From NCBI GenBank assembly GCA_963666835.2, contig CAXXGO010000001.1:1056001-1120000 (forward strand): a stretch of 64,000 bases of DNA, in the 5' to 3' direction. The position numbers and the translations under genes were made by a program. This DNA comes from Phycisphaerae bacterium (lineage in GTDB: Bacteria; Planctomycetota; Phycisphaerae; UBA1845). Every line of letters begins with the position of its first letter. Position 1 is the first letter of the stretch. Positions 1-64,000 of the stretch are shown here, in pieces. Under the pieces are notes generated by a model. The model had not been told where the DNA came from. It ran no database searches and was given only the letters and a program-made list of their open reading frames with translations.

Positions 1-883
1 AGAACACGAAGCTTGCGAGGGCTTGGTTTCCGATTAACGCTCGGTTCATGCCCTCGTTGATGGTCCCGTACGGCTCGTTGAAGGCGTATTCGCCGACGGT
101 GAGCCGCCCGCGGAGCCGCCCGATCTTCGTGTCGAACTTCCGGTCGACGGTTTGGGCTCCCGGCCCTTCGACCGGTTCGGAGGCATAGGGACAGCTTTTT
201 GTCACTGCTTCCGAGAACACGAACCACGCGGACGCCCCCGTGTCGATGACGAATTGGTGCGGTGTCTCGTTTACATTGACCGCAACCACCGGGGCACTGA
301 AGGGGTTGCGGTAGGTGAAATCAAAGACATCCCGGCCGTTGGCGGGCGGCAGCGAGGTTTTCGTAAGACGGATCTTCCCTGCCGGATAGTCAAACACGAG
401 CAGGCAATCCCGCAACATGCCGATCCCGATTGCGCCGTCGAACCGGCGGCCGATAGGCGAATCCAGGGCGAGAGTCTCAACCGCGCGAAACTCCGCATCA
501 CCCAGCTTCAGGGACCTTACCTCATGGAAGGTCGCGGGGAGCCCATTCCCGTTGGGTCCGGCCACTTTGATCTCGAACCCGCTTCCGAACTTCGCGGGTG
601 GGGGAAGCTCCAATGCCGTGGCGATGTTCTTATTGACGATAAGCCCCGGCGCGCCGGTGTCGACGACGAGTCGGTAGGGGCCTTGCCCGTTGATGTGGGC
701 CTCGACTATCGGGAGATTGTGGAGCCGCTGCATGGGAATCTCTACCGCGCCGTTCGGGATGATTGTCTCTTTCGGTACGGGGTTCGGACCCATGGCGATC
801 TGCCCACAGGCTGTGGCCGTGACGATCCCCACCGCGAGCAAGCCGGCAACACTCGAAGAGCAACATAGTTGATTGCGACCCAC
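1..883 (-). CDS. Secreted/lipoprotein retropepsin-like aspartyl protease with two DTG domains (runs off left edge; not in ORF track)
   Basis: Manual translation from GTG at 883 behind AAGGAG: MGRNQLCC..GLLAVGIVTATACGQ..PIVEAHINGQGPYRLVVDTGA..VAVNVNETPHQFVIDTGAS..ALIGNQAL; frame is open at base 1. Confidence 0.85.
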   Translation of the reverse strand, partial: MGRNQLCCSSSVAGLLAVGIVTATACGQIAMGPNPVPKETIIPNGAVEIPMQRLHNLPIVEAHINGQGPYRLVVDTGAPGLIVNKNIATALELPPPAKFGSGFEIKVAGPNGNGLPATFHEVRSLKLGDAEFRAVETLALDSPIGRRFDGAIGIGMLRDCLLVFDYPAGKIRLTKTSLPPANGRDVFDFTYRNPFSAPVVAVNVNETPHQFVIDTGASAWFVFSEAVTKSCPYASEPVEGPGAQTVDRKFDTKIGRLRGRLTVGEYAFNEPYGTINEGMNRALIGNQALASFVF

Positions 884-1127
884 AGGTTCGACTCCTTTAA
901 TAGCCGCGAGCACCGAGCCGTATCGCCCGGGTCTCACCGGACCGCAGGTTCTCTAACAGCCAAGACGGACCCGAACGCCGGCTCCGGTCAGAAACCCGGA
1001 GAAGAGCTGCTGCCGACGTGCCGATGGAGCCCGGCCGAATCGCGTGGCAGATTCGCTCGACCTTCGCATCATTCGATAATCGGACCTGGCGAAGCTGGCC
1101 GGTCCGTTCGGCACGACCAACTCGCTC

Positions 1128-1976
1128 TCATTCCGGTTGCCCGTCGATCTCTCCCGTTGTGCAGAAACCACGAAAACCCCGCTCAAATTCCTCCTCCGTC
1201 ATCGCGGACGCCTCCAGCAGCCAACGGTACACGCCCTCCCGGGTGCGCACGTTGTCGGCCCGCAGACTGGCCGGGAGCTTCCGAAGAACGGGTTGTGCCC
1301 TCGACAGTCTTGCGAGGTATGCGTTCAACCAGAATGACAGGAAGGTCATTCGCGGCAATTGCTCCGATCCACAGGTCCAATAGCCCCGTGGATCCAGCAA
1401 CAACTCCTTGGCGGACATGCAGTAGTCGCCATCAAGATAACGCTCAGATCGCACAGCAGATACCTCGTCGCCGGACTGTGCGTCTTCGCGTGGATTACCC
1501 GCGCAGACGATGTTCTGCATCGCGCATGCCACGCCCTCCTGGATAGCCATTGGGTACGGGAACCCATCCGTCATAACGTCCAACAACCCGTGCGCCAGCT
1601 CGTGCGTCACTATTTGGCGGATCGACAGAGAGTCGCTGAACAGGGCGATCGCCGCGCGCAGCTCACGGATCCAGACTCCGGACGCACGATTCCGATCAAC
1701 GTGTCGCGCGGCATACGACGGCACCGCGTTGAGACCTACGGAACGTCCAAAGCACAACACTCGCAGGGGCCGTATGTTGCCGGCCGCATCGGTGTACGCT
1801 TTGATCCGCGCTATTAGACGATGTACGTCGCTTTGGACTACTGTGCGAATCTGATCAGATTCCTCAGGCGAACAGCCAACCGCATAAACCGCGACCGGGC
1901 TGCAGCGGAACCGTCTGACCCTGTTCCGGATTCGTATTCGCGGCACGAGGCAAACGCGTTGCAGCCATGATTTCAT
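1128..1976 (-). CDS. HExxH zinc metallopeptidase-like protein
   Basis: IVTHELAHGLL followed by QEGVA (gluzincin-like third ligand); GAGGAA upstream. Confidence 0.65.
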   Translation of the reverse strand: MKSWLQRVCLVPRIRIRNRVRRFRCSPVAVYAVGCSPEESDQIRTVVQSDVHRLIARIKAYTDAAGNIRPLRVLCFGRSVGLNAVPSYAARHVDRNRASGVWIRELRAAIALFSDSLSIRQIVTHELAHGLLDVMTDGFPYPMAIQEGVACAMQNIVCAGNPREDAQSGDEVSAVRSERYLDGDYCMSAKELLLDPRGYWTCGSEQLPRMTFLSFWLNAYLARLSRAQPVLRKLPASLRADNVRTREGVYRWLLEASAMTEEEFERGFRGFCTTGEIDGQPE

Positions 1977-2014
1977 CGTGCGGTTCCTCTTCCAACAGAA
2001 CCTCGCTCAGCACG

Positions 2015-2059
2015 ATAGGTCGGGCTAAGCCCGACGATAAACGTCGGAGCCAGACCTAT
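2015..2059. repeat. REP/REPIN-like inverted element, family A copy 1
   Basis: ATAGGTCGGGCTAAGCCCGAC...AGCCAGACCTAT: internal hairpin plus terminal inverted repeat. Confidence 0.7.
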
Positions 2060-2064
2060 TCAGC

Positions 2065-2514
2065 TTAACCACCCTGCTGCTCGCTCCAGGTCTGCATGTA
2101 TTCGCAGATGTCTTCCTTCAGGGAACCCGTTTGACCTACCAGCCACGCCGTGAGGTTGACACGACGTCCGGGACCATGTATCCAGAGGTTAAAGCCCTTG
2201 TGTGGAACCGTAATGCGGGAAACGTCCGTCCATGCAATCTGCCCTGACCTCACAAACCCGCGATAGTAGATGCCACGATCGGTCAGGCGCACTCGAATCC
2301 GAAGGCTGCCTATTGCTGCCAGGCAAGGGACCACCACTACCACGAAGAAAGCCTGAGTCCCCAATGCCTGGAAATCAAATGTCCTGACTCCCGGAAACAA
2401 CACGAAGGACACGAACCCAAAGTCGTATAGAAGAACGTAAATCCAGACCGATGCACCAAACGCGCCCAACAGTGGTACGAATGCCGTTATTCTATAAGTG
2501 CGATCACCCATCAT
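2065..2514 (-). CDS. Membrane protein with bacterial PH-like domain
   Basis: Two hydrophobic segments then VRLTDRGIYYRGFVRSGQIAWTDVSRI; aligns by eye with the C-terminal half of 7982..8971. Confidence 0.75.
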   Translation of the reverse strand: MMGDRTYRITAFVPLLGAFGASVWIYVLLYDFGFVSFVLFPGVRTFDFQALGTQAFFVVVVVPCLAAIGSLRIRVRLTDRGIYYRGFVRSGQIAWTDVSRITVPHKGFNLWIHGPGRRVNLTAWLVGQTGSLKEDICEYMQTWSEQQGG

Positions 2515-2554
2515 CTGATTAGCTACGCCTCACTACTCTACCTCAACCGTCACG

Positions 2555-2782
2555 TCAAACATACTGCGCACGCTGTTGACACAAGCTCACTGCGACACGC
2601 CGTAACCCGGGTGCGTTCGCCCGCCGGCGAGAACTCCTGGAAGCACCAGGTACGCACCAAGCATCACTAGAAACCAGCCCGCCGAGAACGAGCGAGATTA
2701 TCGCCAGTGTGCGCCAAACGACGGTCAAACCCCGCGTCGAGGGTTCTGGCAACTCTGATTTGGATCTCGAGCGGTGTCTCAC
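2555..2782 (-). pseudogene. Possible frameshifted small membrane protein
   Basis: Hydrophobic stretch VVWRTLAIISLVLG in one frame continues as GWFLVMLGAYLVLPGVLAG in another; start overlaps the upstream stop (GTGA). Confidence 0.35.
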
Positions 2783-3147
2783 TCCACCTTCCGCGAACTT
2801 CCGATTGCCCCCTCTCGCTCACTGTCCGTGTCGGTTCTACAGTTGCGGTTGCAGTCGTCATCAAGCCGAAGCAGAATCTCATGCGCCAGTTGACACAGGG
2901 TGGTGTTCACGAAAAGTAGGACGCCAACAGCAATCGCAGCACATCCAAACATCGCCACACTCAGATCCTGGGTCGAAGGAGCACCCTCCTGGCCGACAAA
3001 TGGCGACAATATCATCACGCACCCCGCGCCGAGCAGACACAGACTTGTCATCAGCGCCGCTACAAACAGTGACGAGCGTCGCTGTCTCGCCAACATACGC
3101 AGCAGGCTTGTGTTGGCCCACCTCTCTGGTTTTCTCATTGTGGTCAC
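2779..3147 (-). CDS. Small two-TM hypothetical membrane protein
   Basis: 122 aa with two clear hydrophobic helices (LFVAALMTSLCLLGAGCVMIL; VAMFGCAAIAVGVLLFV). Confidence 0.6.
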   Translation of the reverse strand: MTTMRKPERWANTSLLRMLARQRRSSLFVAALMTSLCLLGAGCVMILSPFVGQEGAPSTQDLSVAMFGCAAIAVGVLLFVNTTLCQLAHEILLRLDDDCNRNCRTDTDSEREGAIGSSRKVE

Positions 3148-3262
3148 CTGCCGAAGACCCTTCCAAACCTATCGCGCCTTTCACCGTATAAAGCAGTATC
3201 GTCTTCGAATACACACGCCATTGCCATGCTTCCTGCGGAACGACAGCTCCGCCGCCTGAGCC

Positions 3263-3340
3263 CGGGCTTTGCCCGACGGTGAAAGTCTGCCGGTAAAGGC
3301 AAGCAGCTCTGGGAGACGCGTCGAGCTGAGCCCGACCTAC
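3263..3340. repeat. REP/REPIN-like element, family A copy 2
   Basis: CGGGCTTTGCCCGA...AAAGGCAAGCAGCTCTGGGAG...TCGAGCTGAGCCCGACCTAC; internal segment resembles copy 3. Confidence 0.7.
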
Positions 3341-3498
3341 TTGGCTGGCCGAATGTTATTCCACCGTTGAGTACTCCCGCGTTGATCCTGAGGATTACGC
3401 AATCCGTGGTGAGTCGGGAATGGCCACCACGCCCTTTCTGATCTCCACCGACGCCACCGAACGCTGAGCCGACCGCTGCTGCCTCCGGACGAAAGCAA

Positions 3499-3828
3499 TC
3501 ACCGTAAGTCATCCGCCCGTTGTCCAGGTGGGCGGAACAGGGCTTTTGCTCTTTCCATTTCCTCCACGAGCACCCGGGCGACGCAGAGCAATACTGTTAA
3601 GAGAGTGAAGAACCCGCCGCCGTACAATGCCGCGAATACCACGACTAATCGTTCGCAGTATTCCACTGTATTTTCACGGGCCGGCAACGTGATGGCGGCG
3701 CCTATTCCAATTACCAGCAACAGGGCTCCGGGCACCAACATCACGGGCGCGTAGCCGCCGTGAACGACGAGCGATCGCAACCGGTCATACTGCGTGCGAT
3801 TACGAACACTTCCTTGGTCTCCTGCCAT
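3499..3828 (-). CDS. Small two-TM hypothetical membrane protein
   Basis: ATG at 3828 behind AAGGAGG; MAGDQGSVRNR.., two hydrophobic helices. Confidence 0.7.
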   Translation of the reverse strand: MAGDQGSVRNRTQYDRLRSLVVHGGYAPVMLVPGALLLVIGIGAAITLPARENTVEYCERLVVVFAALYGGGFFTLLTVLLCVARVLVEEMERAKALFRPPGQRADDLR

Positions 3829-4182
3829 GCAGTAGTCCTCCTTCCTTACCATTCCGTTCCGGACCGTGATCCTGCGCCGCCGGTCCCCCAAGTCATTGTA
3901 CCATCGCTCCCACCCCGTATCGCGACGCAGGCGCCCCCGTAAATGTGGCCACCCGCGGTACCGAGCGGAGTAACCGCCCAGTGCCGCGTGGTGGCACTTA
4001 TTCGATCACTGTGATCGGCCGTCAAAACGACTCCCGACTCCGTTTCCGACCCAAGATCTACAGCCTTGCCGTTTGCTCCTGGCACGGGCAAGCGTTCCTC
4101 GTCCTGGGGCTGGCCAGTCCGCCTGTTGCTTGACGCTGGACGAATACGAAACCTGCGCGGACGCGGCCAATGGGTGACAGAG

Positions 4183-7100
4183 CTATGGCACGTCAAAGCT
4201 GACTTCGTCAATACCCGCGTATTCGCCGTCCCAGGTCCGGTACTCGCCGGAGATCAGGACCTGATCCAACGCCGCTAGCGTCTCGCGAATCTCCGCTTCC
4301 GTCGCAAGCTCGTCCGTCACTGCATTGCGCCAGCCTGCTAGATCGTGGACCGGAACCTGGAACGCCGTCCAGCCGCTCGTCGGAAGGTGTGGAAGAGCGT
4401 AGCTCAGGATCGAGCCGCCGCCTCGTAGGACGACGGCGCCCCCGGCTTGGTGGTCGACCTGTGACTCGAACAGGTGAAACTCGATGTTGCCATTGTACAA
4501 CGCGCTCCAGTCGCCCCGAAACTCCACCGGCGCGTCCCAGACAAAACGCTCGCCCGAAACGTCCTTAGCCCAGGCGTAGCCACCCTCGTAACCGCCAGAT
4601 GCCTCCCAGGTCGGAGTGCTCGTGCCGATGCTGTTGTTATTAATCACTCTCCAGCCGTGGTCTGAACTATCTAGGTGACTAGCCGTATCGATTGTGTGAA
4701 CGAGCGGTGACGACCCCGCCATGTGAATAACCACGTTGTCCAGCCCGCCGGACTCCGCTTCCCAGTTACGCCACTCGCCGCGGATCAGAACCTGTCGCAA
4801 GTAGCCCAAAGCGGCCAGAATCTCGTCGACCTCGGCCGGCTCGTCACGCGCGGGGTTCCACCACCCGCCTGTCTCGTCGAGCCTCACACGGTAGCTCGTC
4901 AGGCCTTGAAGCGGCTTATCCGGCGCGGACCACCGCAGCTCGAGACCACCGCCGCGCAGGTAGACATCGGCGGCGCTGGCTTGGTGATTTCGCTCTGACT
5001 GACTAACGTCGAAGGTCAACCATCCGCCGTAGGCGTTGGACAGATCGCCGAGGAATGCCAACGGCGCATCCCACAGGAAGAACTCACTGAACTCGTCGGT
5101 CACGCCTACAAATCCGCCCGGTCTGCCACCGGCGTCCAACCAAGTCGGGCGCGATGCGCCAAGCTGACCGTTGTTGATCACCTGCCAGCCGTGATCCTCA
5201 GAGTCGAATGTCGACACGATGTTCTCAGTTTTGAGCATGAGCGGGTCCGAGCCGAGATCCAGCACGACGTTGTCCAGCCCTCCGGATTCGCCGTCCCAGG
5301 TCCTCCATTCACCGCGGATTAGTATCTGACCCATCGACCTGAGAACGGTTCGGAATTCCTCTTCGGTGACCAGTTCATCAGTATCGGCGTTGCGCCATTC
5401 GGCATCCTCGTGCAGGGGTATCTGGAAGCTGGTCCAGCCGGCCCGCGGGTTGCTCCAGGCGCTGAAGTACATCCGCAGGCCCCCACCGCTTAGCAGAACG
5501 TCCGCGCTGAAGTTCTGATGCTCGACTGAGGACTGGCAAACGTCGTAAGTCAGCCAATGTCCGTAGGCGGCCTCGATGTCCCCCAGGAACCTAGCCGGGG
5601 CATCCCACCAGAAGATGTTGTCCGACGAGTCCCGCACATGCACAAACCCGCCGGGGCGGCCGCCAGTGGGCTCCAAGTTCGGCCGACTGCCACCCAGGTT
5701 GCCGTTGGCGATCACACGCCAGCCGTGCTCTTCGTTGTCGAACGCCTCGGCGACGTTTTCTGTCTTCGGAGGCTCCTCTTCGTAGCCAAGATCCAAGACG
5801 ACGTTGTCAAGGCCGCCCGACTCTCCTTCCCAGCCTCGAAACTCGCCGCGGATCAGCAACTCGCTCAGGGATGCGAGGACTGCGCGCAGCTCGGATTCTG
5901 TGGCGAGCTCACCTGTTTCGTCGTTCCGCCAGAGGTTGCCGGCAACTAGAGGAACCTGGTAGTTGGTCCAGCCTGCCAAGGGATTGTACCGAGCCTCGTA
6001 GTACAAAGAGATGCCGGCGCCCCGCAGAATCACATCGTGCGCATCGAATTGATGGTCGGTCACGGACTGCGACAGGTCGAACGAGAGAAGTCGCCCGTAA
6101 GCGCGCGACCGGTCCCCGAGGAACTTCCCAGGTGCCGACCAGTACCATGTCTCATTGCTGGTATCCTGAATACGAATGTACCCACCCGGGCGACCGTCGT
6201 GGATTTCGTGCGTCGGCCGCGCGAGACCGTTGCCTACGGCGAGCCAACCGTCAGCGTCCTCCTCGAAATCTGAGAGTATTCTGATACCAGGCTCCGGCTC
6301 GCTGACCTGAACATGGACGATCATGCGCTCGCTGGAGTACCCATCGCTGATCACAAGAGCGAAGTACAGCATGCCAGGCTCGGTGGCTACGAACGAAGCG
6401 ATGTCGGTGTCAGCTCCCTCCAATGTGACCGTCGCCCCGATTTCCAGACCGTCCGCATCTGTCTGCGCCCAGGAGAAAGTGAGCTCATCACCGTCAGGAT
6501 CGTACGACGTACTGGCATCCAGGATAACAACTGCGTTGATCTCCGCCTCAAGTTCGTGCCCCGTGACAATGACCGGCGATTCACGCTCGGTGTCGTCGAG
6601 AACCTCGACGCCAGCGATCGCGATCACAGCAAACTCGCCGTCAGAAACGGTGACGGCTAGAATGTACAGGCCCGGCTCTTCGGCGCGGAAGGACGGTCTG
6701 TCGGTTTCGGTGCCAGTGATTGAAGTACCCGTGTCGGACTGCGGGTAGATGAGCTCCCAGGAAAAGGTCAGCCCGTCACCGTTTGCGTCCGACGAGGCGC
6801 TAGCGTTCAGCTCTACCCACTCATTTGGCTTCGTTGTCTGAAAGGACCCCGCGTCAGGAACCGGCGGCACGTTGGCGCCCAGCGGCTTGTCCGGGTCTTG
6901 TGGGTCCGATTCACTCGGCTCGCCGACAACCACGCTTACCTCGAACGAAACCTCCGTTCCATCGACCGTGAGCGCGACCTTGAATAACAGTTCCGTACCC
7001 GGACTGACCTCGTCGGGCAGTTCGAAGCTGGGCTCAGCCGATGTTTTGTCGCTCAGAGAGATCAGCGAGGCTGCTCGCCCGATCGGTTCCCATTCGTACG

Positions 7101-7344
7101 CAATGTCCTGTCCGTTGGCGTCGACCATCGGTGCTGACAGCGTGACAATACGCTCGTCCCGAATCGGGTCCTCCGCCTCTATGTCTTCGGTTACCGAGTG
7201 GTCTTCTCCGGGGTCTGTCCCATCCGGATCTGTTCCTTCTGGTGTTTGTGCAACATTCGTTCCGCAGCCGCTGAGGACTACGACCAGCCCCAAGGCTACG
7301 ATGTACACCAAACGACGGATGCTCGATCGGAATCTACTTTCCAT
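4183..7344 (-). CDS. Lipoprotein with PKD/Ig-like repeats and four tandem laminin B (domain IV)-like domains
   Basis: Lipobox LSGC; LNASASSDANGDGLTFSW and LDASTSYDPDGDELTFSW repeats; four ~175-aa units with W.AP..F.GD....Y...L.FD and L.L.....IRGE.R......GLDNVV; GGAGG RBS. Confidence 0.85.
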   Translation of the reverse strand: MESRFRSSIRRLVYIVALGLVVVLSGCGTNVAQTPEGTDPDGTDPGEDHSVTEDIEAEDPIRDERIVTLSAPMVDANGQDIAYEWEPIGRAASLISLSDKTSAEPSFELPDEVSPGTELLFKVALTVDGTEVSFEVSVVVGEPSESDPQDPDKPLGANVPPVPDAGSFQTTKPNEWVELNASASSDANGDGLTFSWELIYPQSDTGTSITGTETDRPSFRAEEPGLYILAVTVSDGEFAVIAIAGVEVLDDTERESPVIVTGHELEAEINAVVILDASTSYDPDGDELTFSWAQTDADGLEIGATVTLEGADTDIASFVATEPGMLYFALVISDGYSSERMIVHVQVSEPEPGIRILSDFEEDADGWLAVGNGLARPTHEIHDGRPGGYIRIQDTSNETWYWSAPGKFLGDRSRAYGRLLSFDLSQSVTDHQFDAHDVILRGAGISLYYEARYNPLAGWTNYQVPLVAGNLWRNDETGELATESELRAVLASLSELLIRGEFRGWEGESGGLDNVVLDLGYEEEPPKTENVAEAFDNEEHGWRVIANGNLGGSRPNLEPTGGRPGGFVHVRDSSDNIFWWDAPARFLGDIEAAYGHWLTYDVCQSSVEHQNFSADVLLSGGGLRMYFSAWSNPRAGWTSFQIPLHEDAEWRNADTDELVTEEEFRTVLRSMGQILIRGEWRTWDGESGGLDNVVLDLGSDPLMLKTENIVSTFDSEDHGWQVINNGQLGASRPTWLDAGGRPGGFVGVTDEFSEFFLWDAPLAFLGDLSNAYGGWLTFDVSQSERNHQASAADVYLRGGGLELRWSAPDKPLQGLTSYRVRLDETGGWWNPARDEPAEVDEILAALGYLRQVLIRGEWRNWEAESGGLDNVVIHMAGSSPLVHTIDTASHLDSSDHGWRVINNNSIGTSTPTWEASGGYEGGYAWAKDVSGERFVWDAPVEFRGDWSALYNGNIEFHLFESQVDHQAGGAVVLRGGGSILSYALPHLPTSGWTAFQVPVHDLAGWRNAVTDELATEAEIRETLAALDQVLISGEYRTWDGEYAGIDEVSFDVP

Positions 7345-7846
7345 GTTCGTGTTCCTCCACCATGAGTCCCTACTTGCCCGCGAAATGCGGGCTATTCGGA
7401 TGCGTGCAACCGGATAATGAACTGTTCTTCTGAAGGCCGAGCGTTACCGCCTGACCACACCGGCACCCGTGTAGACAACCGAAGTCGAGAGAGGATAGAC
7501 TCCTGATTTGACTTCCCGGCCGCGCCGCCAGTCCCCACCAAGGTTTGTGCAGGCCACCGCCACCTTGGCGTCGCTCGGCGCCGGGTGTTGCGTGCCAAAC
7601 CCGCGCGCGAACGGGAATTCGAACCTCGACCTGGTTAGACGTGGGCACGTTTGGCGGCAGGGTATCGAGCGATCGTTCTCCAGAATCTCCGGGGCGCAGT
7701 CGCGACGAGGCGCGCTGGTCCGGGCCCTTCACCTCGCGTCACTGGCGGAACCGGACGCATGTGGTCTGCTCCGGACAGATTCTCTCACTCTTCAAGAGCG
7801 CGTCCAGGCTACGGGCCCTCTAATGTCCCATATCGACATCATCCCG

Positions 7847-7929
7847 GTAGGTTGGGTTCCTTCTGAAACACGCCTTCAAAGGCAAGCAACTCCGGGAGGC
7901 GTGCGGGCATCGAGTTGAGCCCGACCTAC
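7847..7929. repeat. REP/REPIN-like element, family A copy 3
   Basis: GTAGGTTGGGTTC...GAGCCCGACCTAC terminal inverted repeat (11/13 match). Confidence 0.7.
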
Positions 7930-7981
7930 GCACTCAACGTAGTGCCGCATGGTGTATTACGTTGGCCGTGATAGCGGGCTC

Positions 7982-8971
7982 TCAGGACGACTCCCGACCA
8001 TGTTTCTCATCCGTTTCCTCTATAACCGCGTTGGGCGCCTTGGCACGCACCTCTCTCAGGATCGCCGCCTTGGACTTGCGAGAGAAGCCCTCGGGGATAC
8101 ATACCCGTGCCCGGCTCGTCCGCACGCTAAGCCGCTGTAACCTACGCGAATATCGTACGCGCTCGAGCTCGGGCCATTTCATTCGCACCGTTCGAACGAG
8201 CCCACGATAGGTGAGGCCGTCTTCGCTTAACTTCAGTCGCAACCGAGCCGTCGCAACGAGAACGCCGCTAAACCCGAAGGCCAACCACAAAAACGCACGC
8301 ATGCCGGTCTTCTCGAGACTGAATTCTCCTACTTTGGGAAACAACGCCCCATCGACCCATCCCGCATTATAGCACAATACGTAAAGCCAGAACAGCGCGC
8401 CGAGTATCCCGAGCACCGCGGGCATGGCGGAGAAACCGTACGTTTCAGTTTGGCCGTCGGTTATGGCGGCGCTTGCATCGTCAAAACCGTTTACGGTGAT
8501 TTCCGGGCAATAATGGGCGAGGACGCCTTCAAGATCTGCCGGAAGGGGCGCTCCATTGGAACGCCGCGATTGCCAAACCAAGCGGTAACGGCGCTCTCCG
8601 GTGCCAATCACGATCGGTCCTCTCGGATAGTGCGCTTCTACTGAGACAATGTCCTCCCAATGAACTCGGCGACTGACAAAGGGTCCGCGGTACAGGATGC
8701 CGTCTCTGTCAATCGCGGCTCGCATTCTGTACAGAAACAACCCCATCACCGCGATGCCAAAACAAAACACGATAGGCGACAAGGGCGGCCGCGGATTGGT
8801 CACCGACCAGGGCAGAATCGGTGCGAGGAGACCCAATTGAAACGACACCATGTACAAAGATGTACCCAGTGCCAGAAGTGGAATGACCAAGAACAGTTTC
8901 GGCGCCTTGTATACGAAGCGCGCACCGGCTTCAATGTCAACGATCGACGGTTGTTCGCGGCTCATGGCCAT
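7982..8971 (-). CDS. Membrane protein with two TM plus PH-like units
   Basis: Duplicated unit: AIDRDGILYRGPFVSRRVHWEDIVSV and LSEDGLTYRGLVRTVRMKWPELERV, each after hydrophobic helices. Confidence 0.8.
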   Translation of the reverse strand: MAMSREQPSIVDIEAGARFVYKAPKLFLVIPLLALGTSLYMVSFQLGLLAPILPWSVTNPRPPLSPIVFCFGIAVMGLFLYRMRAAIDRDGILYRGPFVSRRVHWEDIVSVEAHYPRGPIVIGTGERRYRLVWQSRRSNGAPLPADLEGVLAHYCPEITVNGFDDASAAITDGQTETYGFSAMPAVLGILGALFWLYVLCYNAGWVDGALFPKVGEFSLEKTGMRAFLWLAFGFSGVLVATARLRLKLSEDGLTYRGLVRTVRMKWPELERVRYSRRLQRLSVRTSRARVCIPEGFSRKSKAAILREVRAKAPNAVIEETDEKHGRESS

Positions 8972-9203
8972 GTTCGTATACTCCGCTCAAGCGGGACCAT
9001 CAAACCCGCCACCGCACGACCGTCTGCTCCCGCTCGCCGGCCTTCGCTACGTCAGCGGTGCCGGTGCCCCGCGCATTCGGCAGAACCTCCACCGCTGTCG
9101 CGAGTGGAGCGAGTGATCTCGAATCCTGACGCACGGGGTGCCGGAAGCGGCGTGAGGCTCGCGAGCAGGCCAACGATGGCTGAAGATACTATCATCGTGT
9201 GCT

Positions 9204-11579
9204 TCACGGAGTGTCCTCGGTTTGTGAGATCAACATGCTCTCCAGCCGCGTGAGACGCCCCTGCATTTGTGTGAGCTGACGCTCGAGCTGTTCTATCTGC
9301 AACTCCTTCTCTCGCAGTTGTCGGTCCTTTTCTTCACGAAGTTCGCGCAGGGCATCTACCGCAAGCGCCTCGAAGCCGCGGAAGGTGAGGATCTTGTATC
9401 CGCGGCCTCCCACGTCGACCCAATCTGGAAAGACCTCCTCGACTTCCTGCGCGATCATGCCGATCCGTTCGCCCGGCAGTTCGTTGATGGCCTCGGGGTC
9501 CTTGTACTCGAAGACGACGCTACGGAGTCGAAGCAGTCGATCAAGAGACCCTTTCAGATCGCGGATGTTCTTCTTCAGTCGTCGATCCGACGAACTGGAC
9601 CAGGATCCGCCGCCCGGCTTGCCGGCCGTGCCTTCTCCGGAGACTTCCAGTTGAAAGGCGGGCAGGGCGTTGGAGCCGACGTTGGTCCGGCCATTCCGTT
9701 TGACGGAGAACATCGTGGTGCCGTCAACTCGGACGCGCAGGGGATCAACATCGGCGGTTCCCTCGACCTGGAGCCGCGCCGCCGGCGATTCTATACCGAT
9801 GCCGACATTGCCTTCGAAGTAGTTCCGTCCGCCGCTGAAGTAACCCGCAAAGCCGTCGGGGCTGGAGGTAGTAGCCTTCAGGGCGAAGTTGGTCCCGCTG
9901 GTATTACTGGCCCAGCAGTACACGCCTCGTCCGTAGATGCCGCCGGCCTTGAAGTAACCGCCGTAGTTCTGCGAGGTCGTGCCGGTGGCCTCGGCATACA
10001 CGCCGTAGCCGGTCGACGCAGTACTTCTACCATAAATCGCGCGGCTGCCGCTGGTCTCCACATGGAGCGGATAGTCAGGCGACTCCGTTCCGATCCCCAC
10101 ATTGCCTTCGAAATAGCTGCGACCGCCCTCGAAGTACCCGGCGTAGCCGTCGGGACTGGCGGTCTTGCCTTTCACGCCAATGCCCGGGCCGGAGTTGATT
10201 CCATGATATCCAACTACGCCGTGACCGTTAGTGCTGTTGGAGTGACCGTAGACTCCGTAGTTGACCCCGCCCGTGGGACCGACGAACCCGTATACGCCGC
10301 GCCCTGTCGGACTGTTTGAGTAACCATACACCCCAGGGGAATCACCCGTTTCCGCGCTAGCCTTACCGTAGACGCCGTACCCTTCATCACTCATGCTCTC
10401 GCCGTAGACGCCGCAGTTCTCGCCGGTGCTCGAGCCGGCGATTCCCTTAACGCCGTAGCCCCAACTGAGCGTATTGTTGGCGTAGATTGCGCTCAAGTCG
10501 TCGGACTCCACGTGCAGTGCACCGCCCGGCGATTCCGTTCCGATGCCGACACGACCTTCGAAGTAGTTCCGTCCGCCGGTGAAGTAGCCTGCAAAACCGT
10601 CGGGGCTTGAAGTATGCCCGTGTACTCCGATGTTGGTGCCGTTGAGGCCGGCAAAGCCGTACACGCCCGTGCCGTTCTCGCTTCTGGTCCCACCCTTCAC
10701 GCCGATGGGCTCGCCGGTTGTGGACCAGGCCCAGCCCCACACGCCGACACCGTCTTCGCTATCGGCTCTGCCGTACACGCCGTTGGTATTGCCGCTATGA
10801 GAACCCGCGTAACCGTATACGCCGGTGCCGCTATCGCTATTGCTTGTGCCGTGGACGCCGAAGGTCGAACCGGTCGACGAAAACGCGTTCCCGGATATGC
10901 CGGTACCCTCATTGCTCCAGCTCAGGCCGTAGACGCCGGAGGTGAAGCCGGTCGACGAACTTGCCCAGCCAAAAACGCCATCGCCCTGATCGCTCGCGGT
11001 TTGCCCACAAACGCCCGCGTTATCTCCGGTTTGGGTCTGGGCGAATCCGTAGACGGCTTTGCCTTCAGCGTTCTCGGTGACCGCGAAGATAGCCCGGTCC
11101 CCACTGGTGCTTGCGTGCAGTGGGAATTCCGGCCAGTTTGTTCCGATGCCGATGTCACCGTCGTCATCCACGAACAGGCCGCGCGTTTGAAGCGCATACG
11201 GTGTCATTGTCACCGCCTGACGCGGCGAGAGGGTTACAAACGGTTCCGTATCCGTCGGGTCATGGGGATAACGCACGGCTACTTCGACCCACAAGGCCCT
11301 GCCGTCGAACACGCTACTCCCGAAGTCCAGATCAACGGCGAACAGACCGCTGGCGACCGAGACGTCGGCACGGGTGAGTTCGCCGAGAGGCACACCTGCC
11401 GATTCAGCGTCATGGAGCGAGAACAACAGGTCCACATCGCCGTCAAGCGGGATCCCTTGTGACTTGAGCTGTCCTTGATAGGTGAAGCACGTTCCCATCG
11501 GCTCGGCTTGAATGTCGGACACCGTTGCCAGCCACAAGCCCGCGGCCAGGCACAGCAGTCTCGTTGTTACTGATCTCAT
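9204..11579 (-). CDS. Secreted Gly-rich beta-helix 'tail fibre-like' protein with C-terminal S74 intramolecular chaperone and coiled coil
   Basis: Signal peptide; FTYQGQL N-domain; many GVYG repeats; three GxVGIG(T/I)ESP junctions; SSDRRLKKNI..GMIAQEVEEVFPDWV; heptad tail. Confidence 0.88.
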   Translation of the reverse strand: MRSVTTRLLCLAAGLWLATVSDIQAEPMGTCFTYQGQLKSQGIPLDGDVDLLFSLHDAESAGVPLGELTRADVSVASGLFAVDLDFGSSVFDGRALWVEVAVRYPHDPTDTEPFVTLSPRQAVTMTPYALQTRGLFVDDDGDIGIGTNWPEFPLHASTSGDRAIFAVTENAEGKAVYGFAQTQTGDNAGVCGQTASDQGDGVFGWASSSTGFTSGVYGLSWSNEGTGISGNAFSSTGSTFGVHGTSNSDSGTGVYGYAGSHSGNTNGVYGRADSEDGVGVWGWAWSTTGEPIGVKGGTRSENGTGVYGFAGLNGTNIGVHGHTSSPDGFAGYFTGGRNYFEGRVGIGTESPGGALHVESDDLSAIYANNTLSWGYGVKGIAGSSTGENCGVYGESMSDEGYGVYGKASAETGDSPGVYGYSNSPTGRGVYGFVGPTGGVNYGVYGHSNSTNGHGVVGYHGINSGPGIGVKGKTASPDGYAGYFEGGRSYFEGNVGIGTESPDYPLHVETSGSRAIYGRSTASTGYGVYAEATGTTSQNYGGYFKAGGIYGRGVYCWASNTSGTNFALKATTSSPDGFAGYFSGGRNYFEGNVGIGIESPAARLQVEGTADVDPLRVRVDGTTMFSVKRNGRTNVGSNALPAFQLEVSGEGTAGKPGGGSWSSSSDRRLKKNIRDLKGSLDRLLRLRSVVFEYKDPEAINELPGERIGMIAQEVEEVFPDWVDVGGRGYKILTFRGFEALAVDALRELREEKDRQLREKELQIEQLERQLTQMQGRLTRLESMLISQTEDTP

Positions 11580-11873
11580 TTAATCGTTCTCCGAAAGAGC
11601 GCTACGCTCCCGTATATCTTTCCCGGCGCGGGCCAATCACGCAGACAAGGGCAAGACAAGAAAACCACCGAAAAGGTGCGATGGCCGCTTACCCCCGGCC
11701 TGCTTTCGCCGTCGAGGACATCCCTCGACTTGTCTGGTCATTGTATCAAACCGCGTTGCCGAAATTCGGCGATCTTAGAGATCTTCCTTGGCAAGGGTGT
11801 GTCCGCTCATCGTCATGTCTGCCTGACTTGGTAACGAGCAACAAGCCTCCGTGGCCCTGAAAGGCGAAGAGCG

Positions 11874-11908
11874 GTGGGTCGGGCTCTGCCCGAAACACGC
11901 CTATCCAC
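11874..11908. repeat. REP-like element, family A copy 4
   Basis: GTGGGTCGGGCTCTGCCCGAAACACGCCT; shares GAAACACGCCT with copy 3. Confidence 0.6.
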
Positions 11909-12142
11909 GTGCGCGCTACGAGTTGAGACATTAGGATTCACCATCCGGCGGACGATGATTGCGGGGAATCCGGGGTCTGATTGCGAGTTTTGCTTGCATT
12001 TGTGTGCCGGGTTCGGTTACAGTAGGGGGCGCAGTAGGCAAGTGTCGGGTTGCGTGGCCGCGTAGTTGCAGGCCATATCCCCACCACAGAACGAGTGGGC
12101 TCCTCGCGTGGGGGCTTCACGGAAAGGGAAGGGGTCGCAGAT

Positions 12143-15100
12143 ATGAGGTTACTTCCGGTTCGGACGCTGTTGGCTGGCGGCGTGGTATTAGGGGCGTTTT
12201 CTGCGGGCTTGGCCGGGCGAGCTACAGGGGTGGAAACGGGGGCAACCGGCGACGACGGCTGCCCTTGTGTTTCGACCACCGGGGTTGAGGCGGGGACTGT
12301 TGCCTCGGGGCAGGTGGTCCGGCTTCCGGAGACCGCGAGGGTGACGCGGCATTACCCCGACGGCACGACGGAGCGGGTCGACGACGCGGTTCCGGCAAGC
12401 ACTGATCGGCAGGAGAAGCTGATCTACAGCAACACGCTCGGCGATTTTCTCTACTCGCCTGGGGCGGGCATTCCGATAGCGGACGATTTGGTCACCGAGG
12501 CTGTGACGGACTGTGCAATTCACCGGATTACGTTTCGCGTCAACGGCGGCGTCGAGGAGGGGGACGAGGAGTTCTCCGTTTCGGTCGGCGTGTGGGATAA
12601 GTGTCCGGCATTGAGGGATGCTGAGAATCTCCTGGGCGATGAGATCACGTTTGACCAGCTTGCAGACAACGACGAAGAAACGCACGAGCTGGTGATAGAC
12701 TTCCGCGACATGGGTATCTGTGACAACGGGGATGCGTGCAGCGTACTGCACCAAGATTGCCCGGACGCATCACCATGCGTGCAGAACCTGCCCGAGTTGC
12801 CTCCGACCGTCTGGCTGAGCTATCGTTTCAGCACCAACACTGCCGGAGTGATCGCGGGCAGTCCGGCGCAAATCGGGTTCTCAGCGGATTACTATCATGA
12901 CGTCTACTGCCCCTGCACATCGTGGCTGGGCGGCTACCCCCGATTCCCCCACTCCAGCTTCTGGGCGCAGGTCTATGCCGACGGCACCACCGACGAAGCG
13001 GATCCGGACTTCTGCCCGACAGGCTTTTTTGCCTATGCGGCAGTAAGCAGGTCCTTTTCCGATGTAACGGACTACGTGCCGCCGAGTGGCGTGACGACGA
13101 GAGTGGCGGACGCCATCGTCCTTACCGGAGGACAAGGCGGTGAGCCCATTGCCTGTGAGCTGAGCGCTGTCGAGATAGGTTTCATTGGTGAACATGGCCC
13201 GTTCGAAATGGACGTGGACCTTCGCTGGCCGGGCCTCGATGACGTGATTGAAGGCACGCAAAGGACCTTCACCGGTACCGGCGAGGGGGAGCTCGAGGTG
13301 GCGAGGTTTCTATTCGAACCCGGAGTGTTCATCGAGCCTACCGATCAACCGATCTACATCACCTGGCAGACCGGCACCGGTGGAGCCTGGGCACGCCACA
13401 GCAGCATCGACCTTGGCTTGAGCTGGCGCAGTTTCTGGACGCAGCACATTATGCCGGGTATCTCGGGTGAGTGGCTAATGCGCGAGCTGTCGAGTCTCAC
13501 TCCCGTTTCGTTTTATGCAGTCGTTCAATGCCGCGGGGAGCCTCCGACAGGGGCATGTTGCCGGTTTCCAGGTGAATTGGAGGAGGTGGAGTGCTCCGAT
13601 GGTGTCACTCACGCCATGTGTCTGGGCGGGCGGTGGGTTCGCGACCGCACTTGTGCCGAAGACCCCTTCGACCCACCCTGCGGAATGGCAAGGTGCTGCC
13701 TGCCCGATGCCACCTGCGAGAATCTCACGCGGGATGAGTGCGAGCAGGCCGACGGATACTGGCGGGAACGGGCGTTTTGCGGAGACTACGGTCAACGGTG
13801 CTATTGGCGTGCTTGCGGGTATGACGCCCCACGTGATTGCAGCTACCCCGCTCTCCTACCCGGTTGCCACGATCTCTCCTGTTGCACCCAAGTATGTATG
13901 GCTGACCCCTGGTGCTGTGAGAATAACTGGGACGAGCAGTGTGTTGAGGAGGCGTTTCTGCTCTGCGACCACGAGCCGTACAATGATTACTGCTGTAATT
14001 CGAGGCCTCTCTCTCTGCAAGGGCAGCTAACGTCCAACAATGCCCGGGCCTACGGGCCATACGACGATCCGGGGTTCCATTGCCATCCGGATGGGGCCGG
14101 CACGCTTGGCTACGGGCCAATCTGGTTCAAGTTCGAGGCCACCGAGACGTCCGCCCGGTTCCATACCTGCGCTTCCGACGACACGGCCGGCGATTCGCTT
14201 CTGCAGGTCTATGCCATCGAACCGGACGACGAGTCTTGTGAGAATCTCATACCCCTGGCCTGTTCCGACGATGCCCCGGGTTGCGGGGCAGACGGTCTGC
14301 AAAGTGACGTGTGCGTGACGGGACTCGAACCGGGCGCGTCCTACCGGGTGCAGTTGGCGTCCAAGAACGCGGAGGGGCGGGGCTGGTATCGCTTGGTGGC
14401 GGAGTCCCCATGCCCGCAAGCTGCCGGTTCGAACGCCGGTGATTCAGACTTTGCGAGCATTATCCTGGAACCTGAGCCGGGGGATTCATCCCCCGCGCCG
14501 CCAGGTGCCTCGCACACGGCACGCGCGGACGACGAGCCTCGCTCACCGGCCTTGATGGACCCGGCCGAGCTTCACAACGAAATCCCGGACGACGCGCCGG
14601 TGGCCGTGCGGAAGCAGGAGCGGTCCGAGGCCTTCTGCGATGCGGGTTCGTGGGAACGCGGCATGTTCTCGACCGTACAGGTCAACGTCGACGAGCATGG
14701 CCACAATATCGTCGGAGACGCTGCCAACGAGCCGTCCATTGCCATCTCCGCGGTCGATCCGGACGTGATCGTGATCGGGTGGCGGCAGTTTGACACAATA
14801 GAATCCAACTTCCGCCAAGCGGGCTGGGCCTACAGCCACGATGCGGGGGCTACCTGGACATTCCCGGGGGTCCTGGAGCCGGGTGTATTCCGTAGCGATC
14901 CGGTCCTTGCTGCCGATGCGGACGGGAACATCCACTATTACAGCCTTACGCTTCGCGATCCAGGCTACGTCTGTGACATGTTCACGTCCTATGACGATGG
15001 CGTGTCATGGGGACGCAAGGTCTACGCCCGCGGCGGGGACAAGCCTTGGATAGCGATTGACCAAACATCCGGCCCCGGCCGTAATCACATCTATGCGCTC

Positions 15101-16324
15101 TGGTCGAGTAGTCTCAGTTGCTGCTCGGGGCATTTTACGCGCTCGATTGACGGCGGGCAGACTTACAGTACTCCGATTGACATCCCACTGGATCCCCATT
15201 GGGGAACGGTTGCCGTGGGGCTTGACGGCGCGATTTACGCCACCGGTCGGATCGGGTCTAATGCCAGCGTAGTCCGATCGACAAACGCTAGTGATCCGGC
15301 CCACGCTCCGGTGTTTGACCAGCCCGTCATGGCAGATGTTGGAGGCCTCGGCGCGTCCTGGACCGGACCCAACCCCGGTGGACTGCTGGGGCAGGGATGG
15401 GTGGCGACCGATCATTCCTATGGCGCCGGACGAGGGAACGTCTACATTCTTACCTCGGCGACGTTGGACCGCGACGACCCGCTTGATCTGATGTTCGCGC
15501 GCAGCACCGACAGCGGTTTGACCTGGAGCGAACCCGTCCGGATCAACGACGACCCGGTCGACAGCGAGGCCTGGCAGTGGTTCGGAACGATGTCGGTGGC
15601 TCCGAACGGGCGGATCGACGTCGTGTGGAACGACACGCGCAATACCGGGGTGGACAACCTGTCCGGGTTGTTTTACAGCTTCTCGATCGATGGTGGGGTA
15701 ACCTGGACGGAGAACGTCCCGATCAGCCCGGTATTCGATAGCCACGCCGGCTGGCCGCAACAGAACAAGCTCGGCGATTACTACGACATGATCTCCGACA
15801 ATGTCGGGGCCAATCTGGCGTACGCGGCCACGTTCAATGGTGAGCAGGATATATACTTCGCGCGGATCGAGCCGGACGTCGACTGCAACGACAATGGCAT
15901 TCCCGATATCACGGAAATCGCCGGCGGAAGCGTTGCCGATTGCGATGGCGACTTGGTGCCCGATGAATGCTCGCCGGACTTCGACGGTGACGGGTACATC
16001 AACGGGTGCGACTTCGATATAGACAACGACGGCGTTTCCAACGACTTCGATGTCTGCAACTTCACTCCGTTGGGGGCGATCGTTACCGGCGACGGGAGTC
16101 AACGCGGCGACTTCATGAGCGATTGCGATATAGACCTGCGCGATTTCCGTTCGTATCGGGCGTGCCTTTTGACCGGCGGCCCGGCTGAGGGCGATCCGTC
16201 CACTGACTGCCTCGCGGCCTTTGACTTCGACGGTGACGCCGACATCGACTTAGCCGACGGCCGGCTACTGTTGAACGACTTCACCGGCCTGATCCGCCGG
16301 GCTCCGGATACGTTGGTTGAGTGA
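12143..16324 (+). CDS. Large secreted Cys-rich protein with BNR/Asp-box (sialidase-like) propeller and C-terminal dockerin-like motifs
   Basis: Signal peptide from ATG 12143 (ORF is open from 12050); Asp-boxes SHDAGATW, SYDDGVSW, SIDGGQTY, STDSGLTW, SIDGGVTW; GACC and DCNDNGIPD motifs; DFDGDADIDLAD near the C-terminus. Confidence 0.85.
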   Translation: MRLLPVRTLLAGGVVLGAFSAGLAGRATGVETGATGDDGCPCVSTTGVEAGTVASGQVVRLPETARVTRHYPDGTTERVDDAVPASTDRQEKLIYSNTLGDFLYSPGAGIPIADDLVTEAVTDCAIHRITFRVNGGVEEGDEEFSVSVGVWDKCPALRDAENLLGDEITFDQLADNDEETHELVIDFRDMGICDNGDACSVLHQDCPDASPCVQNLPELPPTVWLSYRFSTNTAGVIAGSPAQIGFSADYYHDVYCPCTSWLGGYPRFPHSSFWAQVYADGTTDEADPDFCPTGFFAYAAVSRSFSDVTDYVPPSGVTTRVADAIVLTGGQGGEPIACELSAVEIGFIGEHGPFEMDVDLRWPGLDDVIEGTQRTFTGTGEGELEVARFLFEPGVFIEPTDQPIYITWQTGTGGAWARHSSIDLGLSWRSFWTQHIMPGISGEWLMRELSSLTPVSFYAVVQCRGEPPTGACCRFPGELEEVECSDGVTHAMCLGGRWVRDRTCAEDPFDPPCGMARCCLPDATCENLTRDECEQADGYWRERAFCGDYGQRCYWRACGYDAPRDCSYPALLPGCHDLSCCTQVCMADPWCCENNWDEQCVEEAFLLCDHEPYNDYCCNSRPLSLQGQLTSNNARAYGPYDDPGFHCHPDGAGTLGYGPIWFKFEATETSARFHTCASDDTAGDSLLQVYAIEPDDESCENLIPLACSDDAPGCGADGLQSDVCVTGLEPGASYRVQLASKNAEGRGWYRLVAESPCPQAAGSNAGDSDFASIILEPEPGDSSPAPPGASHTARADDEPRSPALMDPAELHNEIPDDAPVAVRKQERSEAFCDAGSWERGMFSTVQVNVDEHGHNIVGDAANEPSIAISAVDPDVIVIGWRQFDTIESNFRQAGWAYSHDAGATWTFPGVLEPGVFRSDPVLAADADGNIHYYSLTLRDPGYVCDMFTSYDDGVSWGRKVYARGGDKPWIAIDQTSGPGRNHIYALWSSSLSCCSGHFTRSIDGGQTYSTPIDIPLDPHWGTVAVGLDGAIYATGRIGSNASVVRSTNASDPAHAPVFDQPVMADVGGLGASWTGPNPGGLLGQGWVATDHSYGAGRGNVYILTSATLDRDDPLDLMFARSTDSGLTWSEPVRINDDPVDSEAWQWFGTMSVAPNGRIDVVWNDTRNTGVDNLSGLFYSFSIDGGVTWTENVPISPVFDSHAGWPQQNKLGDYYDMISDNVGANLAYAATFNGEQDIYFARIEPDVDCNDNGIPDITEIAGGSVADCDGDLVPDECSPDFDGDGYINGCDFDIDNDGVSNDFDVCNFTPLGAIVTGDGSQRGDFMSDCDIDLRDFRSYRACLLTGGPAEGDPSTDCLAAFDFDGDADIDLADGRLLLNDFTGLIRRAPDTLVE

Positions 16325-16464
16325 GTTCAGTAGGTGTTTTCACTGCGCCTCATAGTAGGTCGCTCGGTTTCTTCTTCACGGCCATTTCCCCGGACGACGA
16401 ATAACCGGTAGACTGGTCACGTCGACGTCCGTCGTCGGGGGGCGAATCGAGCGAAATCGGCGTC

Positions 16465-17595
16465 ATGGTCGTCGCGAACTTCTTCGATGGGGGTGGCATG
16501 TACAATACGCCGAGGTTGCGTCCGTGCGGGGGATCAACGACGCCGCAGGCTCGTAGTGCCAGGCGTCCGGGTTCTCTGCGGGTACCCGGTGTGGACATCG
16601 GCCGTAGGGGGCCATGGTGGGGCGGTCGATTGGGTACGGGGCTGGCGGTTCTTCTTCTGTTCTTTCCGATGAGCTGCGCGGCGACTCGACCATCGCCGGA
16701 ACACGTGGCCGGTGATCCGCCTGGCCCCCAAACGCGAAACGCTCAACGCGCGCCGCGTGAGATTCGACGCACAATGCCGAAGCCGGCTGCTCAGGCTGAG
16801 ACCACCGTTCTGACGGCGCGGGACGAGCCTCATTTCGTGGACATTCCGGTGCGGGAACCGTCAGGAATCGCCTATCATCCCCAACGCAATACGCTGTTGG
16901 CTGTGAGTGACCAAGGCAGCCTTGTGGAGATGGACCTTGCGCTTGAAGTTCGTCAACGTATTCGCCTGCGCGGCGACCTGGAGGGCGTGGCGGTTCACCC
17001 GACGGGAGAGGCCGTCTACATCGCATCGGAGAGTGCCGGGGCGGTATACGAATATTGCCTGAGCGAGCGACGGGTCTTGCGGACCTTCAAGATCGATTTT
17101 GCGTCCCATGCGGATTTCTCAGCCGGGGTAGGACGAAATCGGGGTGTCGAAGGAGTGACCGTCGCCGAGACGGCCGAAGGCGGCTACCGGCTCTATGTGG
17201 TGGTCGAATCCCATCCGGCTCGTTTAGTCGTGCTTTCAGCCGATGTATCCCACGGGGCGATTATGCGAGCCAGACGCCGGGTGGTGAATGACCCGATCGC
17301 CGAGCCCCCCATGACGACCGTAGAAGTCGCCGCGTCATACGATCTTGGATTGCGGCGGATGTCCGGCGCGACGTTTGATCCAAAATCGCGCATGATTGTG
17401 GTCGTCTCCGCCTCTGAGGGGCTGGCCGTGTCGTGCAGTTTGACCGGACTCGTCCACAAGAAACTCAGCATTCCTCCGTGGAAGTCGGAGGGCGTGTGCT
17501 TCCTGCCCGGGGGCGGCGCACTGTTGGTTCAGGACACCGGCGGCGGGTGGTTCTGCCCGAATCTTCTGGCGGACTTAACGGGCACAGACCGTTGA
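16465..17595 (+). CDS. SdiA-regulated/YjiK-like beta-propeller protein (true start probably ~16590)
   Basis: EPSGIAYHPQRNTLLAVSDQG, GDLEGVAV, GVEGVTV, KSEGVCF blades; hydrophobic segment ending in MSC. Confidence 0.75.
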   Translation: MVVANFFDGGGMYNTPRLRPCGGSTTPQARSARRPGSLRVPGVDIGRRGPWWGGRLGTGLAVLLLFFPMSCAATRPSPEHVAGDPPGPQTRNAQRAPREIRRTMPKPAAQAETTVLTARDEPHFVDIPVREPSGIAYHPQRNTLLAVSDQGSLVEMDLALEVRQRIRLRGDLEGVAVHPTGEAVYIASESAGAVYEYCLSERRVLRTFKIDFASHADFSAGVGRNRGVEGVTVAETAEGGYRLYVVVESHPARLVVLSADVSHGAIMRARRRVVNDPIAEPPMTTVEVAASYDLGLRRMSGATFDPKSRMIVVVSASEGLAVSCSLTGLVHKKLSIPPWKSEGVCFLPGGGALLVQDTGGGWFCPNLLADLTGTDR

Positions 17596-17651
17596 ACGGC
17601 TTCTTGGTTCACGCGGCTCAATGACAGGATCCACGAGCCCGAGAGACCAGC

Positions 17652-18278
17652 TCACTTGGGTATCCTGTTCCGTGACCGTGGCGATGCCGTCGGAAACGGC
17701 CAAATCGAACACATCGGTTGACCGGGGAAGATCCCCCGCGATGTCGGCCCCGCTCGTTCGTCCGTAGCGCTAACTGTTGCAAGAGCTCGGTAGTCCGCCA
17801 GGTTATCCGGGTTCGGGGGGCTTACGCGCCAAATGAAATAGGGACCGTCGATTGTGAAGCCGACCAACCGGACATCTTCCAGGTCGGCGGTTCTACCGGG
17901 GCGACGACCTTGCACCCCAACGACGAACACGAACCATCGATAGTCGCCGACCTTTGCCAGGCCGGCTAAGACGCCGTTTACGTCTCGCGACGCCCCGGAG
18001 CACGGGGAGCCCGGTCCGGGGATCTTCGTCTTCCCGAAGACGACTCGAGCCGGGCGCAGGGCGCGGCGCGACCGGAGGTCCCCCGACTCACGCAGGATGT
18101 TCGGGTCACTGTCGCCCTCGTGGACTATGTACGTGGCCAGGCTCTTCTTCCAGGCGTTGATCGGATCCGGCGCCGTGCAGCCTGCGGATCCGGCGATTAT
18201 TGCAGCGACGCCCCATAGCATCGCCCACCGGGCGGGGTAATTCACGGTTGTTGGCTCGTAGCGTTTCATAGTCGTCAT
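17652..18278 (-). CDS. Hypothetical lipoprotein (possible frameshift near the 3' end)
   Basis: ATG 18278 behind GAGGGGG, 10 bp after the upstream stop; WAMLWGVAAIIAGSAGC lipobox. Confidence 0.7.
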   Translation of the reverse strand: MTTMKRYEPTTVNYPARWAMLWGVAAIIAGSAGCTAPDPINAWKKSLATYIVHEGDSDPNILRESGDLRSRRALRPARVVFGKTKIPGPGSPCSGASRDVNGVLAGLAKVGDYRWFVFVVGVQGRRPGRTADLEDVRLVGFTIDGPYFIWRVSPPNPDNLADYRALATVSATDERAGPTSRGIFPGQPMCSIWPFPTASPRSRNRIPK

Positions 18279-18288
18279 CAGATCCCCC

Positions 18289-20148
18289 TCAGTGTTGGTT
18301 TGACGGCTCGTTTGCGACCGGAATGTCAGCGTCCGTGTGTTCCCCTTGGTTGCCGGGGATGTTTGTGCCCGGCGAGAAACCGGTTCCGGCCGGCTCACGC
18401 TTGTGATCCGCGAATCGGGCAAGGATGGCCGTGTGACCGTTGCTGCGCGCCACATCAGGTGCGGTACATCCCAGGGCGTTAGCCAGCGTCGCATCCGCGT
18501 TGTGCAGAAGAAGATATGACACAAGATTGTCATATTCGCATCTTGCGGCGCTATGGAGCGGCGTTGTGCCGAAGTTGTCCTGGATGTCGACGTCGGCCCC
18601 GGCATCCAGCAACATGGCCGCCAGACGGAGATCACCGCGTTTCGCGACATCGTGGAGCGGGACACAGCCGAACGTATCCCGTCGGTTTACGTCGGCGCCG
18701 TGTTCGATTATCGTCTTTGCGGTTTCGCTGCGCAGTTCTCGCACAGCCAGGTGCAGGGGGGTTGTGCCGTACCGCGTTTGGGCATTCGGGTCGGCTCCCT
18801 TGCTGAGCAGCAGGTCGGCGATCTCAGTATGTCCCCATCTTGCGGCACAGTGCAGAGGGGTCTCACCGTCGAGGTCCGCCGCATCGACGTGCGCACCCCG
18901 GGCGAGCAACCGGCGCAGATGCTCCAGTTCACCACGGGCCGCCGCCCACCACACGGCGTCGCGTCCCAGTCGGTCCGTTTCGTTCAGGTCTTCCCGCGAA
19001 ACCCCTTCATCCGAGTTGCCGGCCGACGCGGTCGGTGTCGGATTGGAGGTTGCCTCCCTCTCGGCGTCGAAACAACTGTTTGCGATGTTGACCGTTTCGG
19101 CGGGTGTGCCGAGGTGTCCGTAATCTTCGCCGAAGTAGGTGTCAAGCTCCTCGGCGATCCGGACGAACTGCTCTCGGGTCCGGCGTTTGCCTTGCTCGTC
19201 GTAGTACCACGCGAGCAGATCATCGCACCGCTTGCGCAACTGCTGGCGAACGCAGAACCCGATTCCCGGCCCGTAGGTGCATACGTTCAGGGCTTCGTCC
19301 CAATGGTCCGTAACGAAGACCGAAAAGAAGTCCGAGGTGGGGCGTACATGGATGTTGAGCTTCCAGAGAGGGCCGTCCCTTACGAGCATTGGGGGGTGAA
19401 GCGTGCCCCGGATAGACACTTCTTCCGTTAGATTCCTGAAGAACTTCAGCCCGGCGTAGTTTGCGGCCAGGTCGGCGTTCGAGCGCACTCCGGTCGTCAG
19501 CATTCCGAGCAAGGTGTTCTCTGACAACAGCAGATTACCACCCGTACCCAGGGCGACCGCCCGGCGCGTGGCCTCTTGGTCGCTTAGCTCTTGGCTCTTT
19601 GCCCTGCGGTATTCCGCGAAGTAGAGGTAGCCCATGTGGACGAAATGCACGATTTTGTCCGTGCCGAGGTATGTCCCGTCGATCATAATCGTGGACGTTC
19701 GCGCCAGCCGGACGGGCTTGGTGAAGTCCAACAATAGCGCCCAATGGTGATAGATCCAGAAGAACGGTTGGTGGGCGACTACGAGCCCCGGATACCGGTT
19801 ACGCAGCTCGGGAGTCCGCAGTCGAAACTCCAGGGTCTCGACGTAGTTCATAACCGGCGGGCACTCCAGTAGAAGAGCCCAGGCAATTGTGTCGGGCGAT
19901 TGGAGCTGCGCCGTTGCCTCGGGGCTGTCACCGTGGCGAAGCGAGTGCTCGATCCGGGCGTTGGTCTTCTCCACCGCCGAGACGATCCGGTCGTGAAAGA
20001 CCTCCGAGAAGTAGAGTCGAAGATCGGCGAACTCTCGACCCAGCGGAACGCTGTACTGGTCAGTCTCGTGGGCCGACGCGGCCGACTCCGCCAGGATTGC
20101 GATTACTAGAAACACTCCGAGCTTCGTGTGAACGCACATGGTTCTCAA
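18289..20148 (-). CDS. Exported protein: uncharacterised N-terminal domain plus C-terminal ankyrin repeats
   Basis: Signal peptide ending ASA-H; GETPLHCAA, GTTPLHLAV, GCVPLHDVA, GTTPLHSAA ankyrin cores. Confidence 0.88.
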   Translation of the reverse strand: MRTMCVHTKLGVFLVIAILAESAASAHETDQYSVPLGREFADLRLYFSEVFHDRIVSAVEKTNARIEHSLRHGDSPEATAQLQSPDTIAWALLLECPPVMNYVETLEFRLRTPELRNRYPGLVVAHQPFFWIYHHWALLLDFTKPVRLARTSTIMIDGTYLGTDKIVHFVHMGYLYFAEYRRAKSQELSDQEATRRAVALGTGGNLLLSENTLLGMLTTGVRSNADLAANYAGLKFFRNLTEEVSIRGTLHPPMLVRDGPLWKLNIHVRPTSDFFSVFVTDHWDEALNVCTYGPGIGFCVRQQLRKRCDDLLAWYYDEQGKRRTREQFVRIAEELDTYFGEDYGHLGTPAETVNIANSCFDAEREATSNPTPTASAGNSDEGVSREDLNETDRLGRDAVWWAAARGELEHLRRLLARGAHVDAADLDGETPLHCAARWGHTEIADLLLSKGADPNAQTRYGTTPLHLAVRELRSETAKTIIEHGADVNRRDTFGCVPLHDVAKRGDLRLAAMLLDAGADVDIQDNFGTTPLHSAARCEYDNLVSYLLLHNADATLANALGCTAPDVARSNGHTAILARFADHKREPAGTGFSPGTNIPGNQGEHTDADIPVANEPSNQH

Positions 20149-20731
20149 CCCCGTACTGCACGGATGCGATGCAGTCAGTTATAAACGCATTCAAAGACGG
20201 CGCAGGCACCTCGCCCAAGGCGTCTTGCGATACCAAAGCAAGAATCGGCTTGGAGCCGGCCCCCTGTCACAACGGGCTCCCCAAGGGGAACCCGATCCTA
20301 GCGGCTCAATGCCTCCGTCGGCGCTGGGCTGAGACCGCGAAACGTTGTTGGTCGGTTGTTAACCGCCCGGTCGTCCTATCGGCATCGACCGCACGAGTAC
20401 TTCATTTGATGTGTCATTATCGATCAGGCACGCGGGGGTGCGTGCTCTGAGTTTATTTTCTTAATCGAGCGGTGAGCCCCGGCGTTTTGCTCGCGTTGGC
20501 TCGGCCGGATTGCGGGTTAGCTTACGTTTTGGCTCACGGACCATGCGCGGGGATATCCGAAGCGGTGTGTCGTAGCGGCGGGTGGATCCGCGGATCCGGC
20601 TATCGACCTGAACCGGGATTGCGGCTCCTTCTTGAATCGGGCCAATGCGATGGGGTATGCTGAAGCCGAGCGAGCCCATCTGCCCGGGTCCGAGGGACGC
20701 AACGGATGGCATTCAAATCAGGAGAGCGACA

Positions 20732-23700
20732 ATGTGGGCACGAATACTCCCCGCCGTGTTGGTCAGTGGACTCTTGCCGATCACCGTCCTGGCCGCCGAT
20801 CCGATCTGGCATCCCGGTAGCGTTGGCGACCCGATGACGGAGCACGTCCACAATACCGGTGGCGGTCGGAGCATTACGTGGGCGGAGCACGCCGGTTTCG
20901 AGATGGCGGTCGACGGTGCGGATGTCTACGACAACTGGACGGGCGTGGATGATGCCCCGAAGGTCCGGATGACGACGGCTGACACTCTGCTCGGTGTTCG
21001 GGAGATGAACTTCACGATCACCGCGAAGCTCGAGTTGACCCCGGGTTATGGGTCCAGATTCCACGCCGGGCTGTGTGTGGTGTTCGGCAGTACCGACGTG
21101 CTGATCTGGGGGCCGCACGGGGCGACGGATCTTGCTCTGCGCCGACCGGGCAGTAGTAGCACGTGGCAGACCTACGCCCACGAGGTCGTATGGCTCAAGC
21201 TCCAACGCGAGGGCAACATCTACTGGGCCTGGTATAGCGCGGACGGCAAGTTCTGGAACCGGGCCGGTTCGATCACGACCCTGGCTACCGACATTCCGTT
21301 CTATGTGGGGACAATGCTCAAGACCTGGAGCAGCCCGCACGCCGAAACGGTCAAGTTTCGCCACCTGGAGGTCACTCATGTCGAGAATGACTCGATGATG
21401 TACGTCCACAACGTGCCTTATGGGACGATAGACTCAACTGCCCCGAGGTTCGTCTACGGCCTGTCCGGCAACGAGATCCTGTTCAGGCTGTACATCCACG
21501 ACATCGGGGCGGCGGGAGGGAATCCTTATGACACCAAGCTATATCTGATCCACGGGTCGGGTCGGCACGACACCACCGGCGACGGAGTGGATGACACGTA
21601 CGATGCCCATCTGACCTTCGACCGCATTACCGGTGACGTGAGCAACCCGGCCAACACCCAGACGTTTACGGACCGCAACGCCGTAATTGTTGCCCCGCGG
21701 TTCCTCTGGGGCGAGCATCCCTACCACGATTACGACGATCGTCCGAACTTTGGCTATCAGTTTCTGCGGGGCGAAGAGGATCGGATCCTGATGGACCTGC
21801 ACGAAGATGTCATCCGTTTCAGATTCCCCGCCGACAGCATGAGCACCGACGACCGTTTCTATACCCTCGGGCACTCCGGAGGCGGGCAGTACGTCTCACG
21901 TTTCGTGCTGGCTCATGCTGACAAACTGTACCGCGCGGCGGCTTCGAGCCCGGCAACCTGTGCGTTTCCGACGTATGAGTACGATTGGCCGCGGGGGATC
22001 AGCATGCCCCCGGAGTACCTGGACGGCAATCCGGAGCTGGCCATCGACTTGCCGACCGCGTACGCGCTTCCGCTGGCCGTAGTCACCGGGGAGAACGACA
22101 ATATTGTCGGGCGCGGCGAAGAGGCCGACCACTATGAGGCGTGGGTCCTGGCCTACTCGCGCCACGACGAAGCCCGCAAGTGGGTCAGGCAGATGTATCA
22201 GCGCAGTGGGCATACCGCCGACACCAAGCTCTATTTAGTGCCGGAAGGCAGTCACTGGTTTAATGAGGACAAGCGGCTCACGGCCCTGGCGCACCTTTTC
22301 GGGAACGCGTCGGAGCGAGATGATATAGCGAAGTTGAGTTATCATTTCACCCCGGACCATCAAGATGGCGAGAACTTCGTCACGGCGGCTGAGGTGCCCG
22401 AGGAGTTGCTCTATTACTACAAATTCACGCGCTACGGACGACCGCCGCTCACTTCCACGCATCGGTATGAGTTTCGCCCCGGCTCCATTTGGGCTCTCGG
22501 TACCGACGAGGACGGGCAGCCGCAGAACGGGGCCTACTTCTCGCTGACGCACGACGATACGACGCTCAGCGTTTCGTTCGACGGCGAAGTGTATACCTAC
22601 CCGAGCTTCATCTACGGCCGCCTCCGGCTCTACAGCGAAAGCGGAGACTACATGCTCGAGCAATCGCCGGTGGTTACGCCGTATTTCATAGATGAAGAAG
22701 TTGTCGGCCGGACTCTGAACCTGTATGTGTGCGATGGGCGCAACGAGAACGGCCCTACGGCCGGACCGCTGCCCACCGAGTCGATCCGGTTCAACGCTGA
22801 TGGGACCGTTACCGCTACCGATTTGACGACCGGCCTGCCGGTAGTCATTCCGAACATGGAGCGATGGTACCACGACAACGAGATGCACTTGCTGTATTTT
22901 ACCAACGCCGGCGGGACCGTTCACCATGACATTCGCATTGGTGAGTGGCGCTGGGGCCGGGATGCTCTGGACCAGCCCTTCCTGGCCGGCTGGCACACGA
23001 AGGACGAATCGGGGATCCCGCGCGTCGAGTTTCAGACTAATGAGGTCTACAACCCGCGTTACTTCGAAGAATGGGACGTGGCGAATCTGGACTTTGACGA
23101 GGACGGACATACCGACATTCTCGACAACTGCCCGGTCACGCCGAATGCCGGCCAGGCCGACTACGATGCTGACGGTGTCGGCAACGAGTGTGATCCGACC
23201 CCGCTCTCGGCCCCGCCGAACGTAGTTGCGGGGGACGGTACGTCCATCGGATCCGTGTTGATTACTTGGGGCGCCGTGGCACATGCTTCACACTATCGGG
23301 TGTGGCGCGTTGACCCGGCCAATCCGACGGCTTGGATCGCTGTCAGTAGTTGGCAGACCACGCGCAGCTTCCGCGACTACCCACCGTTGCCGGGGCACAC
23401 CTACCTGTACACCGTTAGTGCCGCGGTGGACGCTGCCGGAACGTGGGAGGGCCTGCGAAGCCAGAGCGACGAGGGCTGGGCAGCCTTGGCGCGGCCTACG
23501 AATGTGGCTGCTAGTGACAACACGATTACCACGCACGTTGCCGTAACTTGGAGCAGCGTCTCCGGGGCAAGCCACTACCGGGTCTATCGCGACAACGCCG
23601 GTAACCCGGTCAGCGGGTGGATAACCCAGACGGCTTTCAGCGACACCGGAGCCGAGCCGGGCGTTACGTACGTGTACGGGGTCTCGGCGGCGGTAAGCAG

Positions 23701-25261
23701 CAGCGGGGCGCGCGAAAGTGTCATCAGTGTGCCGGATAGCGGGATGCGGGCGCTGGACTGCAACGAGAACGGTGTGCCCGATTGGCAGGACGTCGAATCA
23801 GGCGGCAGCGCTGACTGCACCGGAAACGGCATTCCGGACGAGTGTGATATCGAGGCCGGAACGAGTGAAGACTGCAATCTCAACGGCGTGCCCGATGAGT
23901 GCGACGTTTCCGTACAGGAGGTCGGCTTCGGTCCGTATCGAACGTACGCCGTATCCCAGGGGCCATACAAACTGCGGCTTGCACCGATGGACCGGAGCAA
24001 GGGGATCGATCTGGTCGTTGCCAACTACGAATCGAAGGAGCTGTGGGTGATGTTGTCGGGACTCGGCGGATTCATATTGGACGAGGTTTATCCGCTCGGC
24101 AACTCGCCGTGCGCGATAGCCTTGGGTGATTTCAATGGCGATCGGGATACCGACGTCGCAGTAGCCACGTGCGAAGATGCCGTTTTGACGATTCTGATCA
24201 ACGACGGTGACGGAGCCCTGTCAGCAGGACCGAGCTATACCGTGCCGGACGGGCCGCTGGACATGGTCGCGGCCGATATGGACGGCGACCGCGATCTCGA
24301 CCTGGTGGTGGTGTGCTACCTGGCCGAGCAGTTCCAGATTCTGGAAAACATCGGCTCGCACGCGTTCACCGCCATGCTCACTAAGGGGGTCGGAACCGAG
24401 CCGGTGGCCGTGGCCGTGGCGGACTTCAACTCCGACGGAGACAACGACTTCGTTATCGCCAACAACGGCGACGACAATGTGACGATGTGGCACGGAAAGG
24501 GGGGTGGCGTCTTCGTCCACGCAGGAGAACTCAGTTCCGGACCCGCGCCGGGGGCATTAGTGCCGGTGGATGTGGACGGCGACCGGGATGTCGACCTGGC
24601 CGTGGTCAACGTCGACGACTCTACGGTTACTGTGTTGGAGAACGCGGTCCATTGGGCGACGTTGGGGACGTTCGAGGTCGGCGACTTGCCCTTGGACTTG
24701 TTGGCGTGCGATGCCGACGCTGACGGAGATCCGGATTTGGTCTCCGCCGACCGGGACAGCGATACGATTTCGCTCCTGCTCAACAACGGTGACGGCACGT
24801 TCGCTGATGCCCTCGGTTTCGCGACGGGTGAGGGGCCTGCCTCGATCGGCACCGCCGAGCTTACGGGCGATACCGTTCCGGAGATCGTGGTCGCCAACAT
24901 TTACGATGACACCGTTTCGGTTCTGTCGAATACCACGATTCTGCCGTTTAGCGCGGACTGTAATGACAACGATACGCCTGATGAATGCGACATCGCCGAT
25001 GGAACCGAGCTCGACTGTAACTCGACGGGAGTACCGGATGTTTGTGAGACGATTGCCGACTCCGATTTCGATGCCGACGGCGATGTGGATCTCAGGGACT
25101 ATGCGGGGTTCCACGCCTGCTTTGCCGGCCCGGATTGTCTGCCCGCCTTGCCGATTGCCGGTTGCACCGAGACCTGCCTGGCCGCGTTCGACGCCGATGC
25201 CGATTCGGACGTCGATCTCGCCGACCTGGCGATGTTCAGCCGGCTGTTCGACAAACCATAG
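20732..25261 (+). CDS. Large secreted multidomain protein: alpha/beta hydrolase, TSP3-like, FN3-like, FG-GAP repeats, dockerin-like tail
   Basis: ATG 20732 behind AGGAG; GHSGGGQ nucleophile elbow; [37 protein letters not shown] and [13 protein letters not shown] repeats; [12 protein letters not shown] and [12 protein letters not shown]. Confidence 0.88.
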
Positions 25262-25334
25262 AGCAGAAAAGGACCAAGATGATCTTGGGGATGGCCGGAG
25301 AACCACCCTGATCCCCTCCCTGGGGCGTCCCCCG

Positions 25335-26042
25335 TCAATGCGCCGCCAGGCGCTGCCGCAGCCAGTCCACGGTTACACCCTTCTCGGCGAGCAGGTCGGC
25401 CACGCGGCCGGTCGGATCGCGCATCAGCCCCAGCAAGAGGTGTTGCGGCTCTATCTCCCCGGCTCCCAGGCGGTTCGCCGAGTCCACGGCCAGTATCAGC
25501 GTGTGCCAGAAGGTGGGTGAGCGGAAGGCCTTGGCTAACTCCTGCTGATGGACCCATTCGAAGTCGCCGTGCCGGGAGTGGGCCACATCGTGCGACGGCT
25601 CCGTAGCTGAGCGGAGCAAGGCCAGCGTCTTCTCCCGCAGTTGACCGAAATCAACATTCTGGTCGCGCAGTACCTTAGCGGCGATGCTCTCCCCCTGAGC
25701 GAGAATGCCGAGGATCAGGTGTTCTGTTCCGACGTAGCGGTGGTTGAACTTGCGGGCCTCTTCGATCGCCAGGCTGATGACCGCCCGAAGTTCCTCGGTG
25801 TGGGCGCGGCGCCCCAACACACTTGCGGCTTCGCCTTTCTCCATGCGCTCACAGATCTCCGCCCGGACCTTGTCCAAGTCCACGTCGAGCACCCGGAGGG
25901 TCTCGGTGGCCACGCACTCGCCCTCGGCGATGAGCCCCAGCATGAGATGAGCGGGGCTAAGACCGGTGTGGTTCAGCTTACCGGCCTCGAGGTTCGCCAA
26001 CGCCATCGCGTGTCGAGCCCGATCGGAGAATCTCTCATGCAT
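25335..26042 (-). CDS. Stand-alone Clp N-terminal (Clp R repeat) domain protein, no AAA+ module
   Basis: MHERFSDRAR..AHLMLGL, EEARKFNHRYVGTEHLILGIL, EIEPQHLLLGL; 235 aa with no Walker motifs. Confidence 0.85.
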   Translation of the reverse strand: MHERFSDRARHAMALANLEAGKLNHTGLSPAHLMLGLIAEGECVATETLRVLDVDLDKVRAEICERMEKGEAASVLGRRAHTEELRAVISLAIEEARKFNHRYVGTEHLILGILAQGESIAAKVLRDQNVDFGQLREKTLALLRSATEPSHDVAHSRHGDFEWVHQQELAKAFRSPTFWHTLILAVDSANRLGAGEIEPQHLLLGLMRDPTGRVADLLAEKGVTVDWLRQRLAAH

Positions 26043-26380
26043 GACCGTTTGTCTCCAGAGTATTAAGCGTGTATCGGAACGCTGCGCACACCCTACGAGG
26101 CCGCCACTTCGGCCGTCCTACGGCGAGCAGGGGCGTCGGATGGAACCCGCCATTGCCGGCGCCATTCTATCGCCCGGTTACGGACAAGGCCATGGGTGAA
26201 CCACAACCGAACACAAGAGCGGCCCATTCCAGCGTCCTTGAGAGACTCGATGGTAAGCGGGACACGGGGGCCGATACGTCGACCACGTCAGATCCTAACT
26301 CGTTTGTTAACAAGGTGTACTGTTGTTTGCGAGTGACCGGTGTTGACGCGCGAGCGCCGGTGTTGTCTTCAGGCTAGGAC

Positions 26381-26409
26381 ATGAAATCGGGCAAAGGCAG
26401 CGGTATAAT
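26381..26409 (+). promoter_or_regulatory. Candidate sigma70 promoter
   Basis: ATGAAA-N17-TATAAT upstream of the 26604 gene. Confidence 0.45.
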
Positions 26410-26603
26410 GGCGGCTGCGGAGCATGGCTGGTGCACGTAAGAGGCCCTATCTCGCTATCGTTTTCGGTGGCAGCTCGTGGTGGACGGGCTGCTTCTGAAG
26501 CGGATGCTCTATGAAGTAATCGCCTTGCGAGGTTTGACATGTGCGCCGGCCCCTGGCTGCGGAGGCGGCGGATGAGGAGAATCGAGAATTCCAGATGGAG
26601 GAG

Positions 26604-29336
26604 ATGAGCATGTCACGAGGCATCATCAGTATCACCGTCATGTTGTTCGTCAGCACTGCAGTGCTGAGTGTCGAGACCCGAGCCCGAGTCATTAATGAAG
26701 CGGCGACGATCGAGTGCGTGGCGTACGCGGATGGAAACATCCGTGACCGTGATAGCGCGTACGCGTGTCTGCTGAACCGCAAGATCCTCGAGGCCGTATC
26801 GGAGGATGGTCACGGCGTATCCGGCGTTGACTGCGGCAGCGCGATTGTCCTGCCACCCGGTGTCTCGGGAGTGGCAGCGGTCAAGGCGATCGCTTCCGGA
26901 AGCAGGGACAAATCGGAGAGTTGCGCCGTGATGGCAGGATCTGATGCCGGAGCCGATGTGATTCTCGCTGACCTGCAGAGCGTCGTGCGTTACGGCGACG
27001 AAGGGGGTGTCACGGCATTGTCAATCGGCACGACCAACTGCAACGTCGGCACGGAACGAGTTGATTGCCAGTACCGGACGAATAAGCATCCGGTGGAAGG
27101 GCTGGGACTTTATCGACTTAACGGCGACCGGTTTGAACAGATTGGAGCCAGTTGGGTCTTCCACTGGTTCTATGCTCTCTCGGAGAGTTTCTGCGGTCCG
27201 TGCAATGATGTGACGAACGGGTCTCAACTGGGGGTGGGCTGTTCCGACTCTAACTCCGCTTCCCTTCACGCCTGTCAAACGAATCTGAGCCCCAGGTCCA
27301 CAATCAACGCCTACACCGGGTATTTCGCCCATCCATGGGAAGGTTGGGATGATCCGCCGCCAACGTCGATTATCGAGCGTCGTCTTCAAGTTCGGACTGA
27401 CGATCTTGACCCGGTCCGCAACGCAGACGCTCGGTACTTCATCGAGGCTCATCTCATCGGACCGGATGATGCGGCGGCAGGTACGGCCGACAACAACGCA
27501 TCTTATCGAGAGGTTCTTCTAGTCGAGGAACCTCCGGGAATCTACAACCTCGCGGTCGTCGGAGACTGGCGGACTCAGCGCGAGCAGCCGGCGGTCCGGG
27601 CCTGGCAGGATTGCGATTCTTCGGTTGTCGAGACGGATATCCGCGTTCCGGGCGAGGGATTGTTCATTTTGGCGGCCAAGGCCGCTGAGACCCCGACGGG
27701 GACCTGGCGTTACGGGTATGCGCTTCAGAACGTCAATTCGGATCGGAGCGGACAGTCGTTCCGTCTGTCTATCCCCCAAGACGGTATCATAACCAACATT
27801 GCATTTGCTGATGTCGATTATCACAGCGGCGAGATCTATGACGACGCCGACTGGCTGTATACTATCGAGGATGACGCCCTGACCTGGTCGACAGATACCT
27901 TCACCACCAACGAAGACGCAAACGCGTTGCGCTGGGGGACGATGTACACTTTCTCCTTTGAGACCACTTCACCGCCGGTTGCGACGACCGCCACGCTCGG
28001 TCTCTTCAAGCCCGGTGTCCCCGACGATGTTCTCGTCGATACCATAGGCCCGACCCTTGCGATGGTCGACTGCAATGGGAATGGCAATGACGATCGGTGT
28101 GACGTCGACTGCGGACATCCCGGTTGTGACGAACCCTGCGGCGGTAGCATCGATTGCGATGCCAACGGCGTTCCCGACGAGTGCGAGCAAGACTGCAACG
28201 CCAACGGTATAGCCGACCAGTGTGACCTGGACGGCTGTCTGCCCGGTGAGCTCTGGTGTGCCGACTGCAATGGCAACTCGGTGCCGGATGGGTGTGACCC
28301 GGATTGCGACGGCGACGGCATTCCGGACGATTGTGACGTCATGGATGACGCGGATGGCGACGGGGTCCCCGACTGCTTCGACCTTTGTTCTTGCACTCCG
28401 GGGCTCTGCGTTTGCCCGGAGGTGGATCGGTGCTGCTGGCCGTTCGGCCTGTGCCTCGAGGGCATTTCTCGGGATGTGTGCCTCGAAAGCGCTGGGACCC
28501 CGGATTGCGTGGAGTGGCCTTGTGAGGACGGTTGCATCACCGCCGAGTTTGACTGTAATAACAACGGCATTGCGGATATTCGTGACGTCAGGTGCGGTCC
28601 GGGCGATGGTTGCGAACCGCCGTGTGGAACCAGTGCGGACTGCAATGACAACGGTATTCCTGACCGTTGCGACCTTGCCGAAGGAACGAGCGAGGACTGT
28701 CAGCCGGACGGTGTTCCCGATGAGTGCCAACTAGTCGGCAACGACTGCGATGGCAATGAAGTGCCGGACAGGTGTCAGCCAGATGTCGACCGGGACGGCT
28801 ATATCGACGCTTGCGACAACTGTCCAAACGACTATAACCCGGTCCAGGCGGATCGGGACGGAAACGGGTTGGGCGATGTTTGCGATGCGCACCTTGACAT
28901 CCTTCCCGATCAGTGCCCCAATCGGGTCGGGGCGGACAAGGTGCTGCGGGTTGTCGTCGTGGGGGCTTCGGCGTTTCATGTCCGGCAGATCGATGTGGGC
29001 TCGATGTTCCTGGCGCGGATGGACGGCGACGGCGGCGTGGTCGCGGCAATGGGGCCGCACGATCTGTACCCCCCGGTAATGCGCGACATTGCGTCGCCAA
29101 CGCCCGCGTGTGAGTGTTTGCCGGCGGCGGCCGATGGTCAAACGGACCTGGAGCTGTATTTCTACACCCGCGACGTTGTTCGGCTGCTCAAGCTCGGGAC
29201 CGAATCGGCGGCGTCTGCAGGACCGCTGGTTCTCCGAGGTAGACTTCACGACGGAAGTGAATTCGAGGCCGTCGATTGCCTTTCGTCGGAGCATCCTTCG
29301 CCCGGGGCGATTAAGAGACCGAGGGTGGGCCGATAA
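26604..29336 (+). CDS. Secreted Cys/Asp-rich protein with DCNxNGxPDxC repeats and a thrombospondin type 3-like repeat
   Basis: GGAGGAG then ATG 26604/26610 and signal peptide; many DCNGNG/DCDANG units; DNCPNDYNPVQADRDGNGLGDVCD. Confidence 0.85.
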   Translation: MSMSRGIISITVMLFVSTAVLSVETRARVINEAATIECVAYADGNIRDRDSAYACLLNRKILEAVSEDGHGVSGVDCGSAIVLPPGVSGVAAVKAIASGSRDKSESCAVMAGSDAGADVILADLQSVVRYGDEGGVTALSIGTTNCNVGTERVDCQYRTNKHPVEGLGLYRLNGDRFEQIGASWVFHWFYALSESFCGPCNDVTNGSQLGVGCSDSNSASLHACQTNLSPRSTINAYTGYFAHPWEGWDDPPPTSIIERRLQVRTDDLDPVRNADARYFIEAHLIGPDDAAAGTADNNASYREVLLVEEPPGIYNLAVVGDWRTQREQPAVRAWQDCDSSVVETDIRVPGEGLFILAAKAAETPTGTWRYGYALQNVNSDRSGQSFRLSIPQDGIITNIAFADVDYHSGEIYDDADWLYTIEDDALTWSTDTFTTNEDANALRWGTMYTFSFETTSPPVATTATLGLFKPGVPDDVLVDTIGPTLAMVDCNGNGNDDRCDVDCGHPGCDEPCGGSIDCDANGVPDECEQDCNANGIADQCDLDGCLPGELWCADCNGNSVPDGCDPDCDGDGIPDDCDVMDDADGDGVPDCFDLCSCTPGLCVCPEVDRCCWPFGLCLEGISRDVCLESAGTPDCVEWPCEDGCITAEFDCNNNGIADIRDVRCGPGDGCEPPCGTSADCNDNGIPDRCDLAEGTSEDCQPDGVPDECQLVGNDCDGNEVPDRCQPDVDRDGYIDACDNCPNDYNPVQADRDGNGLGDVCDAHLDILPDQCPNRVGADKVLRVVVVGASAFHVRQIDVGSMFLARMDGDGGVVAAMGPHDLYPPVMRDIASPTPACECLPAAADGQTDLELYFYTRDVVRLLKLGTESAASAGPLVLRGRLHDGSEFEAVDCLSSEHPSPGAIKRPRVGR

Positions 29337-29568
29337 GAGAATCCACGGTCGCTCGGCGGATATGGCGGGCGGCGAGCAGCGCGCCCTCGTGCGAACCGGT
29401 AAGCCGTTGTTGGTTGCCCTTGGCTGGGAACGGGGATGGAATGTGCGGCGGGCACGCATGTGGGATCGCAGAGGCGACAACGGGTTTAGGGGTTACGCGT
29501 CAGTGGCGGGTTGGGTATGGATGTTTCCATGCCTGCGACCGGAGGATTCGCCAAGCCGGTCTTCTTAT

Positions 29569-30207
29569 TCAGACTGCCACTTCGATCTTGCCCTTTGCAC
29601 TTACGGAGCAAAACCCGGGAACCGAACCCGACGCAATGCCAATGGTAAGATCGGCGCGCGCTGCAAAAGCGATGGGAAACACGCCGGGTTGGCTTCTGCC
29701 GATGGCGGCATAGAAACGGGAGACTTCCTTCGGCGGCAGCGCGCGCATCCCGGACCAGAACCCGACTACAGTGCCATCAGGCAAGAACATGTGCGGTTGG
29801 ATAGACGCAAGATCAGGCTTCTCGCCAGACTTGGCGGCAGTCTGGGGCGCGATGAAGCCGAGCATCTCGGTGCCGTCCGCCAGAGTCAGGGGCGCCTGCA
29901 CAAGGAAGATCGTCTCTGCCGGATCGACGGGGAGGTCCTTGTCCCACGGTCGGAAGGTCTCCTCGTCCGTGTCGTCGTGCCAGGGCTCGTCATAGTCGAT
30001 GACGTGGCAACTGACCCAGACGGGATAGTTCTGGAAGTCTGAAGCGCGAAGATCGCCGAACTGGCGAAGCAAAGGTATGGAGGAGCCCGTCCCCAAACTG
30101 CAACATCCGGATAGTCCGCAACCGCGAACACGGCGGATCAGTATTATGATAGCAACGACGACGCCGGCGGCTATCAGGTACTTCATGTTGCATGTTCCGG
30201 AACTCAC
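29569..30207 (-). CDS. Hypothetical protein with N-terminal membrane anchor
   Basis: 212-aa ORF, YLIAAGVVVAIIILI anchor then globular-looking sequence; co-oriented with the upstream DinB gene. Confidence 0.65.
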   Translation of the reverse strand: MSSGTCNMKYLIAAGVVVAIIILIRRVRGCGLSGCCSLGTGSSIPLLRQFGDLRASDFQNYPVWVSCHVIDYDEPWHDDTDEETFRPWDKDLPVDPAETIFLVQAPLTLADGTEMLGFIAPQTAAKSGEKPDLASIQPHMFLPDGTVVGFWSGMRALPPKEVSRFYAAIGRSQPGVFPIAFAARADLTIGIASGSVPGFCSVSAKGKIEVAV

Positions 30208-30235
30208 GGCAGGCCGTGCGAACTCAACGGTCCTG

Positions 30236-30772
30236 TCACGTCGGCCATCCGGACCTTACCCACGGGACGTCCGGAACGGCGATCAACCGCAATCGCAGAA
30301 GAAGCTGCGCGGCGTGATGCTGAATGTGCCGGATGTTGTAAACATGCAGCTCAGCTCGGGAGAAGGGCAGCCAGTCGAATCCGCAGCGGGCGCTAAGCGT
30401 ATCGGCGGTCTCCGCGGCGATCACTTCCAATGCCTTACCCCGACAGAATGCCATATAGGTGAAGATGGCTTCCTTGTCGTAGAGCAGTTGCGGTTTGCGG
30501 TCTTCCATTTCTTCGTAATCGCGGAAGAAGCCGGGATTGTCGCGATGAAAGGCCTGCCGCTTAAGAGACTCGGTGTCTTGCCCGAGATAACAATCTGCGT
30601 AGAACAATGCGTGGAACACGGCCTGGCAAAACGCGAGGCTCGCCACCGGTGCGTCCCACGCGGAAGCGGGGCATTGTTCGATGCACTTATTCAACGTGCC
30701 AAGCGCCGCCTCGAACTGCCGTGACAGCAACTCCTTCAACGTCTCGACCATTAGCGGGTCTCCTTCAGCCAA
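30236..30772 (-). CDS. DinB family protein
   Basis: FHALFYADCYL and YNIRHIQHHAAQL histidine motifs. Confidence 0.8.
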   Translation of the reverse strand: MAEGDPLMVETLKELLSRQFEAALGTLNKCIEQCPASAWDAPVASLAFCQAVFHALFYADCYLGQDTESLKRQAFHRDNPGFFRDYEEMEDRKPQLLYDKEAIFTYMAFCRGKALEVIAAETADTLSARCGFDWLPFSRAELHVYNIRHIQHHAAQLLLRLRLIAVPDVPWVRSGWPT

Positions 30773-30822
30773 AACCTGACGAGCAACTTGCCGGCCCGCA
30801 AGGAAACTCCGGCGACAGCGGC

Positions 30823-32259
30823 TTAACGCAGCCCATAATCACGGAGTTTGCGGTACAAAGTGCGGGCACCGATGCCCAGCGCCTTGGCGGTCTTCTCGCG
30901 GTTGCCGCCGAACATACGCAGGGTGTTCATGATGTGCAGCTTCTCCACGTCAGCCATGGACATACCCGCCAGATTCGGCGGGCCCGCGGGGACGATGTCG
31001 GTCGAAGCCTGCAGAGAGTCCGGCAGGTCGGCCACCTTCAACTGATCGCCATCACCCTCCAGGCACATGCGCTGCACTACGTTGCGCAGCTCCCGAACGT
31101 TGCCCGGCCAGTTATAGTTCACCAGTTTGCGCATCGCGTCGGGGACGATACCGGTAAACGCCGTTTCGTTCTCCCGGTTGGCCTGCTCGATGAAGCGCTG
31201 CACGAGCACCGGGATGTCCTCGCGCCGTTCACGTAGCGGCGGCAGGCGAAGCGCGCCCTGGGCGTGCAGGCGATAGAACAGATCGGCGCGGAACGTCCCC
31301 TCGCGAACCAGTTCCGACAGGTCCCGGTTGGTCGCGGCCACATAGCGGACGTCGAAGTACAACGTATCGTTCGTACCGACCCGGATGACCTCGCCCGTTT
31401 CGAGGGTCCGCAGGAGCTTTGCCTGCATTGCCATAGGCATGTCACCGATCTCGTCAAGGAACAGCGTACCCGCGTCTGCGGCCTGGATCAACCCCTTCCG
31501 ATCAGTCACCGCCCCGGTGAACGCACCTTTGATGTGTCCGAACAACTCGCTTTCCAGCAGGGTCTCGCTCACGGCGGCGCAGTTCAGCACCTTGAAGGGC
31601 TTGCCCGCCCGCGGCGAGTTCTGATGGATGGCCTGGGCGAACAGCTCTTTTCCGGTTCCGGTCTCGCCCACGATAAGAACGGTGCTCTTGCTCCGGGCGA
31701 TCTTCTTGAGGCGTTTGATTTCGCGGAGAATGGCGTCGGACGAACCGATGATCCCGGAGAACTCAAACGCCTGGTCGACCTGCTTACGCAGCAGGCTGGT
31801 TTCGCGCGCGGCGATGGCCTGGCGCGCCGCCCGTTGGACCTTATCGCGCAGAAGGTCGATGTCGATCGGCTTGATGAGGTAGTCGTACGCGCGATACTCG
31901 CTGTCCTGGCTCAGGACTTCGCGGGCGAGCTCTTCACTGCCGTAAGCGGTGATCAAAATCACTTCGGTATCGGGGTTCTGCTGCTTGGCTTTGCGCAAAA
32001 CGTCCATGCCGTTGATGTTGCCGCCGAGCTTGTAGTCGGTGATGACCACGTCCGGGGGGCGGTGTTTGATGCTCTCAATTGCGGCCGCACCACTGGCGAC
32101 CACATTGCAGGCGTAATGCGAGCGCTGCAGCGCCTCGGCGATCGCCTCCCCGTGGGCGATCTCATCCTCGACAATCAACACAAAGGCCGTATCGCTCATA
32201 CCGAGAGGTATTGTAGTCAAATCCCGGATGGAATCAGCCCGTCGATTCGTGTGCGACAT
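30823..32259 (-). CDS. Sigma-54-dependent response regulator (NtrC family)
   Basis: Receiver (VEDE, ITDY), [37 protein letters not shown], Fis-type HTH. Confidence 0.96.
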
Positions 32260-33028
32260 CGTCGATCGGTTCTAAGGGCAGCCGGATGCGAAATTCCGTG
32301 CCCTCGCCGGGTTTGCTATCGAAATCCAGGCTGCCGCCGTGCTCCTCGGCGATCCGCCGGGTAATGGACAGCCCCAGACCGGTACCGGTGGCTTTCGTGG
32401 AGAAGAACGGCCGCAGGATCCGCTCGCGATCTTCCTCCGCGATGCCCCCGCCCGTGTCCGACACGCAGATAACGGCGTTGTCCCCGTCACGCCGTACCCT
32501 TATCCCCAACGTGCCCCCTTCAGGCATTGCTTCCTGGGCATTAACCACTGCATTTAGGAGCGCCTGGCTCAGGAGTTGTTCATCAACCGGGCATATCAGG
32601 GGCTCGGCGGGCCGGCTCACCTGCAGTGTTATGTTATTGCTGCGGGCCAGCGGATCGATAAACTCCACCAGCCGGTCCACGACCGTGTTAAGATCCGTTG
32701 CCGACCGTTGGAGCCGGCACGGACCGGTGAGGTTGAGGAACTCATCAAACAAGCTCTGCAGCCGCTCGGCCTGACGCCGAAGCACCTCGACTTTCAACAA
32801 CCCCCGGCGACGGACATCGTCGGGGTTCGCCTCGTCGTCGCCCAGATCCTCAGCCAGGAGTTTCAGGTTGATCATCATTGTCGAGAGCGGGTTGCGTAGT
32901 TCGTGCGCCAACCCCCCGGCCAGCTCCGAGATCTCCACGATTTTGCGCTGGTATCTCTCGGCCGGCGACGAGTCGGTATGATGGTCAGGGGTTTGATCCA
33001 AAGCTCTCTTCGGCAGAAGCCGCCTCAT
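32234..33028 (-). CDS. Histidine kinase (HisKA plus HATPase, no sensor domain)
   Basis: AHELRNPL H-box; NAVVNA, DTGGGI, PFFSTK, GTGLGL boxes. Confidence 0.93.
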   Translation of the reverse strand: MRRLLPKRALDQTPDHHTDSSPAERYQRKIVEISELAGGLAHELRNPLSTMMINLKLLAEDLGDDEANPDDVRRRGLLKVEVLRRQAERLQSLFDEFLNLTGPCRLQRSATDLNTVVDRLVEFIDPLARSNNITLQVSRPAEPLICPVDEQLLSQALLNAVVNAQEAMPEGGTLGIRVRRDGDNAVICVSDTGGGIAEEDRERILRPFFSTKATGTGLGLSITRRIAEEHGGSLDFDSKPGEGTEFRIRLPLEPIDDVAHESTG

Positions 33029-33105
33029 CCGGGACGGTGCGCTTCAGGAACGCCGCCCGCTGTTTCAATAACAGAGCCGCGGCAGGGGGCGTGCGCCCGT
33101 CACCG

Positions 33106-33154
33106 AAAAAACCTCACGCCGCCCGCGCTCTTACAGGAGCGGGGCGGCGCGAGT
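33106..33154 (-). terminator. Intrinsic terminator downstream of pnp
   Basis: Minus strand CTCGCGCCGCCCCGCTC-ctgtaa-GAGCGCGGGCGGCGTGAG then GTTTTTT. Confidence 0.75.
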
Positions 33155-33187
33155 TGTATAGCGTACACATTAATGGAGCGGCGACCG

Positions 33188-35305
33188 TCAGTCGGTCACT
33201 GCTTCCTCTTGCTCTTCCTCCATCATAACAGCTTTGCGGGAGAGCTTGATTCGGCCTTGGTCGTCGATGAGGATGACCTTCACCCTGACGGTATCGCCCA
33301 CTTTCACGACGTCGGCCGCCGAGCGGACATATTCGGTGTCCAGCTCGCTGATGTGGCACAAACCGTCCTGCCCGGGCACCACTTCGATGAATGCCCCGAA
33401 GTCCTTCACGCTGCTAACCCGGCCATTGTAGGTCTTGCCGACTTTGACCTCGGCGGAAACCGCTTCGACCATCTCAAGGGCCCGCTCGGCCCGTTCCATA
33501 TCGAGGCACGCGATCAGAATGGTACCGTCGTCGTCGATTTCAACCTTGGCCCCGGTTTCGGCCTCGATGGACTTGATGTACTTACCGCCCGGCCCGATTA
33601 CCTTGCCGATCATCTCCGGATTGATCTGAATCCTGAGGATGCGCGGGGCGTACTTGCTGGTCGTTTTGCGCGGAGCCTTGAGGCATCCGAGCATCTTCTT
33701 CAGGATAGTGATCCGAGCCTCCCGGGCGAGCTTGAAGGACTCGACGATAAGCTCCTGGGGCAGGCCGCGGCCCTTAAGATCGACCTGTACGCCGGTAACA
33801 CCCTTCTGGGTACCGGTCACCTTGAAGTCCATCTCGCCGAAGTGATCCTCTTCGCCGAGAATGTCGACGATCATCTGGTGCTTCTCGCCGCACTTGAACA
33901 TGCCGATGGAGATACCGGCTACCGGCTGGTTAATGGGCACCCCGGCGTCCATCAACGCCAGACACCCGCCGCAGACGGACGCCATGGAGCTGGATCCGTT
34001 CGACTCCATAATCTCCGACACCAGCCGAATGGTATACGGGAACTTCTCCGGACTGGGCAGGACCGCTTGCAGCGCCTTCTCCGCCAGGTTGCCATGCCCG
34101 ATCTCCCGACGGCTGGTGAAGCCGACCCGCCGCACCTCCCCGGTGCACAGCGGCGGGAAGTTGTAGTGAAGCATGAACTTCTTGCTATATTCCTCGGTGA
34201 GCCCGTCGACGATCTGCTCATCGCGCCCGGTGCCCAGCGTAATAACGCAGAGCGATTGGGTCTCCCCGCGCTGAAATAGCGCCGAACCGTGCACCCGCGG
34301 AAGCAGGTCAACTTCGCACTCGATTGGGCGAATCTCATGCATATCGCGCCCGTCAGATCTCTTGCCCTCGTTCACGGCTAAGTCGGCTACAATCTCGCCT
34401 TCAATCTCGTCGATGAGATCTCGTACGGTGTTCCAGGTGAAGGTTGGACGTTCGTCGCTATCGGCTGGGAAATACTCTTCTTTGGCGGAGTCGTAGATCT
34501 CGCCGACGGCGGCCTTGCGATCGAGCTTACCGGGGATCAAGCGTGCAGTACGGAGCCGATCGGTGTACTTCTCGCGGAGCTCGGCCAGCAGATCGTCGGT
34601 TGCCGGGGGAGCGTTCCATTCCTTGGGAACCCCCGCCTTGTCCTGCAACTCCTGGATCATCTCGCAAATGGTCCGGATCGTCTCGTGCGCCACCCGGATA
34701 CCCTCGGCCACGACGTCATCCGGAACCTGCATTGCCCCCACTTCGACCATATTGACCGCGTCTTTGTGCCCGGCGACGACCATCTCCATCGTCGAGTATT
34801 CCAACTGGGAGAGGGTCGGGTTCAGGATGTACTCGCCGTCAACGTAGCCTATCCGGCAAGAGGCGCTGGGCCCCTCAAACGGGATGAACGAAACGGACAG
34901 AGCGGCCGACGCTCCGATCATTGCCAACAGGTCCGGGTCGTTCTCCTGATCCGTCGACAAAGCCATGGCCTGAATAAGCACCTCGTCGCGGTAGCCTTTG
35001 GGGAACATGGGACGCAGCGGACGGTCGATCATCCGCATGGTCAGGATCTCTTTCTGGGTCGGTCGGGCTTCCCGTTTGAAGAAGCCGCCCGGGAACTTCC
35101 CGGCCGCGTAAGTCTTCTCGCGATAATCCACCGTAAGGGGGAAGAAGTCGATTCCCTCGCGCGGCGGACCGCCCACGGCGGCCGTAAAGACAACGGTTTC
35201 GCCATACGTCACAAGCACGGCACCCGCTGCTTGCTTCGCGAGCTTCCCCGTTTCTATCCGGAGGGTCCTTCCACCGATTTCTCGTTCTACAAAATGAAAA
35301 GCCAT
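33188..35305 (-). CDS. pnp: Polyribonucleotide nucleotidyltransferase
   Basis: DFFPLTVDYREK, RREIGHG, ESNGSSSMASVCGG, EDHFGEMDFKV, KH (IGPGG) and S1 domains; start taken at MAFHF. Confidence 0.98.
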   Translation of the reverse strand: MAFHFVEREIGGRTLRIETGKLAKQAAGAVLVTYGETVVFTAAVGGPPREGIDFFPLTVDYREKTYAAGKFPGGFFKREARPTQKEILTMRMIDRPLRPMFPKGYRDEVLIQAMALSTDQENDPDLLAMIGASAALSVSFIPFEGPSASCRIGYVDGEYILNPTLSQLEYSTMEMVVAGHKDAVNMVEVGAMQVPDDVVAEGIRVAHETIRTICEMIQELQDKAGVPKEWNAPPATDDLLAELREKYTDRLRTARLIPGKLDRKAAVGEIYDSAKEEYFPADSDERPTFTWNTVRDLIDEIEGEIVADLAVNEGKRSDGRDMHEIRPIECEVDLLPRVHGSALFQRGETQSLCVITLGTGRDEQIVDGLTEEYSKKFMLHYNFPPLCTGEVRRVGFTSRREIGHGNLAEKALQAVLPSPEKFPYTIRLVSEIMESNGSSSMASVCGGCLALMDAGVPINQPVAGISIGMFKCGEKHQMIVDILGEEDHFGEMDFKVTGTQKGVTGVQVDLKGRGLPQELIVESFKLAREARITILKKMLGCLKAPRKTTSKYAPRILRIQINPEMIGKVIGPGGKYIKSIEAETGAKVEIDDDGTILIACLDMERAERALEMVEAVSAEVKVGKTYNGRVSSVKDFGAFIEVVPGQDGLCHISELDTEYVRSAADVVKVGDTVRVKVILIDDQGRIKLSRKAVMMEEEQEEAVTD

Positions 35306-35503
35306 CTTATTGTCACTACCTTTCCGACACGCCGACATAACGCTGAGAACAGTATCCGCCCGGATACTGAAGGTCCAGCACCTCATAATTGACTGGGGGT
35401 TTCGGGATCAGCGCACGACCAACCGCCGCGGGAATCGCCGATCACACCACATCTCGTCCGTTGAATGTTTGCGCAGGGGAGCCATCGCGCGGAAGACGCT
35501 GGG

Positions 35504-35773
35504 CTACTTCCGCAGACCCAGAGTCGAGATCAGATTCTTGTAGCGATCCCGATCGGTTCGCGTCAGGTATCTGAGCAGACTCGTGCGACGGCCGACCATC
35601 TTCAGCAGCCCGCGCCGGGCAGCATGGTCTTTCTTGTTGGCCTTCAGGTGCTCGGTGAGTTCCAAGATTCGAGTGGTAAGCAACGCGACTTGAACCTCGG
35701 GCGACCCCGTATCCTGCTCATGGGTCCGGTGGGTTCGAACAATCTCTGCCTTCGCCTCTACTGTCAGGGCCAT
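35504..35773 (-). CDS. rpsO: 30S ribosomal protein S15
   Basis: [30 protein letters not shown]; directly upstream of pnp. Confidence 0.99.
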
Positions 35774-35881
35774 CTTCTAAGACCAATCCTTCTTGCCCGC
35801 GTCTACCTCAGCGGACGATAACATCCTGTTGTAGCAAGAGTTATAACTACTGCCGCTTCCTATTCACATTTCGAGCTTCGC

Positions 35882-35910
35882 AATCTACCCGCTTAGCTCG
35901 CCGGATGCAA
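35882..35910 (-). promoter_or_regulatory. Candidate sigma70 promoter for rpsO-pnp
   Basis: Minus strand TTGCAT-N17-TAGATT about 110 nt upstream of the rpsO start. Confidence 0.55.
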
Positions 35911-36136
35911 GGGTCGAGGACCATCAATTCCGATCGACCCCGCCTGGGCCGTCTCGAACACAGGGCGGCTTACTTCCCAGGCTTCTCCACACGTCCCCGA
36001 CTAGTTATCGCTCCTAACCGCCGCCGAGCTGTCGGCACGCGGCTCGTTGAACATGCGACCGGCCGCCTAGCCGAAGGCGTCCGTTTATACCGTCAGCGGG
36101 AGCCGGCACCAAACCGCTCCCTTTTTAAAGACCGTT

Positions 36137-37264
36137 CTAGCGGATGGCTCTTTCGGAGAGGCCCCGCACGAATCCGGCGTTGTCCGGGAATCTCCCCATG
36201 ACCTCGAGGAGTTGCTCCATCGAACGTTCTGCACCCCGCCCCCCCAGAGACCGCCGTATGTGGTACGAAGCCGCGAGAGCCTCGGGCGTGAGCAGCCGCT
36301 CTTCTTTCCGCGTACCGGATTGCTCCAGATCGATTGCGGGCCAGATCCGCCGATTGGCGAGTTGGCGAGACAGCATGATCTCCATGTTGCCGGTGCCTTT
36401 GAACTCGTTGAAGATGACGTCATCCATGCGACTGCCGGTTTCGATCAGCGACGACGCGATAATGGTCAGAGATCCGCCGTTCTCGACGTTGCGCGCTGCC
36501 CCGAAGATCGCCTTCGGTTCCGTCAACGCCCGGATGTCGAGCCCGCCGGACATGATTCGCCCGCCGCCGCGGATGCCGACGTTGAACGCCCGCCCTAGGC
36601 GCGTCAGTGAATCCAGCAGAATCAGCACATCATCGCCGCATTCGACCATCCGTTTAGCCTTCTCGATCACCAGGCGGGAAATCCGAATGTGATTGGATGC
36701 GTTCTGATCGTTGCAACTGGCAATCACCTCGCCCTGCACATTACGCCGCATATCGGTGACTTCCTCGGGCCTCTCATCGACGAGCAGGATCATCACGTGG
36801 ACATTCGGGTGGTTTGCGGCTATCCCGTTGGCCATCTGCTGCAAGAGGATTGTCTTACCCGTTCGCGGAGCGGCGACGATCAGACCGCGCTGGCCTAATC
36901 CTATAGGGGTAAGGAGGTCGACTACGCGCATGGACATCGGCCCGCCGGCGGTCTCGAAACGAACGGCTTGATCAGGATCTATTGCCGTCAGTTCCTCAAA
37001 CGGCTTCATCTCGAGTCGCTCTTCGACGGGACGGTTATTGACGAGATGGATCTCAGCAACTTCCGGCGCGCTGGAGCGTCCGTTTCGACCACCTTCCCTC
37101 ACGGTCCCGGCGATGGTCTCGCCGCCGCGCAAGCCGGTCTTCTGGCACAGCCCGCGCGGCACTATCGGGTCGCTGGGCTTGATCCTGTAGTTTGTTTTGG
37201 GGTCTCGAATGAACCCCCGTGCTTCCCCGGCAAGTTCGAGTATTCCCGTGATCTCTCGGGACAT
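36137..37264 (-). CDS. rho: Transcription termination factor Rho (short form)
   Basis: PIGLGQRGLIVAAPRTGKT, DERPEEVTD, DSLTRL, EFKGTGNME, SGTRKEE; start taken at MSREITGILEL (ORF open to 37375). Confidence 0.95.
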   Translation of the reverse strand: MSREITGILELAGEARGFIRDPKTNYRIKPSDPIVPRGLCQKTGLRGGETIAGTVREGGRNGRSSAPEVAEIHLVNNRPVEERLEMKPFEELTAIDPDQAVRFETAGGPMSMRVVDLLTPIGLGQRGLIVAAPRTGKTILLQQMANGIAANHPNVHVMILLVDERPEEVTDMRRNVQGEVIASCNDQNASNHIRISRLVIEKAKRMVECGDDVLILLDSLTRLGRAFNVGIRGGGRIMSGGLDIRALTEPKAIFGAARNVENGGSLTIIASSLIETGSRMDDVIFNEFKGTGNMEIMLSRQLANRRIWPAIDLEQSGTRKEERLLTPEALAASYHIRRSLGGRGAERSMEQLLEVMGRFPDNAGFVRGLSERAIR

Positions 37265-37814
37265 GGAATCTACCCCATCGTAGCGTGAATCATGAGTATG
37301 AACCGGTTTGAGAGGCTGTTCGGCCAAGCCGACTATCGCCCGGTCCGCACCTGCCGCCGAGGCGGCTACATACATAACCTTTTCTTTTTCAGTACTTTAC
37401 GAATGCCGACCTTCGGCGTGCCTGCCGGTATTCGTGCCCCATCAGCCACTCGCTGGATAGGAGTAAGGCGAGCTTTCCAGCCCATGATAACGCACTTCGA
37501 GCGTCAGGCAAGTGACAGAGTGTTATGTTTCTGCAAAAAGTCTCGTGTTGGCAAGACCCAAGAACGGGTAAGATCTGGCCGCGCGCCGAGGACGTCCCCC
37601 TGTTGGCTGCCCGGCAAAATGTTAACGATGGTCGCTAGGGCTGTCCGATAAAGGGCTGACGCTCCGTCTCGATGGCGCCGAGCGGAGCCGGCTAAGCAAT
37701 CTTGTGTTTCCCCTGCGCAGCACGCGCCGGGAGCATCTAATAGAGTTCTCCACGGTAAGCCTGAGGAACGGACAGCCGGAGCAGGAGGCGCCGGCGCTTG
37801 AAGGAGATTCGAGA

Positions 37815-38015
37815 ATGAAGAGTACGAGAGTCAAGTTTGGGGCGGTTGCGGCCCTGACCGGAGTGTTGTGCGGATTCGGCGGTTGCCTAAGCTGGGATAC
37901 GCTTTGGGGCAAGGCCTTCTGGGGCACCGCGATTTACACCGGGGCGGAGTACCTGCTCGATAATGATGCGGTCATCGATCTGTTCGAGGATGGCGCTATC
38001 GACGCCGCCAACTAG
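37815..38015 (+). CDS. Small (66 aa) lipoprotein-like protein
   Basis: AAGGAG RBS; MKSTRVKFGAVAALTGVLCGFGGC signal/lipobox; acidic tail. Confidence 0.65.
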   Translation: MKSTRVKFGAVAALTGVLCGFGGCLSWDTLWGKAFWGTAIYTGAEYLLDNDAVIDLFEDGAIDAAN

Positions 38016-38193
38016 CAACGACAGTATCGGAGCGGTTCTCATACCGCCGGTCGAACGACCAGGCCGGATGAGGCGCGGGCTTCTTCGGATTCAGCGGGAT
38101 CGGTGTTCGCACCGGTCCCGCGTTTTCGTTTAGAGTCTCTTCGTATCCTGAGCGAGAATCCCGTCGAAGCCGATCTCCAACCTCGACGGATTC

Positions 38194-39063
38194 CTACAGC
38201 GGCAAAGCGCGGACAACGGTCGGTCTATGAATCGGTCCCTCGATGGCTACGCCCGGCGTCGAAACATCGTGCGGGAAAGCCAACATCAGTCCCTCGTTCA
38301 GGCAGCGGTGGTAGACCTCCTCGCGCTCACGAACACTCACGATAGGTTTCTGATCATACGCCATTACCCAAGGCAGACGTAGGTGCGCCGCGGTCGGGAC
38401 CAGATCGCCGACAAACAGAACGCGCTCTTTGCCGGTCCCGAGGACGGGGAGGAGCTGTCCGGGCGTGTGCCCGTCGGAAACAAACCACTCCACTCCCTCG
38501 CAAGGAGGGGCCGGTCGGTCGCCCTCAACCAGTTTCAGTTGCTCCCCGGCATCCTCCAGCGCCGAGAAATCCGCCGCCACATACGAGGCCCGATCTCTGA
38601 CGTGCGGGTGATGGGCGTGCTGCCACTGTTGTTGATGGATCCAATGTCTGGCGTTCGGATAGCACAGGGCTGCCGGACCGCCCGGATCTTCGAGCCACTT
38701 CGTCAACCCGCCGTTATGGTCGAAGTGCAGGTGCGTCACGACAATGTCAGTAACGTCGTCGTGCCGCAGCCCGATCGCAGCCAGTGCTCGGGGAATCGCT
38801 TCGCTATCGGCTTGCAGAACGAATCGCGCGGCTTTCTCCGGCGCCCACTTCGTGCCGAAGCCGGTGTCTACGAGAAAGACCCGCCGGGCGGAACGGTTCA
38901 CGGCCAGCAGGGTTCGCGTTGCCAAGAGGATGCGGTTGGATTCATCGACGTCGACAAGGTCCTGCCAGAGCACTTTGGGCACGACGCCGAACATCGCTCC
39001 GCCGTCCAGGCGGTTGGTGCCGGTCACAACCGAGTAGAGTTCGAACGGTCCTACTTTTAACAT
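38194..39063 (-). CDS. MBL-fold metallo-hydrolase (YtnP-like)
   Basis: LDGGAMFGVVPKVLW, VDTG, THLHFDHNGG, GHTPG, GDL, MAYD. Confidence 0.92.
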   Translation of the reverse strand: MLKVGPFELYSVVTGTNRLDGGAMFGVVPKVLWQDLVDVDESNRILLATRTLLAVNRSARRVFLVDTGFGTKWAPEKAARFVLQADSEAIPRALAAIGLRHDDVTDIVVTHLHFDHNGGLTKWLEDPGGPAALCYPNARHWIHQQQWQHAHHPHVRDRASYVAADFSALEDAGEQLKLVEGDRPAPPCEGVEWFVSDGHTPGQLLPVLGTGKERVLFVGDLVPTAAHLRLPWVMAYDQKPIVSVREREEVYHRCLNEGLMLAFPHDVSTPGVAIEGPIHRPTVVRALPL

Positions 39064-39323
39064 AATGACTACGATACCGAGTATTGCCCCGGACTGCACG
39101 TGCTCCGCTGTTCTTCCGCCCCGATGCACGTGAATGCGAACTCGGTGGCGCTTCCGCTCCGGGAGGCCGGCGGGCACATGCCCACGGGTGACGTAACGCA
39201 ACTTGTGGACAGCCAACTGCCGGATCACGGTTGATGGAGCACGGCTGCAACGCTACAGTCGCCGGCAGTACGCCCGGCCTGTCCGGCGCGGAGCCGGGTC
39301 CCATGCGGCTGACGAGTTGAACA

Positions 39324-40259
39324 GTGACCTCGACGATCTTAGAAACAGACCGATCTGATACGACCAACGTTGTGAGTCCTTGGGAGAGCGTTTCGTTCAG
39401 GGCGGCTCACATGTCGGTGGCCGTCCTGTTGCGGATTCTGGGCCTTGCGGGCTTGTATCGCTTCGGTCGCTTGTTCGGCACCGTGGAGTGGCTGATCAAC
39501 TACAAGCGGCGGCGACGGTTTGCCCGGGCGTGGCAACATGTGTTGGATCACGAACCTACTGCGGCCCAGCGCCGACGCGCGACCTGCGAGTTCTTCAAAC
39601 GCAACCGTTGTGACCGGATGTTCTATCTTGTTCTCGACTGCATTACGCGCGAACAAGCCGAGCAGTTATTCACCATTGGTAACCACAAACTGCTTGATGA
39701 TGCTCTCGGGCGTGGTCACGGGGTTTATGTCGCCCTGTCCCACCACGGGGCTCATCACATTGCCGGAATGCTCCTGGCCTTGCGGGGCTACAAGGTCGCG
39801 GGCGTGCGCGATCGCCACGAGGGAGGGCTGCGCCGGTACGTCCAGGACAGGCTCGACCGGCTTTACCCCGAGTTTCAGCGGATGCGCGTGCTGTTCTCCG
39901 ACAGCTACCCGCGCGACATCTTCCGCTGCTATAAGGACGGCTACGCCGTGGGAAGCGCGATGGACGTCAATCGGGCGCGCAGCGCGGGGCAGAAGACCGA
40001 GACCGTGACCGTCTTTGGCGAGGAGCGCGCCTACCTGACGGGGCCGTTGCAGATGGCCTTACGGTGCAAAGCCCCCGCGTTGCAGGCCTTCATCGTGGCC
40101 AAGTCCCGGTTTCGCTATCATCTGGACATCGTAGCTACGCTGATTGATCCGGAGACCGTCACCGACGAGGACGCTGCCGTATCCGAAGCAATGCGCGCGT
40201 ACGCCGCGAACATCGAAACCCACCTGCGAGCCACGCCGACCCTGATTACCAAGATATAG
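39324..40259 (+). CDS. Lipid A biosynthesis acyltransferase-like (LPLAT superfamily) protein
   Basis: LLDDALGRGHGVYVALSHHG, VFGEERAYLTGPLQMALR, YAANIETHLRATP match the LpxL-type layout. Confidence 0.7.
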   Translation: MTSTILETDRSDTTNVVSPWESVSFRAAHMSVAVLLRILGLAGLYRFGRLFGTVEWLINYKRRRRFARAWQHVLDHEPTAAQRRRATCEFFKRNRCDRMFYLVLDCITREQAEQLFTIGNHKLLDDALGRGHGVYVALSHHGAHHIAGMLLALRGYKVAGVRDRHEGGLRRYVQDRLDRLYPEFQRMRVLFSDSYPRDIFRCYKDGYAVGSAMDVNRARSAGQKTETVTVFGEERAYLTGPLQMALRCKAPALQAFIVAKSRFRYHLDIVATLIDPETVTDEDAAVSEAMRAYAANIETHLRATPTLITKI

Positions 40260-40387
40260 GACGGTGAGACCTGGGGAGCGTTTCGCGCGGTGTAGCGAGA
40301 GAGCGCGGTTGGAGTTCCCGCACTCCGTTTCGGCGGCCGGGGCGATCTTGACGATCCTGCCGGACGTGGTACGGTAGGGGGCTGACC

Positions 40388-40460
<73 letters not shown>

Positions 40461-40611
40461 GTTTGCCTGCTCGCCGGGCGGTTACCCCGGCGTCGTTCCC
40501 CGTTCTCTGGCAGCCCCCGAGGTCATTTACGGCTGTGCTTGATTATGCCCCAGTGACCTTGTCGGAATGACCCTGGATTGTGTACTCGGTGATCGCCGAA
40601 GGTGGATCGAT

Positions 40612-41226
40612 ATGCATCCGGATCTCACCCCGGAGAACCTGCTGGCCGCCTACATGAGCGGGATCTTCCCGATGGCAGACAAGAGCGGGGGACTTTTCTG
40701 GCTAGCGCCGGATCCGCGGGCGATCATTGAGTTGGACGCCTTCAAGGTCTCCCGCTCGCTTCGGACGGTGTATCGGCGCGGGGTATTCGAGCTGACGGTC
40801 GACCGGGCGTTTCCCGAGGTGATTGCCGCCTGCGCCGACCGCAGAGAAGGCACCTGGATTTCCGACGAAATCCGCTCGGCCTACACCGTGTTGCACCGCT
40901 TGGAGTTCGCCCATAGCGTAGAGGCTTGGCAGGACGGGCGGCTGGCCGGTGGCTTATACGGTGTGGCCGTCGGCGGGGCTTTCTTCGGAGAGTCGATGTT
41001 CTACCGGGTGAGTGAGGCTTCCAAGGTTGCTACGGTGTTTCTGGTCGAACGGATGGTCGCGCGAGGATTCACCCTGTTGGATGTGCAGTTTGTGACCAAC
41101 CACCTTCGTAGGTTCGGGGCCGTCGAGATACCTCGGGACGAGTACGAACGGCGGCTGGACGCGGCCATCCGATTGAATTGTCTTTTCGGAGAGAGTTCTT
41201 CCTCGGCCCCCGGGTTCGGCACGTGA
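40612..41226 (+). CDS. aat: Leucyl/phenylalanyl-tRNA--protein transferase
   Basis: LLAAYMSGIFPM, PDPRAII, TWI, AHSVEAW, GGLYGV, FFGESMF, ASKVA, DVQF. Confidence 0.96.
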   Translation: MHPDLTPENLLAAYMSGIFPMADKSGGLFWLAPDPRAIIELDAFKVSRSLRTVYRRGVFELTVDRAFPEVIAACADRREGTWISDEIRSAYTVLHRLEFAHSVEAWQDGRLAGGLYGVAVGGAFFGESMFYRVSEASKVATVFLVERMVARGFTLLDVQFVTNHLRRFGAVEIPRDEYERRLDAAIRLNCLFGESSSSAPGFGT

Positions 41227-41245
41227 CCGGTGAATCGGATCCATC

Positions 41246-43168
41246 ATGACCAACCAATCTCCTCCGGCCGTCGGGAATGAGTTGTTCCTCCACAACATGC
41301 GGGCGCTTTGGCGTGAGGATCCGGCGCTGGCGCTGGCGGTGGACGCGGTTGCGGATGACGAACGGGTCGCATTGGAGCCGACCCGATCGGGAGCGTGGAC
41401 GGCGAAGATGATCACGCCGAGCGGATCTGCGGCCCACCTGCACAGTCGCTATGACCCGTGGGAAGAGGCTCGGCGCCTGATAGCCTCGGTTCCCACGGAG
41501 GACAAGTTCTGTTTCGTCGTTTCGGGTATGGGGCTGGGTTACCATGTTCGGCAGCTTTACGACAGTCTCCGCGGCGATGCGATCATTGTCTGCTTCGAGC
41601 CGTCGATTCCGCTGATTGCCTCTGCACTTACTTGCGTGGATCTATCGGAGGCAATTTCCGCCAAGCGACTGATCGTTCTGACCAGCGACGACAAGACCAG
41701 GCTGCACGAACGGCTCAAGCCCTACAATACACTGATCATGCTCGGTACACAGTTCGTGCAGCATCCGACGTCGCAGCGCGTGGCTGAAGGAGCCCACGCG
41801 GCCATGACCGCGGCGATGGCCGAGTTCGTTACTTTCACCCGGATGACCCTTGTGACAATGGTGGCGAATTCGAAGATCACGTGCAAGAACATCGCCATGA
41901 ACCTGGTCAACTACGTGACCACGCCCCCGATCGATCTGTTGCGCGGGCGGTTTGCGGGCGACCCGGCGGTGATTGTCTCGGCCGGCCCGTCATTGTCGCG
42001 CAATATCGACCAGCTTGCGGATCTCAAAGGGCGGGCGGTTCTCTGCGCGGTTCAGACCGCGGTGCAGCCGCTGATGCGGCGGGGGATTGTCCCGGACTTC
42101 GTGACGAGTCTCGATTTTCACGAGATGTCGCAGAAGTTCTTCGAGGGCGTTGACAGTCTGGCCGACACGCACCTGGTGGCCGAGCCGAAGGCGACGTGGG
42201 GGGTGGTGGACAAGTATCCGGGGCCGGTCTCGCTTCTGGCGAACGATTGGGCCGGTTTGGTGATTGGTAACGAGTTGGCCAGGCGCGACGGGCTTCCGCC
42301 GGGCGCTACTGTCGCCCACTTGGCATTCTACTTGGCGGTGTATATGGGGTGCGATCCCGTTGTCTTCGTCGGGCAGGATCTGGCTTTCACCGGGCATGCG
42401 TTTTACGTGCCCGGAGTCGAGATCCATCAGACCTGGCGGAGCGAGTTGAACCGGTTCGTTTCGATGGAACAGAAGGAATGGGACCGGATCGTGCGCAACC
42501 GGCCGATTCTGCGCAAGGTGCAGGGTATCGACGGAGGCGAGCTGTTCACGGATGAGCTGCTGTTCACTTACCTGGAACAGTTTGAGAAGGACATTGCGGA
42601 TGTGCCGTGCCGCGTGATTGACGCTACGGAGGGCGGAGCCCGTATTCGGGGCACTCAGCCGATGCCGTTGCGCGAGGTAGCCGCCCGGTTCTGCAGGGAG
42701 CAAATCGACCCCGCTCGCCTGGCGTATCGGCAAACGACGAAATGGCGTGACTCGGCGCGGTTGGCTGCCACCCGCGCCCAACTGGAACGGCGAATAGCCG
42801 AGTTGGACGATGTTATCGCGCTGTGCAACGAGTTGCTCGAGCTGTTCAAGGAACTCTCGAAACTCACCGACGACCCGCCGCGCTTCAATCAACGTTTGGT
42901 ACGGGTAGATGAGCTTCGAACCAAGGTCCAACAGGAATCTCGGGCGTATCGGATAGTCGCCTCGGCAACCCAGCTCGCGGAGCTGCGACGCTACTCGGCC
43001 GATCGGCGCATCGAGGCGGCGGACAAGGCGGATGATGCAAAGCGCGCCCAACGTCAGATTGAACGCGATACCGAGTTCATCACCGGCGTACGAGACGGAG
43101 CGGTCGACACCAAACCGGTGCTGACCGCGGCGCTGCAGAGGGTTGTCACGGCGGAGGAGGCGGAATGA
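41246..43168 (+). CDS. Maf (motility-associated factor)/DUF115 MptE-like protein
   Basis: LHSRYDPWEEA, GMGLGYH, IVSAGPSL, PDFVTSLD, GATVAHLA, FVGQDLAF, IDATEGGARI. Confidence 0.88.
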   Translation: MTNQSPPAVGNELFLHNMRALWREDPALALAVDAVADDERVALEPTRSGAWTAKMITPSGSAAHLHSRYDPWEEARRLIASVPTEDKFCFVVSGMGLGYHVRQLYDSLRGDAIIVCFEPSIPLIASALTCVDLSEAISAKRLIVLTSDDKTRLHERLKPYNTLIMLGTQFVQHPTSQRVAEGAHAAMTAAMAEFVTFTRMTLVTMVANSKITCKNIAMNLVNYVTTPPIDLLRGRFAGDPAVIVSAGPSLSRNIDQLADLKGRAVLCAVQTAVQPLMRRGIVPDFVTSLDFHEMSQKFFEGVDSLADTHLVAEPKATWGVVDKYPGPVSLLANDWAGLVIGNELARRDGLPPGATVAHLAFYLAVYMGCDPVVFVGQDLAFTGHAFYVPGVEIHQTWRSELNRFVSMEQKEWDRIVRNRPILRKVQGIDGGELFTDELLFTYLEQFEKDIADVPCRVIDATEGGARIRGTQPMPLREVAARFCREQIDPARLAYRQTTKWRDSARLAATRAQLERRIAELDDVIALCNELLELFKELSKLTDDPPRFNQRLVRVDELRTKVQQESRAYRIVASATQLAELRRYSADRRIEAADKADDAKRAQRQIERDTEFITGVRDGAVDTKPVLTAALQRVVTAEEAE

Positions 43169-44823
43169 GCATCATTGCCGTAATCCAGGCCGATCTCGAA
43201 ACAACCCCCATCGGCACCCGCAGCCGACTGGCCGAGGAGGTGGGGGGAGTACCCATCCTACGCCGAACCGTTGAGCGTGCCGCGGCCGTCAGCCACCTCG
43301 ACGATGTGTGCGTGCTCTGCCCGACAGACCAAGCCGACCGCTGCGCGGCGTTGATTGCCGGGACCGGGGCAAGTGTGCGGACGCACTCGGCGCCGCCGGC
43401 CCCGTGGGCCGCACTCGTGCAGACCGCGCGGAAGTGGTCGCTCGATGGCTGGCGCGGCGGGATAGGGGGCACGACCAGCTTCGACGAATTCACCGACTCC
43501 CGCCTGATCGCAGGGGTGTTCCGGGAGTGTGCGGCAGACGAAGTCCTGAGCGTACCACCGGCCGCCCCGCTCTTCGATCCCGAACTCGCCGCGCGGATGA
43601 TTGAGCACAAACACACGACGGACGAAGAAGTCCGGATGGTGTTCTCTCAGGCTCCGCCCGGGCTGGCCGGGGTCGTGCTCGACGCCGCACTGGTGCATGA
43701 GCTGGCCGGAAAGAACAGCCCGATCGGCTGGACCTTCAGCTACCAGCCGGACGACGCCCGCAAGGACCTGATCTTCCAGCCTTGTTGCTACGAGGTCCCG
43801 CGAGAGCTTAGGCATGCCACTGGCCGATTAATTGCCGACACCGACCGCTCCGTCGAGACGATCGCGGCTCTGCTGAGGGATAAGGAGTCGCCCGACTCCG
43901 CGGCGATCGGCAAGTGGCTTATGCGGCGCATGGGTACCCATGTCGAAACCCATCCGCGCGAGGTCGAGATCGAGTTGACTACGGAGGATCCCTTCCCCGA
44001 CGCTTTGCTTCGCCCGCGCGGCCAGCGGGTGGGGCAGCGCGGTCCGATCGATCCGGCGCTGGTCACCAAAGTCGTGGCCGAGGTCAGCGCTTTCGACGAC
44101 GCACTTGTCGTGCTGGCCGGTTTCGGCGACCCGTTCCGGCATCCGGAGTTCCGCCCCATTCTGCAGGCTCTCGCCGCGAGCCGCGCTGCCGGGCGAGGAC
44201 CGTACGGCTTAGCCGTGCGCACGGCCGGCGTCGACCTTGACGAGAGTATGAGCCGTACACTTGTCGAATGCGGAGTGGATGTACTGCAGGTTCCTATGGA
44301 CGCCTGGACGGCGGAGTTATACGGCCGCTTGCAGTCACCGCACAATCCGGCCGTGGCAAGTTTGGAGCTGGTGCGGTCTAATCTCGATGCGCTTGGCCGA
44401 GTCCGCCAAGAGCGCGGCAGCGTTCGGCCGATCGTCTTGCCGGAGTTTACCAAAGCTCGCGAGAACGTTCATGAGATGGACAGCTTCTACGACGGTTGGA
44501 TCCGGCAGCACGGGGCCGCGGTGATAAGCGGCAGTTGCCACTTCGCCGGGCAGGTGGAGGACCACAGCGTCATTACGATGACGCCCCCGACGCGCGGGGC
44601 GTGTGGGCGCCTCGGTGCTCGTTGTCTGATCCTGGCAGACGGAAACGTAGCCATGTGCGATCAAGACCTTCGCGGTCAGCATACCGTGGGGGACTTGACC
44701 GAGCGGGACTTGGCTGCGATCTGGCACGGCGCGGAACTTGGCCGAATCCGGCAAGCTCACTGTTCGGGCCGTTTTGCCCCTACGCCACTATGCCCGGCTT
44801 GCGCGGAATGGCATCGCCCGTAG
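43165..44823 (+). CDS. Cytidylyltransferase-like plus degenerate radical SAM plus SPASM protein (spiro-SPASM-like architecture)
   Basis: N-terminal IIAVIQA..GGVPILRRTVER; PREVEIELTT without CxxxCxxC; GFGDPFRHP; C-terminal C..ILADGNVAMCDQD..VGDL..AIW..LCPACAEW; ATGA overlap with the maf gene. Confidence 0.85.
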   Translation: MSIIAVIQADLETTPIGTRSRLAEEVGGVPILRRTVERAAAVSHLDDVCVLCPTDQADRCAALIAGTGASVRTHSAPPAPWAALVQTARKWSLDGWRGGIGGTTSFDEFTDSRLIAGVFRECAADEVLSVPPAAPLFDPELAARMIEHKHTTDEEVRMVFSQAPPGLAGVVLDAALVHELAGKNSPIGWTFSYQPDDARKDLIFQPCCYEVPRELRHATGRLIADTDRSVETIAALLRDKESPDSAAIGKWLMRRMGTHVETHPREVEIELTTEDPFPDALLRPRGQRVGQRGPIDPALVTKVVAEVSAFDDALVVLAGFGDPFRHPEFRPILQALAASRAAGRGPYGLAVRTAGVDLDESMSRTLVECGVDVLQVPMDAWTAELYGRLQSPHNPAVASLELVRSNLDALGRVRQERGSVRPIVLPEFTKARENVHEMDSFYDGWIRQHGAAVISGSCHFAGQVEDHSVITMTPPTRGACGRLGARCLILADGNVAMCDQDLRGQHTVGDLTERDLAAIWHGAELGRIRQAHCSGRFAPTPLCPACAEWHRP

Positions 44824-44946
44824 GGTCCCCCCGCGTGAAAAGTGCTAAGGTCCCCGATGGTTGGCATCGAACTTGCTCGCCGTACCGGCAGGCTTGCTTG
44901 GCGCCCGCCCAGCCCCTACCTTACGTGTTTTAGTGGGGAGACCACG

Positions 44947-45939
44947 ATGGCTCACCGGTTCATTAACGAACTTCAAGCCGGACAGATGCTCGAGGACGAG
45001 GTGTTTCTGATCCGATCAAAGGATCTCCGCACCACGACTCAGGGTAAGCTGTACATCCACGCCATTCTGGTCGACCGCACAGGGGAGCTGGTCACGCGGA
45101 TGTGGCAGGCGACGGAGGCCGGGTTTCAGTCGATGCCTGAAGGCGGTTTCCTGCGGTTCAAGGGCCGGGTCGAGAACTACAAAGGCAACCTGCAGTTTGT
45201 TATCGACGCGATGCGTCCGGCGGAGGAGGGCTCGTACGAGCTTGGGGACTTCGTGTCGGTCAGCAGTCGCGACCTGGGCGAGATGTGGACCCGGACCGTG
45301 GAGATCATGCGCGGTGTGAAGAACCCCGATCTGGCCGCCTTGATTGAGGAGTTCCTTGCCGATCAGGGCCTTATGGACCGGTTCCGCAAGGCTCCGGCGG
45401 CGGCGGTAATGCATCATGCGTTCATCGGGGGTTTGATGGAGCACACGCTGAACATCTTGGAGATGGCCCTCCGGGTGATTCCGCTTTATCCCCAAATCAG
45501 TCTCGATCTTGTTCTGACGGCCATCTTCCTTCACGACCTGGGCAAGTCGGCGGAGCTGGCTTGCGATACGACCATAACCTACACCGACAACGGGCAACTG
45601 ATCGGCCACCTCGTGTTGGCAACGATGTGGATAGAAAAGAAGGCCGATGCCGTAGGCGCAAAGACCGGGCGGCCTTTCCCCGAACAGCTTCGCTGGGTGT
45701 TGCAGCACATCGTGCTCAGCCACCACGGACAGTACGAATTCGGCAGCCCGAAGCTCCCGGCCGTGCCCGAGGCGGTCGCGGTACACTATCTCGATAACAT
45801 CGACGCCAAGTTGAACATGTTCCTTGGTGAGATCGACAAGGACCGCGATCCGGCGAGCCGTTGGACCAACTACCATCGTGCTTTGGAAACGAAGATATAC
45901 AAACCTGACGTAATGGGAACTCGCGGCGGCTGCTCGTAA
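44947..45939 (+). CDS. yhaM: 3'-5' exoribonuclease YhaM/Cbf family (OB plus HD)
   Basis: OB-fold N-terminus; PAAAVMHHAFIGGLMEHT, LHDLGK, LIGH, SHHGQYEFGSP, DNIDAK. Confidence 0.9.
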   Translation: MAHRFINELQAGQMLEDEVFLIRSKDLRTTTQGKLYIHAILVDRTGELVTRMWQATEAGFQSMPEGGFLRFKGRVENYKGNLQFVIDAMRPAEEGSYELGDFVSVSSRDLGEMWTRTVEIMRGVKNPDLAALIEEFLADQGLMDRFRKAPAAAVMHHAFIGGLMEHTLNILEMALRVIPLYPQISLDLVLTAIFLHDLGKSAELACDTTITYTDNGQLIGHLVLATMWIEKKADAVGAKTGRPFPEQLRWVLQHIVLSHHGQYEFGSPKLPAVPEAVAVHYLDNIDAKLNMFLGEIDKDRDPASRWTNYHRALETKIYKPDVMGTRGGCS

Positions 45940-45972
45940 GGTAGACGCCCCATTGGATAATCGACGGACAAC

Positions 45973-47310
45973 ATGAGATACACGCAATTCACGCAAGAGC
46001 AGGTCAAGCGGATGCTGACCACTATCGGAGTCGACTCGATCGATGCGCTTTTCGAGACGATCCCCCAGCCGTTGCGGCTGGGGCGGCCGTTAGACCTTCC
46101 GCCCGGTATCGGGGAGTTGGAGCTGCTTCGCGAGGTTGACACGCTTGCCGCCGGTAACCGCACCTGCGCTGAACAGGTCTGTTTTCTGGGCGCCGGGGCG
46201 TACGACCACTTCATCCCCACGGTGGTCGATGCGATGGCCGGGCAGAGCGAATTTGTAACGGCCTACACGCCCTATCAGGCGGAGGCGTCGCAAGGGGTTC
46301 TACAGCTCTTCTACGAGTTTCAGACGATGGTCTGTATGCTGACCGGGATGGACGTGGCCAACGCCTCGCTTTACGAAGGGGCGACCGCCGCGGCCGAAGC
46401 GGTGATGATGGCTACGGCGATTACTCGCCGGGACAAGGCGGTCGTGGCGGACTCGATTCACCCGGATACTCTGCAGGTTCTCAAGACCTACGGGCAACAG
46501 CGCGGGTTCGAGGTCGTCACGGTTCCCAGCCCCGAAGGCGTGGTGGACGAAGACGCCCTGGCGAAGGCCGTGGATGACAACACTGCGGCAGTGCTGGTTC
46601 AGTCTCCGAACTTCTTCGGGTGCCTGGAGCGCATCGACCGGGTTATCGACAAGGCCCACGCCGGCAAGGCGTTGGCCGTAGTCTCGACCGATCCGCTGAC
46701 CGGTGGAATGTTCAAACCGCCGGGGCACTTCGGGGCGGACATCGTGGTAGGTGAGGGTCAGCCGCTTGGCATCCCGCTGCAGTATGGCGGGCCCTATCTG
46801 GGTTTGATGGCGACGCGCGAAAAGTACTTGCGCAAGATGCCCGGTCGCGTTGTGGGCCAGACCCGTGACACTAACGGTAAACGCGGCTATTGCCTGTCAC
46901 TGCAGGTGCGGGAACAGCACATCAAACGCGAGCGGGCTACCAGTAATATCTGTACAAACCAAGGGCTGCTCGCGATCCGGGCTTCCATCTACTTAGCTGC
47001 GATGGGGCGCAGCGGGGTGGCCCGGGTCGCCGCCCAGTGTTTCGACAACTCGCACTATACGGCCAAGGAAATCGCCGGGCTGGACGGATACGAGCTGCAG
47101 TTCGACGCTCCGTTCTTCAAGGAGTTTACGGTCCGCACAAAGCGCAACGTAAAGGACGTGCTAGCGTCCTGTCATGATAATGGCATCCTGGCCGGCGTGC
47201 CGCTGGTGCGGTTCGACGATCGATATAGTGACTGTTTCCTCGTAGCAACGACCGAGAAGCGAACCAAGGCGGAAATCGACAGCCTGGTGGCCGCATTGAA
47301 ATCAGCTTAA
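45973..47310 (+). CDS. gcvPA: Glycine dehydrogenase subunit 1
   Basis: FLGAGAYDH, TAYTPYQAEASQG, ANASLYEG, REQHIKRERATSNICTNQ. Confidence 0.97.
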   Translation: MRYTQFTQEQVKRMLTTIGVDSIDALFETIPQPLRLGRPLDLPPGIGELELLREVDTLAAGNRTCAEQVCFLGAGAYDHFIPTVVDAMAGQSEFVTAYTPYQAEASQGVLQLFYEFQTMVCMLTGMDVANASLYEGATAAAEAVMMATAITRRDKAVVADSIHPDTLQVLKTYGQQRGFEVVTVPSPEGVVDEDALAKAVDDNTAAVLVQSPNFFGCLERIDRVIDKAHAGKALAVVSTDPLTGGMFKPPGHFGADIVVGEGQPLGIPLQYGGPYLGLMATREKYLRKMPGRVVGQTRDTNGKRGYCLSLQVREQHIKRERATSNICTNQGLLAIRASIYLAAMGRSGVARVAAQCFDNSHYTAKEIAGLDGYELQFDAPFFKEFTVRTKRNVKDVLASCHDNGILAGVPLVRFDDRYSDCFLVATTEKRTKAEIDSLVAALKSA

Positions 47311-47359
47311 TCCAGATCCCGCCGGTTTGCGGCCGGGAAAACGCAAGGACCACAACTTG

Positions 47360-48829
47360 ATGAACGCAGAACCTAAGACACGACAAGCCGACCACCCGCT
47401 GCTGTTCGAGCTCGGATCCGAAGGGCTGGATACGGCGTTTACTATCGCTACCGACGTGCCCGCGGCCAAGCCGGCGGATACGATCCCTGCGGAACTGCTG
47501 GCCGAGGAACTTCCGGGTCTTCCTCAGGTTGGTGAGGCGGACGTTGTACGCCATTACAAGCGTCTCGCCCATCGCTGCTTCAGCGTCGACGAGAACTTCT
47601 ATCCGCTGGGCAGTTGCACGATGAAGTACAACCCGCGGATCAACGAGCGCGTCTCCGCCATGCCGGCCTTCGCCAACCTGCATCCCTACCAGAATGATGC
47701 GGATGTGCAGGGGATGCTTGAGCTGTTGTACCGCCTGCGATGCGACTTGGCGGAGATCTCGGGTCTGGCCGAGGTCACCTTGCAGCCGGCGGCCGGCGCT
47801 CACGGCGAGATGACCGCGCTGATGGTGGTTGAGGCCTATCATCGCAGCCGCGGAGAACGGCGCATGAAGGTCCTCGCCCCCGACAGCGCTCACGGCACGA
47901 ACCCGGCGAGTTGCTCAACCTGCGGAGGGGAGTTCGTAACCGTCCGCTCCCGCGAGGACGGCCGGGTGGATCTGGCCGATCTGACCGCCAAGGTAGACGA
48001 AAACACCTCGGCTTTCATGATTACCAACCCGAATACTGTCGGAGTGTTTGAGACCCAGATTGCGGAAATCGCCGAAGTGGTCCATGCCAAGGGGGCTCAG
48101 CTATACATCGATGGGGCGAACCTGAACGCCATCCTCGGCGTTACCCGCCCGGGTGATTTCGGCGCCGACTGCATGCACTACAACACGCACAAGACGCTCA
48201 GTACTCCCCACGGCTGCGGCGGACCAGGAGCGGGGCCGGTCGGGGTCGCGGAACACCTTAGGGAGTTTCTGCCCGTGCCGCAGGTCGTCAAGCGCGACGA
48301 CGGCTCGTATGCCTGGGTGGATAATCGGCCCAAGAGCATCGGCAAGGTTCGCTCGTTCTACGGGCAGATCAACGTGCTCGTGCGGGCGTATGCCTATATT
48401 CGCAGCCTTGGGCACGACGGCTTGCGCGACGTTGCGGAGAAAGCGGTGCTGTCGGCGAACTACCTGGCCGCCCGGCTCAAGAACCGGTATACGATGCCCT
48501 TCCCACCGCCGTATGCCCACGAGTTCATTATGGTGCCCGAGTTCCCCGACAGCGGCGTGGACGAGATTCAGATTGCCAAGAGGCTGATCGACCACGGGAT
48601 CCATCCGCCGACGATGAGCTGGCCCATCCACCATTGCCTGATGATCGAGCCGACGGAGACGGAGTCGCCGCAAACGCTGGATCAGTTCGCCGAGGCCATG
48701 TTGGAAATTGCCGACGAGATCGAAAACGACCCGGAGACCGTCAAGACTGCTCCGCACACTACGTGCGTTCGGCGTTTGGATGAGGTGGCCGCGAGTCGCA
48801 AGCCGAACGTCCGCTGGCGTCCGGAGTAG
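47360..48829 (+). CDS. gcvPB: Glycine dehydrogenase subunit 2
   Basis: YPLGSCTMKYNP, QPAAGAHGE, SAHGTNPAS, HKT PLP lysine, MIEPTETES. Confidence 0.97.
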   Translation: MNAEPKTRQADHPLLFELGSEGLDTAFTIATDVPAAKPADTIPAELLAEELPGLPQVGEADVVRHYKRLAHRCFSVDENFYPLGSCTMKYNPRINERVSAMPAFANLHPYQNDADVQGMLELLYRLRCDLAEISGLAEVTLQPAAGAHGEMTALMVVEAYHRSRGERRMKVLAPDSAHGTNPASCSTCGGEFVTVRSREDGRVDLADLTAKVDENTSAFMITNPNTVGVFETQIAEIAEVVHAKGAQLYIDGANLNAILGVTRPGDFGADCMHYNTHKTLSTPHGCGGPGAGPVGVAEHLREFLPVPQVVKRDDGSYAWVDNRPKSIGKVRSFYGQINVLVRAYAYIRSLGHDGLRDVAEKAVLSANYLAARLKNRYTMPFPPPYAHEFIMVPEFPDSGVDEIQIAKRLIDHGIHPPTMSWPIHHCLMIEPTETESPQTLDQFAEAMLEIADEIENDPETVKTAPHTTCVRRLDEVAASRKPNVRWRPE

Positions 48830-48889
48830 GCGAGGCGCCGCCGTTTTCCATCCGCCGCCGCGGGTGGCAAAGGGCGACTCGAGAACACC

Positions 48890-49642
48890 GTGGCTGATTC
48901 AGCGCTAATCCGCGTTCTGCAAGACCCGCCGCTTGACGGTCCGACGAACATGGCCCGGGACGAGGCGTTGCTGCTGCGGGTCGAGGTGGGGGAGTCGAGC
49001 CCGACCCTTCGGCTGTACCAATGGGAACCGCCGACGATTTCGCTGGGGTACTTTCAGCGGTATGCCGACTATGAGGCCTTGCCCGCGCCGGCCGGGGAGT
49101 TGGCCGTAGTGCGGCGGCTGACCGGTGGGGGGGCGATCCTCCACGATCTTGAACTTACGTACTCGCTTGTGCTGCCGATTGGGCATTCCCTTCTGGCGGA
49201 CCACCCCAATCGCCTATACGAGATTGCCCACGACGCGGTCATCGCCGCGTTGGCGGGGCTCGATGTGAGTGTCGCCCGGTGCGGTGTGACCGATGATTCG
49301 GGCCCGACCCGTGGTCCGTTCTTCTGTTTCGAGCGGCGGCATTGCTATGACGTGCTGGCCGGTTCGGACAAGATCACCGGCAGCGCCCAACGCCGGACCC
49401 ACCGCGCCGTTCTCCAACACGGGTCGATTATCCTCGGCAACCGCTACGATCAACAAGCCACCGCCCGCGTGGCCGGGTCGTACGAGCAGAGCGTGAACCG
49501 CTTGCGCTCCACCTTTGTGGATCACCTTTCCGACCTGACCGACTGCGCCTTCCAAGCCGGAGATTGGACCCCGGAAGAACTAGCCGCCGCCGAGTCGCTA
49601 ACGCCGAAGTACGCCGGAGATGACTGGGTGAGACGGCGTTAG
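48890..49642 (+). CDS. Lipoate--protein ligase / octanoyltransferase (LipM-like)
   Basis: NMARDEALL, LRLYQW, SLGYFQ, VRRLTGGGAILH, KITGSAQ, LQHGSI; next to gcvP. Confidence 0.9.
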   Translation: MADSALIRVLQDPPLDGPTNMARDEALLLRVEVGESSPTLRLYQWEPPTISLGYFQRYADYEALPAPAGELAVVRRLTGGGAILHDLELTYSLVLPIGHSLLADHPNRLYEIAHDAVIAALAGLDVSVARCGVTDDSGPTRGPFFCFERRHCYDVLAGSDKITGSAQRRTHRAVLQHGSIILGNRYDQQATARVAGSYEQSVNRLRSTFVDHLSDLTDCAFQAGDWTPEELAAAESLTPKYAGDDWVRRR

Positions 49643-49874
49643 TAGGGGGAGAGCTTGGACGGCGAGTAGGGGGCATACCTCTAAAACACCCTCTCCCGGT
49701 CTTCGGAGGCGCCCTACAGTCTACTCAAGTCTACTCAACGACGGCACGCCCGCCGGTGTTCCCGGTGCCAGATTCGCAACCGTTGCGGCAATCGTGCAAC
49801 GGTCGACGAGGCATGGTGGACCGAACGATGCTATTGGGCTTCTCAGGGGCGGCAGCTTGTGACAGAATACACGT

Positions 49875-52800
49875 ATGCCTCTGCGTGGTGGATCTTCGGA
49901 CAAGGCTGGCAATCGCTACGAGGCGATATGGACCGTTGTCTGCATGTCGCGCGTGCTGGGCGGAGAGTACGACTCGATCCGTCTTGAGCCGCCCGGGCCA
50001 GAAGGCGAAGGCGTCGAGTTTTGGCTGCGCCGCGGTGATTCGCGTGAGTATCACCAAGTGAAGCGTCAGGGCGCCAGACGTGGGCACTGGACACTTGGGG
50101 AGCTGAGGGATAACGGTGTTCTGACTGCGTTTCGGAAGCACCTCGCCAACAATACAGCAACATGCGTATTCGTATCGTCGCAGGATGCATTCGGTCTGCG
50201 TAATCTGGCGGAACGCGCGCGAGATGCAGCTGACCACGAGGAATTCAAAGACGAATTCGCTCAAGGTGAGTGGAATGAACGCTTCTCTGAGCTTCTGGCA
50301 CACTGGCCCGGATGCTCAAGCGCCGAAGGATTCTCGCTTCTCAAGCGGATACACGTACACACTATCGACGAGGAAATGCTTCGGTTGCATGCGGAGCTAA
50401 GGCTAGAGTCAGTCGTCGAGGGGGACACATGCGCTGCCACCGACGTTCTTTTCGTGCATGCGCTTGACTCCGTCCACAAGGAGCTTGATAGAGGGTGGAT
50501 TCTCAACCACTTGCAATGCCGCGGCTTCACTCAGCCGATCTGGGCGGCTCCAAAGGCGCTTTCCGAAGTCGTCGAGAAAGCGAATGAGCGATTCCTTGTG
50601 CGCCTCCGTGACGAGCTCATTCGAGGCGAGCTAATACAGCGCGGAGAGAGTGAGTGTGTGCTCGCAGCGCTTCAAGAGGGCTCCACAAAACGCGGTGCGA
50701 TCGTCACAGGCGGTGCCGGATCCGGTAAGAGCACTGTGTTGCTTCAAGTAATCGAGAGCCTTGAACAACAGAACATCCCTACGCTTGCGTTTCGCATCGA
50801 TAACCTCACCCCGACGCAGTCCCCAAACGAAGCGGGGCGCCAGATTGAACTGCCAAAATCCCCGGTAGCGACACTGGCCGCGATGGCCAATGGCAGACCT
50901 TGTGTTCTTATTCTGGATCAACTTGACGCGGTCAGCCTTATCTCCGGCCGGAATCCGACATTCTTCGAGTGCTTTGACGAGATGGTTCGTCAGGCACTCA
51001 TGCTGCCCGCGATGCGCCTGGTGATTGCGTGCCGCCGTTTCGACTTTGAGAATGATCACCGTCTGCGCCGCCTCGGAGGCCATGGCGATGTGTTCGAAAA
51101 CGTGGAGGTCGGGACGCTTTCGGGCGAGACGGTTCGGCACACCGTGAATGCACTCGGTATCGATCCTTCGCGAATCGGCGACAAACAGGTCGAGCTGCTG
51201 TCGGTACCCGCCCATCTGAAGCTCCTTTGCGAAGTCGCCCCGGGGAAAGGTGCGATCCTGGATTTCGATACCGCTAACGAGCTGTACGGCCTGTACTGGG
51301 AGCGCAAGGACCGGCTGCTCCGCGCAAAGCTCGGGTCGACGGTCACGTGGTTGCCAGTCATCGATCGGTTGTGCGAATACATGAGCAACAGACAAGCGCT
51401 GTCCGCACCAGCGATCAATCTCGATGATGTGGCCGCGATCCGCGACGCTCTCTTGTCGGAGCATGTGCTTGTACAAGACGGGGCGCGGGTCAATTTCTTC
51501 CACGAGGGGTTCTTCGACTACGCCTTTGCCCGCCGGTTCGCAGCCACCGACGGCGATCTGATGGGGCTGCTCCGCTCTGACGAGCAGCACCTCTTCCGCC
51601 GTGCCCAGGTTCGTCAGATCCTGCTTCACCAGCGTGAGATCGACCGGCCACTCTACGCTAAGAACGTTAACACCCTCCTGACCTCTGCGGATATCCGGTT
51701 CCACATCAAGCAACTCGTATTCGCCCTGCTTGCACAGTTCACTGACCCGACCGAAGCGGAATGGCGGATCCTGGAGGAGTTGCTTCGAGACTCAGACTAC
51801 TCGAATCGCGATCAGATCTGGTTTGCGACGCGGACGCTTCCGTGGTTCAGACTTCTGGACTCGCTTCATGTCGTCGAGAATTGGCTCAAGCAGAACGATT
51901 CCGACAGGGTCGACCGAGCTGTAACGTTGTTACACGGCGTCCAGCGCGACGCTGCCGATCGAGTTGCGGAGTTGGTCGAACCGTACGTCGGAACTTCGCC
52001 CGAATGGCGCAACCGGTATCGTTACCTCGTTCAGTGGGCGGATCTCCAGGCTGGACGCCGGTTCTTCGAACTGTTCCTGCGACTCCTCGACTACGGTGAT
52101 CTGGATGGCATAGGGGGGGCTCGCGAGGGAGATCTTCTGAGTATCCTGTACGAACTCTCCAAAAGTCGCGCGGACTGGGCCTGCGAGGCAATTGGGCATT
52201 ATCTGGCGCGATGCATGAGGGTGTCTCTAGACTCCGGTGAGACGAATCCGTTTAAAGCAAAGGGCGGGTCGCGCTACAGTCACTCGTCGGACCGCGTCCT
52301 GATCGGTTCGGCCGAGCGAGCGCCCAGCGCGTTTATCGAGCACGTTCTCCCATTCGTGCTTCGCGTGATCGAACTGAATGCCAGCCAAGAAGGCGAGAAA
52401 CCGTGGGAGGACACCGTCTGGCGTTGGCGGTTCCAGGACTGGGGCCACGGCATCGATGATCACCTGCTTCGTGCCACCGATGAAGCGCTGAGCAAGTTAG
52501 CACGCGAAGCTCCTAACTCCTTCGAGCGCATCGCGCGCCCGCTGCGGAAGTCTGAATACGAAACCGTGCAGTTCTTGCTCATGCGGGCTTACGCTGCGAC
52601 CGGGGAGAGGTTTGCCGACGAAGCGATCGATTACCTATGCGAGCACGCGCGACGTCTGCGCTGCGGATACTTTGACGCGGGCCTCTCACATCGTGCTTCC
52701 CGTGATCTCATCCAGGCCGCGACGCCGCACTGCTCGACTGAACGGCTCGCAAACCTGGAGGCGATCCTCCTTGGGTACTACACCAACGGGGAGCAGACTG

Positions 52801-54371
52801 CCGACGGTCGGCAACGTCGCGGGGAGACGCAATTCGACCTGCTACTTGCGATCGATCACACGCGCCGTAGTGCAAGCGTTCAAGCGCGGATTGGCGAGTG
52901 GCAGCGGAAGTTCTGCAGGAAAGCGCCAGCACAGCCCGCGCGAAGTGGCATGTGCTTCGTCGGCTCCCCGATATCCGCGAAGGCCGTCGAGAAGATGAAC
53001 GATGAGCAATGGCTCGGCGCTCTCGCGCGTTATTCGAGTCGAGAATTAGAGTGGCGCGACGGCGCGCCGGTCGGCGGTCCGCATGAACTTGGTCAGATGT
53101 TGGAGGCGCAGGTCAAGAAAGACCCCGCCCGCTTCGCCCGCCTCGTCCTCAGCTTCCCTGACGGAACCAATCCCGCGTATTTCCAAGCCGTACTACGCGG
53201 GCTCGGCTCCAGTACGGAAAACGCCCAGGGCATCTTTGAAGCTTGCCGGCACTGTTATCGGCTAGCGAATCGACCGGCGGGTTTGGAGTTCTGTCGCCTC
53301 GCGGAGAAGATTCCAGAGTTGCCGTGGCCGGAAGACCTGCTCGGCGCGATCGCGTGGTATGCGACGGAAGACCCCGATCCTGACCATGAATCTTGGCGGA
53401 CCGAAGCATCAGGTGGGCGGTGTTACTATGGAGGAGACATCTACACAGCCGGGATCAACTGTGTGCGAGGCACGGCGGCAGGCGCTTTGAGGGCGTTGCT
53501 CTCCGCCGACACTGGACGACTTCCACGCTTCCTGCCCACACTCAGGAGAATGGTGCGGGATCCATCAATCGCAGTGCGATCTTGCGTTGCCACCACACTT
53601 CTTCCCGTTCTGAGTCTTGATCGTGACCTCGCCGTGGCGTTGTTCTCGGAACTCTGCGAAACCGAAGATGTCCTGTTGAAGACGCACTACATGGAGAAGT
53701 TCATGCGGTATGCGACGGCTACTCATTTCGAACAGCTTCGACCGCATGTGGAGCGCATGCTGTGTTCCAGTGACTCCGAGGTTGCACAGGTGGGTGCAAG
53801 GCGAGCATGTATCGCATCGTTTGATCGGGAAGACGTGGCTGAACTGAGGGACAAGTGCGTGAGCGGTTCAGAGTCGTTGCGCTTGGGGGCCGCTCAGGTG
53901 TTTGCCGCAAACGTCGGTGATGCACGGTTCTGTTCGGTTTGTGAGGCCGAACTACTACGGTTTTTCGATGATCCCAGCGACAAGGTTAGGGATTCGGCAG
54001 CCGCGTGCTTCGACCATCTTGACAACGACGCTCTTGGCCACGTACCGGGGCTCATGGTGGGATTCCAGAGTAGCGCCGCATTCGAAGCGTACCATGAGCA
54101 TTTGATCCGAGCGCTGGAAGAGACGACAGCACAGCTTCCCGATGTGACGATCTCCGTCTGCGAACGGTTCATCGAGATTGCTGGATCGGCCGCTGGCGAC
54201 ATGCGAACGCGTGCAGCGAGCGACGCACACCGTCTCAGCGATCTCATCATTCGCGCATATCACCAAGCGGGCGATGGAGCCGTCCGCGAGCGTTGTCTGG
54301 ACACGATCGACAACCTGCTTCGAGTGGGGGCAACGGGACTGCAGGAGGCCCTCAGTGAATTCGAGCGCTGA
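49875..54371 (+). CDS. STAND NTPase with N-terminal PD-(D/E)xK-like nuclease and long helical-repeat C-terminus (Avs/NLR-like)
   Basis: GNRYE..E..GVEF..YHQVK N-domain; Walker A GGAGSGKST; Walker B LILDQLD; ACRRFD; FFHEGFFDY; HEAT-like DPSIAVR and DPSDKVR. Confidence 0.85.
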   Translation: MPLRGGSSDKAGNRYEAIWTVVCMSRVLGGEYDSIRLEPPGPEGEGVEFWLRRGDSREYHQVKRQGARRGHWTLGELRDNGVLTAFRKHLANNTATCVFVSSQDAFGLRNLAERARDAADHEEFKDEFAQGEWNERFSELLAHWPGCSSAEGFSLLKRIHVHTIDEEMLRLHAELRLESVVEGDTCAATDVLFVHALDSVHKELDRGWILNHLQCRGFTQPIWAAPKALSEVVEKANERFLVRLRDELIRGELIQRGESECVLAALQEGSTKRGAIVTGGAGSGKSTVLLQVIESLEQQNIPTLAFRIDNLTPTQSPNEAGRQIELPKSPVATLAAMANGRPCVLILDQLDAVSLISGRNPTFFECFDEMVRQALMLPAMRLVIACRRFDFENDHRLRRLGGHGDVFENVEVGTLSGETVRHTVNALGIDPSRIGDKQVELLSVPAHLKLLCEVAPGKGAILDFDTANELYGLYWERKDRLLRAKLGSTVTWLPVIDRLCEYMSNRQALSAPAINLDDVAAIRDALLSEHVLVQDGARVNFFHEGFFDYAFARRFAATDGDLMGLLRSDEQHLFRRAQVRQILLHQREIDRPLYAKNVNTLLTSADIRFHIKQLVFALLAQFTDPTEAEWRILEELLRDSDYSNRDQIWFATRTLPWFRLLDSLHVVENWLKQNDSDRVDRAVTLLHGVQRDAADRVAELVEPYVGTSPEWRNRYRYLVQWADLQAGRRFFELFLRLLDYGDLDGIGGAREGDLLSILYELSKSRADWACEAIGHYLARCMRVSLDSGETNPFKAKGGSRYSHSSDRVLIGSAERAPSAFIEHVLPFVLRVIELNASQEGEKPWEDTVWRWRFQDWGHGIDDHLLRATDEALSKLAREAPNSFERIARPLRKSEYETVQFLLMRAYAATGERFADEAIDYLCEHARRLRCGYFDAGLSHRASRDLIQAATPHCSTERLANLEAILLGYYTNGEQTADGRQRRGETQFDLLLAIDHTRRSASVQARIGEWQRKFCRKAPAQPARSGMCFVGSPISAKAVEKMNDEQWLGALARYSSRELEWRDGAPVGGPHELGQMLEAQVKKDPARFARLVLSFPDGTNPAYFQAVLRGLGSSTENAQGIFEACRHCYRLANRPAGLEFCRLAEKIPELPWPEDLLGAIAWYATEDPDPDHESWRTEASGGRCYYGGDIYTAGINCVRGTAAGALRALLSADTGRLPRFLPTLRRMVRDPSIAVRSCVATTLLPVLSLDRDLAVALFSELCETEDVLLKTHYMEKFMRYATATHFEQLRPHVERMLCSSDSEVAQVGARRACIASFDREDVAELRDKCVSGSESLRLGAAQVFAANVGDARFCSVCEAELLRFFDDPSDKVRDSAAACFDHLDNDALGHVPGLMVGFQSSAAFEAYHEHLIRALEETTAQLPDVTISVCERFIEIAGSAAGDMRTRAASDAHRLSDLIIRAYHQAGDGAVRERCLDTIDNLLRVGATGLQEALSEFER

Positions 54372-54488
54372 GTTACGTCACGCGAGCAACTTAGACTCCA
54401 AGCAATTGGTTGCCCCCAAACCCCCGGCGGGAATCGAGATCTAACTGACCAGTACTCCAGAACATGCTCCACAGAGGCTGACAATACG

Positions 54489-54531
54489 GGGACAATACAG
54501 GGGTAAGGGACCCGTACCTGTTGATTGTCCC
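54489..54531. repeat. Imperfect hairpin between convergent genes
   Basis: GGGACAATACAGG..CCTGTTGATTGTCCC, preceded by a tandem GACAATAC. Confidence 0.45.
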
Positions 54532-54641
54532 TGCAGGTCTTGTTCCTCGACACTGCGCTACACAAGCCGACGCTGGTCTACAAAGTCTCGAATACGGTAC
54601 GAGCGCGGCTGACGAGACCGTAACGCGAATCCCCGCCGGCC

Positions 54642-55061
54642 TCATTCCCCAATGATCTTCACCAGGACGCGTTTGCGACGGCGGCCGTCGAACTCGCCGT
54701 AGAAGATCTGTTCCCACGGGCCGAAATCCAGCGCGCCCTTCGTCACGGCCACGACGACCTCGCGCCCCATTATCTGCCGCTTGAGGTGGGCGTCGCCGTT
54801 GTCTTCACCGGTGCGGTTGTGGCGATAATGGTCGATCGGCTCGTGCGGGGCGAGTTGCTCGAGCCAGTCTTCGTAATCCTGGTGCAAGCCGCCTTCATCG
54901 TCGTTGATGAAGACGCTGGCCGTGATGTGCATGGCGTTGACCAGGCAGAGCCCCTCGCGAATGCCGCTTTCGTGCAGCACCTCCTCTACCTTCGGCGTTA
55001 TGTTGATAAAAGCGCGGCGGGTCGGAATGTCGAACCACAATTCTCGGCGAGACGATTTCAT
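54642..55061 (-). CDS. yjbQ: YjbQ/UPF0047 secondary thiamine-phosphate synthase family
   Basis: [37 protein letters not shown]. Confidence 0.93.
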
Positions 55062-55270
55062 TTTGAGGCCTTTCGTAAGCGGGCTACACCATTGTAAGAC
55101 CGCACCAGGAATTCACGTGGTGCCGCCACGAGTCCCGGCCGCCGGTACTCCGGGATATTGCAGCCCCGATCGAATAAACGCAACCCCGCCGGGATTTAAG
55201 CGCCCGGCGCACCGCGATTGGTCTGTGACGCGGCATGATGTCGACATGTCTTCGAGCGACGTCTGCCGTT

Positions 55271-55769
55271 GCGGCAGGTCTCGTTCCTCGACCGTGCCCT
55301 ACACCTGCCGGGTGCCATGGCTCACGCTTGCGTGGTCATGATGGTCTGCAGGGTCGGCGGCGCGTAAGGGTATCAATCTCGTCAGGCGGCCACGCGGTAA
55401 ACCATCCCGCAGGGACGTAAGGCAAGTAGCCACGGGTGGAGCGCAGCGGAACCCGTGGGTGGAATCCACCCCCACGCACTCCCGTCCCGAAGGGCCGGCG
55501 GATTACATTAGCATGAGAACCCGACCCAGAATAAGTCGCATAGAACCTGTGTTGCCCCGGAACCTGCACAGGTCACAGAAACCCGGCTCCGTTGTTCAAC
55601 CCACTTCGGGGTTGGTGCAAAAAGGAGCTCTGTGACCCAGGGTGGCACTTCGCGGCTACGCCGCTTCGTTTACCCTGGGCTCTGTTGTGAAACGCCTTCG
55701 GCGTAAGTGCGGAAGACGCGCGGCGTGCAAAGACCGCGGCAGGTCTCGTTCCTCGACCGTGCCCTACAC
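55271..55769. repeat. REP/MITE-like mosaic bounded by an exact 34-bp direct repeat
   Basis: GCGGCAGGTCTCGTTCCTCGACCGTGCCCTACAC at 55271-55304 and 55736-55769; internal hairpins CCACGGGT..ACCCGTGG, CCCAGGGT..ACCCTGGG, ACGCCTTCGGCGT. Confidence 0.8.
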
Positions 55770-55895
55770 GCGTTGCCGACGGGGGGCATGCGAAAACACC
55801 GCCTGCGTGCATGGCAGAGGCGGGGCGGAGCCTCTGCGCGGGGAGCGCGTCCGCCCTGCGACCGGGGTCCCATCCGCCGCGTAACGACAGACTCA

Positions 55896-56333
55896 TTATG
55901 GTGACCCCTCAAACCCGTCCACAAGCCAGAGGTGCGACCCGCAACCTGCCCGACAATCGGAGGATCCGAAACCCCCCGCGACGCAGCGCGCTTGCGCTGC
56001 GATGGCTTGATTCAATTCACATTCCGCTTCTGGGTCGAACGACGCCAATGCCACGCGTACGATCCGGGTCTGTTGATGGGCGAGTAGGTAGTCGATGTGC
56101 CAGTGCACTTTGCGCGCCCCGCTGACGTGCCGAGATACGCGCGCCGGTAAAGCGCGTGAGGCCCGTCCGGTGTACACGTACGTGCCGGCCGGAAACAGGA
56201 ATCGACCCAGCCGGCCAATGGTGATACGAGCGTTTCGCGGCAGGCGGATCCACAACTGATACACGCCGGCGTCGGGCCAGTCCTTCAGTGGCGGATCGAA
56301 ACCCACCCGCGCCGATGTAAACGATCGGGCCAT
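55896..56333 (-). CDS. DUF123 / GIY-YIG (Uri) superfamily nuclease
   Basis: GVYQL..GTYVYTGRA..RVSRH..HWHIDYLL..ECEL..GFGSSDC..CGSHL. Confidence 0.9.
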   Translation of the reverse strand: MARSFTSARVGFDPPLKDWPDAGVYQLWIRLPRNARITIGRLGRFLFPAGTYVYTGRASRALPARVSRHVSGARKVHWHIDYLLAHQQTRIVRVALASFDPEAECELNQAIAAQARCVAGGFGSSDCRAGCGSHLWLVDGFEGSP

Positions 56334-56416
56334 TCGTTACCCGTCCTCGCTTTGCATCGTCGGGTCAATCCGGCAGCCGGCATGCCAGGACCTATCCCGA
56401 GTGTGATTACGCTCAA

Positions 56417-57223
56417 TCATGGCCCTACATCTGTCAGAACGGCGTATTCCTCAGGTCGCCGGTCGTTCAAGACGTGGTTTCGCGGCGTGATCATCTTGTT
56501 CCTCGCCAGGTCGATGTCCACCTCGACGATACCCACCTGCGGGTCGACGCCCGACGCTCGAGCTACTACGTTACCTTTGGGGTCCGCTACTATCGACTGA
56601 CCAGTAAACGTCAGATCGCCCTCCTGTCCGACTCGGTTTGCGGTGACTACGAAGATCCGATTCATAACGGCATGAGCCGGAACGCCCCGTTGGGCTAAGT
56701 CTGGGAGCACAAGGTTGGCCGGGTGGCAGACGATGTCCGCACCCCGAAGGGCCAGTACCCGCCATGCTTCCGGGAAGATCCAGTCGAAACAGATCAGCAT
56801 GCCGACCTTACACCCGCCGAGATCAAACACCGGCAAGCCCAGATTGCCCGGCTCGAAGTAGTCCTTCTCGTTCATGAACAGATGAAGCTTGCGATACTTG
56901 CCGATAAAGCCCTCCGGACCGACCAGCACCGCGGTGTTGTAAAGGCGGCCGTCCTGCCCGTCCCGTTCGTTCATCCCGGCCACGATGTATTGATGATGAC
57001 GCTTGCTCAGCGATAGAAGGTACTGAGCGAAAACGCCGTCTTGGGCGTCTTCGGCCGTGCGCCGGGCCTGCTCGATGGAGGTGAAATCGTAGCCGGAGTT
57101 GCAGAGTTCGGGAAGCACCACGAGATCGGCGGTCTTGAACTCATCGCCCATTAAGTCTAGTTTGCGGAGGGTGGCCGCAAGGTCATTCAGAACCGGCGAG
57201 AACTGGACGAAACCGATCTTCAT
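56417..57223 (-). CDS. Nitrilase / carbon-nitrogen hydrolase family
   Basis: E-K-C triad motifs VLPELC, YRKLHL, ICFDWIFPE. Confidence 0.93.
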   Translation of the reverse strand: MKIGFVQFSPVLNDLAATLRKLDLMGDEFKTADLVVLPELCNSGYDFTSIEQARRTAEDAQDGVFAQYLLSLSKRHHQYIVAGMNERDGQDGRLYNTAVLVGPEGFIGKYRKLHLFMNEKDYFEPGNLGLPVFDLGGCKVGMLICFDWIFPEAWRVLALRGADIVCHPANLVLPDLAQRGVPAHAVMNRIFVVTANRVGQEGDLTFTGQSIVADPKGNVVARASGVDPQVGIVEVDIDLARNKMITPRNHVLNDRRPEEYAVLTDVGP

Positions 57224-57484
57224 CAGAACTACCTCCGCTCACGCTACGATCTCAATGCCATGATGTTACCGCGATTCGCGCGGTGCGCACAGGTAACTTG
57301 GTCGGAGTTGCCGAAGGTGTACTACTGGGGACCTGAGATGAACAGCGCGGCGGTTTCCTCCACGATGATCCGCAGGTGCCGGGTCGACAAAGTGTGGGCA
57401 ATCGCCGGAAAGTCCGGGCGCCGCGCGGCGAGGCTGAGTATGGCGACCTCGATGTCAGCGTAACGGGCCTCTCTCAGGACGGGC

Positions 57485-58786
57485 TCACTCCGTTGTCGCG
57501 TCGTGCCGGCGGAGGATCTCAATAGCGCGGTTGTAGGCGCGCGTCCACCAGCTCTGAATCGCGTCCTTTCCCTCGCGAGCGACGGCGCGCCGATCAAGCC
57601 GTATCGGCACGTCGGGTTTTATGCCGAGATACTGGCACGAGCGCCCGTCAAGTCGATAGAACGGTAGGATGCTGTATTTAATGCTGAGCCCGCCGCTCAG
57701 CATTATCTTGTTAGTTCCGGCTCCACCACCGGCTGTGCGCTCACCGATCAACACCGAATCGCGCAACTCCTGGAGCGCTATAGCCAGTACTTCGCCGCCA
57801 CTGACCGTTCGGTACGATATAAGTACGGCGAGTGGCTTCCGATAGACGGCGCCCCGGCTCTGGGCCCAGGCGGCGCCGGTGTAGTCAATCGGTAACAGTC
57901 CGGAGAGTGTCATCCGGTCGGCACGACGTAGCAAACCGACGAACGGTTTGACCCCGTCCACGAAACGCCCCAAGATGTCTTCAACCACATCGAAGCAACC
58001 GCCGCTGTTGTTAGTCAAATCAAGGACTAAGGCGTCCGTGTCCATAAGGTCGTCCAGCGCCCGATCGAAAGCTGCCGTGGTCTTGGCATCATCGACGTTG
58101 TTCAGGTAGATATACCCGATCTTGCCGTCCTTTCTTCGGCGATAACTGACTCCCGCATCCTCATCTTCCTCCTTCTCACTCTCGTCTGTCGCCGGCGCCT
58201 CCGGGCAGCGCACTCTGACGATTCGCTCGGTATAGTCGATGAGCAACAGCTTCAGCTCCACCACATCTCCTTCCGTGCAGACGAACGGAAGAGGGCCGAG
58301 GCCCACCACAGGTACGCCGTCCATGGCGAGCAGTTCGTACATCTGCTGCTCGGGCAAGGCGGGATCGTTCTCGCCGGTTATGAGATTGTTGTGATCAAGA
58401 CTGATCCAGACGGATCCTCCCGCCGCGGTCCCATCGGAGAACGGTGATGAGACCGGCTGCCCGGTAACGCCCTCGTACCACGCGGAGAGATCGACGAACT
58501 GTACATGGGGGTCATTCAACTCCGCCAAGAATCTACCCATGGCGATAAGGTACTCGCGCGGGGTCTGCGCGGAGACTACATTCGGGCGGTGTTTCTTGCG
58601 GAACTCGTAGGGATTCCCCGGTCCTTCGTACAAGAGCCTGCCGAAGTACGCATAGTCCCTTCGAAGCGTGGACCACAATTGGTCGAAACTGCGTGCCCGG
58701 GTCCATCCATTCACCTTGGGGGCTGTGCTGCAGCCGCCCAGCAAGTACGTCATCAGCAGTACGACAACGAGGCGACGGAGCGCCAT
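57485..58786 (-). CDS. S41 family peptidase, lipoprotein
   Basis: LGGC lipobox; LNDPH, IGYIYL, LVLDLTNNSGG, TVSGGEVL, IGERTAG, GIKPD. Confidence 0.88.
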   Translation of the reverse strand: MALRRLVVVLLMTYLLGGCSTAPKVNGWTRARSFDQLWSTLRRDYAYFGRLLYEGPGNPYEFRKKHRPNVVSAQTPREYLIAMGRFLAELNDPHVQFVDLSAWYEGVTGQPVSSPFSDGTAAGGSVWISLDHNNLITGENDPALPEQQMYELLAMDGVPVVGLGPLPFVCTEGDVVELKLLLIDYTERIVRVRCPEAPATDESEKEEDEDAGVSYRRRKDGKIGYIYLNNVDDAKTTAAFDRALDDLMDTDALVLDLTNNSGGCFDVVEDILGRFVDGVKPFVGLLRRADRMTLSGLLPIDYTGAAWAQSRGAVYRKPLAVLISYRTVSGGEVLAIALQELRDSVLIGERTAGGGAGTNKIMLSGGLSIKYSILPFYRLDGRSCQYLGIKPDVPIRLDRRAVAREGKDAIQSWWTRAYNRAIEILRRHDATTE

Positions 58787-58911
58787 ACGAGTCCTCCTTG
58801 AAAGGACGGAACGGTTCGTAGTTGCTTGTCCATTCAGAAAACGAGTGGCGCGGCAGAAGGACGGGCCGTAGCCCGGCCGTCGCGGTACGCTTGAGCAACG
58901 CGTGTTATATG

Positions 58912-61668
58912 TTATGGTTCAGACGGCGATTCGGTGAATTCGACCGCCATTATGGCATAGTCCGCCAGATCCACGCGGCCGTTGCCGTCGAGGTCGCTGA
59001 CCGTTCCGCAGTCGCACAGATTCTTGGCCAGATGCACGCAGGCAGCATCCCAGCCAACCGTGCAACAGATCGGGTCAGCTTCGCAGACCAATGAGCAGCA
59101 CGATTCATCCTGGCATCCGGGGCTCCGGTGGGCCGCGCAGCAGACATCCCGGCCCGGACAATTGAATAGCCGACATTCTACGTCGTTACACGTAGTGCCA
59201 TCACCGTGGTACACGGTTCCGAACAGCCCTAGTGTGCTCAGCGAGCATTCGAACTCGGTCAGATCGACGCAGGTTCCGTATTGCGCTCGCGCCCCTTCGG
59301 CAACCACTCGGGAGTCTTCCGATGGAGATCGGGCCGGAGAAGGTGCGGCCGCGCCATAGGATAGGGCGATGCAACATGCCCCGCTCGGGTCGGGGCATGC
59401 TATGCTGTCGTCCTGGCAGGAAGTGCCGTCCCCCTGATAACTTCCACCGTAGACCCCGGTACAGATGTTGTTCGAAACGCCGTTTACGCAGCTTTCGGCG
59501 AATACGCAGCAAGCGCCGAAGCACTCCACATTCTCGCAAGCGACGCCAACACCTTTGAACGTGCCTCCCCGGCTCTCGCAAGACTCTGCCGTCGAAGCCT
59601 GTTCACAACCCCAGTCGAGACAGCAGGCCCCGCCGCATACTATTGTGGCGCAATCGCTTCCGTCACCTTTGTAGCTTCCGCCTTCGTCGGTGCACTCCCC
59701 CGCTCCGCTGTCGTAGCAATCTCCCCAAACAGCCGGACAGCATGCGCCGCCGCAAATGATTGAATCGCAGGTGCTGCCCGCAAGGGTCGCAAAGGTGCCG
59801 CCGAGATCTTCGCAGTACCCCTGCCCCACGTCATCGAAGCACGTCCCGTTGTACTCGACGCAACATGCGCTGCTGCAAACCGAGTTCTCGCACTCCGTGC
59901 CCAGGCCGTTGAAGATCCCCCCGTTGTCGGTACAGGCCTCGGGGCCTTCCGGGTAACATCCTCCCCAGTAGTCGCAGCAAGCTCCGGTGCAGACTGCGGA
60001 TTCGCAATCCGTACCCGGACCCTGGAAGGTGTCACCATTATCAACGCAGGCACCTTCGCCGCAGTCGTAACATGCGCCATCCCACACACTGCAGCACGCC
60101 CCACCGCAAGTTACCTCGTCACAGGAGCTGCCTAAACCGTGAAAAGTGCCGCCATCGGAATCGCAGGCCGCAGATCCCGTCTCGTAGCAATCTCCCCAGT
60201 ATTCGTCGCAGCACGCCCCTGAACAGTCGATGTCGTCGCAAGGCGTACCAAAGCCGTGGAACGTCCCCTCGATGTCTGCGCAGTAACCTGGCCCTGCCCA
60301 GTCAAAGCAGTACCCCTCCCAGTTATCGCAGCACGCCCCGCTGCAGCTCTCGTCGTCGCAGGTGGTGCCCACTCCGCGGAACGCGTAACCTTGGTCCACG
60401 CACCATCCCTCCCCGGTGTCGTGGCAGTCTCCGTTGTACTCGTCACAGCAAGCTCCGCTGCAACTCTCAGTGTCGCACGTGGTGCCCACTCCGCGGAACG
60501 GGTAGCCTTGGTCTACGCACCATCCCTCCCCGGCGTCGTGGCAGTCTCCGTTATACTCGTCACAGCATGCTCCGCTGCAACTCGTGTTCTCGCATGTTGT
60601 GCCCACTCCTTTGAATGTGTGGCCGTGGTCCGTGCACCATCCTTCCCCGGTGTCATAGCAGTAGCCGCTGTGCTCGTCACAGCAAGCTCCCGTACAAACG
60701 GACGTGTCACACGTACTTCCTTCCCCTTGGAAAGCACCGCCGACGTTCTGGCAGATCTCTGCGCCACCTTCCCCACAGTCTCCGTTGTCGAGACAGCACG
60801 CTCCGGACCCGGGCGGCATGCAATCGACGTCCGGGTCCCCGCAACGGGTGCCAAACCCCGCGAAGACACCGCCTTGCTCCAGACAGCTCAGCAGGCTCTG
60901 ATAATCCCAACAGCCACCGTAGTTGGTAAGATGGCAGCACGCGCCATCGCACTTCGAGCAGCCATTGACGTAGCATGCCGTTCCTTGTCCAAGTGGTGTT
61001 CCACCGGCGAGCATGCAACTGGCGGTCGTGGTGTAGCTCCAACATTGTCCATTCCCAAAACAGCAGGCTCCGAGCACCTCCGGTGGGTCGCACGATACCT
61101 CCCCGCACTGAGTTCCCCAGCCGAGGAAAACGCCGCCGGCGGTCTGGCAGTCGGGCTCGGACAGGCTTGAGCAAGTGTCCGTATTCAGGCAACAAGCCCC
61201 GGTAGTGGGCGGGCAAGGTATGCCGGGATCGGTGCAGAGCGTGCCGTCCCCGAGGTATGTTCCGTCGGAGAACGCGCAGTGGACCGAGTTGGTGACGTCG
61301 CACGATCCGTCAGGCCGACAGCACGCCCCGTCGCACGCGATGTCGCAACAATCGAGCCCGACTCCGTGGAATCGTCCACCTGTCGCCTCACAGACGTCTT
61401 CCGAAACGACTCGACAAGCTCCGATCCCCAGGCAGCATGCCCCTTCCTCATCACGGCCTGCTGCGATTACGGGGTTGAGCGACTTCGAAGCTACCCGCCG
61501 GCCGGACGGCGGCTGGAAGACAGTGCGGGCCGATTCCAGAGTAGCTATGTCGCCGGCTTGCTCGGATGGCAAATGGCGGGCGCGTTGTTTCGCCTCGGGA
61601 GCCCCAGCCAGCATCGGCGTAGCGGCGCAGAATGCCAACAGGATCACGATATTTCTCGTTTTCTGCAT
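58912..61668 (-). CDS. Secreted Cys-rich protein with 18 tandem GACC repeats and a dockerin-like tail
   Basis: MQKTRNIVILLAF signal peptide; 17 GACC plus 1 SACC units of ~39 aa; PGCQDESCCSLVCEADPICC..WD..CV; DLDGNGRVDLADY. Confidence 0.9.
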   Translation of the reverse strand: MQKTRNIVILLAFCAATPMLAGAPEAKQRARHLPSEQAGDIATLESARTVFQPPSGRRVASKSLNPVIAAGRDEEGACCLGIGACRVVSEDVCEATGGRFHGVGLDCCDIACDGACCRPDGSCDVTNSVHCAFSDGTYLGDGTLCTDPGIPCPPTTGACCLNTDTCSSLSEPDCQTAGGVFLGWGTQCGEVSCDPPEVLGACCFGNGQCWSYTTTASCMLAGGTPLGQGTACYVNGCSKCDGACCHLTNYGGCWDYQSLLSCLEQGGVFAGFGTRCGDPDVDCMPPGSGACCLDNGDCGEGGAEICQNVGGAFQGEGSTCDTSVCTGACCDEHSGYCYDTGEGWCTDHGHTFKGVGTTCENTSCSGACCDEYNGDCHDAGEGWCVDQGYPFRGVGTTCDTESCSGACCDEYNGDCHDTGEGWCVDQGYAFRGVGTTCDDESCSGACCDNWEGYCFDWAGPGYCADIEGTFHGFGTPCDDIDCSGACCDEYWGDCYETGSAACDSDGGTFHGLGSSCDEVTCGGACCSVWDGACYDCGEGACVDNGDTFQGPGTDCESAVCTGACCDYWGGCYPEGPEACTDNGGIFNGLGTECENSVCSSACCVEYNGTCFDDVGQGYCEDLGGTFATLAGSTCDSIICGGACCPAVWGDCYDSGAGECTDEGGSYKGDGSDCATIVCGGACCLDWGCEQASTAESCESRGGTFKGVGVACENVECFGACCVFAESCVNGVSNNICTGVYGGSYQGDGTSCQDDSIACPDPSGACCIALSYGAAAPSPARSPSEDSRVVAEGARAQYGTCVDLTEFECSLSTLGLFGTVYHGDGTTCNDVECRLFNCPGRDVCCAAHRSPGCQDESCCSLVCEADPICCTVGWDAACVHLAKNLCDCGTVSDLDGNGRVDLADYAIMAVEFTESPSEP

Positions 61669-62000
61669 CTTCTTTCCTCCGTACATGTGGCGACACGCCG
61701 TGCAGGCGCGCCATATGTCTCTGAAACGGAAACGATGGGCACACCAAGACTGCATCGCAGCTCCGGAGGCTTCAGCGGAGCACGACACACCCGGTAGCCG
61801 TATCATACGGAAACCCGGGGGAAGCACGCAAGCTGAGAGAGGGAATCGGGCGACAGCAGACGGAATGCCGCGCTACGGTGAGCATTGCCCCACCGTTGCC
61901 AGCCGGGGCGGAGTCGGGTAGTTTGTCGGTAGAACGTCGGCCTGAGGGGGCTCAGGCTGGGAATTCACAGGCTGGCTCTGCGAGTAGAAGGAGCTGTCGG

Positions 62001-63530
62001 ATGACCGACGAGGAACAGGCTGTCGATCAGCAGGACGACAACGAACTGGAAGAAAACCTGGACCAGGAGGGGCAAGACCAGGAGCTGTCCGACGAAGAAC
62101 AGGCCATGGCCAAGCTCAAAGAGGCCATCACTGTTGAGCAGGAGGACATCGGTTCGCTGCGTCGGAAACTAACGGTCACTATCCCCCGTGACACGCTGGA
62201 CGATCGTCTGGGCGAGCAGTTCACGGAGCTCAAACGTGATGCGGTCGTGCCCGGATTCCGGAAAGGCCACGCTCCGCTGGTGCTCGTCGAGAAGCGCTTT
62301 GGGGCCGACGTCGGGGAGCAACTCATCAGCCAACTCCTTAGCAGCGGCTACCTTGCGGCCGTGGAGAAGGAAGAACTCAAGGTGCTCGGTGACCCGCTAT
62401 TCTGGGTGAAGGTCTCCGAGGAGCGGGAGGGTGAGAACCAGCAGACCGAGAAGGTGGAAACCGAGAAGCTGCTCCCGATGGACAAGGCCCTCGACGAGCT
62501 CAAGCTGCCCAAAGAAGGCCCGCTCACCTTCTCCTGCGAGATCGAACTCAAACCGGAGTTCGAGCTACCGCAGCTCGACAAGATCCCCGTCAAGAAGCCC
62601 TCGGTGGAGATCACCGATGAGGACGTAGAGGTGGAGATTAAGCGGATGTGCATGTCGCGGGGCACGTTCGAGCCTGTTGAAGACGGGGCCGTCGAACTGG
62701 ATGACCTGCTTTATGTAGCCATGAAAATGTCCGTCGGGGATGAGGTCCTCGCCAGCGACGACAATTACGACATGTCCGCGCGCGACATGCGGATAAAGGG
62801 CGTCCCGCTGGCCGGTTTGGGCGAAGCGCTCAAGGGCAAGAAGACCGGCGAATCGGTTACTTTCGAAGGCACCGTTCCGGAAGACCACGAGAACATCGAC
62901 GCGCGGGGGAAGACCGCGAAGTTCGAGTTCACCATTAATGAGATCAAGCGCCTGTATGTTCCTGGGCTGGACGAAGAGCTGCTGACCAGCTTTGGCTACG
63001 ATACCGAAGATGAGCTGCGCGAGACCATGCGGTATGTCCTGGAATCCCGATTGGACTCCACGATCAAGAAGGGCATGCGCCAACAGGTCAGCGATTACCT
63101 GGTCGACAAGACAACGCTGGAACTGCCCGAAGGGCTCTCGCAGCGTCAGACCGATCGATCGATTGCCCGCCGCATGATCGAGATGTACCAGGCCGGTATC
63201 CCGCAGGCCGAGCTCGAGAAGTCGATGGATGAGATGAGGACCCGAGCTCACGATCAAGCGGTGCGCGATCTCAAGCTATACTTCATTCTGGAGAAGGTGG
63301 CCGAAGACCGTGGCATTGAGGTCTCCGAGGAGCAGATCAACTCTGCGATCGCGGAGATTGCGCGGCGTAGTGATAAGCGGTTCGATCGGATGCGCGACGA
63401 ACTCAGCAAGAGCGACGGAATGGCGACGCTCTACCTGCAGTTGCGCGATAACCTCACCCTTGACGCTCTGCTGGAAGAGGCCGAGGTGGAGGAGATGGAA
63501 GGTCCTGAAAAGGGCGCCCCGGGCGAGTGA
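62001..63530 (+). CDS. tig: Trigger factor
   Basis: VPGFRKGHAP ribosome-binding motif, FKBP-like middle; AAGGAG RBS; followed by clpP. Confidence 0.95.
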   Translation: MTDEEQAVDQQDDNELEENLDQEGQDQELSDEEQAMAKLKEAITVEQEDIGSLRRKLTVTIPRDTLDDRLGEQFTELKRDAVVPGFRKGHAPLVLVEKRFGADVGEQLISQLLSSGYLAAVEKEELKVLGDPLFWVKVSEEREGENQQTEKVETEKLLPMDKALDELKLPKEGPLTFSCEIELKPEFELPQLDKIPVKKPSVEITDEDVEVEIKRMCMSRGTFEPVEDGAVELDDLLYVAMKMSVGDEVLASDDNYDMSARDMRIKGVPLAGLGEALKGKKTGESVTFEGTVPEDHENIDARGKTAKFEFTINEIKRLYVPGLDEELLTSFGYDTEDELRETMRYVLESRLDSTIKKGMRQQVSDYLVDKTTLELPEGLSQRQTDRSIARRMIEMYQAGIPQAELEKSMDEMRTRAHDQAVRDLKLYFILEKVAEDRGIEVSEEQINSAIAEIARRSDKRFDRMRDELSKSDGMATLYLQLRDNLTLDALLEEAEVEEMEGPEKGAPGE

Positions 63531-63767
63531 TCAGGAGGATCAGCCGGGTAGCCGGACCCCGGTAAACAACCGGTCCGACGCAGACTTTTTGCCGACAAGT
63601 CCATGAGGGTCGGCGTCAATACAGGCGCCGATTGCTCGGGGTGGGCGCGGGTCGCCCGTGGCCTGCCTTGGTTCAGTGGCCCAACGGAGTGAGGCCCCCT
63701 TGATTCTCCCCGGAATCCAGGTGAGCCGATAATCGAAAAGCGAAGGCACCGACAGAAGGAAAGACCT

Positions 63768-64000
63768 ATGCACGAGTTTCCCAGCATGATGAACACAGTT
63801 AACCAGTTCCCGCCGTACCAGCGCACGCGCGAGATGTCGTTGACCGACATGCTGCTGGAGAACCGGATCATCTTCCTGTCGGGGCCGATCGTGGAGAGAA
63901 CGGCCAACGTCGTAATCCAGCAGCTCCTCTACCTGCAGTCGATTCGTCGCAGTCAAGACGTCAACTTGTACATTAACTCGCCCGGCGGGCTGGTAGATCA
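63768..64000 (+). CDS. clpP: ATP-dependent Clp protease proteolytic subunit (partial, runs off right edge)
   Basis: Manual translation: ..MLLENRIIFLSGPI..VIQQLLYLQS..DVNLYINSPGG. Confidence 0.93.
   Translation, partial: MHEFPSMMNTVNQFPPYQRTREMSLTDMLLENRIIFLSGPIVERTANVVIQQLLYLQSIRRSQDVNLYINSPGGLVD

What the first reader, a model, noticed from the sequence alone, without database searches (positions are those of the whole stretch)
49875..54371. Solitary nuclease-STAND-HEAT gene: candidate NLR-like anti-phage sensor of unassigned type
Seen: a 1498-aa protein whose N-terminus has GNRYE..E..GVEF..HQVK, then Walker A GGAGSGKST, Walker B LILDQLD, and roughly 900 aa of helical, HEAT-like sequence, sitting alone between housekeeping genes. 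Known: Avs/AVAST proteins join a PD-(D/E)xK effector (Cap4- or Mrr-like, often QxK) to a STAND core and a repeat sensor that binds phage proteins. Inference: this is a one-gene defence system. The Glu in place of the usual PD Asp and the HEAT-like sensor suggest it may fall outside the described Avs types.
Basis: partly seen in the sequence, partly recalled or inferred. Interest (0 to 1): 0.7.

Follow-up and report, generated by a model that had tools for sequence, protein, structure and literature searches.

The report
Avs7-type phage capsid-sensing immune receptor
This lone 1498-residue gene encodes a distant relative of the recently described bacterial immune receptor Avs7, predicted to clamp a virus's main capsid protein and then likely kill the infected cell by cutting DNA, so it is most likely a new member of a known defence family rather than a new type.

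Summary
In detail: an intact 1498-aa ORF with nuclease, STAND NTPase and helical sensor, alone between housekeeping genes. The defence reading is supported; 'unassigned type' is not. The only PDB sequence hit is 9N00, Salmonella Avs7 (Lee et al. 2026, PMC13581612), which senses phage major capsid protein (MCP). A 116-sequence profile matches it from nuclease to C-terminus (E 9e-77); a sensor-only profile hits nothing else (E 3e-26). SeAvs7's Arg367, Arg395, His545 and MCP-contact Asn1204 are kept. The N-domain has a Cap4/DUF4297 fold (Z 14-15). A co-fold of the sensor with an MCP from a same-family genome scored 0.75 against 0.00 for the best control, possibly from memory of the solved complex. 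The gene occurs in 2 of 40 relatives, at other loci, and is scattered across many phyla, often beside defence genes. EF-Tu-binding residues are mostly lost. Unverified: residues 664-943 do not align to SeAvs7, and the authors' Avs7 list was unreadable.

The parts
49875..54371 (+). Avs7-like STAND receptor gene, 1498 aa, single copy in the genome
   Evidence: full-length homology to SeAvs7 9N00
49875..50537 (+). N-terminal Cap4/DUF4297-type restriction-like nuclease (aa 1-221); E16, E38, E48, Q61-x-K63
   Evidence: VIA Z 15.1 to DUF4297 9c1m (model 8-217, rmsd 3.0, 171 aligned), Z 14.6 to Hachiman 8zue (rmsd 3.5, 191), Z 13.9 to Cap4 7yia (rmsd 3.8, 211); conservation
50016..50018 (+). E48, the Glu at the position of the usual PD Asp
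   Evidence: E in 113, D in 2, K in 1 of 116
50538..51554 (+). STAND NTPase (NBD-HD1-WHD, aa ~222-560)
   Evidence: VIA Z 24.0 to NLRP9 (rmsd 4.4, 397 aligned) and 23.4 to NLRC4; aligned to SeAvs7 270-659
50709..50735 (+). Walker A GGAGSGKST (aa 279-287)
   Evidence: K285 116 of 116
50907..50927 (+). Walker B LILDQLD (aa 345-351); D348 = SeAvs7 D358
50949..51503 (+). R359, R387 and H543, equivalent to SeAvs7 R367 (autoinhibition), R395 (ATP gamma-phosphate) and H545 (ADP beta-phosphate)
   Evidence: alignments; 110, 116 and 116 of 116; roles from PMC13581612 section 10
51555..54368 (+). Helical-repeat sensor (aa ~561-1498); aa 945-1498 homologous to SeAvs7 944-1522; aa 664-943 not aligned to it
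   Evidence: helices
52413..53912 (+). Predicted MCP-binding surface (contacts spread over aa 847-1346), including N1195 = SeAvs7 N1204
   Evidence: co-fold; alignment; N1195 in 106 of 116
52881..53060 (+). Region equivalent to the SeAvs7 EF-Tu interface: Q1003, G1007, G1048, R1052, D1062 against Q999, D1003, K1044, H1048, D1059
   Evidence: alignment; columns variable in the clade

Best explanation
The gene encodes a nuclease-STAND-sensor protein homologous along most of its length to Salmonella Avs7, and it likely works as a one-gene abortive-infection receptor that is predicted to bind phage major capsid protein and would then oligomerise and cut DNA. Steps: (1) resting state, ADP-bound and autoinhibited by the sensor C-lobe (inferred from kept R359/H543); (2) the two-lobed sensor clamps a newly made HK97-fold MCP monomer (predicted by co-fold and homology); (3) ADP-to-ATP exchange and tetramer formation (inferred from SeAvs7; R387 kept); (4) the Glu-variant Cap4 nuclease degrades DNA and stops the infection (fold shown, activity inferred). 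It probably does not use EF-Tu (inferred from missing residues). It was likely acquired horizontally and dropped in after the lipoate-ligase gene.
For: Single-sequence search of 177,635 PDB sequences gives one hit, 9n00_A, E 2.7e-27; 9N00/9N01/9YIX are SeAvs7. Profile A1 matches it at E 9.2e-77 over 15-663 and 944-1497; next hit E 5e-9 is a designed HEAT repeat. Sensor alone: only hit 9n00, E 3.5e-12; sensor profile: only hit at 1e-6, E 2.7e-26, to SeAvs7 residue 1522. Key NTPase residues kept. Cap4/DUF4297 fold of the N-domain. Co-fold of sensor 770-1480 with an MCP (phrog_10) from same-family genome G015: score 0.75, best of 3 controls 0.00; the mark was reached by 116 of 157 solved complexes and 2 of 215 mismatched pairs; runs agree in at least 72% of contacts, partner pLDDT at least 72; N1195 is among the best-resolved contacts. 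Present in 2 of 40 relatives, at different loci; not downstream of the lipoate ligase in any of 19 relatives' loci; GC3 0.66 against 0.69-0.80 for 11 nearby genes. Homologues in Planctomycetota, cyanobacteria, Actinomycetota, Chloroflexota, Acidobacteriota, proteobacteria and archaea. 29 of 62 homologue loci have a PADLOC hit among the nearest ORFs.
Against: Identity to SeAvs7 is low and residues 664-943 (part of the sensor N-lobe) are not aligned to it by the profile. No structural comparison with SeAvs7 was possible: it did not appear in the fold library, whose entries end 2026-04-08. The co-fold may pass from memory of 9N01/9YIX and uses a stand-in MCP. Of three SeAvs7 MCP-contact residues named in the paper only N1204 is kept; Y1289 aligns to R1278 and N1361 to G1348. 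Predicted interface columns are less conserved than the rest of the sensor (mean 0.33 against 0.45). 33 of 62 homologue loci had no PADLOC hit nearby, and this copy has none. No experiment on this protein.
Confidence: 0.82

Rival explanations
1. A sister family of Avs7: an anti-phage STAND receptor that shares the NTPase and C-lobe but whose diverged N-lobe gives it a different main trigger or a different host cofactor.
For: Residues 664-943 unaligned to SeAvs7; EF-Tu residues mostly absent; only 1 of 3 named MCP contacts kept; Avs8-24 have no models or structures in the libraries used, so they could not be compared.
Against: Same length and domain order, colinear match to the last helix; MCP co-fold passes with contacts at the homologous Asn; the paper says Avs7 recognition rests on shape, and mutating those three residues did not abolish defence; only 192 of 1,757 Avs7 homologues are in the EF-Tu clade.
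Confidence: 0.13
2. An Avs7 whose N-terminal domain is not an active DNase: the Glu substitutions mark a dead or retuned site, and killing, if any, uses another substrate or partner.
For: Glu at 16, 38 and 48 where SeAvs7 has Gln/Asp/Asp (E16 and E38 by the alignment; E48 by my manual shift of a low-confidence gap).
Against: E38, E48, Q61 and K63 are 93-100% conserved over 116 sequences at 31-53% identity, as expected of a working active site; QxK mutants abolish killing in other Avs (Se2Avs7 Q79A-K81A, supplement seen); no conserved partner gene seen beside this copy.
Confidence: 0.08
3. A non-defence signalling STAND or housekeeping ATPase.
For: It sits among housekeeping genes here and in G039; STAND clades include non-defence members.
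Against: Nuclease effector, homology to a validated defence protein, patchy spread, defence neighbours in 29 of 62 loci, no synteny.
Confidence: 0.03

Closest known systems
Avs7 (SeAvs7, PDB 9N00/9N01/9YIX; Lee et al. Nature 2026, PMC13581612)
   Same: Single gene of ~1500 aa; Cap4 nuclease with QxK; STAND NTPase with D358/R367/R395/H545 equivalents; homologous sensor C-lobe to the last helix; N1204 equivalent; predicted MCP binding.
   Different: Glu-rich nuclease site; 3 of 5 EF-Tu interface residues absent and none conserved in the clade; sensor residues 664-943 unaligned; found mostly outside Enterobacteriaceae in the 79 loci seen.
Avs3 (8DGC, terminase sensor) and Avs4 (8DGF, portal sensor)
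   Same: Top Foldseek hits (E 4e-12 to 2e-10); nuclease-STAND-repeat layout; Avs3 also has a Cap4 effector.
   Different: TM-scores 0.14-0.28, 11-13% identity, rmsd 28-43; not among the 33 PDB sequences matched by the profile at E 0.01.
Dsr1 (shares the Avs7 sensor according to PMC13581612 section 6)
   Same: Would share the MCP-binding sensor.
   Different: Dsr1 has a sirtuin effector and no STAND NTPase; no Dsr1-like protein appeared among the 120 listed of 415 hits of the sensor search, which were all close relatives.
PADLOC candidate PDC-M54A
   Same: Best PADLOC match, E 2.7e-20.
   Different: Best stretch is limited to the NTPase (254-557 of the protein); no paper in the library names it.

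Membership tests
Avs7 | N-terminal effector (variable in the family; Cap4 nuclease in SeAvs7) | tested here: met
   Cap4/DUF4297/HamA fold, Z 13.9-15.1; profile aligns to SeAvs7 from residue 14
Avs7 | STAND NTPase with D358, R367, R395, H545 equivalents | tested here: met
   D348, R359, R387, H543; 116, 110, 116, 116 of 116
Avs7 | Sensor homologous to the Avs7 sensor (sequence) | tested here: met
   Sensor profile 6-559 to SeAvs7 944-1522, E 2.7e-26, only hit at 1e-6; residues 664-943 not covered
Avs7 | Bilobed, sharply bent sensor that superposes on SeAvs7 | tested here: inconclusive
   SeAvs7 not listed in the fold searches; library ends 2026-04-08; model covers only 1-1200
Avs7 | C-terminal helix of conserved length | tested here: inconclusive
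   Profile runs to SeAvs7 1522, but these residues were in neither model
Avs7 | Binds HK97-fold major capsid protein (prediction) | tested here: met
   Co-fold 0.75 against best control 0.00; 116 of 157 solved and 2 of 215 mismatched pairs reach the mark; may reflect likeness to 9N01/9YIX
Avs7 | MCP-triggered oligomerisation, DNA cleavage and phage defence | not testable with these tools
   needs bench work
Avs7 | Nests in the authors' Avs7 set (Supplementary Tables 6-8) | not testable with these tools
   The large supplementary files could not be read; the 7 readable files hold none of 5 search terms, including the authors' own Avs7 accessions
Avs7, EF-Tu-binding clade | Q999, D1003, K1044, H1048, D1059 equivalents | tested here: not met
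   Q1003, G1007, G1048, R1052, D1062: 2 of 5 match; Q in 9 and D in 45 of 116 at the two matching columns
Avs3 / Avs4 / Avs5 | Sequence homology to their solved chains | tested here: not met
   None among 33 PDB sequences matched by the profile at E 0.01, where SeAvs7 scores E 9e-77; no Avs-named PADLOC model among 10 hits at E 0.1
Avs1 / Avs2 | Family model match | tested here: inconclusive
   No Avs-named hit in PADLOC or NCBIfam; that these libraries hold such models is my recall
Avs8 and Avs10-24 | Sensor cluster identity | not testable with these tools
   No sequences, models or structures of them were available in the calls made

The most novel reading that the evidence does not exclude
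It represents a large, untested branch of Avs7-like receptors, spread through planctomycetes, cyanobacteria, Chloroflexota, actinomycetes and archaea, that has dropped EF-Tu, rebuilt its sensor N-lobe (possibly for another host cofactor or for satellite-type capsid proteins) and runs a Glu-only Cap4 active site with altered metal or substrate preference.
Probability: 0.15. Interest if true: 0.5.

Novelty: new member of a known kind. Interest (0 to 1): 0.27.

Why it matters
It resolves the finding into a family characterised in 2026 and predicts the trigger (capsid protein, not terminase or portal). Standard libraries miss it: Pfam, NCBIfam and PADLOC gave no Avs call. It offers a natural likely EF-Tu-independent Avs7 from a poorly studied host group and a Glu-variant nuclease site for comparison with SeAvs7, which is useful to specialists but not surprising.

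Tried and rejected
Single-sequence fold of residues 1-700 was useless (pLDDT 38). Fold searches could not test likeness to SeAvs7: it was not listed. Pfam finds nothing for the N-terminal 230 aa at 1e-5. Integron or mobile-element boundary: the 34-nt repeat downstream (3 copies) has hundreds of BLAST matches genome-wide and none flanks the gene upstream, so it was rejected as a cassette boundary; the one tRNA in the window is 9 kb away. No promoter or terminator consensus in 49600-49900. No PF05065 capsid gene in the own genome, so a relative's MCP was used. The sensor search for Dsr1-like architectures was crowded by close relatives. Cluster look-up gave no accession numbers for 9 homologues, and two plasmid homologue accessions were not in the readable supplements, which does not bear on membership as the relevant tables were unreadable. 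No tree including SeAvs7 was built, as its sequence was not held as a stored protein. YjbQ search only showed that it lies on other contigs than the ligase in relatives; no empty site was defined. No earlier scan findings matched. Literature searches: 'PDC-M54' 0 papers; 'Avs7' + 'Planctomycet' 0 papers.
Full report
Observation. The ORF 49875..54371 (+) is intact, 1498 aa, single copy in a 92%-complete genome. The family is large: 1,706 clusters at E 1e-30 for residues 1-1200. The neighbours are a lipoate ligase upstream and YjbQ, DUF123 and a carbon-nitrogen hydrolase downstream. Of the 37 other window ORFs, 2 hit PADLOC at 1e-15 and both are ordinary by Pfam.

Identity. Pfam gives only sub-threshold P-loop and HEAT matches, NCBIfam nothing useful, PADLOC only PDC-M54A over the NTPase. 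The PDB sequence search gives one hit, 9n00_A, 1523 aa, E 2.7e-27. A full-text search tied that code to Lee et al., whose data statement names 9N00, 9N01 and 9YIX as Salmonella Avs7 alone and with MCP and EF-Tu. The family profile matches SeAvs7 at E 9.2e-77 over profile positions 15-663 and 944-1497; the next of 33 hits is a designed repeat at E 5e-9, and Avs3, Avs4 and Avs5 are not among them. The sensor alone (576-1498) hits only 9n00, and a 39-sequence profile of 940-1498 matches SeAvs7 944-1522 at E 2.7e-26 as the only hit at 1e-6. A profile of the last 300 residues is less specific: a designed HEAT protein scores slightly above 9n00. Residues 664-943 are not aligned to SeAvs7.

Anatomy. 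An alignment-based model of 1-1200 (53 sequences, pLDDT 88.5, pTM 0.65) gives an N-domain like DUF4297 (Z 15.1, rmsd 3.0, 171 aligned), Hachiman 8zue (Z 14.6) and Cap4 (Z 13.9), and an NLR-type NTPase (NLRP9 Z 24.0, rmsd 4.4, 397 aligned). Foldseek ranks Avs3 and Avs4 first but with TM 0.14-0.28. SeAvs7 was not listed; the library ends on 2026-04-08, so this test is inconclusive. By counting along the printed alignments, SeAvs7 D358, R367, R395 and H545 fall on D348, R359, R387 and H543, kept in 116, 110, 116 and 116 of 116. The paper assigns these to nucleotide binding, autoinhibition, the ATP gamma-phosphate and the ADP beta-phosphate.

The Glu. SeAvs7 has Asp where this clade has E38; E48 pairs with SeAvs7 D46 only after a manual shift of a low-confidence gap (my inference). 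Glu is a clade trait: 113 of 116 in the alignment, and 110 of 111 further proteins from the N-domain search. Three of those 111 carry the nuclease at 38-49% identity on other C-terminal parts with TPR-family Pfam hits (P0187, P0196, P0201). The paper reports at least 20 effector types on Avs7. The effector therefore does not define the type.

Trigger. SeAvs7 is activated by MCP. The own genome has no PF05065 match; 42 of 151 genomes searched in the class do, among them G015 of the same family, whose MCP (phrog_10, E 5e-35) lies near an integrase and an excisionase-like gene. Co-folding sensor 770-1480 (51 rows) with MCP 150-431 (13 rows) scored 0.75 against a best control of 0.00; the mark was reached by 116 of 157 solved complexes and 2 of 215 mismatched pairs, counts that hold only roughly with my own alignments; runs agree in at least 72% of contacts and partner pLDDT is at least 72. 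N1195, the equivalent of MCP-contact N1204 and kept in 106 of 116, is among the best-resolved contacts. Caveats: a like complex is solved, so the pass may be from memory; Y1289 and N1361 are not kept; interface columns are less conserved than the rest (0.33 against 0.45).

EF-Tu. SeAvs7 uses Q999, D1003, K1044, H1048 and D1059; the equivalents are Q1003, G1007, G1048, R1052 and D1062, and the columns vary. The paper puts 192 of 1,757 homologues in the EF-Tu clade. This protein likely lies outside it. No co-fold with EF-Tu was run.

Mobility and context. 2 of 40 relatives carry a homologue: G039 (61%) between a pseudouridine synthase and a TPR gene, and G015 (30%) beside an AAA_15 ATPase gene. 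None of 19 relatives' lipoate-ligase loci has it within the flank held (up to 1.5 kb), though 10 of them keep the upstream GcvP-like gene. GC3 is 0.66 against 0.69-0.80 for 11 nearby genes. The 79 loci kept from 509 confirmed stretches span many bacterial phyla and archaea; the closest (67%) is titled Phycisphaerae bacterium. Five plasmids carry near-full-length homologues and 2 viral contigs do. For neighbourhoods I dropped 2 short loci, picked 253 ORFs (nearest two per side, at least 190 aa, simple longest-ORF calling) from 77 loci and scanned 207 from 62 loci: 46 of 207 ORFs and 29 of 62 loci hit PADLOC at 1e-15 (27 without a TnpB-like and a dGTPase hit), mainly restriction-modification genes, PtuA/GajA/AriA-type ATPases, Lamassu, Shedu and Hma-like genes. 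The comparison, 2 of 37 window ORFs, is one genome only, several loci are kin, and generic ATPase or helicase hits inflate the count, so this is supportive and not a statistical test.

Mechanism and verdict. Shown: architecture, folds, conserved residues, homology to SeAvs7, patchy spread. Predicted: MCP binding. Inferred from SeAvs7: ADP-bound autoinhibition, nucleotide exchange, tetramer, DNA cleavage, abortive infection. Confidence 0.82 that it is an MCP-sensing Avs7-family receptor; 0.13 for a sister family with another main trigger or cofactor. New member of a known kind; interest 0.27.

Papers. PMC13581612: abstract, outline, found passages, sections 5, 6, 8-13, 17 and 44, the supplement list, part 1 of one supplementary archive and a term search of 7 files; its large supplements, which would hold the Avs7 member lists, could not be read and bear on membership. 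PMC12803255: supplement listing only. All other papers: search listings only. Names such as GcvP, REP-like and TnpB are from my own knowledge.

Noticed in passing
window 49875-49943: The public gene call for this protein (P0154, 1475 aa) appears to start 23 codons later, which would drop the conserved GNRYE helix; homologues support the earlier ATG.
   Followed up: partly
window 54530-54563, 55271-55304, 55736-55769 and 55366-55770: A 34-nt repeat in three copies and longer 130-180 nt elements, all with many matches across the genome (1,843 BLAST rows, most on the 34-mer); REP- or MITE-like intergenic repeats.
   Followed up: partly
window 58915-61827 (-): 971-aa ORF made of many cysteine-rich GACC repeats with a possible signal region; no Pfam match at 1e-5.
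   Followed up: no
window 12050-16321 (+) and 26541-29333 (+): Large ORFs of 1424 and 931 aa with no Pfam or PADLOC match.
   Followed up: no
window 4186-7344 (-): 1053-aa bacterial protein with four Laminin B domains plus PKD-like domains.
   Followed up: no
window 9207-11579 (-): 791-aa protein with a Peptidase_S74 chaperone domain, typical of tail-fibre-like proteins, with no capsid gene (PF05065) found in the genome.
   Followed up: no
L120:5325-12085 (G015:C44): Compact element with integrase, excisionase-like gene, a 661-aa unassigned ORF and a major capsid gene; looks like a phage satellite with its own capsid (satellite reading is my inference).
   Followed up: partly
L031, L034, L044, L050, L052, L091, L106: Several homologues appear split into two ORFs or interrupted, suggesting frequent decay, insertion or sequencing frameshifts.
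   Followed up: no
P0187, P0196, P0201: The same Glu-type Cap4 nuclease fused to other TPR-bearing proteins of 751-984 aa; possible further defence architectures.
   Followed up: partly
L060:7093-11640 (-): A second 1516-aa ORF lies tail to tail with the homologue in a cyanobacterial contig; no PADLOC hit at 1e-15.
   Followed up: no
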